Source: Macrostomum lignano
Taxonomy: Eukaryota
Direction of reading: 5' to 3'
NCBI GenBank assembly: GCA_002269645.1
Contig: NIVC01000625.1
Span: 248,001-312,000, forward strand
Length of the DNA stretch: 64,000 nucleotides
Of this stretch, positions 1 through 64,000 are shown piece after piece. How positions within the stretch are numbered: the first letter of the stretch is position 1; each line of letters begins with the position of its first letter. Below the pieces are notes generated by a model, which ran no database searches, was not told the origin of the DNA, and was given only the letters and a program-made list of their open reading frames with translations. The position numbers and the translations under genes were made by a program.

Positions 1-2304
1 TAAAAAGCTTGAACAGCAGCCAGCCAGCAATGTATGCCAACTTCTCATTCTCAATGCACCCGACTGCCTCAAATTCCTGGAAAGCCTTCAGCCCCTCGTC
101 ATCAGTCAATTCACTCACTTGCTCGCATTGCTGCAGATTCTCTCCGTTGATAAATGGCTCGCTGGCTGTGTGAACGTCACCAAGCAGCAATGACGCATTG
201 TCTTCCTCACAGTTGGCTTGCAGCTGGCGGCAGCTGAGTAGCTGGTTCACAGCCAATGATCTGAACGCAGCTGCAGCTTCCCGGTATTCAGGACAGTCAT
301 TAAATCCTCCACGTCGTCTAATGCAAGAGAAGCCGTTCTCCACATGATCCTGTGTGAAATTTCTTACGAATAGCTTCTGACAGCTGCCACTTTCAACTAG
401 TTCGGATGAGACGATCAGCAACGACCTCAAGCTGAACTGCCAGCCAATGTGGAACTTCATGCCCTTTGCCTGAGTTCCATCATTTTTGAGGAAACACAGA
501 GCTGACAGCCACTGGCACCACTTCTCGATAAGAGTCTGCTTCTCCCGAATGTTATTCCGTGTTATGGAATCTGCAGCGCATGTTCCGTTTGAAAGGTCAA
601 ACAGCTCATTCACCATTTCGCAGAATCTTGCGGTTCCAAGCACAGTTTCTGATCTCACTACACCATACTGAGCGTAGACACGCAGAGCCTGAGCCATTGT
701 TCTGGACAGAACCTGCGCAGCTAGCTTCACTCGCATATTCTTGCCGACGGTCAGGTTCACGTGACACTCCTGAAGCTTTGGAACCAAGCGCAAGTTTCCA
801 GGCTTTCCTAGTTCTACTTGAGCCACAGCAACGATATCTGCCCAGTTTGCAGTTTTTCGAGTGCCGCTATCATCAAATTCAATGCAATGCTTATGCAGAG
901 CATTTCGCATGTTCTTTAAGCAATGAGGAACATCGATGAAAGCTGGAATCAGTGACTGAACTCCGTCTACTTCGATACACACGGAAGGGCGATCAGGATT
1001 CGCCCCTAACTGTCGCAAGCACTGCCACTGAGTAGACTCCTGGTCACACACGATGCCGGAAAGCGTGAGTCCCATTCTTTTAACTGCAGCAACAGACTCA
1101 GAGAGGATCTGTTTGAATCTCAGTGCCCCAGGTGCGTGGTGGATGAGATAGTGCCCAATCGGCTGCTTCCATCTTGAGCAAGTGCCTTTGAGCCATACAG
1201 CGACAAACTCATCAGCAGTAGTCGCAGTTCGACCCCCAGCGGACGTGCCACAGTCTTCGAAGCCGATGATCTGGTCCGCGTTCTTATTGTAGCGAAGCGA
1301 AGGCCTCACAGACATGCCGTCAATGCTTATTGTGCAGATCTTTTCATCGGCTGTCATTGTGCTGGCTGCAGATGCCACATTGGCCTCGATTATTTTACAA
1401 ATCCCAGGCTGGCGCATGCAGAATCCAACTTTTCGACGAATTGTTGATCTGCCTGGTAGTGCGAAGCCAAGGTCACGCATAAAGCGATGACATCTTGGGC
1501 TGTAGTGCAGCAGTCCTGCTGCCAAGCGCTGAGTTGATCTGGACCACACTGAGCGGCGTCGACTCGAGTTTTGGACCTGGTCCTTCACAAAATTGCTGAC
1601 AACCGTGTTCAACGAGTTCATTTTAGAACACCAGCACTTTAACTGCAGCTGATGGCAGCTCCGGTTCGAAGACTGTGCCTTTGAAATTTGAGCCTGCAAC
1701 TGAGCGATTCGTCTGAGCATAGTTCGAACTTTCGATCTCTCGTCGTTTAGCTTCTTGAGCAGCTCTGCACGCGACAGACACTTTCGTCCTCTCAATTTCG
1801 CCGAATCTGCAGCTGAGATGACTGGTTCTCCATCAAAACACTGCACATCGTCCTCAGTGCGACCTTCTCTCGGCCTTCTCTCCTTCGCAAGTGGAGAAAC
1901 TCTTACTCTCGGACGCGAGCGTCGGTAAGGTTCTGCTATTTCTTTGTACAGCTGGAGCATCGGGTAAGCCGTGGGCATCAGTCTGACCCCAGGCTCATGT
2001 CTCTGGTCAGGACACACGTACATGCTGTCGGGAAAATGGTGGCTGCACACGACAGCGTTCTTCCACCTCGCTTCGTTTTTCTTGCCCAAGAGGTCTGCTC
2101 GGAAGATGCGCCGAGCCCAATCTTCACACCTACAGTAGTTAGGTTTCAGTGAATGACTATGGGGCAATAGCAGGAAAGTCACGCATGTACATGAACATAC
2201 CTTTCTCGGTTTGCTGGGAATCGATGAAATCTCGTTTGTGCAGGACATTTGTTTGTGTAATTCTGGCAACCATAAGCAGCGCATTGCCTTCTTGATGCTG
2301 TCAT
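1..2304 (-). CDS. THAP-domain P-element-family (THAP9-like) transposase, 2 exons, runs off the window start
   Basis: Hand translation. Exon 1 2304-2201 gives MTASRRQCAAYGCQNY..RFHRFP; GT-AG intron 2200-2130; exon 2 from 2129 gives W..VVCSHHF..RLMPTAYP (THAP motif). It continues with ISIDGMSV, WKQPIGHY, IVCDQES, IDVPHCLKNMRN, MRVKLAAQVLS, QDHVENGFSCIRRRGGFNDCP, NCEED and LAYIAGWL. No stop codon seen down to position 1, which explains its absence from the ORF track. Confidence 0.92.
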
Positions 2305-2585
2305 GTTACAGTTGTCTCTGTTTAATGCCTTCGTTGCTGCTAATCACTGCCTTATTCATGTCAGTTGCAGCAGCCGCTGCCACAGAATATACTGTATATT
2401 CTGTGGCAGCGGCTGCTGCTACTCGCAGTCTCAGTCGTCTATGGCAGAACCTTTCCAAGCCGCATACGCGTAAGTATAAGTGGCTACTATCTTTCTTCAC
2501 CACAAAAGTAGCTAAATATGCAAATACTTTTTGTAACAGATTTTTCTGCGAGAGGGCTGATCGGGCATTCTGTCTATATTCTGTG
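1..2585 (-). mobile_element. P-superfamily DNA transposon; 5' end probably at 2585, other end off-window
   Basis: Transposase above. The candidate terminus CACAGAATATAG (minus strand from 2585) recurs as CACAGAATATA in an internal palindrome at 2367-2419. The second TIR and the TSD are not visible. Confidence 0.65.
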
Positions 2586-2614
2586 CAGTAGCCTGTGTTT
2601 AAGGACAGTTAGTG

Positions 2615-2961
2615 CCACAGACAGCTGGTACCACAGACAGCTGGTACCACAGACAGCTGGTACCACAGACAGCTGGTACCACAGACAGCTGGTACCACAG
2701 ACAGCTGGTACCACAGACAGCTGGTACCACAGACAGCTGGTACCACAGACAGCTGGTACCACAGACAGCTGGTACCACAGACAGCTGGTACCACAGACAG
2801 CTGGTACCACAGACAGCTGGTACCACAGACAGCTGGTACCACAGACAGCTGGTACCACAGACAGCTGGTACCACAGACAGCTGGTACCACAGACAGCTGG
2901 TACCACAGACAGCTGGTACCACAGACAGCTGGTACCACAGACAGCTGGTACCACAGACAGC
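2615..2961. repeat. 16-bp minisatellite (CCACAGACAGCTGGTA) x ~21.5
   Basis: Perfect tandem array starting ~10 nt from the 4CL-like intron 4 donor. Confidence 0.97.
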
Positions 2962-2971
2962 CGGCGCTCAC

Positions 2972-5900
2972 ATGCGGGAACCGTCTCCGAAACGAGTCCT
3001 CAGTCTCGGCCTTGAGCGGCGCGGCTCCGCAGAAAACGCGGCGCAGGGCGGACAAGTCGAACTTGTCCACCAGCGGATGGCCGGCCAGGAACAGCAGGAT
3101 GGGCGGCACAATGTGCGCCAGGGTGATGCGGTGGTTCTGCAGGGTCTCCAGGAAGCGGACGGGCTCGAAGCGGCTCATGACGGACAGCTGGTAGCCGCGC
3201 CGGAAGTTGAAGCCGAGCACCACCACCTGGCCGTAGACATGGTAGAAGGGCAGAACGCCGATCAGCCGCTCGTCTGGCAGGTCGCCCATGGTCTCGCTGC
3301 CGGCGGCGGGAAGGCGGAGGACGGGAGCTTCATCAGAAGGATCTTTTGGGACGCTTTGAAAACCCTCAGGTCTGTCTGGCTTTTTCGGTTCTGGGGAATT
3401 TTTGAGCCCGTGGAATTTTGCGACCTGTTGGAATTCCTGGGCGAGTGGATTTCTGATGCTGATGGAATTTCGGCAGCGACCTTCGGGTCCAGGGAATTCG
3501 CATCAGAGGAATCTCCGGGTCAGGGAAATTATCCTCAAAGAAAGTTTCGGTTTGGGGGAATTCGCATAAGGGGAAATTTTGGGTTAGGGGAATTCGCATC
3601 AGGGGAAATTTTGGGTTAGGGGAATTCGCATCAGGGGAATTATTGGGTTGGGGGAATTTGCATCAAGGGAATTTTCAGGTTGGGGGAATTTCGCATCAGA
3701 GGAAATTTCGGGTTGGGGGAATTCGCATCAGAGGAATCTCCGGGTCAGGGAAATTATCCTCAGGGGAATTTTCGGGTTGGGGGAATTTGCATCAGAGGAA
3801 TCTCCAGGTCAGGGAAATTATCTTCAGGGAAAGTTTCGGGTTGGGGAATTCGCATCAGAGGAATTTTCGGGTTGGGGGAATTCGCATCAGAGGAATTTTC
3901 GGGTTGGGGGAATTCGCATCAGGGGAATTTTCGGGTTGGGGGAATTCGCATCAGAGGAAATTTTGGGTTGGGGAATTCGCATCAGGGAATTTTCGGGTTG
4001 GGGGAATTCGCATCAGAGGAAATTTTGGGTTGGGGGAATTCGCATCAGGGGAATTTTCGGGTTGGGGGAATTCGCATCAGAGGAAATTTTGGGTTGGGGG
4101 AATTCGCATCAGGGGAATTTTCGGGTTGGGGGAATTCGCATCAGAGGAAATTTTGGGTTGGGGGAATTCGCATCAGGGGAATTTTCAGGTTGGGGGAATT
4201 TGCATCAATGGAATTATCGGGTTGGAGGAATTCGAGTCATTAAAATTTTCGCGTCGGGGGAATTCGCATCAGGGGAATTTTGGGTTGAGGGAATTCGCAT
4301 CAGAAGAATCTCCGGGTCAGGGAAATTATCCTCAGGGAAAGTTTCGGGTTGGGGGAATTCGCATCAATGGAATTTTTGGGTTGGGGGAATTCGCATTAGT
4401 TGAAGTGTTTGAGGAGTTTTTGAGGAGTTTGAGGTGGTATTTCCAGATGCATGCAATTTTTGTCCCCCCAGCCTCACAGAGTCTGCTCAATGTTGGCCAC
4501 CAGGTTCCGGTGCGTCAGCATCACCCCCTTCGGCAGGCCGGTTGTGCCGCTGGAATACAAAATGGCGGCCACGTCATTCGCCTGGTCCACCTGGAAAGAG
4601 CCGGACGGGTCGCAGCTGCCGTCGTCCTCGAACAGGTCGGCAAAGCGGCGCGTCCCCGGCTCGGCATCCTCGGTGAGGAAGACCTCCTGGGCGGGACAGA
4701 CGGGGTGGCGCGGTGAGGGGGGGAGTCGCCTTTGTTGCCAGGGGGAACTCAGCAAAATGTACAAAAGTGCTGCACCTTCACCACACCGCTGGCCTTGGCG
4801 GCCTCGGCAGCCACGGGCAGCTTTTCCTTCGTGGTGAGCAGGAACTTCGTGCGGCAGTCCCGCAGCTGTCTGGCCAGCTCGCCTGCGGGGTGCGGCGGGG
4901 ACCGGCCAAATTCCTGCAGTGCAGAACTCTTCAATCCCTCAGTTTGCCTTTGGATTGACGCATCTCGTCTCTCCCGCTCCCCTGCACTGTCTGCCGCTCT
5001 CTCCCACTCCCCTGCACTGTCTGCCGCTCTCTCCCGCTCCCCTGCACTGTCTGCCGCTCTCTCCCACTCCCCTGCACTGTCTGCCGCTCTCTCCCGCTCC
5101 CCTGCACTGTCTGCCGCTCTCTCCCGCTCCCCTGCACTGTCTGCCGCTCTCTCCTGCACTGTCTGCCGCTCTCTCCCGCTCTCCTGCACTGTCTGCCGCT
5201 CTCTCCCGCTCTCCTGCACTGTCTGCCGCTCTCTCCCGCTCTCCTGCACTGTCTGCCGCTCTCTCCCGCTCCCCTGCACTGTCTGCCGCTCTCTCCTGCA
5301 CTGTCTGCCGCTCTCTCCCGCTCTCCTGCACTGTCTGCCGCTCTCTCCCGCTCTCCTGCACTGTCTGCCGCTCTCTCCCGCTCTCCTGCACTGTCTGCCG
5401 CTCTCTCCCGCTCCCCTGCACTGTCTGCCGCTCTCTCCCACTCCCCTGCACTGTCTGCCGCTCTCTCCCGCTCCCCTGCACTGTCTGCCGCTCTCTCCCA
5501 CTCCCCTGCACTGTCTGCCGCTCTCTCCCGCTCCCCTGCACTGTCTGCCGCTCTCTCCCACTCCCCTGCACTGTCTGCCGCTCTCTCCCGCTCCCCTGCA
5601 CTGTCTGCCGCTCTCTCCCGCTCCCCTGCACTGTCTGCCGCTCTCTCCTGCACTGTCTGCCGCTCTCTCCCGCTCTCCTGCACTGTCTGCCGCTCTCTCC
5701 CGCTCTCCTGCACTGTCTGCCGCTCTCTCCCGCTCTCCTGCACTGTCTGCCGCTCTCTCCCGCTCCCCTGCACTGTCTGCCGCTCTCTCCTGCACTGTCT
5801 GCCGCTCTCTCCCGCTCTCCTGCACTGTCTGCCGCTCTCTCCCGCTCTCCTGCACTGTCTGCCGCTCTCTCCCGCTCTCCTGCACTGTCTGCCGCTCTCT

Positions 5901-6510
5901 CCCGCTCTCCTGCACTGTCTGCCGCTCTCTCCCGCTCTCCTGCACTGTCTGCCGCTCTCTCCCGCTCCCCTGCACTGTCTGCCGCTCTCTCCCGCTCTCC
6001 TTTTGCACTCTGCCGCACTCTTGGCTCCCGCTCTTCCGCTCTCCCTCCTGCTCTCCCCTTACACCCTCTGCCTTTCCCCAGCCCAGCCAAGCAGCACTCA
6101 GCCACTGCAGCCGCAGGCGGTTGCGGCTCACTAGCGGTGAAGTCCGGGCTGGCCGTGGTGAGCACCCCGCCGCAGCGCATGATGGCCAGCATGGCAGCCG
6201 GGTAGTCGGGGAAGTTGCCGCTGAAGATGCACATCGTGTCGCCCCTGGCGAACCGGAGCTTGGCCAGGCCGCTGCTGGCGGCTACCGTGGCGGCCCGCAG
6301 GTCGGCGTAGCTGATCCGGCGCCCGCTGGCCGCGCACACCACCGCGGTCCGGTCGGCGAAGCGGTCGCAGGCCTCCAGCAGGTAGGCGGGATAGCTGATC
6401 TCAGTGGGATATTGCACATCAGGCAGGTGGGAGCGGAACACCGTGGTTGCGAGGGCCCGGCGGCCGCTCCTCAGCAGCAGGTGACCGACGCCAAGCAGTT
6501 TGGCCTGCAT
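2972..6510 (-). CDS. 4-coumarate-CoA ligase-like / luciferase-like acyl-CoA synthetase (ANL family), exons 1-4; 3' exons lie beyond the P element, off-window
   Basis: Phase-compatible GT-AG exons 6510-6132, 4882-4776, 4686-4478 and 3296-2972. AMP-binding motif [20 protein letters not shown]; also [25 protein letters not shown] and CGAAPL. Confidence 0.92.
3480..4400. repeat. Degenerate ~30-bp minisatellite (GGGGAATTCGCATCAGAGGAAATTTTCGGGTT-like)
   Basis: Repeated GGGGAATTCGCATCAG core filling 4CL-like intron 3. Confidence 0.9.
4965..6012. repeat. 30-bp minisatellite (CTGCACTGTCTGCCGCTCTCTCCCGCTCCC) with shorter variants
   Basis: Tandem array filling 4CL-like intron 1. Confidence 0.96.
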
Positions 6511-7378
6511 ATTTTGCCAGTCTCGGGAACAGGCAGGTTGGCCTCACTGCTCCGCGCCCCGTGCGGGTGAGGCAGAAATAGATAAGAAAAGCGCCAGCCC
6601 CCCGGTCCATTGTACTCCCGCAAACAGGCATAACTCCGTGCACTACCCCTGGCCCTGCTGGTGTACTTTTGCAGCTGTGCGCCTGTACGCACAGGCAAAT
6701 AAACAGTTTCTGCAGGTCAGCCCAGGTTGCGACCCCCCACCCACTCCAAGCCATCCACAAAGCCTCTGCACTGCTGTTCATTGTTGGGTGACAGTCCAAA
6801 AAGTGCACGCACCCCGGGAGGGTGGAGCTCGGATTGCACTAACACAGTGTGGAATTAGTAACCGTTCATTATTAGTAATCCATGGACCACTGTAGCACAG
6901 CAGCTGACGTAAAACTCAAAGATCGTGTCACTTTTTAAAGGCCGATTTCCTGGAAAAAGTACACTGCGGAGATAGTAAAAATCGTTACAGCATGCTACTC
7001 TGCTATGTTTTTATATTGCTGTGTATCGAAATTTTCATTTTCAATTGATTTCTTTTTATTTCCTATGCCTAAAGTTGTAAACACTAACTGTACAAATATA
7101 ATTGATTCAAGAAGGAACAAAACAGAACGCTAATCCAATGCCACTTGAGAGTAGTTACAAATTTGGGCTTATGAAATAAAAAACAATATGAAAATGAACC
7201 ATTTAGGGCGCTTGTGCATTTTTTATTAATAGAGGCCTCAAGGCCAGCCGACAGTCTGCATAGCGGCTGCCACCGTTTTATTTTGCTTTTCTTCCCATAA
7301 AAATTCAAATGCTAAGCGGCAATTCAGGAGCTACTAATTTAATGTTCTTATATACTACTAACAACAGTAGGCCTGCTC

Positions 7379-8406
7379 TCAGGCCAGCATGGCGTCCCCT
7401 TTGGGCCGCAGGCCGGGCCGCAGCCGCTCAGCCTCGGCCTGCTGGACTCGCTGGCGGAGCTCATCGGCCTTGGCCGCCAGGTCCACGCTCTCCATGGCTG
7501 CCAGCGCCTGCTGCGCCACCTGCCTGTTGGCCGCGTGCCGGCGCTGCTGGCCCGACGTGCTGAATGGCGTCGGCCGGCCGTCTGCCGAAGGCGGGTGGAG
7601 TCTACTTACAGACTGGTAGCGAGTCTACTTACAGACTGGATAGTCTACTTACAGACTGGATAGTCTACTTACAGACTGGTTAGCGTCTCTACTTACAGAC
7701 TGGTTAGCGAGTCTACTTACAGACTGGTTAGCGAGTCTACTTACAGACTGGTTAGCGTCTCTACATACAGACTGGTTAGCGTCTCTACATACAGACTGGT
7801 TAGTGAGTCTACTTACAGACTGGATAGTCTACTTACAGACTGGTTAGCGTCTCTACTTACAGACTGGTTAGCGAGTCTACTTACAGACTGGTTAGCGAGT
7901 CTACTTACAGACTGGTTAGCGAGTCTACTTACAGACTGGTTAGCGTCTCTACATACAGACTGGTTAGCGTCTCTACTTACAGGTTAGGGAGTCTACTTAC
8001 AGACTGGCTAGGGAGTCTACTTACAGACTGGCTAGGGAGTCTACTTACAGACTGGTTAGGGAGTCTACTTACAGACTGGCTAGGGAGTCTACTTACAGAC
8101 TGGTTAGGGAGTCTACTTACAGACTGGCTAGGGAGTCTACTTACAGACTGGCTAGGGAGTCTACTTACAGACTAGTGGATAAAACTACAACCAGTTAAAG
8201 CACATGCTTTACCCACCGGCAAAAGTCCAGTCGGGCAAGTCAGTGAGAGGTCCCCTCTCGTTGCCATTTGGAGGGAGGCCCCGCCGCAGGCGGTACCAGC
8301 AGATGTTGGCGAGGCAGCTGGAAGTGCGCAGGCCAGCAGAGGGCACACGGAATGCGGCAGTCAGCAGGGATGCTGAGGAAGCAACCCCTGGCATGCAGTT
8401 AAGCAT
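7379..8406 (-). CDS. MRPL52: Mitochondrial ribosomal protein L52 (mL52), 2 coding exons, 130 aa
   Basis: Exons 8406-8217 and 7581-7379 splice in phase (GCC G|gt..ag|AC GGC). The product contains [33 protein letters not shown]...LRPKG, matching the mL52 signature GPLTxLPDWSyADGRP and C-terminal LxPKG. Confidence 0.88.
7597..8172. repeat. ~24-bp minisatellite (GAGTCTACTTACAGACTGGTTAGC)
   Basis: Tandem array filling the MRPL52 intron. Confidence 0.95.
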
Positions 8407-10139
8407 CTGGAACAGGCAGAGCAAAGCTTTTACAATTCAGGAAAATACTGGCCCCATGTGGTCATTGAAGGCTTGCTGATTTGCAGATTCAGAGGTGCAA
8501 TCTTGTGCAATGACAAGGTTTTGAAAATTAAATTAATTCCTTTCTATCCTATATTCACATGCTTAACCTTGGAAATTTCACTGGCCATGCAGCTTAGTTT
8601 AGACTAAAATGTGATTTGCTAAAAAACAAAGGAAATATTTATTTCATTGTCAAATGCTATGAAAAAAGTGAAAAAATGCAACTTAATAACCCTTGGTCTG
8701 CCACAATTTATGTTAGCTGGATGAGCTAGATTAGCTAGCAGTTGCTAATATATAGGTTGAATTGTTCCTTTTGTCCTAAGAAAAATTTCATGACTAGGTC
8801 TACACATTTTGCCAAGATATTTTGTCTAAATAATGCTTATAATTTGATTCCAAGATTAACTTGTCTAAATATATGACCTTAAATTTTGAAGCTTATGTGG
8901 TATACCAAATAGAAAAAATTACATAAAGCAATAGCCAATATCTAGATAACTGGCCATTGGAAAAGATAAGTGAAATTTTCTATAACCATACAAAGCAAAT
9001 ATAGATAACTAACTTGTTTAGAATGATAAAAATTTGCATTTCTTATCAAAACTTTAAGTTTAAAACTAGCCTGTTAAAATCAATGACAATGCAAATAGTT
9101 AGAAGAGATGGCTTAGTTTGAAATCCTAAGGCACTTAAGACTGCTAAATTTCCTATATAGGCCTATTAGCTAGCTTAATAGGTTGCCTTAAAGAAACTAA
9201 AAACCCATTGCATTTGTTTTGTTTGTATAAAATGGTTTAAATAAAATATAATACTATAATGTTAAAGGAAATTTTCAATAAATTTTGATAACCAACATTA
9301 CTAAAGCCAGGGGTGTGGGGGTAGTGAGCCCCCTACTAGACTTACTAAAGCCAGGGGTGTCAGGGTGGCAACCCTTATTAAAGCCAAGGGTTTGTTGGAT
9401 CTGTGTACACTATATAAGTGGGCAAAGTCAAAGAGAGGCGGGGTGTGGATGTGGGACATAAAACTAAATATAGCTTCTTAATTAGTTCTTAATTTGGGTT
9501 AAATGCCTATATGGCAAATATATATACACACAATTCTTCACAATTCTTCACAATTATGCCATATATTGCTTAGGCCTATAGCATTTCAAAAAATGATAAA
9601 CTCAAATAAAAAATATTGGCCTTAATAAATGTAGCCATCTACTTGGTTACTTAAAATCACAAAATATAGGCCCTAAAAACTACTTTAGCTTTGGCCCTTA
9701 GGCTTACCTAATTTTTTAAAGTTAATCTTAATCTTTTAAGTTACTTAAAAAGTCACAAATGAAACAACAAACCTAAAAAGCCTAAAAACTAAGTCTAAAA
9801 TATTAACTATCAAGTCAATTTACTATAATTTATGAGAGAGCCTAGGGGTTATTTTAATTTAGACCTATACAATAATTTATGACCTATAATCTAATTGTTT
9901 TATATCGCCGATTTTTGCTGTTGCAATAGGCTAGCCTAAGCCTATATTCCATCAATATCAAGTAGGCTAGGCCTAGCGCCTATACAAAAGCTGACACCAT
10001 TATTCCCAAAATACCCTACCTACTAGCAGTTTTAGAAATTTAGACATATCGCCATTATTGGTTACCTATTTCATTTGGGTATGGTCAAATAGGACCAAGA
10101 CTGAACTGAATGTGAGATCCAATCTGTCAGTGATGCACT

Positions 10140-13100
10140 TGTAACTATAATTTATTGTACGCACATCTGCGCCCCAGCCGCCCCGTCCCCCAATCATGTA
10201 TGTACGTTGCTATCGATTGCTCAGCCCCCTCGCCCCTCTATATAATATGCTTTTTGGCACTCTTGAATAATACACGTATCTCTCGGTTGCGCGTTCATTA
10301 CATGGCGTCGCAAGCTAGCTAGACTCAGAGCATGGACCTGAAGCCACCCGAAGAGTTGGAGACGGACTCCAACGAGTCTTGGAAACGCTGGCGACAGAGA
10401 TTTTTGATATACCTCAAGGCAACTGGAATTGTTGGCGAAGAGCGTCGAATAAATTTGTTTTTGCACCTGATCGGTGACAATGGCCTTGACATTTATAACA
10501 CCCTGGAGACAGAAATAGAAGAGGAAACAGCGCAGGGTGCAACGGCAAGGCGACCAATAGCTTTTGACGAGTTGCTGGAGCTATTCGATGAGCACTTCAG
10601 TCCGCGTACGAGCGAAGTCTTCGAGCGTTTTAAGTTCTGGAAACGCGACCAGAAGGAGTCTGAGCCAGTCGACCTGTTTGTGACTGATTTGAAACGTCTG
10701 GCTGGAACGTGCAATTTCGAAACACAAAAAGAGAAAATGATTCGAGACAAGATTGTCCTGGGGTGCAACGACTCACGAATGCGAGAGCGGCTACTTCAAG
10801 AACCGGACTTGGACCTGAGAACGGCAATTGACATGTGCAGAGCTGCAGAGTCCGCGCGACATCAGCTAAAGGAAGTCGAGAAAGGCCTAAACGTCGTAAG
10901 GTTGTCACCCGCTCCGGCAGCGCCTCGGCAGCAACAAATCCGCAACTCAGGGCGCCCAGTGTCGAGTACAGCGGCCCAGTCGACGGCGCAGGGCCAACCT
11001 GGCCAAAGTTCGAACCCGAGTCAACTTCAGGGACGCCTTCCTGGAGAAAGTCGCTGTCACAACTGCGGTTACAGTCATCGTGATGGCAAGTGTCCGGCTT
11101 TTGGTAAGCGGTGTCTGTCCTGTGGCCGTCTGAACCACTTTCGCAGTCAATGTCGAAGCAACAATAACCGGAGGGTTATGACTGTAACAGCAGCTGAAGG
11201 TGAGGATGCTAGTGCTGGTGAAGAAGTGTATTTTATCGGAACGCTGCAGACTGATAATGGTTCCAGTTGGTTAGCAGAAGTTCAGCTTCCAGATGGTAAA
11301 AAGCTGCAATGCAAGCTAGACACCGGAGCAGAGGTGAGCGTGTTGCCAGCAGATTATTTCCCAGTCGGTGAGCAGTTGCTAAAAACTCACACTGTGTTGA
11401 CGGCTTTTGGAGGAGCTCGCATTCCTGTCGTTGGAAAGTGTCGTTTGAAGGTCAAGGTGCAGGGTCGGCCGTGCGAGATAGAGTTTATGGTTTCAGAGGT
11501 GCAACAAGCAATCCTTGGTTTACCAGCGCTGAAGGATCTGGACCTAATTCGAAGAGTTGAAAGCGTTAGACAGCCACCGGTGATTGACGAAAAGTTCGTG
11601 CTAGAGGAATTCAGTGACCTGTTTGACGACAAACTTGGCTGTTTGCCTTACGTGCACTCGTTTACTCTCGATGAACATGCTGTTCCTGTCGTCAATGCTC
11701 CGAGAAAGATTCCCTTTGCGCTGCAAGGCAAAGTTCAGGAGGAGTTAAAGCGCATGGAGGCCCTCGGAGTCATTGTTAAAGTTTCTGAGCCAACGGATTG
11801 GGTAAACTCTTTGGTTACTGTACACAAGCCAGATGGCAGCCTGCGACTGTGTATCGATCCGACACATCTCAACAAAGCTATCAAGCGCGCTCACTACCCG
11901 ATGACAACAGTCGAGCAAGTTGTTGCGCGCATTCCAGGTGCCAAGTACTTCACCGTGCTGGATGCAAAGACTGGTTTTTGGCAGATAAGACTTGACGAAG
12001 AAAGTACACAGCTCTGTACTTTCAACACTCCGTGGGGCAGATACAAATTTGTTCGCCTGCCCCAGGAACTATTGATGCACCGGAAGTCTACCAACGTGAG
12101 CTAAGCAAAATTTTCAGCAGCTGGGCTGAGGTAATTGTTGATGATATGCTTGTCTGGGGACGGACCCGCGAAGAGCACGATCAGAAGCTACTCAAGGTGC
12201 TCAGTGAGGCCCGTCAGTCGAATTTAAAGCTAAATCGCAAGAAATTGAAAGTTGGTGTTTCTTCAGTAAACCATGTTGGTCACGTGATCTCATCTGACGG
12301 TGTTCGTCCAGATCCTGCTAAAGTAAAAGCCATTCAAGAGCTTCCGGTTCCAGGTGATAAGCAGGCAGTGATGCGGCTGCTTGGCATGGCAACCTACCTG
12401 GGCAAGTTTATTCCGAATGCGTCGGACATCACTGAACCTCTTCGTGCCCTGCTCAAGAAGGAGGTGCTTTTTGACTGGCAAGAGAAGCAGCAGCAAGCTT
12501 TTGAGAAGCTAAAAGATGTTCTGTCGGACGCTCCTGTGCTAAGGTTGTTTGACGCCGATATGGAAGTTGAGCTTCAAGTTGACAGTTCATCGGTCGGAGT
12601 TGGTTGCGTTTTGCTGCAGAATGGACAGCCTGTGGCGTATGGATCGGCTGTGCTGACCAACACGCAAAAGAACTATGCTCAGATTGAGAAGGAGACTCTG
12701 GCCGTTGTTATTGCTTGCAAGAAATTTCATGACTACATCTATGGCCTTCCAGTATAGTATTTGTCATGCTATCTCAGCCTAGAGACATCCAAACTCAGCC
12801 AGCCCATCTCAACAGTGCGATTTTTTACGTAAGCCAGTCAAGTTTTACCATAGACATGCTTCTTAAGGCCATGCTATCTCAGCCTGGGACATGCATTGTC
12901 GGCTGATTCTCCATGCAGGAATGGCATTCTTGCACTCTTTTGCGTGCAGGAATGGATGTCTATGGTAAAATCTCACTGAAAAAGCATTAGGCGCAGAAAT
13001 GCATTCCTGCACGGTTTTGTGCATTCCTGCACGATGAATCATCCGACAATGGAATACCTTCACGTTCATTCATTGCTGTTTGTTGCCATTTCATGTCACG

Positions 13101-14361
13101 TTACAGAAATGATAGCATTGAGATCTGTTTGCAATTGAAATCTATATTGGCTGAGATTGCATGTCCCAGGCTGAGATAGCATGGCCTTAAGAAGCATGTC
13201 TATGGTAAAACTCGACTAGCTCGAGCCAAAAAACGCATTGCGGAATGATATATTCCTGCACGGTCACGAGTGCGGGAATGACATCTGCACGAGTGCGCGC
13301 TAGCGCACGAGTGCACGATGTCCTTCACGCACGAGTGAACGTGAAGGAATTCCATTGTCGGATGATTCATCGTGCAGGAATGCACAAAACCGTGCAGGAA
13401 TGCATTTCTGCGCCTAATGCTTTTTCAGTGAGATTTTACCATAGACATCCATTCCTGCACGCAAAAGAGTGCAAGAATGCCATTCTTGCATGGAAAATCA
13501 GCCGACAATGGGGCTGGCTGAGTTTGGATGTCCCTAGGCTGAGATAGCATGACAAAAGCTATAGTACGAGTGACTACAGACCACAAGCCCCTGGAGGTTA
13601 TTTTTAAGCGTGACTTGTTGCATGTTCCGCCACGCATTGCTCGAATGCTGTACCAACTCAAAAGATATAATCTGCGTGTATCCTGGGCACCGGGATCCAA
13701 GATGCTGATTGCCGATACGCTTTCAAGAGCTTACCTTCCGGAGGCCGAGGCTGCTCTAGACGACGAAATTGAGGTGGAGGTGCATCAAATGAGCAAGAGC
13801 CTCCCGATTTCCGCCATTCGTTTGCAAGAAATCCGAGACGAGACCCGCAAAGATTCGGACTTAAGTTCTGTAGCCCGGTTTGTTCTGAGTCTTCTGACGG
13901 GTTGGCCAAGCAACTTTCGGAACATTTGCCACTCTGTCCGTCCGTATTGGAGCTTCAAGGAGGACTTGACCTACAATGATGGCGTGCTGATGAAGTTGGA
14001 CCGCGTTATTGTTCCAGCATCGTTGCGGCAGAAGATTCTGCAAATTTTACACGAAGGTCATGCTGGCGCGGGCAAGACGGAGGCCCGAGCTCGTCAAATT
14101 CTGTACTGGCCAGGCATGTCAGCGGACATTAAGAACTTCGTGAAGAACTGCAGCACCTGTCAAACGTTTCAGCCGGCCAACCCAAAGGAACCGCTGTTGA
14201 ACCATCAGATTCCGAATGCACCATGGACCAAGGTTGGTTGTGATCTGCTGGACTTCAATGGTGACAAGTGGCTAGTCGTTACCTTTATCGAACTGGCAAA
14301 GTTAGGTCAACAATCTGGAGCTGACCTAGTGATTGCTCGAATTAAGTCGATGTTCGCCAGG
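10140..14361 (+). mobile_element. Ty3/Gypsy LTR retrotransposon (Mag-like), 3'-truncated, disrupted
   Basis: Putative 5' LTR (TGT at 10140 or 10156) ends ..TTACA at 10302, followed by PBS-like TGGCGTCG, then gag-pol. No 3' LTR is visible. Confidence 0.88.
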
Positions 14362-14364
14362 TAA
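10332..14364 (+). pseudogene. Gypsy gag-pro-RT-RNaseH-integrase polyprotein, broken
   Basis: Gag WKRWRQRFLIYL; two Cys/His knuckles (CHNCGYSH, CLSCGRLNHFRSQC); protease KLDTGAEV; RT LRLCID, LDAKTGFWQI, IVDD; RNase H YAQIEKETLAV..TDHKPL; integrase HEGHAG..CSTC, PWTKVGCDL. Frameshift near 12060-12075, insertion 12755-13561, truncation in the integrase core. Confidence 0.92.
12755..13561. mobile_element. 807-bp non-autonomous DNA transposon (MITE-like) with ~53-bp TIRs and internal inverted repeats
   Basis: TAGTATTTGTCATGCTATCTCAGCCTAGAGACATCCAAACTCAGCCAGCCC at the left end matches the reverse complement of the right end with 3 mismatches. Flanked by TA; removal restores the RNase H frame YGLPVVRVTTDHKPL. 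Confidence 0.85.
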
Positions 14365-14852
14365 GTCGTATCTGAAACGAAAAGTTGCATGTCTATGGTA
14401 ATAAATCTGCAAATATCTTTATTTAGTCTAGGGTTAAGATCAACCTTACGAAAGACCATAGACATACGAACGTTTCGAGAAACAGTCTTTTGCGCAAAGT
14501 TACGAACTCGTAAAGTTGCGATCAATCTTACGCATAGCTAACTTGCGAGCCCTTCGAGCAACCCGTAAGTGTAGCTTACCCAACTTACGTCTATGGTCGA
14601 TCGTAAGTTGCTTTCGAGAAAGACCCCCATGCAGCTTTCACTACTAGTTAACTCTACTTGTGGAAATTTTCTGCACTACTCCATTTTAACCCCCCCGGTG
14701 GACTGCTGCCTACTGCACCTACTGACTTAGAACTAAATGAAAGAGGCGACCAAGCTAAACGAATGACAGGAGCTCAACTTCTGCAACCTCTTAGACATGG
14801 CAATGGCATCCACCTGGCCCAGGAGATCATAGGGGAGATAAGAGTAGGGTCG

Positions 14853-16341
14853 CCCAGCAAGAGACAGGGGCTGCCCAGCAAGAGACAGGGGCTGTCCAGC
14901 AAGAGACAGGGGCTGCCCAGCAAGAGACAGGGGTTGCCCAGCAAGAGACAGGGGCTGCCCAGCAAGAGACAGGGGCTGCCCAGCAAGAGACAGGGGCTGC
15001 CCAGCAAGAGACAGGGGTTGCCCAGCAAGAGACAGGGGCTGTCCAGCAAGAGACAGGGGCTGCCCAGCAAGAGACAGGGGCTGCCCAGCAAGAGACAGGG
15101 GCTGTCCAGCAAGAGACAGGGGTTGCCCAGCAAGAGACAGGGGCTGCCCAGCAAGAGACAGGGGCTGCCCAGCAAGAGACAGGGGCTGCCCAGCAAGAGA
15201 CAGGGGCTGTCCGGCAAGAGACAGGGGTTGCCCAGCAAGAGACAGGGGCTGCCCAGCAAGAGACAGGGGCTGCCCAGCAAGAGACAGGGGCTGTCCAGCA
15301 AGAGACAGGGGCTGCCCAGCAAGAGACACAGGCTGCCCAGCAAGAGACAGAGGCTGTCCAGCAAGAGACAGGGGCTGCCCAGCAAGAGACAGAGGCTGTC
15401 CAGCAAGAGACAGGGGCTGCCCAGCAAGAGACAGGGGCTGCCCAGCAAGAGACAGGGGCTGCCCAGCAAGAGACAGGGGCTGCCCAGCAAGAGACAGGGA
15501 CGACAAGCAAGAGACAGGGACGACAAGCAAGAGACAGGGGCTGCCCAGCAAGAGACAGGGACGACAAGCAAGAGACAGGGGCTGCCCAGCAAGAGACAGG
15601 GACGACAAGCAAGAGACAGGGACGACAAGCAAGAGACAGGGACGACAAGCAAGAGACAGGGGCTGCCCAGCAAGAGACAGGGGCTGCCCAGCAAGAGACA
15701 GGGGCTGCCCAGCAAGAGGCAGGGACGACAAGCAAGAGACAGGGACGACAAGCAAGAGACAGGGGCTGCCCAGCAAGAGACAGGGGCTGCCCAGCAAGAG
15801 ACAGGGGCTGTCCAGCAAGAGACAGGGGCTGTCCAGCAAGAGACAGGGGCTGCCCAGCAAGAGACAGAGGCTATCCAGCAAGAGACAGGGGCTGTCCAGC
15901 AAGAGACAGGGACGACAAGCAAGAGACAGGGACGACAAGCAAGAGACAGGGACGACAAGCAAGAGACAGGGGCTGCCCAGCAAGAGACAGGGGCTGCCCA
16001 GCAAGAGACAGGGGCTGCCCAGCAAGAGACAGGGGCTGCCCAGCAAGAGACAGAGGCTGCCCAGCAAGAGACAGGGGCTGCCCAGCAAGAGACAGGGGCT
16101 GTCCAGCAAGAGACAGGGGCTGCCCAGCAAGAGACAGGGGCTGCCCAGCAAGAGACAGAGGCTGCCCAGCAAGAGACAGGGGCTGCCCAGCAAGAGACAG
16201 GGGCTGCCCAGCAAGAGACAGGGGCTGCCCAGCAAGAGACAGGGGCTGCCCAGCAAGAGACAGGGGCTGCCCAGCAAGAGACAGGGGCTGTCCAGCAAGA
16301 GGCAGGGAGGACAAGCAAGAGACAGGGGCTGCCCAGCAAGA
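14853..16341. repeat. 21-bp minisatellite (CAGCAAGAGACAGGGGCTGCC) with interspersed GACGACAAG variant units
   Basis: Tandem array; explains the spurious 500-aa ORFs. Confidence 0.97.
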
Positions 16342-16621
16342 GATAGAGTAGATTAGGAAATAATTTTAATTCAATGAATAGTTTTATTACTCGTAATACT
16401 ATTTTATTTATTACACTATATTATTCGCTTACGTTTCCGAACAGGTATTCATGTAGTTTCAAAAAAGCTATAGGAGGAATTTTTTTCCTGAAAATGAAAG
16501 CAAAGTTAATCAACAGCTAAGCAGAAAAGTCTGAACTTATTTTCTGAACGTCAGAAAATCCGGATTTTTGATTCGCTGGATCCCGCGCGATTACGAAAGC
16601 CCGGAAATTTGCAAGTCTTCA

Positions 16622-16868
16622 CTACAGATCCGTCTCGATCGGTATCTCCTCCGCGTCCGTCTCCTGCCGCTGCCCTGCTCTCTTCCGGCGCTCCAGCCAG
16701 CACCAGCGTCCTCGGCCACGCCCGTAGCAGTGACGCAGCACCAACACCGCCAGCAGCAATAGTAGCATCAGGAGCGTGCAGACTGACATCCAGAATGCCG
16801 CTCTCGCCTGCAGCGCCACGCCGTCCAACTCCTTGAGCTGCTCTGAGTCCATGTCAGCCTGGTGCATT
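16622..16868 (-). CDS. Probable terminal exon of an unidentified single-pass membrane protein
   Basis: GC3-rich codons; hydrophobic segment AAFWMSVCTLLMLLLLLAVLVL followed by basic residues; acceptor-like ATAAG just upstream; phase-compatible donor at 18492. Confidence 0.5.
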
Positions 16869-17257
16869 CTTATAATTAACTATTGGCTATAATGCCTATG
16901 AGCTCAACAGAACAGGCAAGACTGAAGCCAAACGAGCTTAAAACAAGAGTCGCACCCTTCCCTCCCTCTCTCTCCGGGGCCCCTTACCTGAATTTCGTAT
17001 TTTTCAATCATTTTCCGCAGCCTAATTGTCAAACACTGTACTGTACTACAGCGTAACAGCTCCAACGACCTTTCACTTTTCACCCACCAAGTTAAAACGC
17101 CATTCTCGCTTCTACGCACACAAAACCCGGCCTCTGCAATTTTGAGTCCGATATTGCATCAAGCAATGTGCTAATATGAATGGTAAGCAAATGTTAACCA
17201 AAATAAAGTGGTTTTCAACCCTGTGATGCATTTGTACATGCATATACCATCGGGCCC

Positions 17258-18366
17258 GCACTCCCTAACCCCTCCGTGGACTGGCACTCACACCCCAACC
17301 CCTCCGTGGACAGGCACTCACACCCCAACCCCTCCGTGGACAGGCACTCACACCCCAACCCCTCCGTGGACTGGCACTCACACCCCAACCCCTCCATGGA
17401 CAGGCACTCACACCTCAACCCCTCCGTGGAAGGCACTCACACCTCAACCCCTCCGTGGACTGGCACTCACACCCCAACCCCTCCGTGGACTGGCACTCAC
17501 ACCTCAACCCCTCCGTAGACAGGCACTCACACCTCAACCCCTCCGTGGACAGGCACTCACACCCAACCCCTCCGTGGACTGGCACTCACACCCAACCCCT
17601 CCGTGGACAGGCACTCACACCTCAACCCCTCCGTGGACAGGCACTCACACCTCAACCCCTCCGTGGACAGGCACTCACACCCCAACCCCTCCGTGGACTG
17701 GCACTCACACCCCAACCCCTCCGTGGACAGGCACTCACACCTCAACCCCTCCGTGGACAGGCACTCACACCCCAACCCCTCCGTGGACTGCTGGCACTCA
17801 CACCCCAACCCCTCCATGGACTGCTGGCACTCACACCCCAACCCCTCCATGGACTGCTGGCACTCACACCCCAACCCCTCCGTAGACTGCTGGCACTCAC
17901 ACCCCAACCCCTCCGTGGACTGGCACTCACACCCCAACCCCTCCGTGGACAGGCACTCACACCCCAACCCCTCCGTGGACTGGCACTCACACCCCAACCC
18001 CTCCGTGGACTGCTGGCACTCACACCCCAACCCTTCCGTAGACTGCTGGCACTCACACCCCAACCCCTCCGTGGACTGCTGGCACTCACACCCCAACCCC
18101 TCCGTGGACTGCTGGCACTCACACCCCAACCCCTCCATGGACTGCTGGCACTCACACCCCAACCCCTCCATGGACTGCTGGCACTCACACCCCAACCCCT
18201 CCGTGGACAGGCACTCACACCCCAACCCCTCCGTAGACTGCTGGCACTCACACCCCAACCCCTCCGTGGACAGGCACTCACACCTCAACCCCTCCGTGGA
18301 CAGGCACTCACACCTCAACCCCTCCGTGGACAGGCACTCACACCTCAACCCCTCCGTGGACTGGCA
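17258..18366. repeat. 30/33-bp minisatellite (GGCACTCACACCCCAACCCCTCCGTGGAC[T/A][GCT])
   Basis: Tandem array. Confidence 0.96.
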
Positions 18367-18969
18367 GATAAAGCACTTTCCTCAGCTGGCCTTACAAACA
18401 TAAAATCACGAGATGCTAGCGTTGGACTCGCAGAACATGCAGCCCCCGTCGGCCTCCCGAAGTCTTCAATTCAGCTGCACTGAAGCCCCTACCTTCTCCA
18501 ATGAGCTGCCACAGCAACTGTCTGAAGTGTTTCCTGGGCGCCCGGAACACGATTAGCACCAGAGCTGCCGGCTCCACAACCGGCATCAGCATCGGTGGTG
18601 GCGGTGGCTGCGGTGGTGGCGGTGGCTGCGGCATTGCTGAGTTGCCGGCTTCCTTGGAGTTGCCACCCGAGGCCCTGCGGCCTCCGCTACCTCTCCGGCC
18701 CGGCCTCGGAGCCGGCATAGTCCGCGCGCTCTGTCGGGAGTCAGGCAAAAGGCAACGGCTTCTCGGCTCCTTCCAGTCAGTCCGGCAGCCATCAGCTGAA
18801 TTGCCGACGCACCGAGCTTGTGCGGAAGTTGCGCGTGATTGTTGCCATGCCTTTGTATCCCCGCGCTGATTGCCACAGACAGAATTCTTTCTTTCAGTTT
18901 CTAAAAGCGATGTCGGCTGAGGTTTGCTCAAGGTCACACCATTGACATATAGAAAGCAAATGATTGGAC

Positions 18970-19413
<444 letters not shown>

Positions 19414-19932
19414 AAGGCAGTGATGAAGGCAGGATTCTGAAGGTCATTCTGTACTGCGCCATCCGAGCCAGGAAAATTCGCAGAAAATTCCACTTGCCAA
19501 AGACCAAAAGCTCCGTGCAAACGGTTTTGTTTAGAAAACGACCTAAAAAGAAAAATAAAGTGCGAAATCTTTTCACAATGAATTCGGCCGCTCCTGATGC
19601 CGCAGCCGAGTCTCAGTTATGGAATTTCCATGTAATTCGGCCTCGATTCTGAAGTGGAAATTCTGCACTGCCTCGGACTTTGCCGGTCTGCCCCCCCGCC
19701 CGCCACCGACCCCACCGGGTTTTCCGGCCTTTCCCGCCCGCCGGCTGGGGTGGCTGTCTGGTCACGTGACATGCCCCCGGCTCAAACAGGCGAACGCCAG
19801 CCGGCTGTGCGTACAGAGCGGCCCCAGTCACTCGAGTCAGGCAGGCCCAGCGAACAAAGCAGTTAGGCTGCAGAGCTCTGCGCAGTCTTGTGAAAATTTG
19901 TTGGAGAAAGCAGAAGCTAAAAATTAGAAATC

Positions 19933-22167
19933 TCAGATTCCCTAGGCCCTGTGTCGATTCCCTAAGCCCTGTGTCAGATTCCCTAGGCCCTGTGTCAGAT
20001 TCCCTAGGCCCTGTGTCAGATTCCCTAGGCCCTGTGTCAGATTCCCTAGGCCCTGTGTCGATTCCCTAAGCCCTGTGTCAGATTCCCTAGGCCCTGTGTC
20101 AGATTCCCTAGGCCCTGTGTCAGATTCCCTAGGCCCTGTGTCAGATTCCCTAGGCCCTGTGTCTTCCCAAGACCCTGTGTCAGATTCCCAAGACCCTGTG
20201 TCAGATTCCCTAGGCCTTGTGTCAGATTCCTTAGACCCTGTGTCAGATTCCCTAGGCCTTGTGTCAGATTCCCTAGACTTTGTGTCAGATTCCCTAGACC
20301 CTGTGTCAGATTCCCTATGCCCTGTGTCAGATTCCCTAGGCTCTGTGTCAGATTCCATAGACTTTTTGTCAGATTCCCTAGGCTGTGTCAGATTCCCTAG
20401 GCCTTGTGTCAGATTCCCTAGTCGCTGTGTCAGATTCCCTAGTCGCTGTGTCAGATTCCCTAGTCTCTGTGTCAGATTCCCTAGGCTCTGTGTCAGATTC
20501 CATAGACTTTTTGTCAGATTCCCTAGGCTGTGTCAGATTCCCTAGGCCTTGTGTCAGATTCCCTAGTCGCTGTGTCAGATTCCCTAGTCGCTGTGTCAGA
20601 TTCCCTAGTCTCTGTGTCAGATTCCCTAGGCCCTGTGTCAGATTCCCTAGTCGCTGTGTCAGATTCCCTAGTCGCTGTGTCAGATTCCCTAGTCTCTGTG
20701 TCAGATTCCCTAGGCCCTGTGTCAGATTCCCTAGGCCCTGTGTCTTCCCGAGACCCTTGTCAGATTCCCAAGACCCTGTGTCAGATTCCCTAGACCCTGT
20801 GTCAGATTCCCTAGACCCTGTATCAGATTCCCTAGACCCTGTGTCAGATTCCCTAGACACTGTGTCAGATTCCCTATGCCCTGTGTCAGATTCCCTAGAC
20901 CCTGTGTCAGATTTCCTAGACTTGGTTTCAGATTCCCTAGACCCTGTGTCAGATTCCCTAGACCCTGTGTCAGATTCCCTTGACCCTGTGTCAGATTTCC
21001 TAGACTTGGTTTCAGATTCCCTAGACCCTGTGTCAGATTCCCTAGACCCTGTGTCAGATTCCCCAGACCCTGTTTCAGATTCCCTATGCCCTGTGTCAGA
21101 TTCCCTAGACCCTGTGTCAGATTCCCTAGGCCCTGTGTCTTCCCGAGACCCTGTTTCAGATTCCCCAGACCCTGTGTCAGATTCCCTAGACCCTGTGTCA
21201 GATTCCCTAGACCCTGTGTCAGATTCCCTATTCCCTGTGTCAGATTTCCTAGACTTCGTTTCAGATTCCCTAGACCCTGTGTCAGATTCCTTAGACCCTG
21301 TGTCAGATTCCCTAGACCGTGTGTCAGATTTCCTAGACTTCGTTTCAGATTCCCTAGACCCACTGTCAGATTCCCTAGACCCTGTGTCAGATTTCCTAGA
21401 CTTCGTTTCAGATTCCCTAGACCCACTGTCAGATTTCCTAGACCCTGTGTCAGATTCCCTAGACCCTGTATCAGATTCCCTAGACCCTGTGTCAGATTCC
21501 CTAGACACTGTGTCGGATTCCCTATGCCCTGTGTCAGATTCCCTAGACCCTGTGTCAGATTTCCTAGACTTGGTTTCAGATTCCCTAGACCCTGTGTCAG
21601 ATTCCCTAGACCCTGTGTCAGATTCCCTTGACCCTGTGTCAGATTTCCTAGACTTGGTTTCAGATTCCCTAGACCCTGTGTCAGATTCCCTAGACCCTGT
21701 GTCAGATTCCCTATGCCCTGTGTCAGATTCCCTAGACCCTGTGTCAGATTCCCTAGGCCCTGTGTCTTCCCGAGACCCTGTTTCAGATTCCCCAGACCCT
21801 GTGTCAGATTCCCTAGACCCTGTGTCAGATTCCCTAGACCCTGTGTCAGATTCCCTATTCCCTGTGTCAGATTTCCTAGACTTCGTTTCAGATTCCCTAG
21901 ACCCTGTGTCAGATTCCTTAGACCCTGTGTCAGATTCCCTAGACCGTGTGTCAGATTTCCTAGACTTCGTTTCAGATTCCCTAGACCCACTGTCAGATTC
22001 CCTAGACCCTGTGTCAGATTTCCTAGACTTCGTTTCAGATTCCCTAGACCCACTGTCAGATTTCCTAGACCCTGTGTCAGATTCCCCAGACCCTGTGTCA
22101 GATTCCCTAGACCCTGTGTTAGATTCCCTATGCCCTGTGTCAGATTCCATAGGCCCTGTGTCAGATT
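19933..22167. repeat. 21-bp minisatellite (GTCAGATTCCCTAGACCCTGT) with higher-order duplication
   Basis: Tandem array; variant markers recur at a 627-bp offset. Confidence 0.97.
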
Positions 22168-22796
22168 ATCATTCGGACACTCGCACACCCCTGTGTCAAA
22201 CGCTCTGCTCTGTGTCAGATGCTTCAATTGGAGATGTGCCAAAGCAAATACGCAAAAATTTCCAGAGACAGACGCACGGTCTCAGGATAGGAAAGTTCAG
22301 ATTCCAAACTATGGGCTCATTACTCGTACTTGGCCGCACTCGGCACACCGGCCGTGAGAAAAATCCGGTTCCAATTGTAGCAGAATCCTCCGCTAGGCAG
22401 CCCCCAGGCCAGAACCCCCCCCCCACATGACAGCAGCACGGCAAGTACGCTCAACCCCCCCCCCACCCCTCTGGCATGATCATTTAAATAAAAATACATG
22501 AATCGCAAAACTTGCTAATTTTTCAGCTGCGTATTGGCTGTGCGGCCACGCGCGCGGTGCGTGACAGGGGGGTTTCTCCGCCTGCTCTGCCCGACACCCC
22601 CCGCAACCCCAAGCCCAAAAAAGTGGAGCTGCGGGCTGCCGTGTACGGAGGGCCAGCAAAGCGCGGAGGGGCGGCCGCTCTGAGCCGCATAAATAGAACC
22701 CCGCTGAGGTGCGCCCTCTCTTGTCTCTCTCTCTCTCTCTCTCCATTCTCTAGTGAGTTCTTTCTAAGCCAGAAAAGTGCTCGGCACCCTCGCACA

Positions 22797-24359
22797 ATGT
22801 CGGAATCCGCCGTCCAGTTCCCGCTCCGCCGCGTCTTGCTGAGTGACGACGTCGACCCCCGCTGCGTGGCCATCCTGGCCGACGCCGGCATCGACGCCCA
22901 GCTCAAGGTCGGCCTGGCACCCGACGCCCTGATCGCCGAGCTGACCTCCGGTGGCTACGAAGGCCTGGTGGTCCGGTCGGCAACCAAAGTCACCCGCCAG
23001 GTGCTCGAGGCCGCCACGGCTCTGCGCGTCGTCGGCCGCGCCGGCACTGGCGTCGACAACATCGACTTGAACGCGGCCAGCGAGCGCGGCGTCCTCGTGC
23101 TGAACGCGCCGGGAGGCAACACGGTCTCGGCTGCTGAGCACGCCTGCACCCTGCTGCTCGGCCTCACGCGCCGCGTCCACCTCGCCGACGCCTCGATGCG
23201 CGCCGGCCGCTGGGACCGGAAGAAATTCCTCGGCACGGAGCTGCACGGCAAGACGCTGGCGGTGGTCGGACTCGGTCGCATCGGCCGCGAGGTCGCCAAC
23301 CGGATGCGCGCCTTCGGCATGCGAACCATCGGCTACGACCCCATGGTGACGCCCGAGCAGGCCAAGGAGTTCGGCGTCGAGTGGATGGAGCTCGACAAGC
23401 TGTGGCCGGAGGCGGACGCCGTCACGCTGCACGTCCCGCTGCTGCCGCACACGGAGAATCTCGTCAACGCCCGCGTGTTGGCCAGCTGCCGACGCGGCGT
23501 CTTCATCATCAACGCTGCCCGCGGCGGCCTGGTGCAGGAGGGCGACCTGCTGGCCGCTCTCGAGTCCGGCCAGTGCGGCGGCGCCGGTCTCGATGTGTTC
23601 GCCGTGGAGCCGCCGCAGGACGCCCGGCTACTGCAGCACGAGCGCGTGCTGACCACCCCGCACCTGGGCGCCTCCACCATCGAGGCGCAGAGCCGCGTCG
23701 CCGTGGAGATCGCCGAGCAGTTCGTCCGCCTGGCCCGCGGCGAGGGCGTCCACGGCGCCGTCAACGGCGAGGGCCTCGCCGCCAATCCGGAGACCGCGGC
23801 CTGGCAACTGCTGGCGCGTCGACTGGCGCAGCTGGCAGCAGCCGGAGTCGCCGCCGGCCTCGCAGGACCGAACGGCGACCGCCTGCGCCTGCGGCTCCGC
23901 GCCCCGGCCGCCCTGGCCCGCCTGGCCCGCCCGCTGCAAGCGGCGGCGGCGGCTGGCGCGCTGGCCACTCGCGGTGAATCGCGCGGCCTCGTCGGCGCCG
24001 TGGCGGCGGCCAACAAGCAGGGCATCGACGTCGACTTCGAGGTGGCCGAGGCCGAGGTCGTCAAGAAGGGGGCAGCCGCGCCGACGACCCTGGAGATCGA
24101 CTGCCCGGACAGGCGGCCCGGCTGGTCGGTGGGAGGCGTCGGCTCCGGGCCCGCGCTGACCCGCTGCTGCGGCCGCGAGCTGTCCCAGCCGCTGGTGCTG
24201 GACGGCACCGTGGCGCTGCTGCAGGCTGGCGCCGCGCAGCTGCCCCCCGTCCAGCGCCTGCTGGCCGCCGCGCGCTCAGCCGATGGCAGCTGCGTCGTCT
24301 GCCGCCTGGACGGACCGGCGGCTGTCGAGGGCAGCCAGCTGTGCGTGACCTTCAGCTGA
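22797..24359 (+). CDS. PHGDH: D-3-phosphoglycerate dehydrogenase, single exon, 520 aa
   Basis: MSESAVQFPLRRVLLSD..LVVRSATKVT..VGRAGTGVDNID..NAPGGNTVSAAEH; NAD-binding VVGLGRIG; INAARGGLV; TPHLGAST. Confidence 0.95.
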   Translation: MSESAVQFPLRRVLLSDDVDPRCVAILADAGIDAQLKVGLAPDALIAELTSGGYEGLVVRSATKVTRQVLEAATALRVVGRAGTGVDNIDLNAASERGVLVLNAPGGNTVSAAEHACTLLLGLTRRVHLADASMRAGRWDRKKFLGTELHGKTLAVVGLGRIGREVANRMRAFGMRTIGYDPMVTPEQAKEFGVEWMELDKLWPEADAVTLHVPLLPHTENLVNARVLASCRRGVFIINAARGGLVQEGDLLAALESGQCGGAGLDVFAVEPPQDARLLQHERVLTTPHLGASTIEAQSRVAVEIAEQFVRLARGEGVHGAVNGEGLAANPETAAWQLLARRLAQLAAAGVAAGLAGPNGDRLRLRLRAPAALARLARPLQAAAAAGALATRGESRGLVGAVAAANKQGIDVDFEVAEAEVVKKGAAAPTTLEIDCPDRRPGWSVGGVGSGPALTRCCGRELSQPLVLDGTVALLQAGAAQLPPVQRLLAAARSADGSCVVCRLDGPAAVEGSQLCVTFS

Positions 24360-26416
24360 ACCCTGTGTCCGCGATCGCGACCGGAGTTTTGACAGATCAA
24401 ATCTAAATTTTTCTCCCTGGTGTTTTCCTTCCCTGTCTCTATGGCAACGGATTTCTCATTTAACTTATAAATTTTCAACGCATCGCAGGATCTGCAGGTC
24501 AGCACTCGACCTCCCTGTCTGAAATGGCAAAATATGTGCGATTAGAAAAGCTTTCATGATAAACTGCATGCGAATGCAAATAGAAGCTTTGCTGCCACAG
24601 AGCGATTTTAACAAAAAGTGGCCGACATTTTTGGTCTTGTTTGAGTCAATCCAGTCTGCGTGAACCATGAGCTGTCCGGAAATTGCCTATTTTGTTTGAA
24701 TTCTCCTGGTTTACAAAAATATAGCGAGAAATTGTGACTCACTCTGGACTGAGAGCATCGCTTTGTAGCAAATTGTTGTTTTGTGTCACTGATGCAAACT
24801 GATTGGACTCGGGGTAGCGGCAGCAGTTTGTGCCAACCTTGACACAGACAGACAGAATTTGGCGCACACACAGTTAAACTTTGTGTGGACAGCCTTCATA
24901 CTTAGCTTTAAAATCCGATACTTCGAGCTAAAGACGATTGTTTCTGTCCGGTGGGGCATCTCTACAAAAAACAGTACAGGAATTTTTTATTCGATTCATT
25001 CTTAATTTTGACGAATTTTTATACAGACTTTTGGGCAATTAGGCAACGGATTGAGATAAAAGCAGTTTATTGCATGCATATTATAATACAGTAGTTGGAA
25101 TCGGGAGTGTTTTAAATGTTACGATAATTTTCTGCAAAAAAAGCTTGTCATCTCGATTTTAGTTCATCTTTATTGCTATGATCGCGAATTAACTGTTTAA
25201 TAATTACGGTAACTCATACAAAGTTTTATGCGAGTTTTATAACTGCTTTAAATATATTATCGTGAAAAAGAATTATAACAAAGATATATAGAAATTTCTA
25301 AAGTTAAGGGTTAAGAACTTACTAGCCATATGCTAAAGGTTTTTTATTTCTTAAAGAGTTCGTATAATTAAAATTTTATTTTAAAGTTGGGACTAGATTT
25401 GCTTCTATATCATACGGCGCAATTCCATTTGCAATATTATTGCACAAGCAGTTGAAAAAATTTTACAATATTAAAATGGCAGCTTTAACAACTGTTTCAA
25501 CAGCTTAGCAAAATGCATTTAATCCGTGCTGCATAAGACCGTGTTTAACTTCAAACAAGATTCATCCATCACCTTGAAGGGCGCAGGATCTAAGCAAATA
25601 TTCAGCTTGATTTTCTCCGAGAGAGCCGCCACAGCAGCACGATGGGCAACTGTCAAATAAATTCACAACTCCATTTGAATGGAGCTTTTTGTTTTTTAAA
25701 TTTCTTTGTTTAATTGAATTGACCCAAGCTTCTGTAAAATTGGGTGCTTTACATTTATGTCTTCATAAATCATAAGTCTAGTATGATTTTAAAATGCTTT
25801 ATTAATTCATAAGCATACTTTATTTTCCAAGTCTGTTGTTTGAAATTTAAAAAATGAAAGTTAACTATTATACAGCAATCTTTTCCAAAGATCCAAATAA
25901 CCTTAAGATTGTAAAAATGTAAAAAATATACTTTAAAATGTCCAAGACAATGATAAAAATCATTTTATATTTTAACACCCTGCAGTGTACATGTACTTTA
26001 ATCCAATTTCAGTGTCGTCCGTGACCTCATACTGACACGTGATGAGGGCGCGTAGCTTCCCGTCTTCGCGTCTGAGATAATAAATATCAGAGGCAGCATT
26101 CGGCAAATGCCTCGCTCCAATCTGGAGCATTTTTTCTACAGTTTATATTTACCTTTAAAATTGAATTTTCTTGGCAATTATTATCGCGCGGTGAGACAAC
26201 ACCGTTAAAATCCGATCAGAGCATTTCGGGCAAACCTACCTCCCCCTCCTTGAGAAAAAGATTAGGTAATTTTTAGAGTAGTTACGAAACAAGGAGTTGG
26301 GGTTGGGTAGCCGGCTCGCGGAACTTAGCGATTGCCTATTTTTTATTTAACTTGAATTACTGTATGGCATTGCGGCCGTGTACTCATATGTATTTAATAA
26401 TTGTATGTTAGTAAAT

Positions 26417-26417
<1 letters not shown>

Positions 26418-26451
<34 letters not shown>

Positions 26452-26452
26452 G

Positions 26453-26487
<35 letters not shown>

Positions 26488-26488
26488 G

Positions 26489-26549
<61 letters not shown>
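26418..26549. repeat. (CTA)n microsatellite
   Basis: About 43 trinucleotide units. Confidence 0.97.
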
Positions 26550-26560
<11 letters not shown>

Positions 26561-27406
26561 ACTGCTACTACTACCGGTACTACTACTACATTCTCGAATG
26601 TATATTAAAATATTTATTTTGATTATCGTTTACTAATTTGAATCTTTATGCTACGAAATATATTTCCAATTATAATTTTGGAAGATTATATTTTTAACAA
26701 AAAGCTTGAAAGAAAACTTAGTAGTTCTGATTTGAAAACGAAAATATACACAACTGGAGAATTAAAAAAGTTGAAACTTTTCAAACTAGCTCTGTTACGA
26801 AATTAATAAACTACTACAAAAACCTTCTTTCGTTCACTCTCGTTTTATTTATTACTTGAAAAAGCTTCTCAAAAGTAAATTCATTAGACGCGATTAAAAA
26901 TGCAGCCGCGATAAAGAGAAGTGCATGCGCTCAATACTACTAATAAGCATATTTATTTGCATGAATGCCAGCTGCTAGACAGGAGTTGGACTAACTGTAA
27001 AAGAGTTAAAATAAAGTTGAGAATTTGTGTCCTGCAGCAATGAGGTCACTAAATATTCCTACATGAAGTTGATGCAGAGAGGGATACCCAACAGGTAGCT
27101 GTTGGTGGGTACCAACAGGTACCCAACTACATGCATGTTTACAACGAACTGTGCGGGATAATTTAGTCCTAGCAATTGCACCACTGAAAATGTACTTACA
27201 ACTGCCGAAAGTTTTAGTTGTCATGGCAACTAGGACAAGATATCTAGAGAATACATGCACACCCTATAGGATGTAAATTATTAACTAGTTAGACAGTTGT
27301 CATGACAACCATAAAGACAGAGCTAAGCTAATTAGAAAGAGACTATAAATCAGAGATTTGCTATGGCAACCACAGGGACTCAGTTGCTACCGTTAAGGAC
27401 TAAAAA

Positions 27407-30400
27407 TTAGGCAGTTGCCATGGCAACGCGGGCCGCGCCCCGGCCGCCGCTGTTGTTGCCAGTCCTGACAGTCCGGCTGCCGCCGGCCCCCAAGGCGACT
27501 GTCGTCCCGGCGCTTTCGCTGACGATGTCTTCGTCGTCGACGATCTCCTCCTCGTCCAGCGGACCGCGCCGCCAGATGGCGATGGCGAGGTCGGGCGCGA
27601 GCGCCAGCAGGGGCACCGTGGCCAGCATCAGCCAGGCCGCGGGCTGCCGGTGCAGCTCGAAGAACAGCCAGTAGAACGAGTGGTTCTCGTCGAAGATGTT
27701 CGTGTACATCGAGTTGTAGAAAGCGGCCTGCGGAGCGCAGATATGGGGAGAAATCATCGAAGTCAGTCGGAAATCATCAACTCAGCCAGTCAGAAATCAT
27801 CAACTCAGTCAGTCGGAAATCATCAACTCAGTCAGTCGGAAATCATCAACTCAGCCAGTCGGAAATCATCAACTCAGCCAGTCGGAAATCATCGACTCAG
27901 CCAGTCGGAAATCATCAACTCAGCCAGTGGGAAATCATCAACTCAGCCAGTGGGAAATCATCAACTCAGCCAGTCGGAAATCATCAACTCAGCCAGTCGG
28001 AAATCATCGACTCAGCCAGTCGGAAATCATCAACTCAGCCAGTGGGAAATCATCAACTCAGCCAGTGGGAAATCATCAACTCAGCCAGTCGGAAATCATC
28101 AACTCAGCCAGTGGGAAGTCACCCGGACGCACCAGCAGCGGGTAGCAGAGCACGGACAGCAGGAAGCTGAACACAACGATGGTGTGGAAGAACCGGGAGC
28201 ACATGATCAGCTTGGTGTGGACGACAATGAGGAGACACTCGACCACCAGGGTGCCCAGCGCGCTCAGGCCGAAGCCGGAGATGCCCGGCCTGCCGATGTC
28301 GTCGTTGAGCCAGAAGACGGCCGCGTTGCCGTAGAAGCAGACGCCGCTGTGCCAGAAGGCGGCGAGCATCCAGGCGAAGAAGCGGCGCCAGGACAGCGGC
28401 TCCACAGCCTTGCCGACCGCGTACAGGCGGGGCTCGCGGTACAGGCGGGAGCGGGGCAGGTGCTGCTCGAACACGCCGTACACCAGGATGGGCATGGCCG
28501 TCAGGAAGGCGTTGTACGCGGCCAGAAAGAAAGAGTCGTACAGACTGATGAGGTTGAAGCCGTTGTGCAGGGCGTAGAAAAACTGCGGCAGGGTGAAGGC
28601 CACATTCTTGTAGAAGAAGTACTGCACCAGCATGCTGAGCCTGTAGTAGAACAAGTGGCCGTGGAACAGCAGCAGCTTGCGGAGGTAGCGGAACCTGCGG
28701 GTGATTCACAGCTTCCGGTTGGAGTGGCTGCTGCAGTGATACCGGAAGTTACAGAAGGGAAGCTACAGGCCGAAAGCTATCGGAAGAAAGACCGGAAACT
28801 ATCTACTGGAAGCTACAGACTGGAAGCTACAGAACGGAAGCTACAGACCAGAAACTACATACTGGAAGCTACAGGCTGAAAGATACAGACCGGAAGCTAC
28901 AGACTGGAAACTACTGACCAGAGGCTACAGACCAGAGGCTACAGACCGGAAGCTATAGACCGGAAGCTACAGACCGGAAGCTACAGACCAGAGGCTACAG
29001 ACCGGAAGCTACAGACCAGAGGCTACAGACCAGAGGCTACAGACCAGAGGCTACAGACCAGAGGCTACAGACCGGAAGCTACAGACAGGAAATGAAACGA
29101 GAAGCGAAAACGTTATAAATAACAACCAACTAAAAACTGCCATCAGAAACTACAAAATAAAACGACGAATCTGAACCTGTAAAACCGGAAACTACCAACC
29201 GGAAAAAACAAAACGAACTGAAGCTCCAATCTCACCTCCCCATGCAGTAGTCCGAATTAAGCGCGGCCGCTCGGCCCTCCTTGCCGTAGAGCCCGACACC
29301 CACGTGAGCCTCCTTGATCATGCTGACGTCGTTGGCGCCATCGCCGATGGCGCAGGTGATCAGCGGCCACCTGCCGGAGTCATCGGCGGCGAGTTTGACG
29401 GCGGCCACGGTGCGCGACTTCTGGAGCGGCGTGCAGCGGCAGCAGAGAACGGCCGGGCTCTCGTCAGCCAGCCGCAGGAAGCGCCTACAGAGGTCACGGT
29501 CGTTGTCCCAGTCCGTCAGCATCTGCAGCGAGTCGCCCTCGACCACAATGCAGTAGTCGGCAACGCCGGGCCCGGAGCTCGCGGCGGCCGCCTCGGCGAT
29601 GGTCAAGGCGGAGTCCACCGCCTCCCGGGTGCGGCAGCCGACAATGCGAAGGCGGCGCATTCCGAGAGTCACGTGACCGGCAGCCAGGCTGATGTTCTCG
29701 GCAGTTTCCACCTGTGAAATAGGTTGGAGTGCGGCTTCTGGCTGGCAGCCAATCAGAATTCGAGTTCAGTAGCGGAGTGAGGTGGATGAAGTCAGCTGGC
29801 AGCCAATCAGAATTCGAGGTCAGTAGCGGAGTGAGGTGGATGAAGTTAGCTGGCAGCCAATCAGCAATCGAGGTCAGTAGCGGAGTGAGGTGGATGAAGT
29901 TAGCTGGCAAGCCAATTAGCAATCGAGGTCAGTAATGGAGTGAGGTGGGTAAAGTTAGCTGGCAGCCAATCAGCAATCGAGGTCAGTAATGGAGTGAGGT
30001 GGGTGAAGTTAGGTGACAGGCAATCAGATATTTAAGGCAACAGCTAGGGGGCAGGGGTCGCACCTTGTCACCCGTGAGGATCCAGACCCGGATGCCGGCC
30101 CGCCGGAGGTCGCTGATGCACTCCGGCACGCCGGCCTGCAGTTGGTCCTCCACAGCCGTGCAGCCCAGCAGCTGCAGGTCTTTCTCGACCGAGTCCGCGG
30201 CCTTCGTCAGCTTGGCCTCCCGATCGGCGAGGCTGGCCGAGGCCGCCTGCAGTTGCGCAGCGATTTGGTTGGCGTCCACCTGCGTCAGCCTCTTCCTGCC
30301 CACGACCAGCACGCGGAGGCCCTCCGCGCAGAAGTCGGCGACGTGCTTGACGGTGACTTCCGTGCTGCCGCTGATGCATCGGGGCAGCATGGCGGTGTCG

Positions 30401-33400
30401 GCGCCCTTAGTGATGAGCCAGAGGACGCCCATGGGGTCGGAGACCACAACCGACATCCGCCTGCGGTCTGAGTCGAACTCGAGCACGTGCAGCAGCTGAG
30501 GTGGGCGGGGATTAAAATTTCAGAGGTTACTACTAAGGGATTCCGAATGGCTTGATTTTGGAGGTGGGGTGGGTGTCAACCCTCCTCGCCTCTCATTGGC
30601 TGGCGCCCCGATCACTAGGTGATCGATACCCGTATCGATATCGGCGCTCGGCGCGCGCGCGCCGCAGGCGCGTGGCGCCAAGCGCCGCAGGCGCACCCTC
30701 CCGATATTAGATCCCAATAAATCAATCAGATCCCAAATCAATCAGATCCCAAATCAATCAGATCCCAAGCGCACCCTCCCGAGCCGCAGGCGTCCATGCA
30801 GCAGGCGCCCCTCCCCGCCGCACGCGCCCTCCCCCGACATGTATGCCGCAGGCGCCCTCCCGTCTCAGGCGCCCCTCCCGATATGTATGCGCACTCTCCC
30901 TATATGTACACCGATATGTATGCAGCAGGCGCCCCGAGTGTACACTCCCCCGATATGTGTGTACACCGATATGTAGTCATCGATACGGGCCTCTTCCCCT
31001 CTCTCACCTACATCTCAACTAGCGAAATCGAACCCAGGTCGCGCCCATACTAGGACACTACACGGTTGTGGGGTATAGGGAGCGAGAAGTTTCAACCCTA
31101 ACGCTGACGCAGCCCTGTACAGTGAGAGTGTACGGGCAGAGAGGGGTGGCGCGGACAGAGAACCAGCCACTAGGTTGTTATACTGTTGAAGCATAGGGAG
31201 CGAGAAGTTTTAACCCCGATGCTGACGCAGCCCTGTACACTGAGCGTGTACGGGCAGAGGGTGGGTGGAAAGAGATGTGAATAACACAGCCTGCTGCAGG
31301 AGCCGGATAGAGAGGCGCATGCTAGGACAGAGAGGTAGTGTGAGTCACACACACCCCACAGAGAAAGCCATACAGAGGATAGAGAGCTCCCTCCCCAGTT
31401 GCAGGGGACAGAGAGGCAGGCAGGGTATGCAGGGGCATGCGAACCGTCAAGGGGCCACGCGAGGATAGAGTGGAGGAGCAGAGATGTGTTTGGACAGAGA
31501 GCCAGCCACGTGTGCGTAGTGTGAGGGAACAGAAACATATGGAGCAGGAGGGAGATAGGAAGCAAACGCGCAGGGTAAGGGAGCCACACAGGGCGGTACA
31601 GTGAGACACGGGCAGGGGTGGAGCCGTGCGTGGACAGAGCTGAACGGCACGGTCAGCTGCAGGAATAGGATGATAGAGAGGCGCGGAGGGGGACAGAGAG
31701 CAGTGTGCAGGGGTAGGCAGCCACGCAGGCTGGGGAACAGAGAGGCGCGTGTCAGCCAGTTGCAGCCCGGGACAGAGAAGTATGAAGGGGGGCCTGGGAC
31801 AGAGTTCCGAGCAAGGCACAGAGGTAGGGTCCTGTAGCTATGTATAGGCAGGGAGCCACGCGAGGGCAGGACAGGGGAGCAGACATGCAAGTTGCATGCA
31901 AGGCCAGAGAGGTGTGCGCGGAGGGAGACAGAGAGCAGTGTGTAGGGGTAGGTAACAGCAAACTTTAGTAGCGGCGCGTGCGGGGACGGAGAAACCAGTC
32001 AGAGCATACAGAGACGTTACAGAGAGGTACACAAGCAGAGACCAAAGCGAGCAGAGCACATGTGTAGGGACAGAGACGTGAGGGAGAATCGACCAAAACA
32101 CGCTATGTATTTTCAAAAGTTGGTTTTAGTGCAACATGTTTAATAGTGGGTAGTATAATAGTATGTACATAGTAGGTATAATAGTAGTAATAATAGTAAG
32201 CATATTAGCCCAAAAGGTAGACTAAAACAGGCTAAACTGTGTGTACGCATCCTCATCACCCCACAAGCCCCCTCTCCCGCCAGACTCACTCTACCAAACC
32301 TGTATTGCTGCATGAAGGAAAATATAGTGTAAAAATACAGATCTTAACCGTCAGACCGCTGAAATCAGGGCACACTAGAGGGGGTTTCGGGGTCTGCATG
32401 CTCTATGTAAGCTGCTTGAGGAGGTTCCAAGGGCGTTGTGAGGGTTTCAATTATGTTTTGAAAAAACTAGAGGCTTAAATACAACGTTTTATTCAAAAGT
32501 AGGTTATTTTAATGAAATAGCTGACACAATCATTGTCGAGAGTAGAAATTTTTATAAGAAACCAGGCATTTTAGCAAAAATAAACCTTCAAACCACATAA
32601 AATTGAATAAAAAGCAGACATTTTCAATTATAAACCGCAAGTATTTTAATAGAAAAGTAAGCAAACAAGGCACAAAACCAGCAAATTTTACCTTTTTATT
32701 TTAATGTTACTGATAAGGTAGAGAGTAGAAACTTGTGAGCTGTACGGAGTTAGAAAGTATTAACCATTATGTATCGTATGAATTATTAGTTCAGTACCAG
32801 CCATTGGTCAAGCGAGCATTTATGAAGTTATTACGAGTGATGAAGGGATAGAGAGCTATATACAGGAAGACAGTATCCTTCTAAACCACCACGAACAGAT
32901 TGCTAATAGAGATAAGCTTTGTCTGTGTGCAGTATGAGTAAGCGAAGGCGGGGCAAATACTTTTCCACATGCCGGACAGAACAGTATTGTGCTAGGATTT
33001 CTCTCGAAATCGCGGTACGTTACTAGTTTTTATCACACCATCCAGATGCGTCAACTAGTCAGCAGTAGTCATTTATATGTTATTAGAACTTACAAACCCA
33101 GGTCAAGTAAATATTACAAAGAGTATATTACGTACACACACCAACTACGAATACCAAGCCATACTAGTCTACTTGCAGTGCTCCTGGAGGGAAGGGACGG
33201 CGGGGTGTACATCCGGCAGGGTGGGCGTCCAGCGAGTGTACATCTGACAGGATGGGTGTTCAGCAAGTGTACATCTGACAGGGTGGGCGTTCAGCAAGTG
33301 TACCTTCAGCGTCGAGTAGGTGTACACCCGTCAGTGGGAACTCAGCCCCTCCCACCAATGTCGTGTGCATGCGGTTAGTCAGTATAGTGGTGGGGTAGAC

Positions 33401-35175
33401 GGTGCAGGAAGGAAACCCAGATGCTGACGCTGCCCTGTACAGCGAGCAACCAGCCCTCCTGTAGCAGGAGGGGGACAGAGAGTGCGTGGAGGCAGTAGGA
33501 GATAGAGGACGCTACCCGGCATGTCGCAGCACGCGGCGCGGGACAGAGAGGCAGTGTGTAAGTCACCCCCACAGGGAGAGCTGCCCTGGCAGGAGGCGCG
33601 GGACAGAGAGGCGGTGAATCACACCCCACGGAGAGAGCCGTACAGCGAGCTTCCCCACCCGAGTCCGGTAAATATTACAGAGTATTACGTGCACACGCCA
33701 GCCCTGAATACCAAGCCATACTAGTCTACCTGCAGTGCTCCCAGAGGGAAGGGATGGTCAGGAGTTACACACCAAGAATGCATTCATACAAAGAGTACAC
33801 AACTCGAGCCCAGACACCAAGTCACAGTCTACTTACAGTAGAGATGGTAGATTAATAGCAAGATTATATTACAATTAGACCTCCCTAGCACATGAGGAGT
33901 GAAATTCAATAATAATTGAATTCAATAATAATACAACATTTAGACGTAGTAATTTAATTACAAAATACCACTAACACTGAGCCAACGAATTGTAGGTTAC
34001 AAAGGAGTTGCCACTCATATGGAAAGCCAGTATAATGCAGGTGTATATTATTAAAACATAGACAAAAACGATGCAGACGTATATACACACTATTGATTTT
34101 GTACATGTACATTTCGGCATATTACCACACATCGCAGGCACATATTATATATCGGGGGATAGGTTAAAATACACACATCGTAGATGTAGAAGCAGACACA
34201 ATGCAGGAAAATTATGATACGAGTGTACATATTAGTGCGTAAAAGTATCATATTATGACACCCTGTAGCACATATTGACATAATGCAGGGGAAAATATTG
34301 ACAGAAATAGTACACAATTGTAGAGGTAACAACCCGCCAACTAGTAAGGACATCCAGCACTTGTTCAGGTTTTTATTATTTCGAGACGAGTGTCATGCCC
34401 CGCAAGAGATCTTATCAGAAATTTGTTGAACTCCACTGCAACTCTCCCCAGAGCCTCCAAATGTGAGTTTTTAACCCAGGGTCGAGTACAAAGGACCCGC
34501 CCACTCTTAACCCCAAGGGGTGATCGTAGCGGAGACCAAGTACAGTGCGGACGGAGAGGGGTAACAGAAAGCGCTGCATCAGACCGCAGGGCTGCATTCC
34601 TCCCCGAGGTAGGCGCGTCAGCTCCCACTCCTCATTTAACCATCAAGTAAACTAAAGAAGTCAAGCAGAAAGCCTTACAATCACCCGCAACCAGCACAAG
34701 TAAGAGTACTTTCCACTAGAGAGCCATAGTGCAAGATTCGCGAGCCAAGTTGAAGAAGCACACCAAATTACACTAAAGACATATGTATTAAAAAGCATAC
34801 CGGCACCTCTACAAAAACACAGTATGTACCGATTAAAGTTGCTTTTGGTGCAGTGTATTTAATAAAAAGCAGGTACCTAACACAAAAGTAGGCATCAATG
34901 CAGTGCACGGACTAAACTGTATTTACAAACGCAGGGCAACGAACTACACACAATGTAGCGCATAGACATAATTGTACGCATAAATGTACGCAATTTCCGG
35001 TATATAGGACCACATGTTCGCAAATGTACACAATGTACACAAACAAACACACACACACACAAACACAAACACAAACACACACACACTCAGGCGTATCCTG
35101 CAGAGCGCATCCTGCAGCGCCGATCGCCGCAGGCGATGGCGCCATCGGCAGGAAGCTCTTGCTGTGAATACGCCT

Positions 35176-35256
<81 letters not shown>

Positions 35257-38200
35257 TTTGTGTACATTGTGTACATTTGCGAACATGTGGTCCTATATAC
35301 CGGAAATTGCGTACATTTATGCGTACAATTATGTCTATGCGCTACATTGTGTGTAGTTCGTTGCCCTGCGTTTGTAAATACAGTTTAGTCCGTGCACTGC
35401 ATTGATGCCTACTTTTGTGTTAGGTACCTGCTTTTTATTAAATACACTGCACCAAAAGCAACTTTAATCGGTACATACTGTGTTTTTGTAGAGGTGCCGG
35501 TATGCTTTTTAATACATATGTCTTTAGTGTAATTTGGTGTGCTTCTTCAACTTGGCTCGCGAATCTTGCACTATGGCTCTCTAGTGGAAAGTACTCTTAC
35601 TTGTGCTGGTTGCGGGTGATTGTAAGGCTTTCTGCTTGACTTCTTTAGTTTACTTGATGGTTAAATGAGGAGTGGGAGCTGACGCGCCTACCTCGGGGAG
35701 GAATGCAGCCCTGCGGTCTGATGCAGCGCTTTCTGTTACCCCTCTCCGTCCGCACTGTACTTGGTCTCCGCTACGATCACCCCTTGGGGTTAAGAGTGGG
35801 CGGGTCCTTTGTACTCGACCCTGGGTTAAAAACTCACATTTGGAGGCTCTGGGGAGAGTTGCAGTGGAGTTCAACAAATTTCTGATAAGATCTCTTGCGG
35901 GGGCATGACACTCGTCTCGAAATAATAAAAACCTGAACAAGTGCTGGATGTCCTTACTAGTTGGCGGGTTGTTACCTCTACAATTGTGTACTATTTCTGT
36001 CAATATTTTCCCCTGCATTATGTCAATATGTGCTACAGGGTGTCATAATATGATACTTTTACGCACTAATATGTACACTCGTATCATAATTTTCCTGCAT
36101 TGTGTCTGCTTCTACATCTACGATGTGTGTATTTTAACCTATCCCCCGATATATAATATGTGCCTGCGATGTGTGGTAATATGCCGAAATGTACATGTAC
36201 AAAATCAATAGTGTGTATATACGTCTGCATCGTTTTTGTCTATGTTTTAATAATATACACCTGCATTATACTGGCTTTCCATATGAGTGGCAACTCCTTT
36301 GTAACCTACAATTCGTTGGCTCAGTGTTAGTGGTATTTTGTAATTAAATTACTACGTCTAAATGTTGTATTATTATTGAATTCAATTATTATTGAATTTC
36401 ACTCCTCATGTGCTAGGGAGGTCTAATTGTAATATAATCTTGCTATTAATCTACCATCTCTACTGTAAGTAGACTGTGACTTGGTGTCTGGGCTCGAGTT
36501 GTGTACTCTTTGTATGAATGCATTCTTGGTGTGTAACTCCTGACCATCCCTTCCCTCTGGGAGCACTGCAGGTAGACTAGTATGGCTTGGTATTCAGGGC
36601 TGGCGTGTGCACGTAATACTCTGTAATATTTACCGGACTCGGGTGGGGAAGCTCGCTGTACGGCTCTCTCCGTGGGGTGTGATTCACCGCCTCTCTGTCC
36701 CGCGCCTCCTGCCAGGGCAGCTCTCCCTGTGGGGGTGACTTACACACTGCCTCTCTGTCCCGCGCCGCGTGCTGCGACATGCCGGGTAGCGTCCTCTATC
36801 TCCTACTGCCTCCACGCACTCTCTGTCCCCCTCCTGCTACAGGAGGGCTGGTTGCTCGCTGTACAGGGCAGCGTCAGCATCTGGGTTTCCTTCCTGCACC
36901 GTCTACCCCACCACTATACTGACTAACCGCATGCACACGACATTGGTGGGAGGGGCTGAGTTCCCACTGACGGGTGTACACCTACTCGACGCTGAAGGTA
37001 CACTTGCTGAACGCCCACCCTGTCAGATGTACACTTGCTGAACACCCATCCTGTCAGATGTACACTCGCTGGACGCCCACCCTGCCGGATGTACACCCCG
37101 CCGTCCCTTCCCTCCAGGAGCACTGCAAGTAGACTAGTATGGCTTGGTATTCGTAGTTGGTGTGTGTACGTAATATACTCTTTGTAATATTTACTTGACC
37201 TGGGTTTGTAAGTTCTAATAACATATAAATGACTACTGCTGACTAGTTGACGCATCTGGATGGTGTGATAAAAACTAGTAACGTACCGCGATTTCGAGAG
37301 AAATCCTAGCACAATACTGTTCTGTCCGGCATGTGGAAAAGTATTTGCCCCGCCTTCGCTTACTCATACTGCACACAGACAAAGCTTATCTCTATTAGCA
37401 ATCTGTTCGTGGTGGTTTAGAAGGATACTGTCTTCCTGTATATAGCTCTCTATCCCTTCATCACTCGTAATAACTTCATAAATGCTCGCTTGACCAATGG
37501 CTGGTACTGAACTAATAATTCATACGATACATAATGGTTAATACTTTCTAACTCCGTACAGCTCACAAGTTTCTACTCTCTACCTTATCAGTAACATTAA
37601 AATAAAAAGGTAAAATTTGCTGGTTTTGTGCCTTGTTTGCTTACTTTTCTATTAAAATACTTGCGGTTTATAATTGAAAATGTCTGCTTTTTATTCAATT
37701 TTATGTGGTTTGAAGGTTTATTTTTGCTAAAATGCCTGGTTTCTTATAAAAATTTCTACTCTCGACAATGATTGTGTCAGCTATTTCATTAAAATAACCT
37801 ACTTTTGAATAAAACGTTGTATTTAAGCCTCTAGTTTTTTCAAAACATAATTGAAACCCTCACAACGCCCTTGGAACCTCCTCAAGCAGCTTACATAGAG
37901 CATGCAGACCCCGAAACCCCCTCTAGTGTGCCCTGATTTCAGCGGTCTGACGGTTAAGATCTGTATTTTTACACTATATTTTCCTTCATGCAGCAATACA
38001 GGTTTGGTAGAGTGAGTCTGGCGGGAGAGGGGGCTTGTGGGGTGATGAGGATGCGTACACACAGTTTAGCCTGTTTTAGTCTACCTTTTGGGCTAATATG
38101 CTTACTATTATTACTACTATTATACCTACTATGTACATACTATTATACTACCCACTATTAAACATGTTGCACTAAAACCAACTTTTGAAAATACATAGCG

Positions 38201-41200
38201 TGTTTTGGTCGATTCTCCCTCACGTCTCTGTCCCTACACATGTGCTCTGCTCGCTTTGGTCTCTGCTTGTGTACCTCTCTGTAACGTCTCTGTATGCTCT
38301 GACTGGTTTCTCCGTCCCCGCACGCGCCGCTACTAAAGTTTGCTGTTACCTACCCCTACACACTGCTCTCTGTCTCCCTCCGCGCACACCTCTCTGGCCT
38401 TGCATGCAACTTGCATGTCTGCTCCCCTGTCCTGCCCTCGCGTGGCTCCCTGCCTATACATAGCTACAGGACCCTACCTCTGTGCCTTGCTCGGAACTCT
38501 GTCCCAGGCCCCCCTTCATACTTCTCTGTCCCGGGCTGCAACTGGCTGACACGCGCCTCTCTGTTCCCCAGCCTGCGTGGCTGCCTACCCCTGCACACTG
38601 CTCTCTGTCCCCCTCCGCGCCTCTCTATCATCCTATTCCTGCAGCTGACCGTGCCGTTCAGCTCTGTCCACGCACGGCTCCACCCCTGCCCGTGTCTCAC
38701 TGTACCGCCCTGTGTGGCTCCCTTACCCTGCGCGTTTGCTTCCTATCTCCCTCCTGCTCCATATGTTTCTGTTCCCTCACACTACGCACACGTGGCTGGC
38801 TCTCTGTCCAAACACATCTCTGCTCCTCCACTCTATCCTCGCGTGGCCCCTTGACGGTTCGCATGCCCCTGCATACCCTGCCTGCCTCTCTGTCCCCTGC
38901 AACTGGGGAGGGAGCTCTCTATCCTCTGTATGGCTTTCTCTGTGGGGTGTGTGTGACTCACACTACCTCTCTGTCCTAGCATGCGCCTCTCTATCCGGCT
39001 CCTGCAGCAGGCTGTGTTATTCACATCTCTTTCCACCCACCCTCTGCCCGTACACGCTCAGTGTACAGGGCTGCGTCAGCATCGGGGTTAAAACTTCTCG
39101 CTCCCTATGCTTCAACAGTATAACAACCTAGTGGCTGGTTCTCTGTCCGCGCCACCCCTCTCTGCCCGTACACTCTCACTGTACAGGGCTGCGTCAGCGT
39201 TAGGGTTGAAACTTCTCGCTCCCTATACCCCACAACCGTGTAGTGTCCTAGTATGGGCGCGACCTGGGTTCGATTTCGCTAGTTGAGATGTAGGTGAGAG
39301 AGGGGAAGAGGCCCGTATCGATGACTACATATCGGTGTACACACATATCGGGGGAGTGTACACTCGGGGCGCCTGCTGCATACATATCGGTGTACATATA
39401 GGGAGAGTGCGCATACATATCGGGAGGGGCGCCTGAGACGGGGAGGGCGCCTGCGGCATACATGTCGGGGAGGGCGCGTGCGGCGGGGAGGGGCGCCTGC
39501 TGCATGGACGCCTGCGGCTCGGGAGGGTGCGCTTGGGATCTGATTGATTTGGGATCTGATTGATTTGGGATCTGATTGATTTGGGATCTGATTGATTTAT
39601 TGGGATCTAATATCGGGAGGGTGCGCCTGCGGCGCTTGGCGCCACGCGCCTGCGGCGCGCGCGCGCCGAGCGCCGATATCGATACGGGTATCGATCACCT
39701 AGTGATCGGGGCGCCAGCCAATGAGAGGCGAGGAGGGTTGACACCCACCCCACCTCCAAAATCAAGCCATTCGGAATCCCTTAGTAGTGAGGTTCCCAGA
39801 AATTCTTTGCCCCTCCTAGCAACTAGCAACCAATGTCTTTACCAGAGCAACTATACTATCCCAGCAGCCAATGCATTCTAGCTAGCAACAAATCTTTAAT
39901 CGCCTAGCAACCAATTTGCTCATCTAGCAACTAGACATTATGCCTTTGCCTAGGAACCAAATCCTTTCGTCTAGCACCCAAATCCTTTCGCCTAGTAACC
40001 AAATCATTTTGTCTAACAATCAAATTCTTTTCTTAATAACAACCATAAACTTCGACTAGCAACCAGATCTTTTTTGCCTAGCAACCAAATCCTTTTGCCT
40101 AGCAACCAAACCGTTTCACCTAACAACTAAATAATTCTGCATAGCAACTAAACCCTTTAATCTAGCAACCAAATCCTTTCGCCTAGCAACCAAATCATTT
40201 CGCCTAGCAACCAAATCATTTCGCCTAGCAACAAAATTCTGATCACCTGGTAGTCCAGGCTGCGACCTCCGACCCCAACCGTCAGCTGGTTGCCCGTCCT
40301 GCCGCGGAAGGTGACGCCCAGCTTCCGGCAGCCGTCCAGCAGCGCCTTCTCGTCCGGTGAGCTGGCGTGGTAAACCAGGCGGCCGCTGTTGCCCGACCGC
40401 TCGGCCCGGGCCGTGTGGCAGAGGGCCAGGTGGGTGAGGAACTCCTGCTGCGCCGGCCCCAGCTGCTGCTTGCTGTTGTGGCTGGCCAGCAGGGAGCTGC
40501 CCTTCAGCGAGTACTTCACGCCGTTGATGGAGCAGCCGCGGAAGGTCATGATGTTCTCCGTGAGGGTGCCGGTCTTGTCGCAGAACAGGTGGTCGACGAC
40601 GCCGAGCTCCTCAATGATTTCGGACGTGTTGGCCTTCGCCCAGTTGCTCGGGTCGTCGTCCGACATCCGGTGGAACATCTCGAGGTCGTGATCGATGAAC
40701 ATGGAGCAGAAGAACTTCTGCACCTCGATGGTGACCAGCATGGAGATGGGGATGATGTAGTGCATGATAATGAGCGCGTTCAGCGTCTCCTGGAAGTTCG
40801 GGCGCTTGAGCTGCTCGCCGGGCAGGAACCAGGCCTTGCTGATGGCGTCGGAGCGGGCAATGAGCAGGTTGCCCGCCACCAGCACGCAGGTGAGCAGCAG
40901 CAGCAGGCCGATCAGCACCAGCATGAAGCTGTTGAGTCTGGTGTCCACCACCGATCGCTTGGCCCGCGACCCCCTGGAGTTGAGGCCAACCTTCGTCTCC
41001 GAGCCGGTGTACAGCGCCAGGCCGTAGGCGAAGTTGGTGTTGCGGAGCACCGCGCCGCGCAGCAGGACATTGCTGGCGTTCAGCGGGATGGAGGAGTGCG
41101 CCTGCGGCTTCACCAGCTGCAGCACGCCAGCGAAGCTGTAGAGGTCGGGCTTGGGCTGCTCGCAGACCACCTTGCCCAGCAGTTCGGAGCATAGCAGCCC

Positions 41201-41833
41201 CGCGTTCCGCAGCGACTTGGTGGCCTCGACGGCCCAGAAGGTCTTCAAGTTGGTCTCGCCGTCCAGATTGGCGGTGGTGACGAGGCACTCGCCGGAGTGC
41301 TGCGAGCTAGACAGCAGCAGCAGGTCGCACGGGAAGCACTCGTTGCGGAACACCTTCACCAGGTCGCCCACGCGCAGCTGCTCGGAGCTGACCAGCTGGC
41401 TCTCGCCGTCCCGCACCACCCAAACGAGGGTCTTGTTGACTTTCCTGTCCTCCAGGTGGCGCAGCAGGTCCTCGTAGCCCTGCTTCACCATGGTGACCAG
41501 GATGACGAAGGCCAGGGGCAGGATGGAGGCCATCTCGCTGACGGGCGTGTCAGTGGACAGCTGGATGATGCAGGCCACCAGGAAATAAAGGTTGGGCAGC
41601 CGGCTGATCTGCTCCAGCAGGTTCAGCGGCAGGAAAGTGATGATGTTGTAGCGCGCGGTGGACACGGAGTTGTTGGGGTACTTCTCCGACTGGCCGATGC
41701 TCGGCTTGCCGTCCGGACCGGGCAGCTCGAAGTTGAGGTGGTTGATGTACACCGTGCGGAGCTCCGGGCGCGGCGACTCGCACAGCAGCTTTGGCTTAAC
41801 CAGCTGCCACAGAGTCTCCAGGGGGCTCGCCAT
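27407..41833 (-). CDS. ATP11: P4-type ATPase phospholipid flippase, ATP11-like, 5 exons, ~1125 aa
   Basis: Phase-compatible exons 41833-40247, 30495-30064, 29711-29236, 28694-28133 and 27727-27407. Motifs KQGYEDLLRH, TANLDGETNLK, CDKTGTLTEN, SSPDEKAL, LEFDSDRRRMSV, WILTGDK|VETA, AIGDGANDVSMI, QYFFYKNV. Confidence 0.94.
27748..28116. repeat. 23-bp minisatellite (GAAATCATCAACTCAGCCAGTCG)
   Basis: Fills ATP11 intron 4. Confidence 0.93.
28740..29088. repeat. 14-bp minisatellite (ACCGGAAGCTACAG / ACCAGAGGCTACAG)
   Basis: In ATP11 intron 3. Confidence 0.9.
29735..30012. repeat. ~54-bp tandem repeat x ~5
   Basis: GCTGGCAGCCAATCAGCAATCGAGGTCAGTAGCGGAGTGAGGTGGATGAAGTTA units in ATP11 intron 2. Confidence 0.88.
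30529..39788. mobile_element. 9,260-bp palindromic (fold-back) insertion with 6-bp TSD GAGGTT, non-coding
   Basis: Left arm 30529-35096 is the reverse complement of right arm 35168-39788; spacer 35097-35167. GAGGTT at 30523-30528 and 39789-39794. Every ORF-track entry in one arm has a mirror ORF in the other. Confidence 0.93.
39890..40232. repeat. Degenerate ~21-bp repeat (TCGCCTAGCAACCAAATCATT-like)
   Basis: CTAGCAAC core repeated next to the ATP11 exon 1 donor. Confidence 0.8.
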
Positions 41834-42312
41834 CGACAGTGACTACGGTATGCGCTACAATGGTAGTCCTTGGCCGATTGGCTGCTAAGAATATGGATAA
41901 ATGCTCAAATCAGTTGCTGCCACCTAGCTAGCTCTCAGCGGCGAAGGCAGCGACTGAACTAAGACACTTTTAGCCATAGACATGCCGAAGCATGGCAAGC
42001 AAGTCGAAAAAACTTCACTTGGGAATGCGTATGCTCAAGGGGAGATAAGAGTAATTTATATAGCCAGCTTTACTGCATCACGTGGATCATTCAGCCACGC
42101 GACAGGTGCACTCTGTAGGCAGTGCCGACCCCGAGCATACACACACACAGTGTACAGCGGCCCGGACTTCCTCATATCCTCGTTACATGTACATACCCTG
42201 TGCCAGGTTCAAATCAGTTCGAAATACTGCTTAGAGGAATTCACAGTCCGTGCGATCCAAGTAATTAAATTCCTGTTTGTCGTGACTCCCACGTTTGTCC
42301 TTTTTGTCGCTC

Positions 42313-43031
42313 CAGTCAGTTCCGCTCAGCATCATATTGGCCCATCAGTTCCGCTCAGCATCATATTGGCCCATCAGTTCCGCTCAGCATCATATTGGCC
42401 CATCAGTTCCGCTCAGCATCATATTGGCCCATCAGTTCCGCTCAGCATCATATTGGCCCATCAGTTCCGCTCAGCATCATATTGCTCCATCAGTTCCGCT
42501 CAGCATCATATCGCTCCATCAGTTCCGCTCAGCATCAAATTGCCGCATCAGTTCCGCTCAGCATCAAATTGCCGCATCAGTTCCGCTCAGCATCAAATTG
42601 CCGCATCAGTTCCGCTCAGCATCATATTGGCCCATCAGTTCCGCTCAGAATCATATTGGCCCATCAGTTCCGCTCAGAATCATATTGGCCCATCAGTTCC
42701 GCTCAGCATCATATTGGCCCATCAGTTCCGCTCAGCATCATATTGGCCCATCAGTTCCACTCAGCATCATATTGCTCCATCAGTTCCGCTCAGCATCATA
42801 TCGCTCCATCAGTTCCGCTCAGCATCAAATTGCCGCATCAGTTCCGCTCAGCATCAAATTGCCGCATCAGTTCCGCTCAGCATCATAATTGCCCACCAGT
42901 TCCGCTCAACATCATAATTGCCCATCAGTTCCGCTCAGCATCATAATTGCCCACCAGTTCCGCTCAGCATCATAATTGCCCACCAGTTCCGCTCAGCATC
43001 ATTTTGCCCCACCAGTTCCGCTCAGCATCAC
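42313..43031. repeat. 29-bp minisatellite (CATCAGTTCCGCTCAGCATCATATTGGCC)
   Basis: Tandem array. Confidence 0.96.
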
Positions 43032-43521
43032 ACTGAAGCAAGAGAACCAGAGGCAATCTTTCTGTAAAAGCAACCAAAAATCCAAAGATGTAAACATGAA
43101 ATTTTCATAGTGAATTGCAAAAAAGCAGTTCGCGCGTGAAAAAAGTAGGCATCAATTTTATTTAGTGAAGCTGTTCAGGTAAAGCCAGTGCAGGAGCCTC
43201 TCGGCCCGGTAAAAAAGGTATTTAGAAAAGGCAACCCAGTTGAGCAATTAAGGCGTGAATTCAGTTTTGACAACAGAAAAAATAGAAACATCCGCAGACT
43301 TCATCAGCAAAAGAGATAGAAAAAGTAAGGCAGTAAAGCGGAGATACTTGGTCGGGACAGGCGGAAGATTAAATTTTTCTGTGAAATCTGTGAAAGCGCA
43401 GTTCTTTTAGAAGCAGAGCAGAAAATGAGAATTTAAATTTATCAAGCAGAATCTGAAGAAGTCGCAAAGCCACAGCAATCAGGTCTCAGCAGAGAAAACA
43501 AATAAAAAACCCAGTTCGCAC

Positions 43522-45176
43522 TCAGCAACTGTCTCTGGCCGAAACCGGCAAGCCAGGTGGCGCGCAGCTCCTCGGCGGGCCAGGCAGATTCACCACTGCT
43601 GGGCAAAGTTCACCGACTGGAGATGCGGGACAGAAAATCACCATGGAGATGCCGCCCTGCTCTGCCATGCTTACACTGCTCTCCTGTCTCCCTCTCCCCT
43701 TTCCCTGCCTGGGTTTTTTGTGTCATAGGCATGCCATGACATGTCGAAATTGAAAATGGCATAACGGTTTTTTGCCATTATGCCATTGCCAAATTGCCAA
43801 TGCTGAATCCCCAACTCCAAATTTCAGTTTTGCTTTCGAAATCGAAAATGGCATAACGATTTTGACGAAAAAATCCAGCTCCCCGGTCTTCCTCTCCCCT
43901 CTCTCCTGTCTCCCTCTCCCTCTCTCCTGTCTCCCTCTCCCCTCTCTCCTGTCTCCCTCTCCCCTCTCTCCTGTCTCCCTCTCCCTCTCTCCTGTCTCCC
44001 TCTCCCCTCTCTCCTGTCTCCCTCTCTCCAGTCTCCCTCTCCCTCTCTCCTGTCTCCCTCTCCCCTCTCTCCCTCTCCCTCTCTCCTGTCTCCCTCTCCC
44101 TCTTTCCTGTCTCCCTCTCTCCAGTCTCCCTCTCCCTCTCTCCTGTCTCCCTCTCCCCTCTCTCCCTCTCCCTCTCTCCTGTCTCCCTCTCCCCTCTCTC
44201 CTGTCTCCCTCTCCCTCTCTCCTGTCTCCCTCTCCCCTCTCTCCTGTCTCCCTCTCCCTCTTTCCTGTCTCCCTCTCTCCTGTCTCCCTCTCTCCTGTCT
44301 TCCTCTCCCCTCTCCCTTGTCTCCCCTCTCTCACCTGTCTCCCTCTCCCCTCTCTCCCCTATCTTCCTCTGCCGTGTCCCTCTCCTCTCTCTCCCCTGTC
44401 TCCCTCTTCCCCTTCTCCCCCGCACTCACTGAGAAGCGGTTCGGCAGCTTAGCCGAGTACCTCTCGTCCAGCTGCTGCTGGTAGCGGGCGCTCCTGCGCT
44501 GCCTGCGGAGCGAAGCGCAGATTATATATATAATTAAAATAACTTCAATTATTGATTTTTACCTTGAAAGTTGCTAACTGCACTACTCAGTCTCTGGTAA
44601 GTAGTAAGCCGAGAATATTCATTCAAACTCACCGTTCATCGTTACTGAGCCCAGTATAGGTGGCGCGCCAGACTCTGGTTGGAGAAATTTGTTAAGGGAA
44701 GACAAATTTTAGTGGAGACAGTAAATTTTGACAGGGAGTGGGACTCCTGGGACAGTGAGCGCTCACCCGTCATCGCAGGCTGGCACAGAGGCCGCATGGG
44801 GACGGTCAGAAGCCGCGGTGGCAGGCTTCTGGCTATTGCCGCAATCGGAGCTCGGAGCTGCGGCGGCGGCGGCGGCGGCGGCAGGGCCCTGCAGACAATA
44901 AGATAAAGACAATGCGCTTAGCTAAAGTGCAACACGCAGCTAAGGACGGATGCAGAGCAGAGACTGCTCAGAACACGCCATGCCTTGCAGTCAATCAGGA
45001 GGCAGATGGGGAACTCATTTTGCTCATTAAAAACTTAAAAAAAACTTTTTTCATCAATCATATTCCTTTCTTAATCCCTATAATTGCCTCACCCGCTTCT
45101 GCAGCTGCTCGAACGCCTTCTTGGCAAAGTGTCGCTCGCGTCGCCCGGCCTCCCAGTGGTCCTGATTGGCGTACAT
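43522..45176 (-). CDS. Unidentified small protein (~137 aa), 4 predicted exons
   Basis: Exons 45176-45093, 44888-44767, 44502-44430 and 43656-43522 have GT-AG boundaries and consecutive phases match (0, 2, 0). Product MYANQDHWEAGRRERHFAKKAFEQLQKRGP(A)9PSSDC..QRRSARYQQQLDERYSAKLPNRFS.. The last exon is the least certain. Confidence 0.55.
43885..44420. repeat. CT-rich low-complexity tandem (CTCTCCTGTCTCCCTCTCC-like)
   Basis: Polypyrimidine repeat on the + strand, inside an intron of the gene above. Confidence 0.9.
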
Positions 45177-45230
45177 GGCTGTGCGGCTGCAACAGGGGCG
45201 GGTGGCACCTGCTGCGCTGCAGCTGAGAGT

Positions 45231-45908
45231 TGCTAATCCAGCCTATCATGGATTGCTAATCCAGCCTATCATGGATTGCTAATCCAGCCTATCATGGATT
45301 GCTAATCCAGCCTATCATGGATTGCTAATCCAGCCTATCATGGATTGCTAATCCAGCCTATCATGGATTGCTAATCCAGCCTATCATGGATTGCTAATCC
45401 TGCCTATCATGGATTGCTAATCCAGCCTATCATGGATTGCTAATCTAGCCTATCATGGGTGCAGGAATAGAATGGATTGCTAATCTAGCCTATCATGGGT
45501 GCAGGAATAGAATGGATTGCTAATCTAGCCTATCATGGATGCAGGAATAGAATGGATTGCTAATCTAGCCTATCATGGGTGCAGGAATAGAATGGATTGC
45601 TAATCTAGCCTATCATGGGTGCAGGAATAGAATGGATTGCTAATCTAGCCTATCATGGATGCAGGAATAGAATGGATTGCTAATCTAGCCTATCATGAGT
45701 GCAGGAATAGAATGGATTGCTAATCTAGCCTATCATAGGTGCAGGAATAGAATGGGTTGCTAATCTAGCCTATCATGGATGCAGGAATAGAATGGATTGC
45801 TAATCTAGCCTATCATGGGTGCAGGAATAGAATGGATTGCTAATCTAGCCTATCATGGGTGCAGGAATAGAATGGATTGCTAATCTAGCCTATCATGGGT
45901 GCAGGAAT
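45231..45908. repeat. Compound minisatellite: 23-bp units switching to 40-bp units
   Basis: GCTAATCCAGCCTATCATGGATT, then GCTAATCTAGCCTATCATGGGTGCAGGAATAGAATGGATT. Confidence 0.95.
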
Positions 45909-46599
45909 AAATTGATCTAGGCTATATGGCCGGGCTGCGGGGCTGTAGACACTGCGAGGCTGAAGGTTTAAAGTCGAAAAGACGCACTCAAGAGCAAAGC
46001 AGGTGAGAAACAGAATAAAGTGTTTAATTTTTGCTGACAGCAGGGCGCCAATAAACTGCAGAAAAGTGACAGAGATGGCCGAAGCCAGGCTTCCGCTGGA
46101 GAAAACTGAGGCGGGATAGGCAGTTTTTGTTTTCAATTTCACATAATAAAAAATGGGGAAAAATTGGGGGCAGAAAAACTGTGCAAATGCAACGAGATGT
46201 AGAAAAAATGTGCCATAAACTTGTAGGCCGCTAGGAGTGCCCGCCTGAGGCAAAATATAAACTATAGATATTAATACTAGGCAAAGCTGATAGAAAAAGG
46301 CTAACGTATGAAAAAACAAGCATAGAATATAAACAGAGCCTTAAAAAACTTGGCAAAAACATGGCGAACTGAAGTAAACTTGAATAAATAAATAAATAAA
46401 TAAATAGGAAAAAAGCAGCACTTGCTCTCGGCCCTCTTAACAGCTTTAATTTGAAGCAGCCATCACCGCCCAGGCAGCGAGAAAAACTACAGAAACAAAC
46501 GGGACAGTAAAATTGAAGAAGCGGCTGCAGATGGGACTCCCTGTGTCTGCTGAGCCTCTGGACTGCTGCACAGCTACAGCTAAGCTTTCAGGGGCAGGG

Positions 46600-47585
46600 G
46601 TGACAGGCGGGAGTGAGAGCCGGAGTGACAGGCGGGAGTGAGGCCGGAGTGACAGGCGGGAGTGAGAGGCGGGAGTGAGGCCGGAGTGACAGGCGGGAGT
46701 GAGAGGCGGGAGTGACAGGCGGGAGTGAGAGGCGGGAGTGACAGGCGGGAGTGAGAGGCGGGAGTGAGAGGCCGGAGTGACAGGCGGGAGTGAGAGGCCG
46801 GAGTGACAGGCGGGAGTGAGAGGCGGGAGTGAGAGGCGGGAGTGAGGCGTGAGTGAGAGGCGGGAGTGAGGCGGGAGTGAGAGGCGTGAGTGAGAGGCGG
46901 GAGTGAGAGGCGGGAGTGAGGCGTGAGTGAGAGGCGGGAGTGAGAGGCGGGAGTGAGAGGCGGGAGTGAGAGGCCGGAGTGACAGGCGGGAGTGAGAGGC
47001 CGGAGTGACAGGCGGGAGTGAGAGGCGGGAGTGAGAGGCGGGAGTGAGAGGCGGGAGCGAGGCGGGAGTGAGAGGCGGGAGTGAGAGGCGGGAGTGAGAG
47101 GCGGGATTGAGAGGCGGGAGTGAGGCGGGAGTGAGAGGCGGGAGTGAGAGGCGGGATTGAGAGGCGGGATTGAGAGGCGGGAGTGAGAGGCGGGAGTGAG
47201 GCGGGAGTGAGAGGCGGGAGTGAGAGGCGGGAGTGAGAGGCGGGAGTGAGGCGTGAGTGAGAGGCGGGAGTGAGGCCGGAGTGACAGGCGGGAGTGAGAG
47301 GCGGGAGTGAGGCCGGAGTGACAGGCGGGAGTGAGAGGCGGGAGTGACAGGCGGGAGTGAGAGGCGGGAGTGACAGGCGGGAGTGAGAGGCGGGAGTGAG
47401 AGGCCGGAGTGACAGGCGGGAGTGAGAGGCCGGAGTGACAGGCGGGAGTGAGAGGCGGGAGTGAGAGGCGGGAGTGAGAGGCGGGAGTGAGAGGCGGGAG
47501 TGAGGCGGGAGTGAGAGGCGGGAGTGAGAGGCGGGAGTGAGGCGGGAGTGAGAGGCGGGAGTGAGAGGCGGGAGTGAGAGGCGGG
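46600..47585. repeat. GA-rich 11-13-bp minisatellite (GCGGGAGTGAGAG and variants)
   Basis: Tandem array. Confidence 0.95.
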
Positions 47586-47694
47586 ATGAGCTAGAGTGTT
47601 TAGAATGGCCCAAGCAAGTCGTGACCGCAGATCCAACAAGCGACAGCAGGACGGCGGCGCCAAAGGCCAGGGAATCCGCAACTACCAAAAGCCT

Positions 47695-48180
47695 TCAAAC
47701 GCCCGCCGCCTTCGCTCCAGAGGTCTTGGACTTCCGCAGCGACGGCAATTTTTTCGTTGGCGGCATCGACGACGGCAACGGCTGCCGGCGGCGTTTCTCG
47801 CATTGCTCCGCGGCCGCGCCGACGGGTCGCTTCCTGCGGAGAAGCCGGAATGTCTCCGTGATGCTCAGCTGCAACATCGGCTGCCGAACGAGCGCCTGCT
47901 GCGCCTCTGGTGGGTTTTGGTGCACCTTGACTGCGCCGGCGCAGCCGCTGCTGCTGTAGAAAGTCGGCAGCTCGACGGCGGCCGGCTGCAGCGGCCCGTA
48001 GGCGGCGGCGATCGCAGCGGAATCCGCGGCCTCCATCGCCGTCAAGTCCGCTTTGAACTGCTCGGCGATGCCGGCTGACGTCGCGGCGCGGTCGGAGCGG
48101 CGGCTGTCGAACACGATCCGGCGGCGGGGGTTGGAGGGGCCGCTGGGCGACGAAGGCAGGGGCGGCGACAGGTGCTGCAT
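47695..48180 (-). CDS. Candidate divergent Cip/Kip-family CDK inhibitor (p21/p27-like), >=161 aa
   Basis: Motifs in Cip/Kip order: RRRIVF (cyclin-binding RxLF-like), amphipathic helix, ELPTFY (cf. p27 LPEFY), QLSITETFRLLRRKR (PIP-degron-like), basic C-terminus. Exon acceptor at 48229-48230. The WNFDF core is missing. Confidence 0.55.
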   Translation of the reverse strand: MQHLSPPLPSSPSGPSNPRRRIVFDSRRSDRAATSAGIAEQFKADLTAMEAADSAAIAAAYGPLQPAAVELPTFYSSSGCAGAVKVHQNPPEAQQALVRQPMLQLSITETFRLLRRKRPVGAAAEQCEKRRRQPLPSSMPPTKKLPSLRKSKTSGAKAAGV

Positions 48181-48239
48181 GCTGAGCTGGACAGCGGCTC
48201 TCGGCTGGAACTGGAGGGCGGCCGGAGTCTGGGGATTGG

Positions 48240-48592
48240 AGGCGATTTTCTTGAGGACTGGAGGCGATTTTCCTGATTTTCTTGAGGACTGGGGGCGATT
48301 TTCCTGAAGACAGGGGGCGCTTTTCCTGAAGACAGGGGGCGCTTTTCCTGAAGACTGGGGGCGCTTTTCCTGAAGACTGGGGGCGCTTTTCCTGAAGACA
48401 GGGGGCGCTTTTCCTGAAGACAGGGGGCGCTTTTCCTGAAGACTGGGGCGCTTTTCCTGAAGACTGGGGGCGCTTTTCCTGAAGACTGGGGGCGCTTTTC
48501 CTGAAGACAGGGGGCGATTTTCCTGAAGACAGGGGCGATTTTCCTGAAGACAGGGGCGATTTTCCTGAAAACTGGGGGGGGCGATTTTCCTG
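48240..48592. repeat. ~21-bp minisatellite (TTTTCCTGAAGACAGGGGGCGC)
   Basis: Tandem array just upstream of the 48228 exon acceptor. Confidence 0.93.
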
Positions 48593-48944
48593 GGTACAAG
48601 AAGTGATTTTCCTGGGGACTGGGAGGATTTCATTGGGGAATGAGGGCAATTCTAGCAGGGCTTTCTAGCAAATAAACAGTGAATAAAAAACATGCGATGA
48701 ACGAATCAGAAAATTGAGCTGCACCCAAGGTTTACTATGTACTTTGGCAGCGGTGTGAGCCAGCAAAACAGTAAGCAGTGACGCTCTCAGTCAATGAGTT
48801 CAGGCGATCACAAAGCCGGTAAAAGCAAATAACAAAGCTATACAGCTAAAGTATTCGAATCCCATAAAAAGACAAATGACTAGACGAAACCCCAGAATTC
48901 CCAGCTTTTCTATTTAATAAATAAATACGAGAATCCAGTTTAAG

Positions 48945-49165
48945 TTGGGGAATCCTAATCTGATTTGAAGAATCCCAATCAAAGCTGGGGAATCCCTATC
49001 GAAGTTAGGGAATCCCAATCGAAGCGGGGAATCCAATCTGAGTTGGGGAAATCTGAGTTGGCGAATCCAATCTGAGTTGGGAAATCCCAATCTAATTGAG
49101 GAAATCAGAGTTGGGGAATCCCAATCTGAGTTGGGGAATCCAATCAGAAGTGGGAAATCCCAATG
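48945..49165. repeat. Degenerate GGGAATCCCAATC repeat downstream of RUSF1 copy B
   Basis: Related array at 53205-53370 downstream of copy A. Confidence 0.8.
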
Positions 49166-49193
49166 AATCCCAAGGAATCATAATCACGCTCTC

Positions 49194-51830
49194 TCAAGCG
49201 GACTTGGACCAGACAAGGCGGTGCTGCCCGGCGCCCAGTAGCAGCGGCTCGGTGCTCCAGCCTGCCTTTGACAGCGCGCCCAGAAAGTCCGGCATCAGCC
49301 GCTCGGCCGTGGCGGCAGCGGCCGCATCGCCAGCCCGAAGCTCGGAGCAGCCGCCGACGGCGTCAAACAGTTTCGGCCGGGTCCTGGCCAGGTGGATCAG
49401 CTCGCACTGGAAGACGGCCAGCAGCTGATCAGCGGAGGTCGCGTCCTCGGCCAGAACCACATAGTAGCTCGACGCTCCGGTGAAGACGGCGAGCCGCCGG
49501 TGCCGCTGCTGGCGAAGGCCGTCGACGAGGCGGTCGGCAGGCAGCGCGGCGGCAGGGGCGCTCAGTGGGCAGCCGAGGCGGAGCGGCGCGGCGCAGGAGC
49601 GGAGCAGCGGCTCGGACTGGTTCACCTCGGCGACCCCGGAGCAGGCGCGGCCGCCACTGGCCACGAAGCTGACAACCACCAGGTGAAGCCGGCTGGGGTT
49701 CAGCGTTTCCATGGCAACGGAGCGGACGGCGCGCCAATTAAAGTACAGGTGGCCAAAGGTGAACAGCAGGTAGGCGAGCACGGCTGCTCCGCCAGTGATG
49801 AGCGGCACGAAGGCCAAATTGAACAGCAGGGCGAACAGGTTCACCAGCGTCTCCTGGGATGAGTCCTTAGCCGACACGTCCGCCATGTTGTGCCTGCGCG
49901 CCTGGGGAGCGGGAGGGGACTTGGGTGAGCCCGCAGTTTACCTGGTCGATTTTTACGCTACATTAATTTACAGATTTATTCGCGATTCTCATCATAGGAT
50001 GAGGCGATTCTCATCAAGGGATCAGGCTATTCTCATCAGGGGATCAGGCGATTCTCATCAGGGGATCAGGTGATTCTCATCAGGGGATCAGGCGATTCTC
50101 ATCAGGGGATCAGGTGATTCTCATCAGGGGATCAGGCGATTCTCATCAGGGGATCAGGCGATTCTCATCAGGGGATCAGGTGATTCTCATCAGGGGATCA
50201 GATGATTCTCATCAGGGGATCAGGTGATTCTCATCAGGGGATCAGGTGATTTTCATCAGGGGATATGTGATTCTCATCAGGGGATCAGGTGATTCTCATC
50301 AGGGGATCAGGTGATTCTTATCAGGGGATCAGGTGATTATCGGGAATCGAGGAAAATGTGTCAATTTCTCCATCTGAGATCTTCAGTCATCAGAGCCAGC
50401 ACCCTGGGCGCACACCTGGTGCATCGTGAGCGCCGCCCTGGTGGCGCCGCCGCAAACTCCAACCAGCGACAGCAGCACGGAGGCGACGCACAGGACGGCA
50501 GCCACGGTAGGCGAGCCGGGCGGCCCGGCCAGCGGGCAGAGCAGCTGCATCAGGATGGCCAAGTCGTTCAGCACATCCGCCAGCAGCCGGTAGCGCTTGC
50601 AGTCCCAGTCCAGAGCGGTGCCGTACAGCCAGGCGAACAGGATGCGGCCCACCATGCCGCAGCCGTCGCGCAGCAGCCAGGCGAGGGTGGCGGCCGCCAC
50701 CGAGGCGCCCTGGTCGCCGACACCGTAGCCGGTCAGGACGGCCCGGCCGGCCAGGGCGCCTGTGACAGAGGAGCAGAAGGCCTGGGCGGTGTCCCACATC
50801 TGGTAGGTCAGGTAGTCCGCAGACACCGAGTCCGGGTAGCCCTGCGGCAGGAAGACGTCCTGAAGATCGGGATGAGGGAGAGACGAGGTTGCGCTCTGAT
50901 GACCTGGTGGATGGCAAGGATGGCTTGATCAGGTGGATTGGAATTAAGGCCAGAATTAGCTCAGTTGGGAATAGGGATCAGGGATTAGCTCGTGGAAGTT
51001 GGGATCAGAGGATTAGCTCAGGTGGAGATTGGGATCAGAGGATTAGCTCAGGTGGAGATTGGGATCAGAGGATTAGCTCAGGTGGAGATTGGGATTAGGG
51101 GATTAGCTCAGATGGAAACTGGGATCAGAGGATTTTTTCAGGTGGAAATTGGGATCAGAGGATTTGTTCAGGTGGAAACTGGGATCAGAGGATTTGTTCA
51201 GGTGGAAACTGGGATCAGAGGATTTGTTCAGGTGGAAACTGGGATCAGAGGATTAGTTTAGGTGGAAATTGGGATCAGAGGATTTGTTCAGGTGGAAATT
51301 GGGATCAGAGGATTTGTTCAGGTGGAAACTGGGATCAGAGGATTTGTTCAGGTGGAAATTGGGATCAGAGGATTAGTTCAGGTGGAAACTGGGATCAGAG
51401 GATTTGTTCAGGTGGAAACTGGGATCAGAGGATTTGTTCAGGTGGAAACTGGGATCAGAGGATTTGTTCAGGTGGAAACTGGGATCAGAGGATTTGTTCA
51501 GGTGGAAACTGGGATCAGAGGATTAGTTTAGGTGGAAATTGGGATCAGAGGATTAGCTCAGGCGGAAATTGGGATCAGAGGATTAGCTCAGAAATATATT
51601 AAGAACAGCGAACAGGGTATTAACTCAGGTAGAAACTGGAATCAGGGGATTCGGGGAAGAGCAGCCTACTACAAACAGCAATCTTAATCTCGTACCTTGG
51701 CGGTGCTAACAAAGCCGTCAAACTTTCGTTTTTTGCCTTTGATGAGCAACTTCTGCTGCGTGAGAACATATTCTGTTGCTTCACTGGAGCTGTCAGTAAC
51801 TTCCTTTAGTAACAGCGGCTCCGCAGTCAT
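49194..51830 (-). CDS. RUSF1: RUS family member 1 (C16orf58/DUF647-like), paralog B, 3 exons, 428 aa
   Basis: Exons 51830-51696, 50859-50416 and 49901-49194, all phase 0. DVFLPQGYPDSVSADYLTYQMWDTAQAFCSS, RLLADVLND, RAALTMHQ|ARRHNMADVSAKDSSQETLVNL, METLNPSRL. Confidence 0.92.
49985..50338. repeat. 22-bp minisatellite (GATTCTCATCAGGGGATCAGGT)
   Basis: RUSF1-B intron 2. Confidence 0.93.
50970..51592. repeat. 30-bp minisatellite (GGGATCAGAGGATTTGTTCAGGTGGAAACT)
   Basis: RUSF1-B intron 1. Confidence 0.95.
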
Positions 51831-52004
51831 CGCAGTTGCAGCAGGGATCTACCAGGCCACTGGGAATCAGCTTCGAATGCAAGTATTGCTTGCATAAAAT
51901 TGTAGCCACTTTTTGATATGCTATAATGCATACTACTTATACTAACACAGGTAGCAAGTATAATTTAAATTTACAAGTATGATTTGTACATCATTAACTA
52001 CCTA

Positions 52005-52795
52005 CAACTCTATCTAAACTGCCTACAGCTCTACCTAAACTGCCTACAGCTCTACCTAAACTAACTACAGCTCTACCTAAACTAACTACAGCTCTACCTA
52101 AACTAACTACAGCTCTACCTAAACTAACTACAGCTCTACCTAAACTAACTACAGCTCTACCTAAACTAACTACAGCTCTACCTAAACTGCCTACAGCTCT
52201 ACCTAAACTGCCTACAGCTCTACCTAAACTGCCTACAGCTCTACCTAAACTGCCTACAGCTCTACCTAAACTGCCTACAGCTCTATCTAAACTGCCTACA
52301 GCTCTACCTAAACTGCCTACAGCTCTACCTAAACTGCCTACAGCTCTACCTAAACTGCCTACAGCTCTACCTAAAGTAACTACAGTTCTACCTAAACTGC
52401 CTACAGCTCTACCTAAACTGCCTACAGCTCTATCTAAACTGCCTACAGCTCTACCTAAACTGCCTACAGCTCTATCTAAACTGCCTACAGCTCTACCTAA
52501 ACTGCCTACAGCTCTACCTAAAGTAACTACAGTTCTACCTAAACTGCCTACAGCTCTACCTAAACTGCCTACAGCTCTACCTAAACTGCCTACAGCTCTA
52601 CCTAAACTGCCTACAGCTCTACCTAAACTGCCTACAGCTCTATCTAAACTGCCTACAGCTCTACCTAAACTGCCTACAGTTCTACCTAAACTGCCTACAG
52701 CTCTACCTAAACTGCCTACAGCTCTACCTAAACTGCCTACAGCTCTACCTAGACTGCCTACAGCTCTACCTAAACTACCTGTAGGTCTATCTAAG
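52005..52795. repeat. 21-bp minisatellite (CTACAGCTCTACCTAAACTGC)
   Basis: Intergenic tandem array between the paralogs. Confidence 0.96.
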
Positions 52796-53204
52796 CACGA
52801 CAAAGCAAGACGAAAAGCTTCCTGAACTTAATAAAGATCTGCAGCAGAGAAAGCATGCAGGCAGCAAATGCTGTTGTGTTGCGGCAGTCAGAAAAGGTGG
52901 AAATCCAAAAGCCAACAGTAAAATTGGTAAGGCGCGTGGCTGTACAATCAAAATTTAGGACTAAAAAATTTCCTAATCTGCTCAAGTAATATTCACGCAA
53001 AAATGGTAAAAACGATAAGAATATTCAGCACAAAATTTTCTGATAATTAATGAAACTCGAAAACGATAATAGTGAATAACAGCAATAACAGTAACAATAA
53101 ATTTTCTAACAGTCCTTGTAGTAATTTTTTGAATCCCATGCGCACTTGTGTGCGAAATCAAAAGCGATACGAGTATGAATTTAACAGTTAGAGTAGGAAG
53201 CTTG

Positions 53205-53370
53205 AGACTGGGAATCCCATGACGGGAATCCTAATCCTGCGATAGGGGAATCCCAATCCTGCGATAGAGGAATCCCAATCCTGCGATAGGGGAATCCTAA
53301 TCCTGCGATAGGGGAATCCCAATCTTGCGATAAGGGAATTCCAATCCTAAGACAGGGGAATCCAAATCTT
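53205..53370. repeat. ~24-bp repeat (GGGAATCCCAATCCTGCGATAGG)
   Basis: About 6 units downstream of RUSF1 copy A. Confidence 0.85.
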
Positions 53371-53480
53371 CTGACTTACACATTGGACGGAAAATCGTGA
53401 TGCATGTAAAAGGGATCTCAAATAACATCGCATCAATACAGTGGTAAATCAAAATAGGGAGCCAGTGGGGCTGTGCCAGT

Positions 53481-56400
53481 TTAGAAGGACTTGGACCAGG
53501 TCAGGCGGTGCTGCCCGGCGCCCAGTAGCAGCGGCTCGGTGCTCCAGCCTGCCTTTGACAGCGCGCCCAGAAAGTCCGGCATCAGCCGCTCGGCCGTGGC
53601 GGCAGCGGCCGCATCGCCAGCCCGAAGCTCGGAGCAGCCGCCGACGGCGTCAAACAGTTTCGGCCGGGTCCTGGCCAGGTGGATCAGCTCGCACTGGAAG
53701 ACGGCCAGCAGCTGATCAGCGGAGGTCGCGTCCTCGGCCAGAACCGCATAGTAGCTCGACGCTCCGGTGAAGACGGCGAGCCGCCGGTGCCGCTGCTGGC
53801 GAAGGCCGTCGACGAGGCGGTCGGCAGGCAGCGCGGCGGCAGGGGCGCTCAGTGGGCAGCCGAGGCGGAGCGGCGCGGCGCAGGAGCGGAGCAGCGGCTC
53901 GGACTGGTTCACCTCGGCGACCCCGGAGCAGGCGCGGCCGCCACTGGCCACAAAGCTGACAACCACCAGGTGAAGCCGGCTGGGGTTCAGCGTTTCCATG
54001 GCAACGGAGCGGACAGCGCACCAATTGCCAAATATATGACCGGAGGTGAAAATGATGAAGACTGGGACGGCCACCGGGCCAGTGATGAGCGGCACGAAGG
54101 TCAGGTTGACTACCAGCCCCACCAGGTTCACCAGCGTCTCCTGGGATGCGTCCTTCGCCGACACGTCCGCCATGTTGTGCTGGCGGGCCTGGGGAATTGA
54201 GGAGACGAATCCGGAGATTAAAATTGAAGATTAAGATTGTAATTGTAGCAGGCTTGAACAATGCAATTTTTGACAATAACCTCTAAAGCCTGGTTCACAT
54301 TTCCGCAAATAGCTGACGCTCACAGCTAATAGCTGATTTTCAGAAATCTACTAGCTCAGCGCGACCACTACTAGCGGGTGCTACTATCGCCCTCAAATAG
54401 ATGCATCGCCATGCAGTTCAATTTAACCCGCGAAGATAATAGGCAATATTTGACCCTTGGCCACTGTTACGAGTATATAAAGTAATTCAGTCTAGTGCTA
54501 GCCCTATCTGTGCTTCGGACAGGGCGTTTTCAATCTAAGAAATCTTGACCAGAAAGCCGTGACCAGCTTTCAGATTTCAAACATGCTTTCACGAGCCAAG
54601 AAGCTACTGCTACTGGCAATCGTAACGATACTGCAACATCGTAGGCTGATCAGGCAAGGCCGCCGCCCTAGGCGATGGTGGCGGAGACCGAGTCATCAAC
54701 GAAGAGAAGAGCTTGGCGAGTTTGCCGGATTGATCCCACATCTGCGAGATAGAGACTCGGAGATGTACTTCAAGTATATGCGCATGCGCCCGGCTCGGTT
54801 TGAGCATCTGCTTTCACTGGTTGCAACCAAACTCTCCAGGCCATGTGCAAGAAGAGAGGCCGTTCCGGCAGAGGAGAAGCTAATGATGACGCTTTGCTAC
54901 CTGGCTTCGGGTTGCAGCCAAGCCGACTTGTCGTTTCGATTTGGCCGAGGACGCTCTACTGTGTCAGGGGTCGTTCGAGACTGCGATTGCCATCTACGAC
55001 AAGCTGGCGTCAACATATCTAAAGTTTCCTGCATCTGCAGAAGAATGGAAAGCAATCGCTGGTGGATTCTGGGAAAAGTGGCATTTTCCGAACTGCCTCG
55101 GTGCAATTGACGGCAAGCATTTCAAGGTTCATTGTCCAAGAAACACCGGCTCCCAGTACTTCAATTACAAGCAACAGTTCAGCTCACTGGTACTCGCCAT
55201 GTGCGACAGTAACTACATCTTCACGTACATAGAGAGTGGCAGCGCAGGGAGAGGAGACGCTGGAGTCTTCTCACGTTCAGCCTTGTACGCTGGATTGGAG
55301 TCTGGATCGGTGAAAGTCCCGGAGCCTTCCTGCATTTCTGGCAGCAGCCTCGTCATGCCATTTGCAATTGTCGGTGATGAGGCTTTCCCGCTGAAGAATT
55401 ATCTCATGCGCCCATTCCCTGGGCGCGGCGGAATGGTACCATTGGACTACAAGACGCAAGTGTTCAACTACCGGCTGTCTCGAGCAAGACGCACAATTGA
55501 GAATGCGTTTGGAATCCTGGTGACTCGCTAGCGACTCTTCCTGCGGCCTGTCATAGCGAGAATCGATCACGTTGAGGCCTTTATTCGGTGCGCATTCGTA
55601 CTGCATAACTTCATGCGAATAGAGGACGAGGCCAACATTACAGCAGCTCGGTCCTACATGCCACCTGGAAGTGTTGACCAGGAACTGCCCACCGGCCAGG
55701 TACAGGAGGGTTCATGGAGATCCACCGTGACAGGCAGCGTCGGGGTAATGCCAGCCCGGAATCTGGGTGGAAATCGAAGCAGCGCCTCCGCTCGGGAGCA
55801 ACAGATGCTGCTGAGGGACTTCTTCGTCAGCCCCAATGGTGCCATTCCATGGCAGAGCGCAATGATACATGTACCTACTGATGATAATCGATAATACTGT
55901 TGATGAATCATTAATTTATTCCGCATGTTTATTTCGCATACAGAACGTGAATTTATGAGCTAATTTTGTGGAAATTTCAAACAAGGCGGCGAGAAAGTAC
56001 AATGCTACAACAGAAAGTAATCCAAACTCGTAAATAAATTGACAAGACTGTGGAGACAATATTTTCAACATATTCATTTATGATTTCATTATATTTTCTG
56101 TCTCTCTCGATCTCTGCACTTGCTCTCTGACACGCACAATGCAATCTGGTCATGAAAAAGGAAAAAAGATTTGCTTCTAGTTTGCAAAATATTGCACTCT
56201 ATCGCTTTTATCTCACGCACTTCTAGGAGTCATTGGGAGGTGTGACCGTGGATATGATGGAGCCGAGCATGTCGTCGAAGGAAGCTGATCCAGCAGCGGC
56301 ATCAGCGGCAGGCTCAGTTCGGATGGCAACGCTTCGGGGCAGGCCGTGGAGTTGGATTGTGAACAACTCGCTCCGCAGGTGCGCCATGGCATAGTCGCGC

Positions 56401-59400
56401 TCAATTTGCGTTGGAAGCCGACGGATGGCCTGTCCAATTGCTTGGCCAAAGGAGGCATATTCGTCCTCATCTTTTGTCAGTTGCTGAGTCAACTGGCTGA
56501 GGGCAGTATCCAGCTTTGATGCTTCTGTTGCAGTTGCCTTTCTGGCCTTCTTTGGCGCACTTTCCGCAAACTCTCGCATTGACGCCTCACTGGGGTCAGT
56601 TGTTGCAGCCTGTGCCTCTGCTCGACTGGACTGTTGCGCCTCATCATTGACCGAGGTTGCCTGCTGAGAGGGTCCAGCAGATCCCACAGCTACAAGTTCT
56701 GGTGTGGGCGGAGGCACATTTGAGGTAGTATCGCCAATGTAGTCACACTTGTCCAGGAAGTTCATGCGACTGTATATTCCCAACCGCCTGGGAGTAGGCT
56801 TGACCGCACTCCCACTCGGAAGCTTGCTTCCACGCCGGAAAACAAACTAGTTACGCTTGAGACCTTGAAACCGCTTGAGGCACCAAGTTGAATCCTTGCC
56901 CAAAGTCTCAGCGATCTGATTCCATGCGCTGGTTTTCGCCTGCTGATCCTTGAATTTTCGGCTTGAGATGTTGTAGACAACTTCATGTTTGGCAACTTCA
57001 TCTATCAGAGTTGGATCCAACTCCGGAGTCTCGTGTGACAAGTCGGACATTTCCAGGTATCAAGTTGTGTGGAGTTTGGGGTGAAGAATAGAGCATGGTT
57101 CTATTCGTTTCATATAGCCTCCAGCTGTGCTCCTGTCTGGTTGCGCAAGAAATTGTCTGTACTCATTGTACAGTGAGCAGTGAGCAATGACACAATCGTT
57201 TAAATTTACTGTACGCCTACCCCTGCCATCCATGCTGCAGAAGCGGACAACTCAAAGCAAGGAGTTGTGAGTGTTTATGTGAATGGGGTGCATTTCGGTT
57301 TCGTTTGCCATGCATAAAATTGAAAGTTATATTGTCCTTTCTAGTTCTAATGAATAGAACCAAATAAAATCACTATTAGAGTCCGCCAGGAGCGGCGGAC
57401 TTTCGGATAGTAGAGCTGCGCACGGATAGTAGCGTTCGCAATCAGCTGGTAGCGGCGGCGAACAGCTATTAGTTTGAAGCACGGAGCTATTTGCGGAAAT
57501 GTGAACCAGGCTTAAGATGTTAAATCGTGTTGAAGAATTCTCAAGCCGATGCCTCCCACCATTCGCTGACATCGCAGGCACCCTACCGGCTCCTGTTTTA
57601 CAATAATTGTATCTAACTGACAGCGTATTTAACAGACTGGCCGACACCCCCGGGAGGCTTGAGTTCCTTCCTTGGCCTTAGGCTGCTAACTCTAATTCCC
57701 CACCCAGTTATCGACCATGGGACACGAAACCGCCACGACACCTCGACGCGACATCTCGTGAATGTCCCTGTGAAACCCATTGGCTACGGACACACCTGGT
57801 GCATAGTAAACACACCTGATGCATAGTAAACACACCTGGTGCATAGTAAACACACCTGGTGCATAGTAAACACACCTGATGCATAGTAAACACACCTGGT
57901 GCATAGTAAACACACCTGATGTATAGTAAACACACCTGGTGCATAGTAAACACACCTGGTGCATAGTAAACACACCTGATGCATAGTAAACACACCTGGT
58001 GCATAGTAAACACACCTGGTGCATAGTAAACACACCTGATGTATAGTAAACACACCTGGTGCATAGTAAACACACCTGTTGCATAGTAAACACACCTGGT
58101 GCATAGTAAACACACCTGGTGCATAGTAAACACACCTGGTGCATAGTAAACACACCTGGTGCATAGTAAACACACCTGGTGCATAGTAAACACACCTGGT
58201 GCATAGTAAACACACCTGGTGCATAGTAAACACACCTGGTGCATAGTAAACACACTTGATGTATAGTAAACACACCTGGTGCATAGTAAACACACCTGGT
58301 GCATAGTAAACACACCTGGTGCATGGTAAACACACCTGGTGCATAGTAAACACACCTGGTGCATAGTAAACACACCTGGTGCATAGTAAACACACCTGGT
58401 GCATAGTAAACACACCTGATGCATAGTAAACACACCTGGTGCATAGTAAACACACCTGATGTATAGTAAACACACCTGGTGCATAGTAAACACACCTGGT
58501 GCATAGTAAACACACCTGATGCATAGTAAACACACCTGGTGCATAGTAAACACACCTGATGCATAGTAAACACATCTGATGCATAGTAAACACACCTGGT
58601 GCATAGTAAACACACCTGATGCATAGTAAACACACCTGGTGCATAGTAAACACACCTGGTGCATAGTAAACACACCTGGTGCATAGTAAACACACTTGAT
58701 GTATAGTAAACACACCTGGTGCATAGTAAACACACCTGGTGCACAGTAAACACACCTGGTGCATAGTAAACACACCTGATGCATAGTAAACACACCTGAT
58801 GCATAGTAAACACACCTGGTGCATAGTAAACACACCTGATGCATAGTAAACACACCTGGTGCATAGTAAACACACCTGGTGCATAGTAAACACACCTGGT
58901 GCATAGTAAACGCGGCTCTGGTGGCGCCGCCGCAGACGGTGACCAGCGCTAGCGTCACGGAGGCGATGCACAGGACGGCGACTACAGCGGGCGAGCCGGG
59001 CGGCCCGGCCAGCGGGCAGAGCAGCTGTATCAGGATGGCCAAGTCGTTCAGCACATCCGCCAGCAGCCGGTAGCGCTTGCAGTCCCAGTCCAGAGCGGTG
59101 CCATACAGCCAGGCGAACAGGATGCGGCCCACCATGCCGCAGCCGTCGCGCAGCAGCCAGGCGAGGGTGGCGGCCGCCACCGATGCGCCCTGGTCGCCGA
59201 CACCGTAGCCGGTCAGGACGGCCCGGCTGGCCAGGGCGCTGGTAAGGGAGCTGCAGAAGGCCTGGGCGGTGTCCCAAATCTGGTAGGTCAGGTAGTCAGC
59301 GGACACCGAGTCCGGGTAGCCCTGCGGCAGGAAGACGTCCTGCGGCGGGGTTACGGGAATTGGCTTGAGCTTGTTGTGGAACGCTGCTGAGATTTGGTGC

Positions 59401-59658
59401 ATAAGAAAAGGATCGGCTTAGACTTGGGTTACTGAATTAGGGAGAATTAAAGTAGGATTTGCTTAAATTTTGCAGAAATCAAGGAAGTCAAATGGATTTG
59501 AGGCAACAGAGAATTATTGATTGAGTTGTTTAACAGCTTACCTTAGCAGTGCTAACTAAGCTATCAAGCTTTAATTTTTTGCTTTTGGTGACCAGCTTCT
59601 GATTGGTAAGAACATATTCTGTTGGTTCATTGGAGCCAACATATGTTTCTTGAAGCAT
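53481..59658 (-). CDS. RUSF1: RUS family member 1 (C16orf58/DUF647-like), paralog A, 3 exons, 422 aa
   Basis: Exons 59658-59542, 59339-58896 and 54188-53481. Exons 2 and 3 have the same lengths (444, 708 nt) as in paralog B. Confidence 0.9.
54582..55894 (+). pseudogene. Harbinger DDE transposase, one frameshift (~54980) and one in-frame TAG (55529-55531)
   Basis: YFKYMRM, EEKLMMTLCYLASG, FPNCLGAIDGKH, VGDEAFPLKNYLMRPFP, FNYRLSRARRTIENAFGILVTR*R (W expected at the stop). Confidence 0.9.
56223..57050 (-). pseudogene. Harbinger MADF/Myb-like DNA-binding protein with one in-frame TAG (56847-56849)
   Basis: LIDEVAKHEVVYN..KTSAWNQIAETLG..WCLKRFQGL is in frame with the downstream ORF, which ends in a BESS-like DEYASFGQAIGQAIRRL. 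Confidence 0.85.
57791..58910 (-). repeat. 20-bp tandem array (TTTACTATGCACCAG|GTGTG) x56 spanning the RUSF1-A exon 2 donor
   Basis: Unit = last 15 nt of exon 2 plus the first 5 nt of the intron. Confidence 0.96.
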
Positions 59659-62600
59659 ATATGATTGTGTAAGCATCTTGCTTGCACAGATGCCAATGGA
59701 TAGTTTATTAAATGAAACTCATACCTCTGCTGAAATTATGGAAAAACATAGCCTGGCAAAATTAGTTGAAACAAAAAAGCATGCCAATGCTAAGAAAAAC
59801 TGAACTTTTAAAAGATATAAAACATTCTGCTAACATAAACTGACAAATGACACTTTTTATAAACATCTACCATATCTAGCTAATGCCTTACTAGAAAAAT
59901 ATTAGAAATACTTCATAGCAATGGCAATTAGGGCCCACATTTTAATAGTGATGACCTTTGCTAAAGAAGAGTGCATTAGTTTTTGAGCCTTTTGTGGAAA
60001 TGCAACAACTTATAGGCAATTGCTCAATGAGGAAGAGCATAAAGCATATGTGTATAAAGTGCAAAACAAAAAATAGATAGTAATATGATGCGATGATAAT
60101 AGTATCACCTTTATAGTCTAAACTCTAGAATATGTCATTTATTGTTAAAATAACTATACAAACTGATATTTTCCTATCCCAGGCCACACTGGTTTCCTTG
60201 GCAATGAGCATGCTGACCAGCTGGCCAAGGCTGGCTTTGCTGGCACATTACTGGGGCCAGGCACAGCGGCTGCACTTCCGCCTTGGTGATAATTCCCATG
60301 TTAAGTGCTGGGCTGATTCTAAGCATCTCTGTGGATAGCACAACACCTGGAATCGCAGACAATCCCCTGTCACTCTTCCTTCCTGCATAGAGCCTTCCTC
60401 AGGCTTAACTGCAGAGACTTCAGAGCAGTTAGCATGACCTTCTCTGGGCATAGATGCTTCTCTTGCCACTGCTTCTTTCAGGGCCAGGTACCCAGAGTGG
60501 TGCCTTCTGCCCCTCAGGCAGTGAAAACACTGACCACTTTATCTGCTACTGTCTGTGTGAAAACTCTTCACCAGGGCCAGGCTTGTTTACCTGGGCCAAA
60601 CTTAGTTTTCCCCAAAATTTGCAAGCCTGAGAGCATCCCACTGCTTGCCTAGTACCTTAGGGACAGGATGAGCTGATTTCTTCCTTACTGCTAGTGAGAA
60701 AGACTGCCCTGCAGGCAAGACCAATGGGTCTCCCTAAGCAACATTGCTTCAATGGAAGTCATTGGTTGCTAGGTACTAGCAGAATGGGCAGTCTCTTTTA
60801 TCTCCTTGCTATATCCACTGGACACCCATGCAGCTAAGTCAAGTAAGTCAAGAAAATATTTAGCCTATGCCATGAAATTCATCTTATCACTATTACTAAA
60901 ATACACTTTAAATCTTATAAAAATATCTATTGTTTAGGCTTATTATGAAAATGACTATCTGACAACAAAATGTCTATAATAGAATGACTTGTCACTAAAA
61001 AAACCTATATCCAATTGATATTTGGTCCCAAAAATAGAAGTTTAAGTTTTAAACCACCAGTTTTAAATGCCTCGTCAGCTACTTAGTACTACTACTTAGG
61101 TGTTTTTCAGGTAGGCATTTTTGCGACTTCCTTGGTTGGCCACCAAATCAGTTGGCCAGATCAGCCAACTGTTACACATGTATACATGTATGTATACTTG
61201 TGCATGTATGTTTTTTATTTGAATGCACCCCACAGACAGCAACATTTCATTTTTAGCCAATAAGAAATTTAACTTAGATTGGATTAGTTGGTAGTTCAAC
61301 ACAAAGCAATCAATGATGCAAAAAATTTGCACTTCTTTTTTGCACTTATTAAACTAAGTGCTAAGCTTAATAGGCTAAATTTCAATAACTAGTCTTCTAG
61401 CACCAATGTGCATTAGCAAAAAATAGTCTTGTACTAATAGTCTTCTTATTTTGGGCTATAGCCTTAATATAATGATATAATAGCAAAAGCTATCAAATCT
61501 TGCTAACCAAACAGTAGTGTTTAGAGTTAGGGTTAGGGAACAAGCAGGCATGAAAGCAAATATATAATATTGCATATAGATAGAGCTAATCAAGTGTTAT
61601 ATCTAAGCTTTGAACTATGATAGAAATATTGTTTCCTATACAAACTTCTTGATTTTTCTTATAAAATATTGGACTTGCTCTTATTTTATTCTTATATTTA
61701 TTAAAAAATGTGAAACAAATCTAGGAACTAAACAAATAGCAAAAACCTTTTTTCCGAATACCAAATAAAAATATCAAATGACTGTCAGCATAATTTATAA
61801 TCTGCTATGTTCAGTTGATTTATAATTCATAAGTAGTTATATAAACATTTTTTATATGTAGAGATATAGAATTAGAAGTTTGACATAATTTGCTTTTTGT
61901 AGCTTTGTTTTATTTAGACTAGTATTACAGTTCAAAAGTTATAAGTATTTAAAGTTTAAAACTATGATAGGACCTTCTTATAGAATGACCCTTACAGCTT
62001 GTTTTCTTATAGACCTAATGATAATATTGCTTTGAAAAAATGGGAAACTGCATTAAATTTAATATTTTCTTTATTTTTAGTAACAAAAGCACAATACTAG
62101 TTTCATAATCAAATCTCAAACAACCTAGTAATTATTTTCTACATAGCTTAAGGGAAATATCAATTCAGATTCAACTGGAAAGGTCCAACAACCATCACAT
62201 ATGTAAACAATTAATAACACTTACATTAAAACATTGACATGACACCCTAAATTATGTCAGAAATACAGCCATAAATTTTCAATTTTTATTAGAAAAGATA
62301 CCATCCTAAAATAAATTCCCCATATATAAAATTAAAAAGTACTGTAAAGTTTTGTTTGCATCTAAAATATTTATAAAATCTACAATAAAAAATCTGTTGC
62401 TGGATTGTCTTGAATTGGGCTCTTCGAGACACTTGCAAGCTTAGCTTAAGGCTGTTTCGCACTGCCATCAAATAAGACGAAATTTCGTATGATCACACAA
62501 TTTGTAAATCAATTCACTTTGATCAAATTTGTAAATCAAAGATTCCTTTGTGCATTGGTCGTGTGAGTTAGTTGGTGGCTTGTTTGATGGGGTGTGTATG

Positions 62601-63317
62601 TGAGTGAATGATATAATCAAGGACCACTAGAAGAAGGACGGGACACTTAGTTTCTTGGAAAATTTATTAAAGGCTGATCTTCTAGTGGTCCTCTCACTTG
62701 GATAAGGATATATATATAATTCGCGCGAGTTTAGAAATGCGTTTTTAAATTGTATCTATGCATTATAGTAGCATAATAAAACAAAGTTAAACTACTTGTT
62801 TGTACACATGTCAAGAAAACAAATAAGTCAAATTTGAAATGGTTAAAAAAATTAACTTCATTGTAAAAATATGAATATTCGGTTAATTTTTCGTGTGAAG
62901 AGTGTGTATTTTAAATATAATTTAGTACCTCATGATTAAAAATCTCACGTACGTACGTCTAACGTCAGTAGTGTGTGCCGTCATATTCATAATATCCTAA
63001 CCTTACTGATGAGATGATTGTAGCTCCTATCCATATCCATGCTACTTTGTGTTCAAAGCTGGAATTGCAGTGATTTCATTTACATTCATACAACAGTGCG
63101 AAAATGATTACCAATGATAAAAAGTCGCTTTCTTTTCTCAGTCCCTCTTGTTGTTGGGCTACTTAAATTTAAAGGTTCGATCAATCATTAAGATAGCAAG
63201 AACTTTTTTTTGTTGGCTAGCCTTCCTTGGGCTTGAAGCTGACTGTATATTGAGATTACGTTCAGCTTTCTCATTGCCTTCGCCCTTATGACAGTCAACT
63301 AGCATCAGCCAGAAAGG

Positions 63318-63656
63318 ATGAATGAGAGCAAGCATAGGCCAAACGGAGAATATGGTTACCATTACCATGCTCCAACAAGTAGCAGAACGAATTTTCGAAA
63401 AGAGCAGAACGCTTCTCTGACAAAATCAACAGAATCTTTTAATAGAGCTTCTGGGCAAAATCAACGCCAAAACACACGCATAAATAATGCTGGAAACAGA
63501 ACAATCCAAGGCTCAGATGAATCTGTGACTGGTATGGCATCTGGTCAAGGCCAAGATTGGTCAAACTCTTCAAAGAAAGGACCATGGAATAAGCAATATT
63601 CACCAAATATTGATACAATTGGCTTAAACCCTACAATGGATACAAAGAAAGAAAAG
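63318..63656 (+). CDS. Possible AT-rich coding exon of an unidentified gene continuing off-window
   Basis: Open frame of 113 Asn/Ser/Gln-rich codons ending AAG|GTAATC (donor-like); no recognisable domain. Confidence 0.35.
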
Positions 63657-64000
63657 GTAATCTTTAAAAAATTAAAGTGAAACTTTCTTTTTATTTCTTT
63701 GTTACTTTGTTACTTTGTTACTTTGTTACTTTGTTTCTTTATAAATTTTTGTTTTATGTTTTCTTTAAAGTTTAAGCAAAGCACAATTCTATTTTGTCTC
63801 CCTTTTGGCCTTGGTTATAAATATTTGTTTTAATCAATGACAATAGTTTTTTTAGTTAATTATATTAAAAATATACATCTATCTTTTTTATAAATTGATA
63901 GATATATAAAAATACACAATCTATAAATATACTAAATCTCTAAGGTTTGTATGCTTGTAGTATTATCTAATTATCACATAAGAAGGACTATAACCTATAC

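What the first reader, a model, noticed from the sequence alone, without database searches (positions are those of the whole stretch)
30523..30560. Termini ACTACT...AGTAGT plus a 6-bp TSD point to a Polinton/Maverick-like parent
Seen: the element starts ACTACTAAGGG and ends CCCTTAGTAGT, a 3-nt tandem repeat at the extreme end. Established: Polintons/Mavericks make 6-bp TSDs with a retroviral-like integrase and have long TIRs starting with short tandem repeats (often AGTAGT); adenovirus ends start CATCAT; such repeats serve slide-back initiation in protein-primed replication. Here the triplet is ACT rather than AGT. Inference: a gene-less copy-back derivative (analogous to defective-interfering genomes) of a Polinton-like element with an unusual terminus, retaining two copies of one end.
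Basis: partly seen in the sequence, partly recalled or inferred. Interest (0 to 1): 0.78.

Follow-up and report, generated by a model that had tools for sequence, protein, structure and literature searches.

The report
Gene-less palindromic transposon, Polinton-like ends
A 9.3-kb mobile DNA element with no genes, built as one near-perfect mirror-image palindrome, has recently inserted into an intron of a flatworm gene; its footprint points to a parasite of virus-like Polinton transposons with an end motif not seen in the papers checked, but its helper was not found.

Summary
Window 30529-39788 (9260 bp) starts ACTACT, ends AGTAGT and sits between two GAGGTT copies; no other cut gives both a perfect terminal inverted repeat and a target duplication. 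The element is one palindrome: about 4.57-kb arms with 0 substitutions in 4507 aligned bases and a 71-nt centre. It lies in a flippase intron of Macrostomum lignano. It is multi-copy (arm contigs 13-32 times flank depth), with subfamilies, and one run seems to carry the empty site. No coding relic was found by six tests. A Polinton-type helper is the best explanation (about 0.6): 6-bp duplication plus a doubled 3-nt end. But the triplet is not a published Maverick motif, only one junction pair could be read, and no helper was located. The 'copy-back of one parental end' idea fails in its simple form, because 4.5 kb behind an end holds no Polinton gene. It is an established non-coding family whose two arms stay identical to each other while copies diverge. 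Rivals: cut-and-paste foldbacks with 6-bp duplications, or a CACTA/Chapaev-type element.

The parts
30523..30528 (+). Left copy of the 6-bp target-site duplication GAGGTT
   Evidence: a 966-nt contig of run X1 matches the flank up to exactly 30528 and then leaves the stretch
30529..39788 (.). Whole element, 9260 bp, near-perfect palindrome, no genes found
   Evidence: coding tests
30529..30534 (+). Terminal doubled triplet (ACT)2, candidate slide-back initiation motif
   Evidence: sequence; role inferred from PMC8097293 discussion
30529..35096 (+). Left arm, about 4.57 kb, ending in a CA-type microsatellite and a 12-nt stem
30658..30694 (+). Two CGCC-GCA-GGCG triloop mini-hairpins (30658-30672, 30682-30694) in a GC-rich sub-terminal repeat zone that varies between copies
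   Evidence: joints at 30601-30892
31153..33609 (+). Ten copies of the word GGACAGAGA on one strand of the arm (none in the window outside the element), plus short internal duplications (31075-31268; 33096-33200 with 33657-33757)
35097..35167 (.). Unique 71-nt centre; holds the same CGCC-GCA-GGCG triloop hairpin (35123-35137)
   Evidence: this bin is covered well above flank depth in 4 of 4 runs (rough split)
35168..39788 (-). Right arm, mirror of the left arm; differs by one 16-nt repeat unit, three 1-nt indels in C runs and the microsatellite
39783..39788 (-). Right terminal doubled triplet (reads ACTACT on the minus strand)
39789..39794 (+). Right copy of the 6-bp target-site duplication GAGGTT
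30496..40246 (-). Host intron (GT...AG) of a P-type ATPase, flippase-like by my reading; 485 nt without the element; the duplication lies 28-33 nt upstream of the acceptor
   Evidence: a contig of run X9 joins the two exons

Best explanation
A young copy of a non-autonomous, fully palindromic satellite family that is mobilised in trans by a Polinton/Maverick-type element of the same flatworm. Shown: ends, 6-bp duplication, palindrome, lack of genes, many copies. Inferred: a retroviral-like integrase made the 6-bp staggered cut; a protein-primed polymerase starts at the doubled triplet and displaces one strand; because the element is self-complementary, that strand snaps back into a 4.6-kb hairpin duplex with a ready-made double-stranded origin, and copying through the hairpin regenerates the full palindrome, so that each arm is templated by the other. 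This keeps the arms of one copy identical while copies drift apart.
For: 6-bp duplication with perfect ends is the only clean parse; 6 bp is the Polinton value (PMC10045372; PMC8097293). A 1-3-bp terminal tandem repeat is the Polinton signature (PMC4196379), and AC-starting ends exist. The other 6-bp families read about end differently: IS3EU/GingerRoot TA..TA. Family status: single-contig depth on the arm is 13 (X1), 24-32 (X7) and 19-26 (X16) times the flank. Recency: run X1 has an unbroken contig across the site whose length would end at 40206 if it is the empty allele, inside a tandem array, as its other end is. Concerted arms: at 5 of the 40 listed variant sites (136 in all, 96 not shown) every contig of all four runs differs from the window, yet both window arms carry the same window letter. 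Same-strand triloop hairpins near the end and at the centre: 4 found against a mean of 0.28 and a maximum of 3 in 500 shuffles, none on the other strand of the arm.
Against: No pPolB, integrase, ATPase or capsid gene was linked to this end; no Polinton protein of this species turned up, and three papers (two on the species, one adintovirus survey) did not link one to it in the text searched. Only one junction pair was read. (ACT)2 is not among the three published vertebrate motifs. A second subfamily end seen once (run X9; 8 of 10 letters in register, p about 7e-4) reads ACCACT, which is not a perfect doubled triplet and is preceded by C; the window's right end is also preceded by C on the minus strand, which gives a CACTA-like reading. 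Arm-to-arm identity can also come from gene conversion in cut-and-paste foldbacks (recalled) or from assembly polishing. The letters of the presumed empty-site contig beyond 30528 were not shown.
Confidence: 0.6

Rival explanations
1. A giant foldback derivative of a cut-and-paste DDE transposon that makes 6-bp duplications (hAT6, IS3EU/GingerRoot, or an unnamed superfamily). The TIRs grew until the middle was lost; repeated words in the arm are transposase binding sites.
For: The foldback build arises independently in several superfamilies (PMC4079207). hAT6 and IS3EU make 6-bp duplications (PMC12730594). Ten same-strand GGACAGAGA words and rearranged sub-terminal repeats resemble foldback TIR modules.
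Against: IS3EU/GingerRoot end TA..TA, sometimes TG..CA; Ginger ends TGTNR with 4-5-bp duplications; most foldbacks are Mutator-type, and Tetris has 8-10-bp duplications. None of these explains the doubled triplet. hAT6 ends could not be looked up.
Confidence: 0.22
2. A CMCT-clade (CACTA/EnSpm, Chapaev) foldback whose true ends lie one base further out: CACTACT on the right, TACTACT on the left, with a 4-bp duplication AGGT.
For: The shift -1 parse gives a 4-bp duplication and the same empty site. CMCT elements have CA..TG ends and 2-5-bp duplications. The one variant end seen in run X9 is also preceded by C.
Against: It needs a substitution at the very terminal base of a copy whose arms show 0 substitutions in 4507 bases, and the changed base and the base before the duplication must both happen to extend the repeat to 6 bp.
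Confidence: 0.08
3. The palindrome is an assembly artefact (a fold-back read or a mis-joined repeat), and the real insertion is a single arm or two ordinary elements.
For: No listed contig spans the stretch, and only one half was laid. Some 1-nt arm differences look like homopolymer errors.
Against: The flanks are not mirrored: exons of one gene continue in order on both sides and are spliced together. The duplication brackets the whole. The unique centre bin is covered far above flank depth in independent runs.
Confidence: 0.04
4. A recent copy-back (defective-interfering-like) product of one end of an autonomous Polinton, rather than an established family.
For: Two copies of one end, identical arms, Polinton-like footprint.
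Against: 4.5 kb without any coding trace, against TIRs of at most about 1.5 kb in described elements; many copies and subfamilies down to about 90% identity.
Confidence: 0.06

Closest known systems
Polinton/Maverick elements (PMC8097293, passages and discussion part 1; 10.1101/2023.08.22.554363, passages; PMC4196379, passages)
   Same: 6-bp target duplication; terminal inverted repeats; short tandem repeat at the extreme end; AC...GT ends occur in the swamp-eel type.
   Different: No pPolB, integrase, ATPase, protease or capsid gene; 9.3 kb against 13-25 kb; arms of 4.57 kb against TIRs of 46-1500 bp, leaving only 71 unique bases; (ACT)2 is not one of the published motifs.
Foldback transposons (Drosophila FB, Tetris; PMC4079207, passages; Galileo, search listing only)
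   Same: Non-coding, very long inverted arms with internal repeats and rearranged variants.
   Different: Tetris has 8-10-bp duplications and most foldbacks are assigned to Mutator; here 6 bp and a doubled triplet end.
IS3EU/GingerRoot and hAT6 (PMC10045372, PMC12730594, passages)
   Same: 6-bp target duplication, TIRs.
   Different: IS3EU/GingerRoot end TA..TA; hAT6 ends not checked; no giant palindromic forms in the passages read.
Snap-back defective genomes and self-complementary parvoviral genomes (recalled, no call)
   Same: Self-complementary genome with both ends from one terminus; depends on a helper.
   Different: This element is chromosomally integrated with a target duplication and is inherited as a family; no free form was shown.
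Giant palindromic Maverick satellites of 11-15 kb reported by other agents of this scan in other genomes (unchecked AI notes)
   Same: Gene-poor or gene-less palindrome with Maverick-type ends; one title names a 6-bp duplication.
   Different: Those notes report Mavericks in the same genome and in some cases a small gene; none matched the word ACTACT. I did not test their claims.

Membership tests
Polinton/Maverick | 6-bp target-site duplication | tested here: met
   one locus only; empty allele inferred
Polinton/Maverick | Terminal inverted repeats | tested here: met
   4.57 kb, about three times the longest described
Polinton/Maverick | 1-3-bp tandem repeat at the extreme end | tested here: met
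   (ACT)2; chance 1.9%; one variant end is imperfect
Polinton/Maverick | One of the published end motifs (AGT)2, (AG)3, (AC)3A | tested here: not met
Polinton/Maverick | Encodes pPolB and a retroviral-like integrase (autonomous members) | tested here: not met
   nothing in six frames; so it is not an autonomous member
Polinton/Maverick (non-autonomous) | Shares duplication length and terminal positions 1-11 with an autonomous member (Repbase rule, PMC4455052) | not testable with these tools
CMCT clade (CACTA/EnSpm, Chapaev, Transib) | 5'-CA..TG-3' ends with a 2-5-bp duplication | tested here: not met
   needs a mismatched left end; the right end alone fits
IS3EU/GingerRoot | TA..TA ends with a 6-bp duplication | tested here: not met
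   duplication fits, ends do not
hAT6 | 6-bp duplication | tested here: met
hAT6 | hAT-type terminal sequence or a linked hAT transposase | not testable with these tools
   no hAT6 end sequences in the passages read; no transposase in the element
Mutator-type foldback | 8-10-bp duplication | tested here: not met
Ginger1/Ginger2 | TGTNR ends, 4-5-bp duplication | tested here: not met

The most novel reading that the evidence does not exclude
This is one member of an undescribed class of self-complementary satellites of animal Polintons: gene-less, about 10-kb palindromes whose displaced strand folds into a hairpin-ended duplex, is copied by the helper's protein-primed polymerase and is inserted by its integrase. 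The same triloop hairpin marks the end region and the turning point, and (ACT)2 would be a new Polinton end type. Each integrated copy would also be a ready-made source of long double-stranded RNA, perhaps already edited in vivo.
Probability: 0.35. Interest if true: 0.75.

Novelty: new variant of a known kind. Interest (0 to 1): 0.52.

Why it matters
Polinton replication has been modelled from sequence, through a single-stranded racket-like intermediate started at a terminal tandem repeat (PMC4196379, passage). A multi-copy, insertion-polymorphic, gene-less palindrome shows which cis signals may be enough (ends, hairpins) and predicts a hairpin intermediate that can be looked for in a laboratory flatworm with transgenesis. 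It would add a new end motif and a satellite layer to the Polinton world. A 4.6-kb perfect inverted repeat inside an intron is also a natural test of how the host handles long double-stranded RNA and fragile palindromes. If the helper proves to be an ordinary DDE transposase, the element is a large foldback of modest interest.

Tried and rejected
Terminal patterns in viral contigs: 2 exact 17-mer hits, both without further likeness, so chance; longer or degenerate patterns 0 hits. Metagenome contigs: 0 hits in 2 scans. Coding tests on one arm: Pfam 0 families in 6 of 6 frames; PHROGs 0 in 6 of 6; tblastn of 57 pPolB-family proteins against the window, best E 0.30 and none in the element among the 6 rows; longest frames no longer than in 300 block shuffles; phmmer of one 198-residue read-through stretch against 1.84 billion proteins, 0 hits; Atlas best score 0.81 for one 146-aa frame. 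Rfam: one sub-threshold match, mir-3149 on the microsatellite hairpin, 53.7 bits against a cut-off of 100, rejected. Search for a helper polymerase of this species through a phage polymerase and a Polinton-like polymerase: 42 and 3 hits, none named from this species; these searches are too narrow to show absence. 39 viral loci reached with a polymerase alignment showed no such end; the one blastn hit to the arm is a 38-nt low-complexity stretch. No RNA holder is on record; run X9 is RNA by guess and by its spliced contig, and its depth along the arm follows the DNA profile (Spearman 0.67), so DNA carry-over cannot be excluded and expression is not claimed. Exact look-ups of a window protein found nothing. 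Look-ups in earlier findings by sequence, genome, relatives and one word set were empty. The ACTACT hit in PMC12945077 is a primer; the one in PMC4722103 was not opened.

Full report
Observation. The element runs from 30529 to 39788 (9260 bp), starts ACTACTAAGGG, ends CCCTTAGTAGT and is bracketed by GAGGTT at 30523-30528 and 39789-39794. Of 7 symmetric cut positions, only this one gives a perfect terminal inverted repeat together with a flanking direct repeat. One base further out a 4-bp repeat remains, but the ends then read T and C, a mismatch. A doubled triplet or tripled doublet in the first six bases is expected in 76 of 4096 hexamers.

Anatomy. The element is a single palindrome. The arms show 0 substitutions in 4507 aligned bases outside the central microsatellite; they differ by one 16-nt repeat unit and three 1-nt indels in C runs. 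Two of those indels are resolved in favour of the right arm by contigs of all four runs (table 4), so they are probably base-calling errors. The unique centre is 71 nt (35097-35167). It folds with its flanking stem at z = -8.0 against 200 shuffles and contains a CGCC-GCA-GGCG triloop hairpin that also occurs twice near the end. Four such C-GNA-G hairpins with a stem of at least 4 lie on one strand of the half element and none on the other; 500 shuffles gave a mean of 0.28 and at most 3, and the remaining 54.7 kb of the window hold 5. That GNA triloops are unusually stable in single-stranded DNA is recalled, not tested. The arm also carries ten same-strand GGACAGAGA words, absent from the rest of the window, and short internal duplications.

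Host and site. A gene in the window is 100% identical over 520 residues to a Macrostomum lignano protein. The element sits in a GT...AG intron (30496-40246, minus strand) of a P-type ATPase, flippase-like by my reading of its motifs. The duplication lies 28-33 nt upstream of the acceptor; the intron is 485 nt without the element. A contig of run X9 joins the two exons.

No genes. Pfam and PHROGs found nothing in 6 of 6 frames of one arm with stops read as X. 57 pPolB-family proteins gave no tblastn hit in the element. The longest frames match block shuffles. One 198-residue read-through stretch had 0 hits among 1.84 billion proteins, and one 146-aa frame scored at most 0.81 in the Atlas.

A family, and a young copy. 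20 of 24 listed runs, from 7 studies of one organism, hold more than half of the sampled words; I laid 4 of them, on the left flank, left arm and centre only. All are contigs, so depth is rough. Single-contig depth on the inner arm is 13 times the flank in X1, 24-32 in X7 and 19-26 in X16, which would be about 6-16 palindromes per copy of this locus. The outer 1.5 kb are deeper and show many rearrangement joints; rarer contigs at about 90% identity show subfamilies. The bin that holds the centre averages 142 in X1 against a flank of 24, and 1203 in X7 against 74, so other copies seem to share the centre. In X1 a 966-nt contig follows the flank to exactly 30528 and goes on for 412 letters off the stretch; as an empty allele it would end at 40206, inside a tandem array, and its other end at 29975 also lies in one. 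Its further letters were not displayed, so the empty site is inferred. At 5 of the 40 listed variant sites (96 more not shown) all contigs of all four runs differ from the window, while both window arms carry the window's letter. So the arms of this copy are closer to each other than to the common type. Polishing could contribute to this, and contigs drop rare variants.

Against the simple reading. The loose-end table was cut (24 rows shown, 307 not), so no second junction pair could be read. One loose end in X9 lies in register with the terminus, agrees at 8 of 10 letters (p about 7e-4) and reads ACCACT, preceded by C. It shows a second end type that is not a perfect doubled triplet. With the window's right end, also preceded by C on the minus strand, it keeps a CACTA/Chapaev reading alive; CMCT elements have CA..TG ends and 2-5-bp duplications (PMC12730594, passages). 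That reading needs a substitution at the terminal base of an otherwise substitution-free copy, so I give it 0.08.

Mechanism. Shown: ends, duplication, palindrome, no genes, many copies. From the literature: Polintons make 6-bp duplications (PMC10045372, passages), carry a 1-3-bp terminal tandem repeat and are thought to replicate through a single-stranded racket-like form (PMC4196379, passages). Vertebrate end motifs are (AGT)2, (AG)3 and (AC)3A, are linked to jumping-back initiation, and TIRs run 46-1447 bp (PMC8097293, passages and discussion part 1; similar ranges in 10.1101/2023.08.22.554363, passages). Inferred: a helper's integrase inserts the element; its protein-primed polymerase starts at (ACT)2; the displaced strand snaps back into a 4.6-kb hairpin with a duplex origin; copying through the centre restores the palindrome, so that each arm is templated by the other. 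I put this at 0.6. A cut-and-paste foldback with 6-bp duplications stands at 0.22: foldbacks arise in many superfamilies (PMC4079207, passages), but IS3EU/GingerRoot end TA..TA and Ginger TGTNR, and hAT6 ends could not be checked.

Membership. It works like a non-autonomous Polinton by footprint. It is not an autonomous Polinton (genes tested, not found). PMC12801592 and PMC5730564 (term search of the main text; for the latter also 3 supplementary files) do not mention Polinton or Maverick, and PMC8502044 does not mention the species in its main text; its supplements and those of the other papers were not seen and may bear on this.

Novelty. My searches for palindromic or non-autonomous Polintons and for this end motif (listings, plus passages of PMC6431247, PMC11414722, PMC3014272 and PMC12945077) showed no description of giant palindromic Polinton satellites or of an (ACT)2 end. 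The library lacks subscription journals and Repbase, where non-autonomous Polintons may be catalogued. Other agents of this scan report 11-15-kb palindromic elements with Maverick ends in other genomes. These notes are unchecked and are leads only, but if right they make this a recurring class and this copy a new variant with its own end motif.

Verdict. A real, well-defined, recently inserted, gene-less palindromic transposon family. Polinton-type mobilisation is likely but unproven. Interest 0.52; new variant of a known kind.

Noticed in passing
window 32913, 34031, 34033: T>C changes seen only in the RNA-like run X9 (2, 6 and 11 contigs) and in none of the three other runs; on the minus strand all three A's have a 5' U (background 36%). 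Run X9 lists 22 T>C places against 6-9 in the others. Could be A-to-I editing of fold-back RNA, or strain variants; needs DNA of the same strain.
   Followed up: partly
window 30556 (loose end in run X9): A second end type in register with the terminus, ACCACT instead of ACTACT, with a different following 17 nt; it may belong to another subfamily or to the helper.
   Followed up: partly
window 10323-14364, with an insertion at about 12753-13563: A Gypsy-like retrotransposon (RVT_1, Integrase_H2C2) whose pol frame is split by an 810-bp foldback insertion with nested inverted repeats; its duplication length is ambiguous.
   Followed up: partly
window 54287-57512: Harbinger-like DNA transposon: inverted ends with 29 identical bases, TAA on both sides, a DDE_Tnp_4 transposase frame on the plus strand and a second frame on the minus strand without a Pfam match.
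   Followed up: partly
window 49194-50928, 53481-54230, 57708-59417: Repeated pieces of an RUS1/UVB-sensitivity-family gene (PF04884, PF24160 for the 53481-54227 piece): the same two exon types recur, suggesting a local tandem duplication.
   Followed up: no
whole window: Introns and intergenic DNA are full of long minisatellites with units of 13-54 nt, including arrays in both introns next to the insertion.
   Followed up: no
window 32662-33201 and 31354-33625: Contigs with internal deletions of 538 nt (runs X1, X7, X16) and 2270 nt (X16) show shorter relatives of the element.
   Followed up: no

What the first reader, a model, noticed from the sequence alone, without database searches (positions are those of the whole stretch)
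30529..39788. Giant 9.26-kb near-perfect palindromic insertion element in ATP11 intron 1
Seen: arms of 4,568 and 4,621 bp are reverse complements separated by only 71 bp, and the unit is flanked by a 6-bp direct repeat (GAGGTT). Removing it restores AAAATTTCA-GAGGTT-CCCAGAAA, and the ATP11 exons on either side splice in phase. No transposase, integrase, polymerase or capsid ORF is recognisable (longest ORF 165 aa). The whole element is effectively its own TIR, an order of magnitude larger than typical MITEs. Inference: a non-autonomous fold-back or snap-back element mobilised in trans. If the intron is transcribed through, the pre-mRNA could form a ~4.5-kb dsRNA stem (siRNA source or ADAR substrate), and the DNA could extrude a cruciform.
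Basis: partly seen in the sequence, partly recalled or inferred. Interest (0 to 1): 0.9.

Follow-up and report, generated by a model that had tools for sequence, protein, structure and literature searches.

The report
Palindromic transposon insertion in flatworm gene
A 9.26-kb stretch of non-coding DNA that is almost a perfect mirror image of itself has recently inserted into the first intron of one of three duplicated copies of a lipid-flippase gene in the flatworm Macrostomum lignano. It looks like an unusually large member of the known "fold-back" class of gene-less transposons, not a new kind of element.

Summary
Window 30529-39788 is a 9,260-bp palindrome with arms of 4,568 and 4,621 bp and a 71-bp spacer, flanked by a direct GAGGTT repeat. 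It lies in CDS intron 1 of an ATP11-like P4-ATPase gene on the minus strand.

The window is Macrostomum lignano assembly Mlig_3_7, contig NIVC01000625.1:248001-312000. The same assembly holds two other homeologous copies of the locus. Both are precise empty sites with one copy of the 6-mer, so this is a real, derived insertion with a target-site duplication.

The arms show no substitutions outside the central microsatellite, against 1-2.6% divergence between the homeologous flanks, so the palindrome is very young or homogenised. No protein domain, RNA family or known protein matches either arm.

Best reading (about 0.6): a non-autonomous fold-back-type DNA transposon, inserted through a 6-bp staggered cut. 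Its palindromic body probably arose by snap-back copying of a half-element at a short inverted repeat.

Not testable here:
- copy number in the genome
- transposon superfamily
- transcription, dsRNA or small RNAs
- support from single long reads

It is a new member of a known kind.

The parts
30523..30528 (.). Left copy of the target-site duplication, GAGGTT
   Evidence: The empty homeologs have a single copy of this 6-mer.
30529..35096 (.). Left arm of the palindrome (4,568 bp). Unique, non-coding sequence in a GC mosaic of 29-65%.
   Evidence: No Pfam hit in six frames. No Rfam hit apart from the microsatellite hairpin.
30529..30990 (.). Terminal and subterminal region. The terminus is ACTACTAAGGGATTCCGAATGG. 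Clustered short motifs follow: CCGCAGGCG x4, CCCTCCCGA x3, CGATATGTA x3, a 16-bp unit x3 and several short palindromes. These are candidate transposase-binding sites (inferred).
35037..35086 (.). Interrupted (CA)n microsatellite at the inner end of the left arm
35097..35167 (.). 71-bp central spacer. It is not identical to its own reverse complement but is an imperfect palindrome, bounded by the 14-nt inverted repeat ACACTCAGGCGTAT / ATACGCCTGAGTGT. It contains no sequencing adapter.
   Evidence: (I13).
35168..39788 (.). Right arm of the palindrome (4,621 bp). It includes (GT)43 at 35178-35263 and 4 copies of the 16-bp unit at 39533-39598.
39789..39794 (.). Right copy of the target-site duplication, GAGGTT
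30496..40246 (-). Host intron 1 of the CDS, GT..AG, 9,751 nt. It would be 485 nt without the element and one duplication copy. The element ends 33 nt upstream of the 3' splice site. The intron also holds a 21-bp minisatellite at 39943-40237.
   Evidence: The homeolog intron is about 500 bp.
40247..41833 (-). Exon 1 of the ATP11-like P4-ATPase (529 codons, ATG at 41833)
   Evidence: There are 12 differences from homeolog B, all synonymous.
30064..30495 (-). Exon 2 of the P4-ATPase (144 codons, phase 0)

Best explanation
This is a recently inserted, non-autonomous fold-back-type class II (DNA) transposon of unassigned superfamily.

Shown:
- A 9,260-bp palindromic, gene-less DNA was inserted into intron 1 of one of three homeologous copies of a P4-ATPase gene in Macrostomum lignano.
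- The insertion duplicated 6 bp of target.
- The other two copies keep the intact target.

Inferred:
- The insertion was made by a DDE-type transposase or integrase supplied in trans. It would recognise the identical ends (ACTACTAAGGG...) and the motif-rich subterminal 460 bp, and cut the target with a 6-bp stagger.
- The palindromic body arose when a broken or half-copied precursor folded back at the 14-nt inverted repeat next to a (CA)n tract and primed copying of itself. That would give two identical arms around a 71-bp asymmetric centre.
- In its present place it is a passenger. It is removed with the intron, where the two arms should pair and loop the insert out. The host coding sequence is intact.
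For: Insertion and duplication:
- Homeolog B (NIVC01000108.1) aligns to window 26417-30528 and 39788-43030 with a 7-bp overlap, and reads TTTC-T-GAGGTT-CCCAG.
- Homeolog C (NIVC01002283.1) reads TTTT-T-CAGGGT-CCCAG in an intron of about 500 bp.
- Two independent footprint-free sites make insertion in copy A the derived state.
- The flanking repeat is direct, not an extension of the palindrome, which rules out an in-situ inverted duplication.

Transposon-like ends: identical termini that are unique in the window, and clustered subterminal motifs.

No coding capacity and no RNA family match.

Youth: no substitutions over the 4,518 bp of each arm outside the microsatellite, against 1.0% and 2.6% divergence between the A and B flanks. 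Published subgenome divergence is 1.9-2.4% (PMC10733133).

Snap-back origin: the centre is a 14-nt inverted repeat around a 71-bp imperfectly palindromic spacer beside a microsatellite.

Host gene intact: all three gene models encode 1125 aa. Exon 1 differs between A and B at 12 positions, all synonymous.
Against: - No second copy of the element or of its termini was seen in the 64-kb window or in the two 21-kb homeologous loci. The genome could not be searched, so family membership is unproven.
- No superfamily can be assigned. A 6-bp duplication is not the hallmark of the fold-back elements best known from Drosophila, and the ends do not match any canonical terminus I can recall.
- No transposase is nearby.
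- The base before the left GAGGTT (A) differs from both empty sites (T). The duplication could therefore be 7 bp with one mismatch, which would put the two ends out of register by one base.
Confidence: 0.6

Rival explanations
1. A one-off capture of a palindromic DNA fragment during repair of a staggered double-strand break, with no transposase and no family. The fragment could be an extrachromosomal or broken-chromatid fold-back product. The 6-bp duplication would come from fill-in of the overhangs.
For: Only one copy is visible. The element has no genes. The centre has the short-inverted-repeat architecture typical of break-induced palindromes.
Against: The ends are exactly symmetric to the base, and the junctions are clean with an exact 6-bp duplication and no filler or deletion. 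That is what transposase or integrase chemistry gives and is unusual for end-joining capture. The subterminal motif clusters look like binding sites.
Confidence: 0.15
2. A defective, gene-less derivative of a Polinton/Maverick-like self-synthesising element. It would be a 'one-end dimer' made by strand fold-back during protein-primed replication, as in palindromic defective adenovirus genomes, and integrated by a retroviral-type integrase.
For: - The duplication is 6 bp and the inverted repeats are very long. Polintons have 5-8-bp duplications and 100-1,500-bp terminal inverted repeats (PMC10748475).
- The terminus begins with a reiterated trinucleotide, ACTACT. Protein-primed 'jumping-back' initiation needs such a repeat (my own recollection; a lead, not a test).
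- The arms are identical.
Against: - No polymerase, integrase, capsid, protease or ATPase remnant in any frame of 4.6 kb.
- At 9.3 kb it is below the usual 13-25 kb.
- The termini are AC...GT, not the AG...CT I recall for Polintons.
- No Polinton gene is in the window.
Confidence: 0.1
3. An assembly artefact: a fold-back (missed-adapter) PacBio read or a Canu mis-join created the palindrome.
For: - The assembly is PacBio RS data assembled with Canu 1.4 and polished with Pilon (PMC5730564).
- The only arm differences outside the microsatellite are homopolymer and tandem-unit indels, typical of consensus error.
- The two other copies of the locus lack the element.
- Read evidence could not be inspected.
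Against: - A fold-back read gives A-X-X'-A', with inverted flanks. Here the right flank is the correct continuation of the gene, and the junctions carry a direct 6-bp duplication of the sequence found once in the empty sites.
- No SMRTbell, ONT or Nextera adapter is at the centre; the best local score is 7 of 45.
- The centre is asymmetric, with microsatellites of different length and composition.
Confidence: 0.07
4. A co-opted hairpin-RNA locus. The intronic palindrome would be kept because its transcript is diced into small RNAs that silence related elements, like maize Mu killer or Drosophila hpRNA genes.
For: The structure alone. It is a 4.6-kb perfect inverted duplication inside a transcribed, conserved gene.
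Against: It is present in only one of three homeologs and is extremely young, so there has been no time for selection. No target is known. There are no expression or small-RNA data.
Confidence: 0.05

Closest known systems
Foldback (FB) elements of Drosophila and FB-like or Mutator-related fold-back families (for example Tm1 of root-knot nematodes, PMC3169594)
   Same: Almost the whole element consists of two long inverted arms around a short centre. It has no coding capacity of its own, is flanked by a target-site duplication, and is presumed to be mobilised in trans.
   Different: - The arms here are unique sequence. Tandem arrays cover only about 8% of an arm, whereas classical FB arms are built of short tandem repeats.
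- The duplication is 6 bp, not the 9 bp I recall for FB and Mutator-like elements.
- The arms of 4.6 kb are identical.
- No family has been shown.
Galileo, the long-TIR 'fold-back-like' member of the P superfamily in Drosophila (PMC4168063, PMC2775673)
   Same: Very long terminal inverted repeats, many gene-less copies, and a short target-site duplication. It is a source of structural instability.
   Different: - Galileo inverted repeats reach about 1.2 kb (my recollection) and flank a P-like transposase in complete copies.
- Its duplication is 7 bp. Here it is 6 bp, or 7 bp only if one mismatch is allowed.
- No P-like sequence is present.
Polinton/Maverick elements
   Same: A duplication of about 6 bp, long terminal inverted repeats, and a reiterated terminal trinucleotide compatible with protein-primed initiation.
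   Different: No genes at all, a smaller size, and different terminal dinucleotides.
Break-induced large palindromes seeded by short inverted repeats (Tetrahymena rDNA; yeast and mammalian gene-amplification palindromes). Cited from my own knowledge.
   Same: Two identical long arms around a short asymmetric spacer, bounded by a short inverted repeat.
   Different: Those form in place at chromosome breaks. This one sits as a discrete insertion with a target-site duplication in otherwise collinear DNA.
Mu killer (maize) and hpRNA loci: inverted duplications that produce silencing hairpin RNA. Cited from my own knowledge.
   Same: A long perfect inverted duplication lying in a transcribed region.
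   Different: No evidence here of transcription, small RNAs or a target.

Membership tests
Non-autonomous TIR (class II) DNA transposon | Terminal inverted repeats at both ends | tested here: met
   The ends are identical to the base over 190 bp, and over the whole arm once low-complexity indels are allowed for.
Non-autonomous TIR (class II) DNA transposon | Target-site duplication of fixed length, with the empty site holding one copy | tested here: met
   GAGGTT is on both sides. It occurs once in homeolog B, and as a diverged single CAGGGT in homeolog C.
Non-autonomous TIR (class II) DNA transposon | No transposase of its own | tested here: met
   Six-frame Pfam scan: no hit at E<=1. Concatenated open segments against 5.8 billion proteins: no hit.
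Non-autonomous TIR (class II) DNA transposon | Several copies sharing the termini, and an autonomous partner | not testable with these tools
   No nucleotide search of the M. lignano genome is available. There is no copy in the window, L001, L002 outside this locus, or L003.
Drosophila-type Foldback (FB) elements | Arms made of tandem sub-repeats | tested here: not met
   Five short arrays total about 350 of 4,568 bp.
Drosophila-type Foldback (FB) elements | 9-bp target-site duplication (my recollection) | tested here: not met
   6 bp.
Polinton/Maverick | 5-8-bp (typically 6-bp) duplication and long terminal inverted repeats (PMC10748475) | tested here: met
Polinton/Maverick | Protein-primed polymerase B, integrase and capsid genes; 13-25 kb | tested here: not met
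   No domain in any frame. The element is 9.26 kb.
P superfamily (Galileo-like) | 7-8-bp duplication | tested here: inconclusive
   A 7-bp TGAGGTT is possible only with one mismatch in the left copy and ends offset by one base.
Missed-adapter or fold-back read artefact | Adapter sequence at the centre; flanks inverted relative to each other | tested here: not met
   No adapter. The flanks are the two halves of one intron in the correct orientation.
Hairpin-RNA (hpRNA / Mu killer-type) locus | Transcribed inverted duplication yielding small RNAs against a homologous target | not testable with these tools
   Only the structure and its place in an intron are shown.

The most novel reading that the evidence does not exclude
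The element belongs to an undescribed kind of mobile DNA that propagates through a hairpin (snap-back) intermediate. Only one arm plus the centre would be copied, and the second arm would be regenerated by self-primed synthesis at each round. Arms would therefore always be identical, whatever the age of the family. A variant of this reading is a palindromic defective derivative of a protein-primed Polinton-like replicon, as suggested by the ACTACT terminal reiteration and the 6-bp duplication.
Probability: 0.07. Interest if true: 0.8.

Novelty: new member of a known kind. Interest (0 to 1): 0.35.

Why it matters
If the fold-back transposon reading holds, M. lignano has had a DNA transposon system active since its three subgenomes diverged. 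That is useful to know for a model flatworm in which transgenesis and genome stability are studied.

The locus is also a natural test case. It is a 4.6-kb perfect hairpin inside the intron of a conserved gene, with two unaffected homeologs in the same nucleus as internal controls. It could show how an animal tolerates a long palindrome at three levels:
- replication (stability of the DNA)
- splicing (is the gene copy still processed normally?)
- RNA silencing (is the hairpin diced into small RNAs?)

It does not change any general view of transposons.

Tried and rejected
- **In-situ inverted duplication of intron sequence.** Rejected. The empty homeologs contain none of the arm sequence, and the flanking repeat is direct.
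- **Head-to-head dimer of a complete 4.6-kb element.** Rejected. The inner ends do not resemble the outer termini; the best local score is 9.
- **Precise excision from homeologs B and C rather than insertion in A.** Rejected as unparsimonious. It needs two footprint-free sites, one of them with a diverged target.
- **RIP-like mutation of the AT-rich blocks.** Dinucleotide indices are not RIP-like.
- **CACTA or hAT assignment.** The first base and the 6-bp duplication do not fit. An 8-bp reading needs two mismatches and ends offset by two bases.
- **Searches that found nothing:**
  - terminal 22-mer in JGI metagenome contigs and IMG/VR
  - Pfam on six frames
  - Rfam at gathering threshold; at E<=1 the only hit is the microsatellite hairpin
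  - protein database with concatenated ORFs
  - literature on Macrostomum palindromes or fold-back elements
- **Organism identification.** The first protein search, with the flippase exon, failed to identify the organism. The PHGDH neighbour did.
- **Polinton terminal repeats.** I could not retrieve the original Polinton paper to check my recollection about terminal repeats.
Full report
**1. The observation**

The inverted-repeat search on window 29500-40800 returns collinear arm pairs that tile 30529-39788. A BLAST of the element against the window aligns all 9,260 bp to its own reverse complement at 98.7%, and all the difference is gaps and microsatellite.

Reading the sequence and the repeat table (pair I13) fixes the boundaries:
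- left arm 30529-35096 (4,568 bp)
- spacer 35097-35167 (71 bp)
- right arm 35168-39788 (4,621 bp)

A global alignment of the two arms gives 4,565 matched positions and not one substitution outside the central microsatellite. The differences are:
- one 16-bp tandem unit (3 versus 4 copies of AAATCAATCAGATCCC)
- three single-base differences in runs of C
- an interrupted (CA)n on the left against a pure (GT)43 on the right

The element is bounded by GAGGTT at 30523-30528 and 39789-39794. The repeat is direct. It cannot be extended by a base on either side, and it is not a continuation of the palindrome. The terminal 22-mer occurs only at the two ends.

**2. Where the window comes from**

The neighbouring gene at 22812-24356 encodes a D-3-phosphoglycerate dehydrogenase that is 100% identical to BOX15_Mlig017968g1 of the flatworm Macrostomum lignano. 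Looking up that protein and the two other members of its 90% cluster returned three contigs of one assembly, GCA_002269645.1 (Mlig_3_7).

Locus L002 (NIVC01000625.1:260536-282359) is 100% identical to window 12536-34359. The window is therefore NIVC01000625.1:248001-312000, and the element is at contig positions 278,529-287,788.

Mlig_3_7 was built from PacBio reads with Canu 1.4 and polished with Pilon. It is known to be highly redundant (PMC5730564). The sequenced DV1 line carries three homeologous subgenomes that differ by about 1.9-2.4% in SNPs (PMC10733133). The three contigs are those three copies of this locus.

**3. The host gene**

The gene is a P4-ATPase lipid flippase on the minus strand (Pfam PhoLip_ATPase_N, E1-E2_ATPase, Cation_ATPase and Hydrolase). 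Its best-named relatives are ATP11-type 'IF' proteins. Aligning a homolog to the window and reading the junctions gives:
- exon 1: 41833-40247, ending ...TAC CAG|GTGATC
- exon 2: starting at 30495 after ...CCTCAG|
- both junctions in phase 0

The annotated 1125-aa CDS starts at the ATG at 41833, so this is the first intron of the CDS. The intron is 9,751 nt, and would be 485 nt without the element and one duplication copy. The element ends 33 nt upstream of the 3' splice site. Because of the duplication, the last 33 nt, where a branch point would lie, are unchanged.

**4. The decisive comparison**

Homeolog B (L001, NIVC01000108.1) is collinear with the window. It aligns to 26417-30528 at 98.98% and to 39788-43030 at 97.4%, and the two alignments overlap by 7 bp in L001. 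Its sequence at that point is ...AAAATTTC-T-GAGGTT-CCCAGAAA..., with one copy of the 6-mer and nothing else.

Homeolog C (L003, NIVC01002283.1) has an intron of about 500 bp that reads ...GAAATTTT-T-CAGGGT-CCCAGAAA.... Neither locus contains any sequence similar to the element.

These two independent footprint-free sites have several consequences:
- The element is an insertion in copy A, made after the copies diverged.
- The palindrome did not form in place from intron sequence.
- It is very hard to explain as a fold-back read artefact. Such an artefact would give inverted flanks and no duplication.

The centre also carries no SMRTbell, ONT or Nextera adapter.

One detail stays open. The base before the left GAGGTT is A, while both empty sites and the right junction have T. 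Either copy A has a flanking substitution, or the duplication is 7 bp with one mismatch and the two ends are offset by one base.

**5. What the element contains**

I found nothing recognisable.
- ORFs are short (165 aa at most) and of low complexity.
- All six reading frames of one arm, scanned against Pfam with stops masked, give no family even at E<=1.
- A 3,477-aa concatenate of every stop-free segment of 55 aa or more matches no protein at E<=1e-5 in the 5.8-billion-sequence collection, which does include M. lignano proteins.
- Rfam gives nothing at gathering thresholds. At E<=1 the only hit is a sub-threshold mir-3149 match, which is simply the (CA)n/(GT)n hairpin at the centre.
- Tandem arrays cover only about 8% of an arm, so the arms are essentially unique sequence.
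- Composition alternates between blocks of 55-65% GC and 29-43% GC.

The first 460 bp are distinctive. After the terminus ACTACTAAGGGATTCCGAATGG come several short palindromes and clusters of CCGCAGGCG (four per end, plus one in the centre), CCCTCCCGA and CGATATGTA. That arrangement resembles the subterminal binding-site arrays of many DNA transposons. This is a resemblance, not a test.

**6. Age and origin of the palindrome**

There are no substitutions over the 4,518 bp of each arm outside the microsatellite. The flanks of A and B differ by 1.0-2.6%. Either the palindrome was formed very recently relative to the subgenome split, or the arms are kept identical by conversion. Pilon polishing with reads that map to both arms could also have erased rare differences.

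The three C-run differences are of the kind left by PacBio consensus. The microsatellite difference (a 36-bp length change and three A/C changes) is larger and looks real.

The centre is informative. The arms end in the 14-nt inverted repeat ACACTCAGGCGTAT / ATACGCCTGAGTGT, next to the microsatellite. They enclose a 71-bp spacer that is itself an imperfect palindrome. This is the architecture left when a resected end folds back on a short inverted repeat and primes copying of its own strand. That route is known for large palindromes in ciliates, yeast and mammalian cells (my own knowledge).

I therefore infer that a half-element, or a copy interrupted during gap repair, regenerated a second, identical end in this way. 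That would have produced a derivative with two perfect ends that a transposase could move.

**7. Mechanism and rivals**

My best explanation (about 0.6) is a non-autonomous fold-back-type DNA transposon, inserted by an enzyme that makes 6-bp staggered cuts.

What is shown:
- the insertion
- the duplication
- the symmetric ends
- the lack of genes
- the youth of the palindrome

What is inferred:
- mobilisation in trans
- the snap-back origin
- the existence of a family

The rivals are:
- A one-off capture of palindromic DNA at a staggered break (0.15). This is disfavoured by the exact, filler-free junctions.
- A gene-less derivative of a Polinton/Maverick-like replicon (0.1). The 6-bp duplication, the long inverted repeats (PMC10748475) and the ACTACT terminal reiteration fit. 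The total absence of Polinton genes and the size do not.
- An assembly artefact (0.07). Reads could not be inspected, but the geometry argues against it.
- A co-opted hairpin-RNA locus (0.05). Only the structure supports it.

**8. Consequences for the host**

All three homeologs are annotated with a 1125-aa product. Exon 1 of A and B differs at 12 of 1,587 positions, all synonymous, and exon 2 is identical. So there is no sign that the copy carrying the insert has decayed.

If the intron is transcribed, the two arms should pair and bring the splice sites back to about the distance they had before the insertion. The resulting 4.6-kb duplex would be a plausible Dicer substrate. None of this could be tested here.

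At the DNA level, the 71-bp spacer should make cruciform extrusion unlikely. Hairpin formation on the lagging-strand template remains possible (my own knowledge).

**9. Comparison with known elements, and novelty**

The closest known kinds are:
- fold-back elements: Drosophila FB, and Mutator-related fold-back families such as Tm1 (PMC3169594)
- the long-TIR P-superfamily element Galileo (PMC4168063)
- Polintons, for the duplication length
- short-inverted-repeat-seeded palindromes, for the way the body was probably made

It fails the defining features of classical FB (tandem-repeat arms, 9-bp duplication) and of autonomous Polintons (genes, size). It meets the generic features of a non-autonomous TIR transposon, except for the one that could not be tested, copy number.

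I file it as a new member of a known kind. It is notable for the length and perfection of its unique-sequence arms, and for the built-in controls that the two empty homeologs provide. Interest is 0.35.

Noticed in passing
window 10124-14643: A fragment of a Ty3/gypsy-like LTR retrotransposon, with RVT_1, RT_RNaseH_2 and Integrase_H2C2 in consecutive ORFs. It is present in this homeolog, but homeolog B has an unrelated 1.5 kb at the same place. This is a second homeolog-specific insertion. A 178-nt, 98% inverted repeat (12894-13071 / 13333-13510) sits between the RNase H and integrase ORFs.
   Followed up: partly
window, throughout (for example 2524-3035, 4878-5731, 14700-16346, 19896-22167, 42200-43166, 46527-47200, 57650-58800): More than 20 minisatellite arrays with periods of 8-40 bp, many longer than 1 kb, fill introns and intergenic DNA. 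They create long spurious ORFs on both strands. Array lengths differ between homeologs.
   Followed up: partly
window 39943-40237 and 29741-30028: The introns on either side of exon 2 each carry a minisatellite built on a CCAAT-like core. One has a 21-bp unit, CCTTTCGCCTAGCAACCAAAT, x14. The other has a 54-bp unit containing GCCAATCAG, x5. The element's own terminal region also contains CTCATTGGCTGG, which is a CCAAT box on the other strand.
   Followed up: no
window 22512-24359; L001 10001-11563; L003 10001-11017: The phosphoglycerate dehydrogenase gene next to the flippase is annotated with products of different length in the three homeologs (607, 520 and 338 aa). Either the gene models are inconsistent, or real differences are arising between the copies.
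   Followed up: no
window 8001-10000 and 60001-64000: AT-rich intergenic blocks (31-36% GC) have CpG observed/expected of 0.2-0.3. Exons have 0.8-0.9 and the palindromic element has 0.72. The reason is not known.
   Followed up: no
window 30522 versus L001 17872 and L003 about 17557: The base immediately before the left target-site duplication is A in the copy with the insert and T in both empty copies. T is also the last base of the element. The duplication is therefore 6 bp, or 7 bp with one mismatch.
   Followed up: yes
window 35037-35263: A sub-threshold Rfam match to mir-3149 (53.7 bits against a gathering score of 100). It is caused by the (CA)n/(GT)n hairpin at the centre of the palindrome and is not a microRNA gene.
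   Followed up: yes
window 61311-61407: ARAGORN calls a 97-nt tRNA-Asn with the anticodon ATT in an AT-rich region. This is probably a false positive.
   Followed up: no
(tool behaviour): The protein search with flippase exon 1 did not return the gene's own annotated 1125-aa product from the same assembly. All listed hits were shorter than 1,000 aa. Absence from that search is therefore not evidence that a protein is absent from the collection.
   Followed up: no
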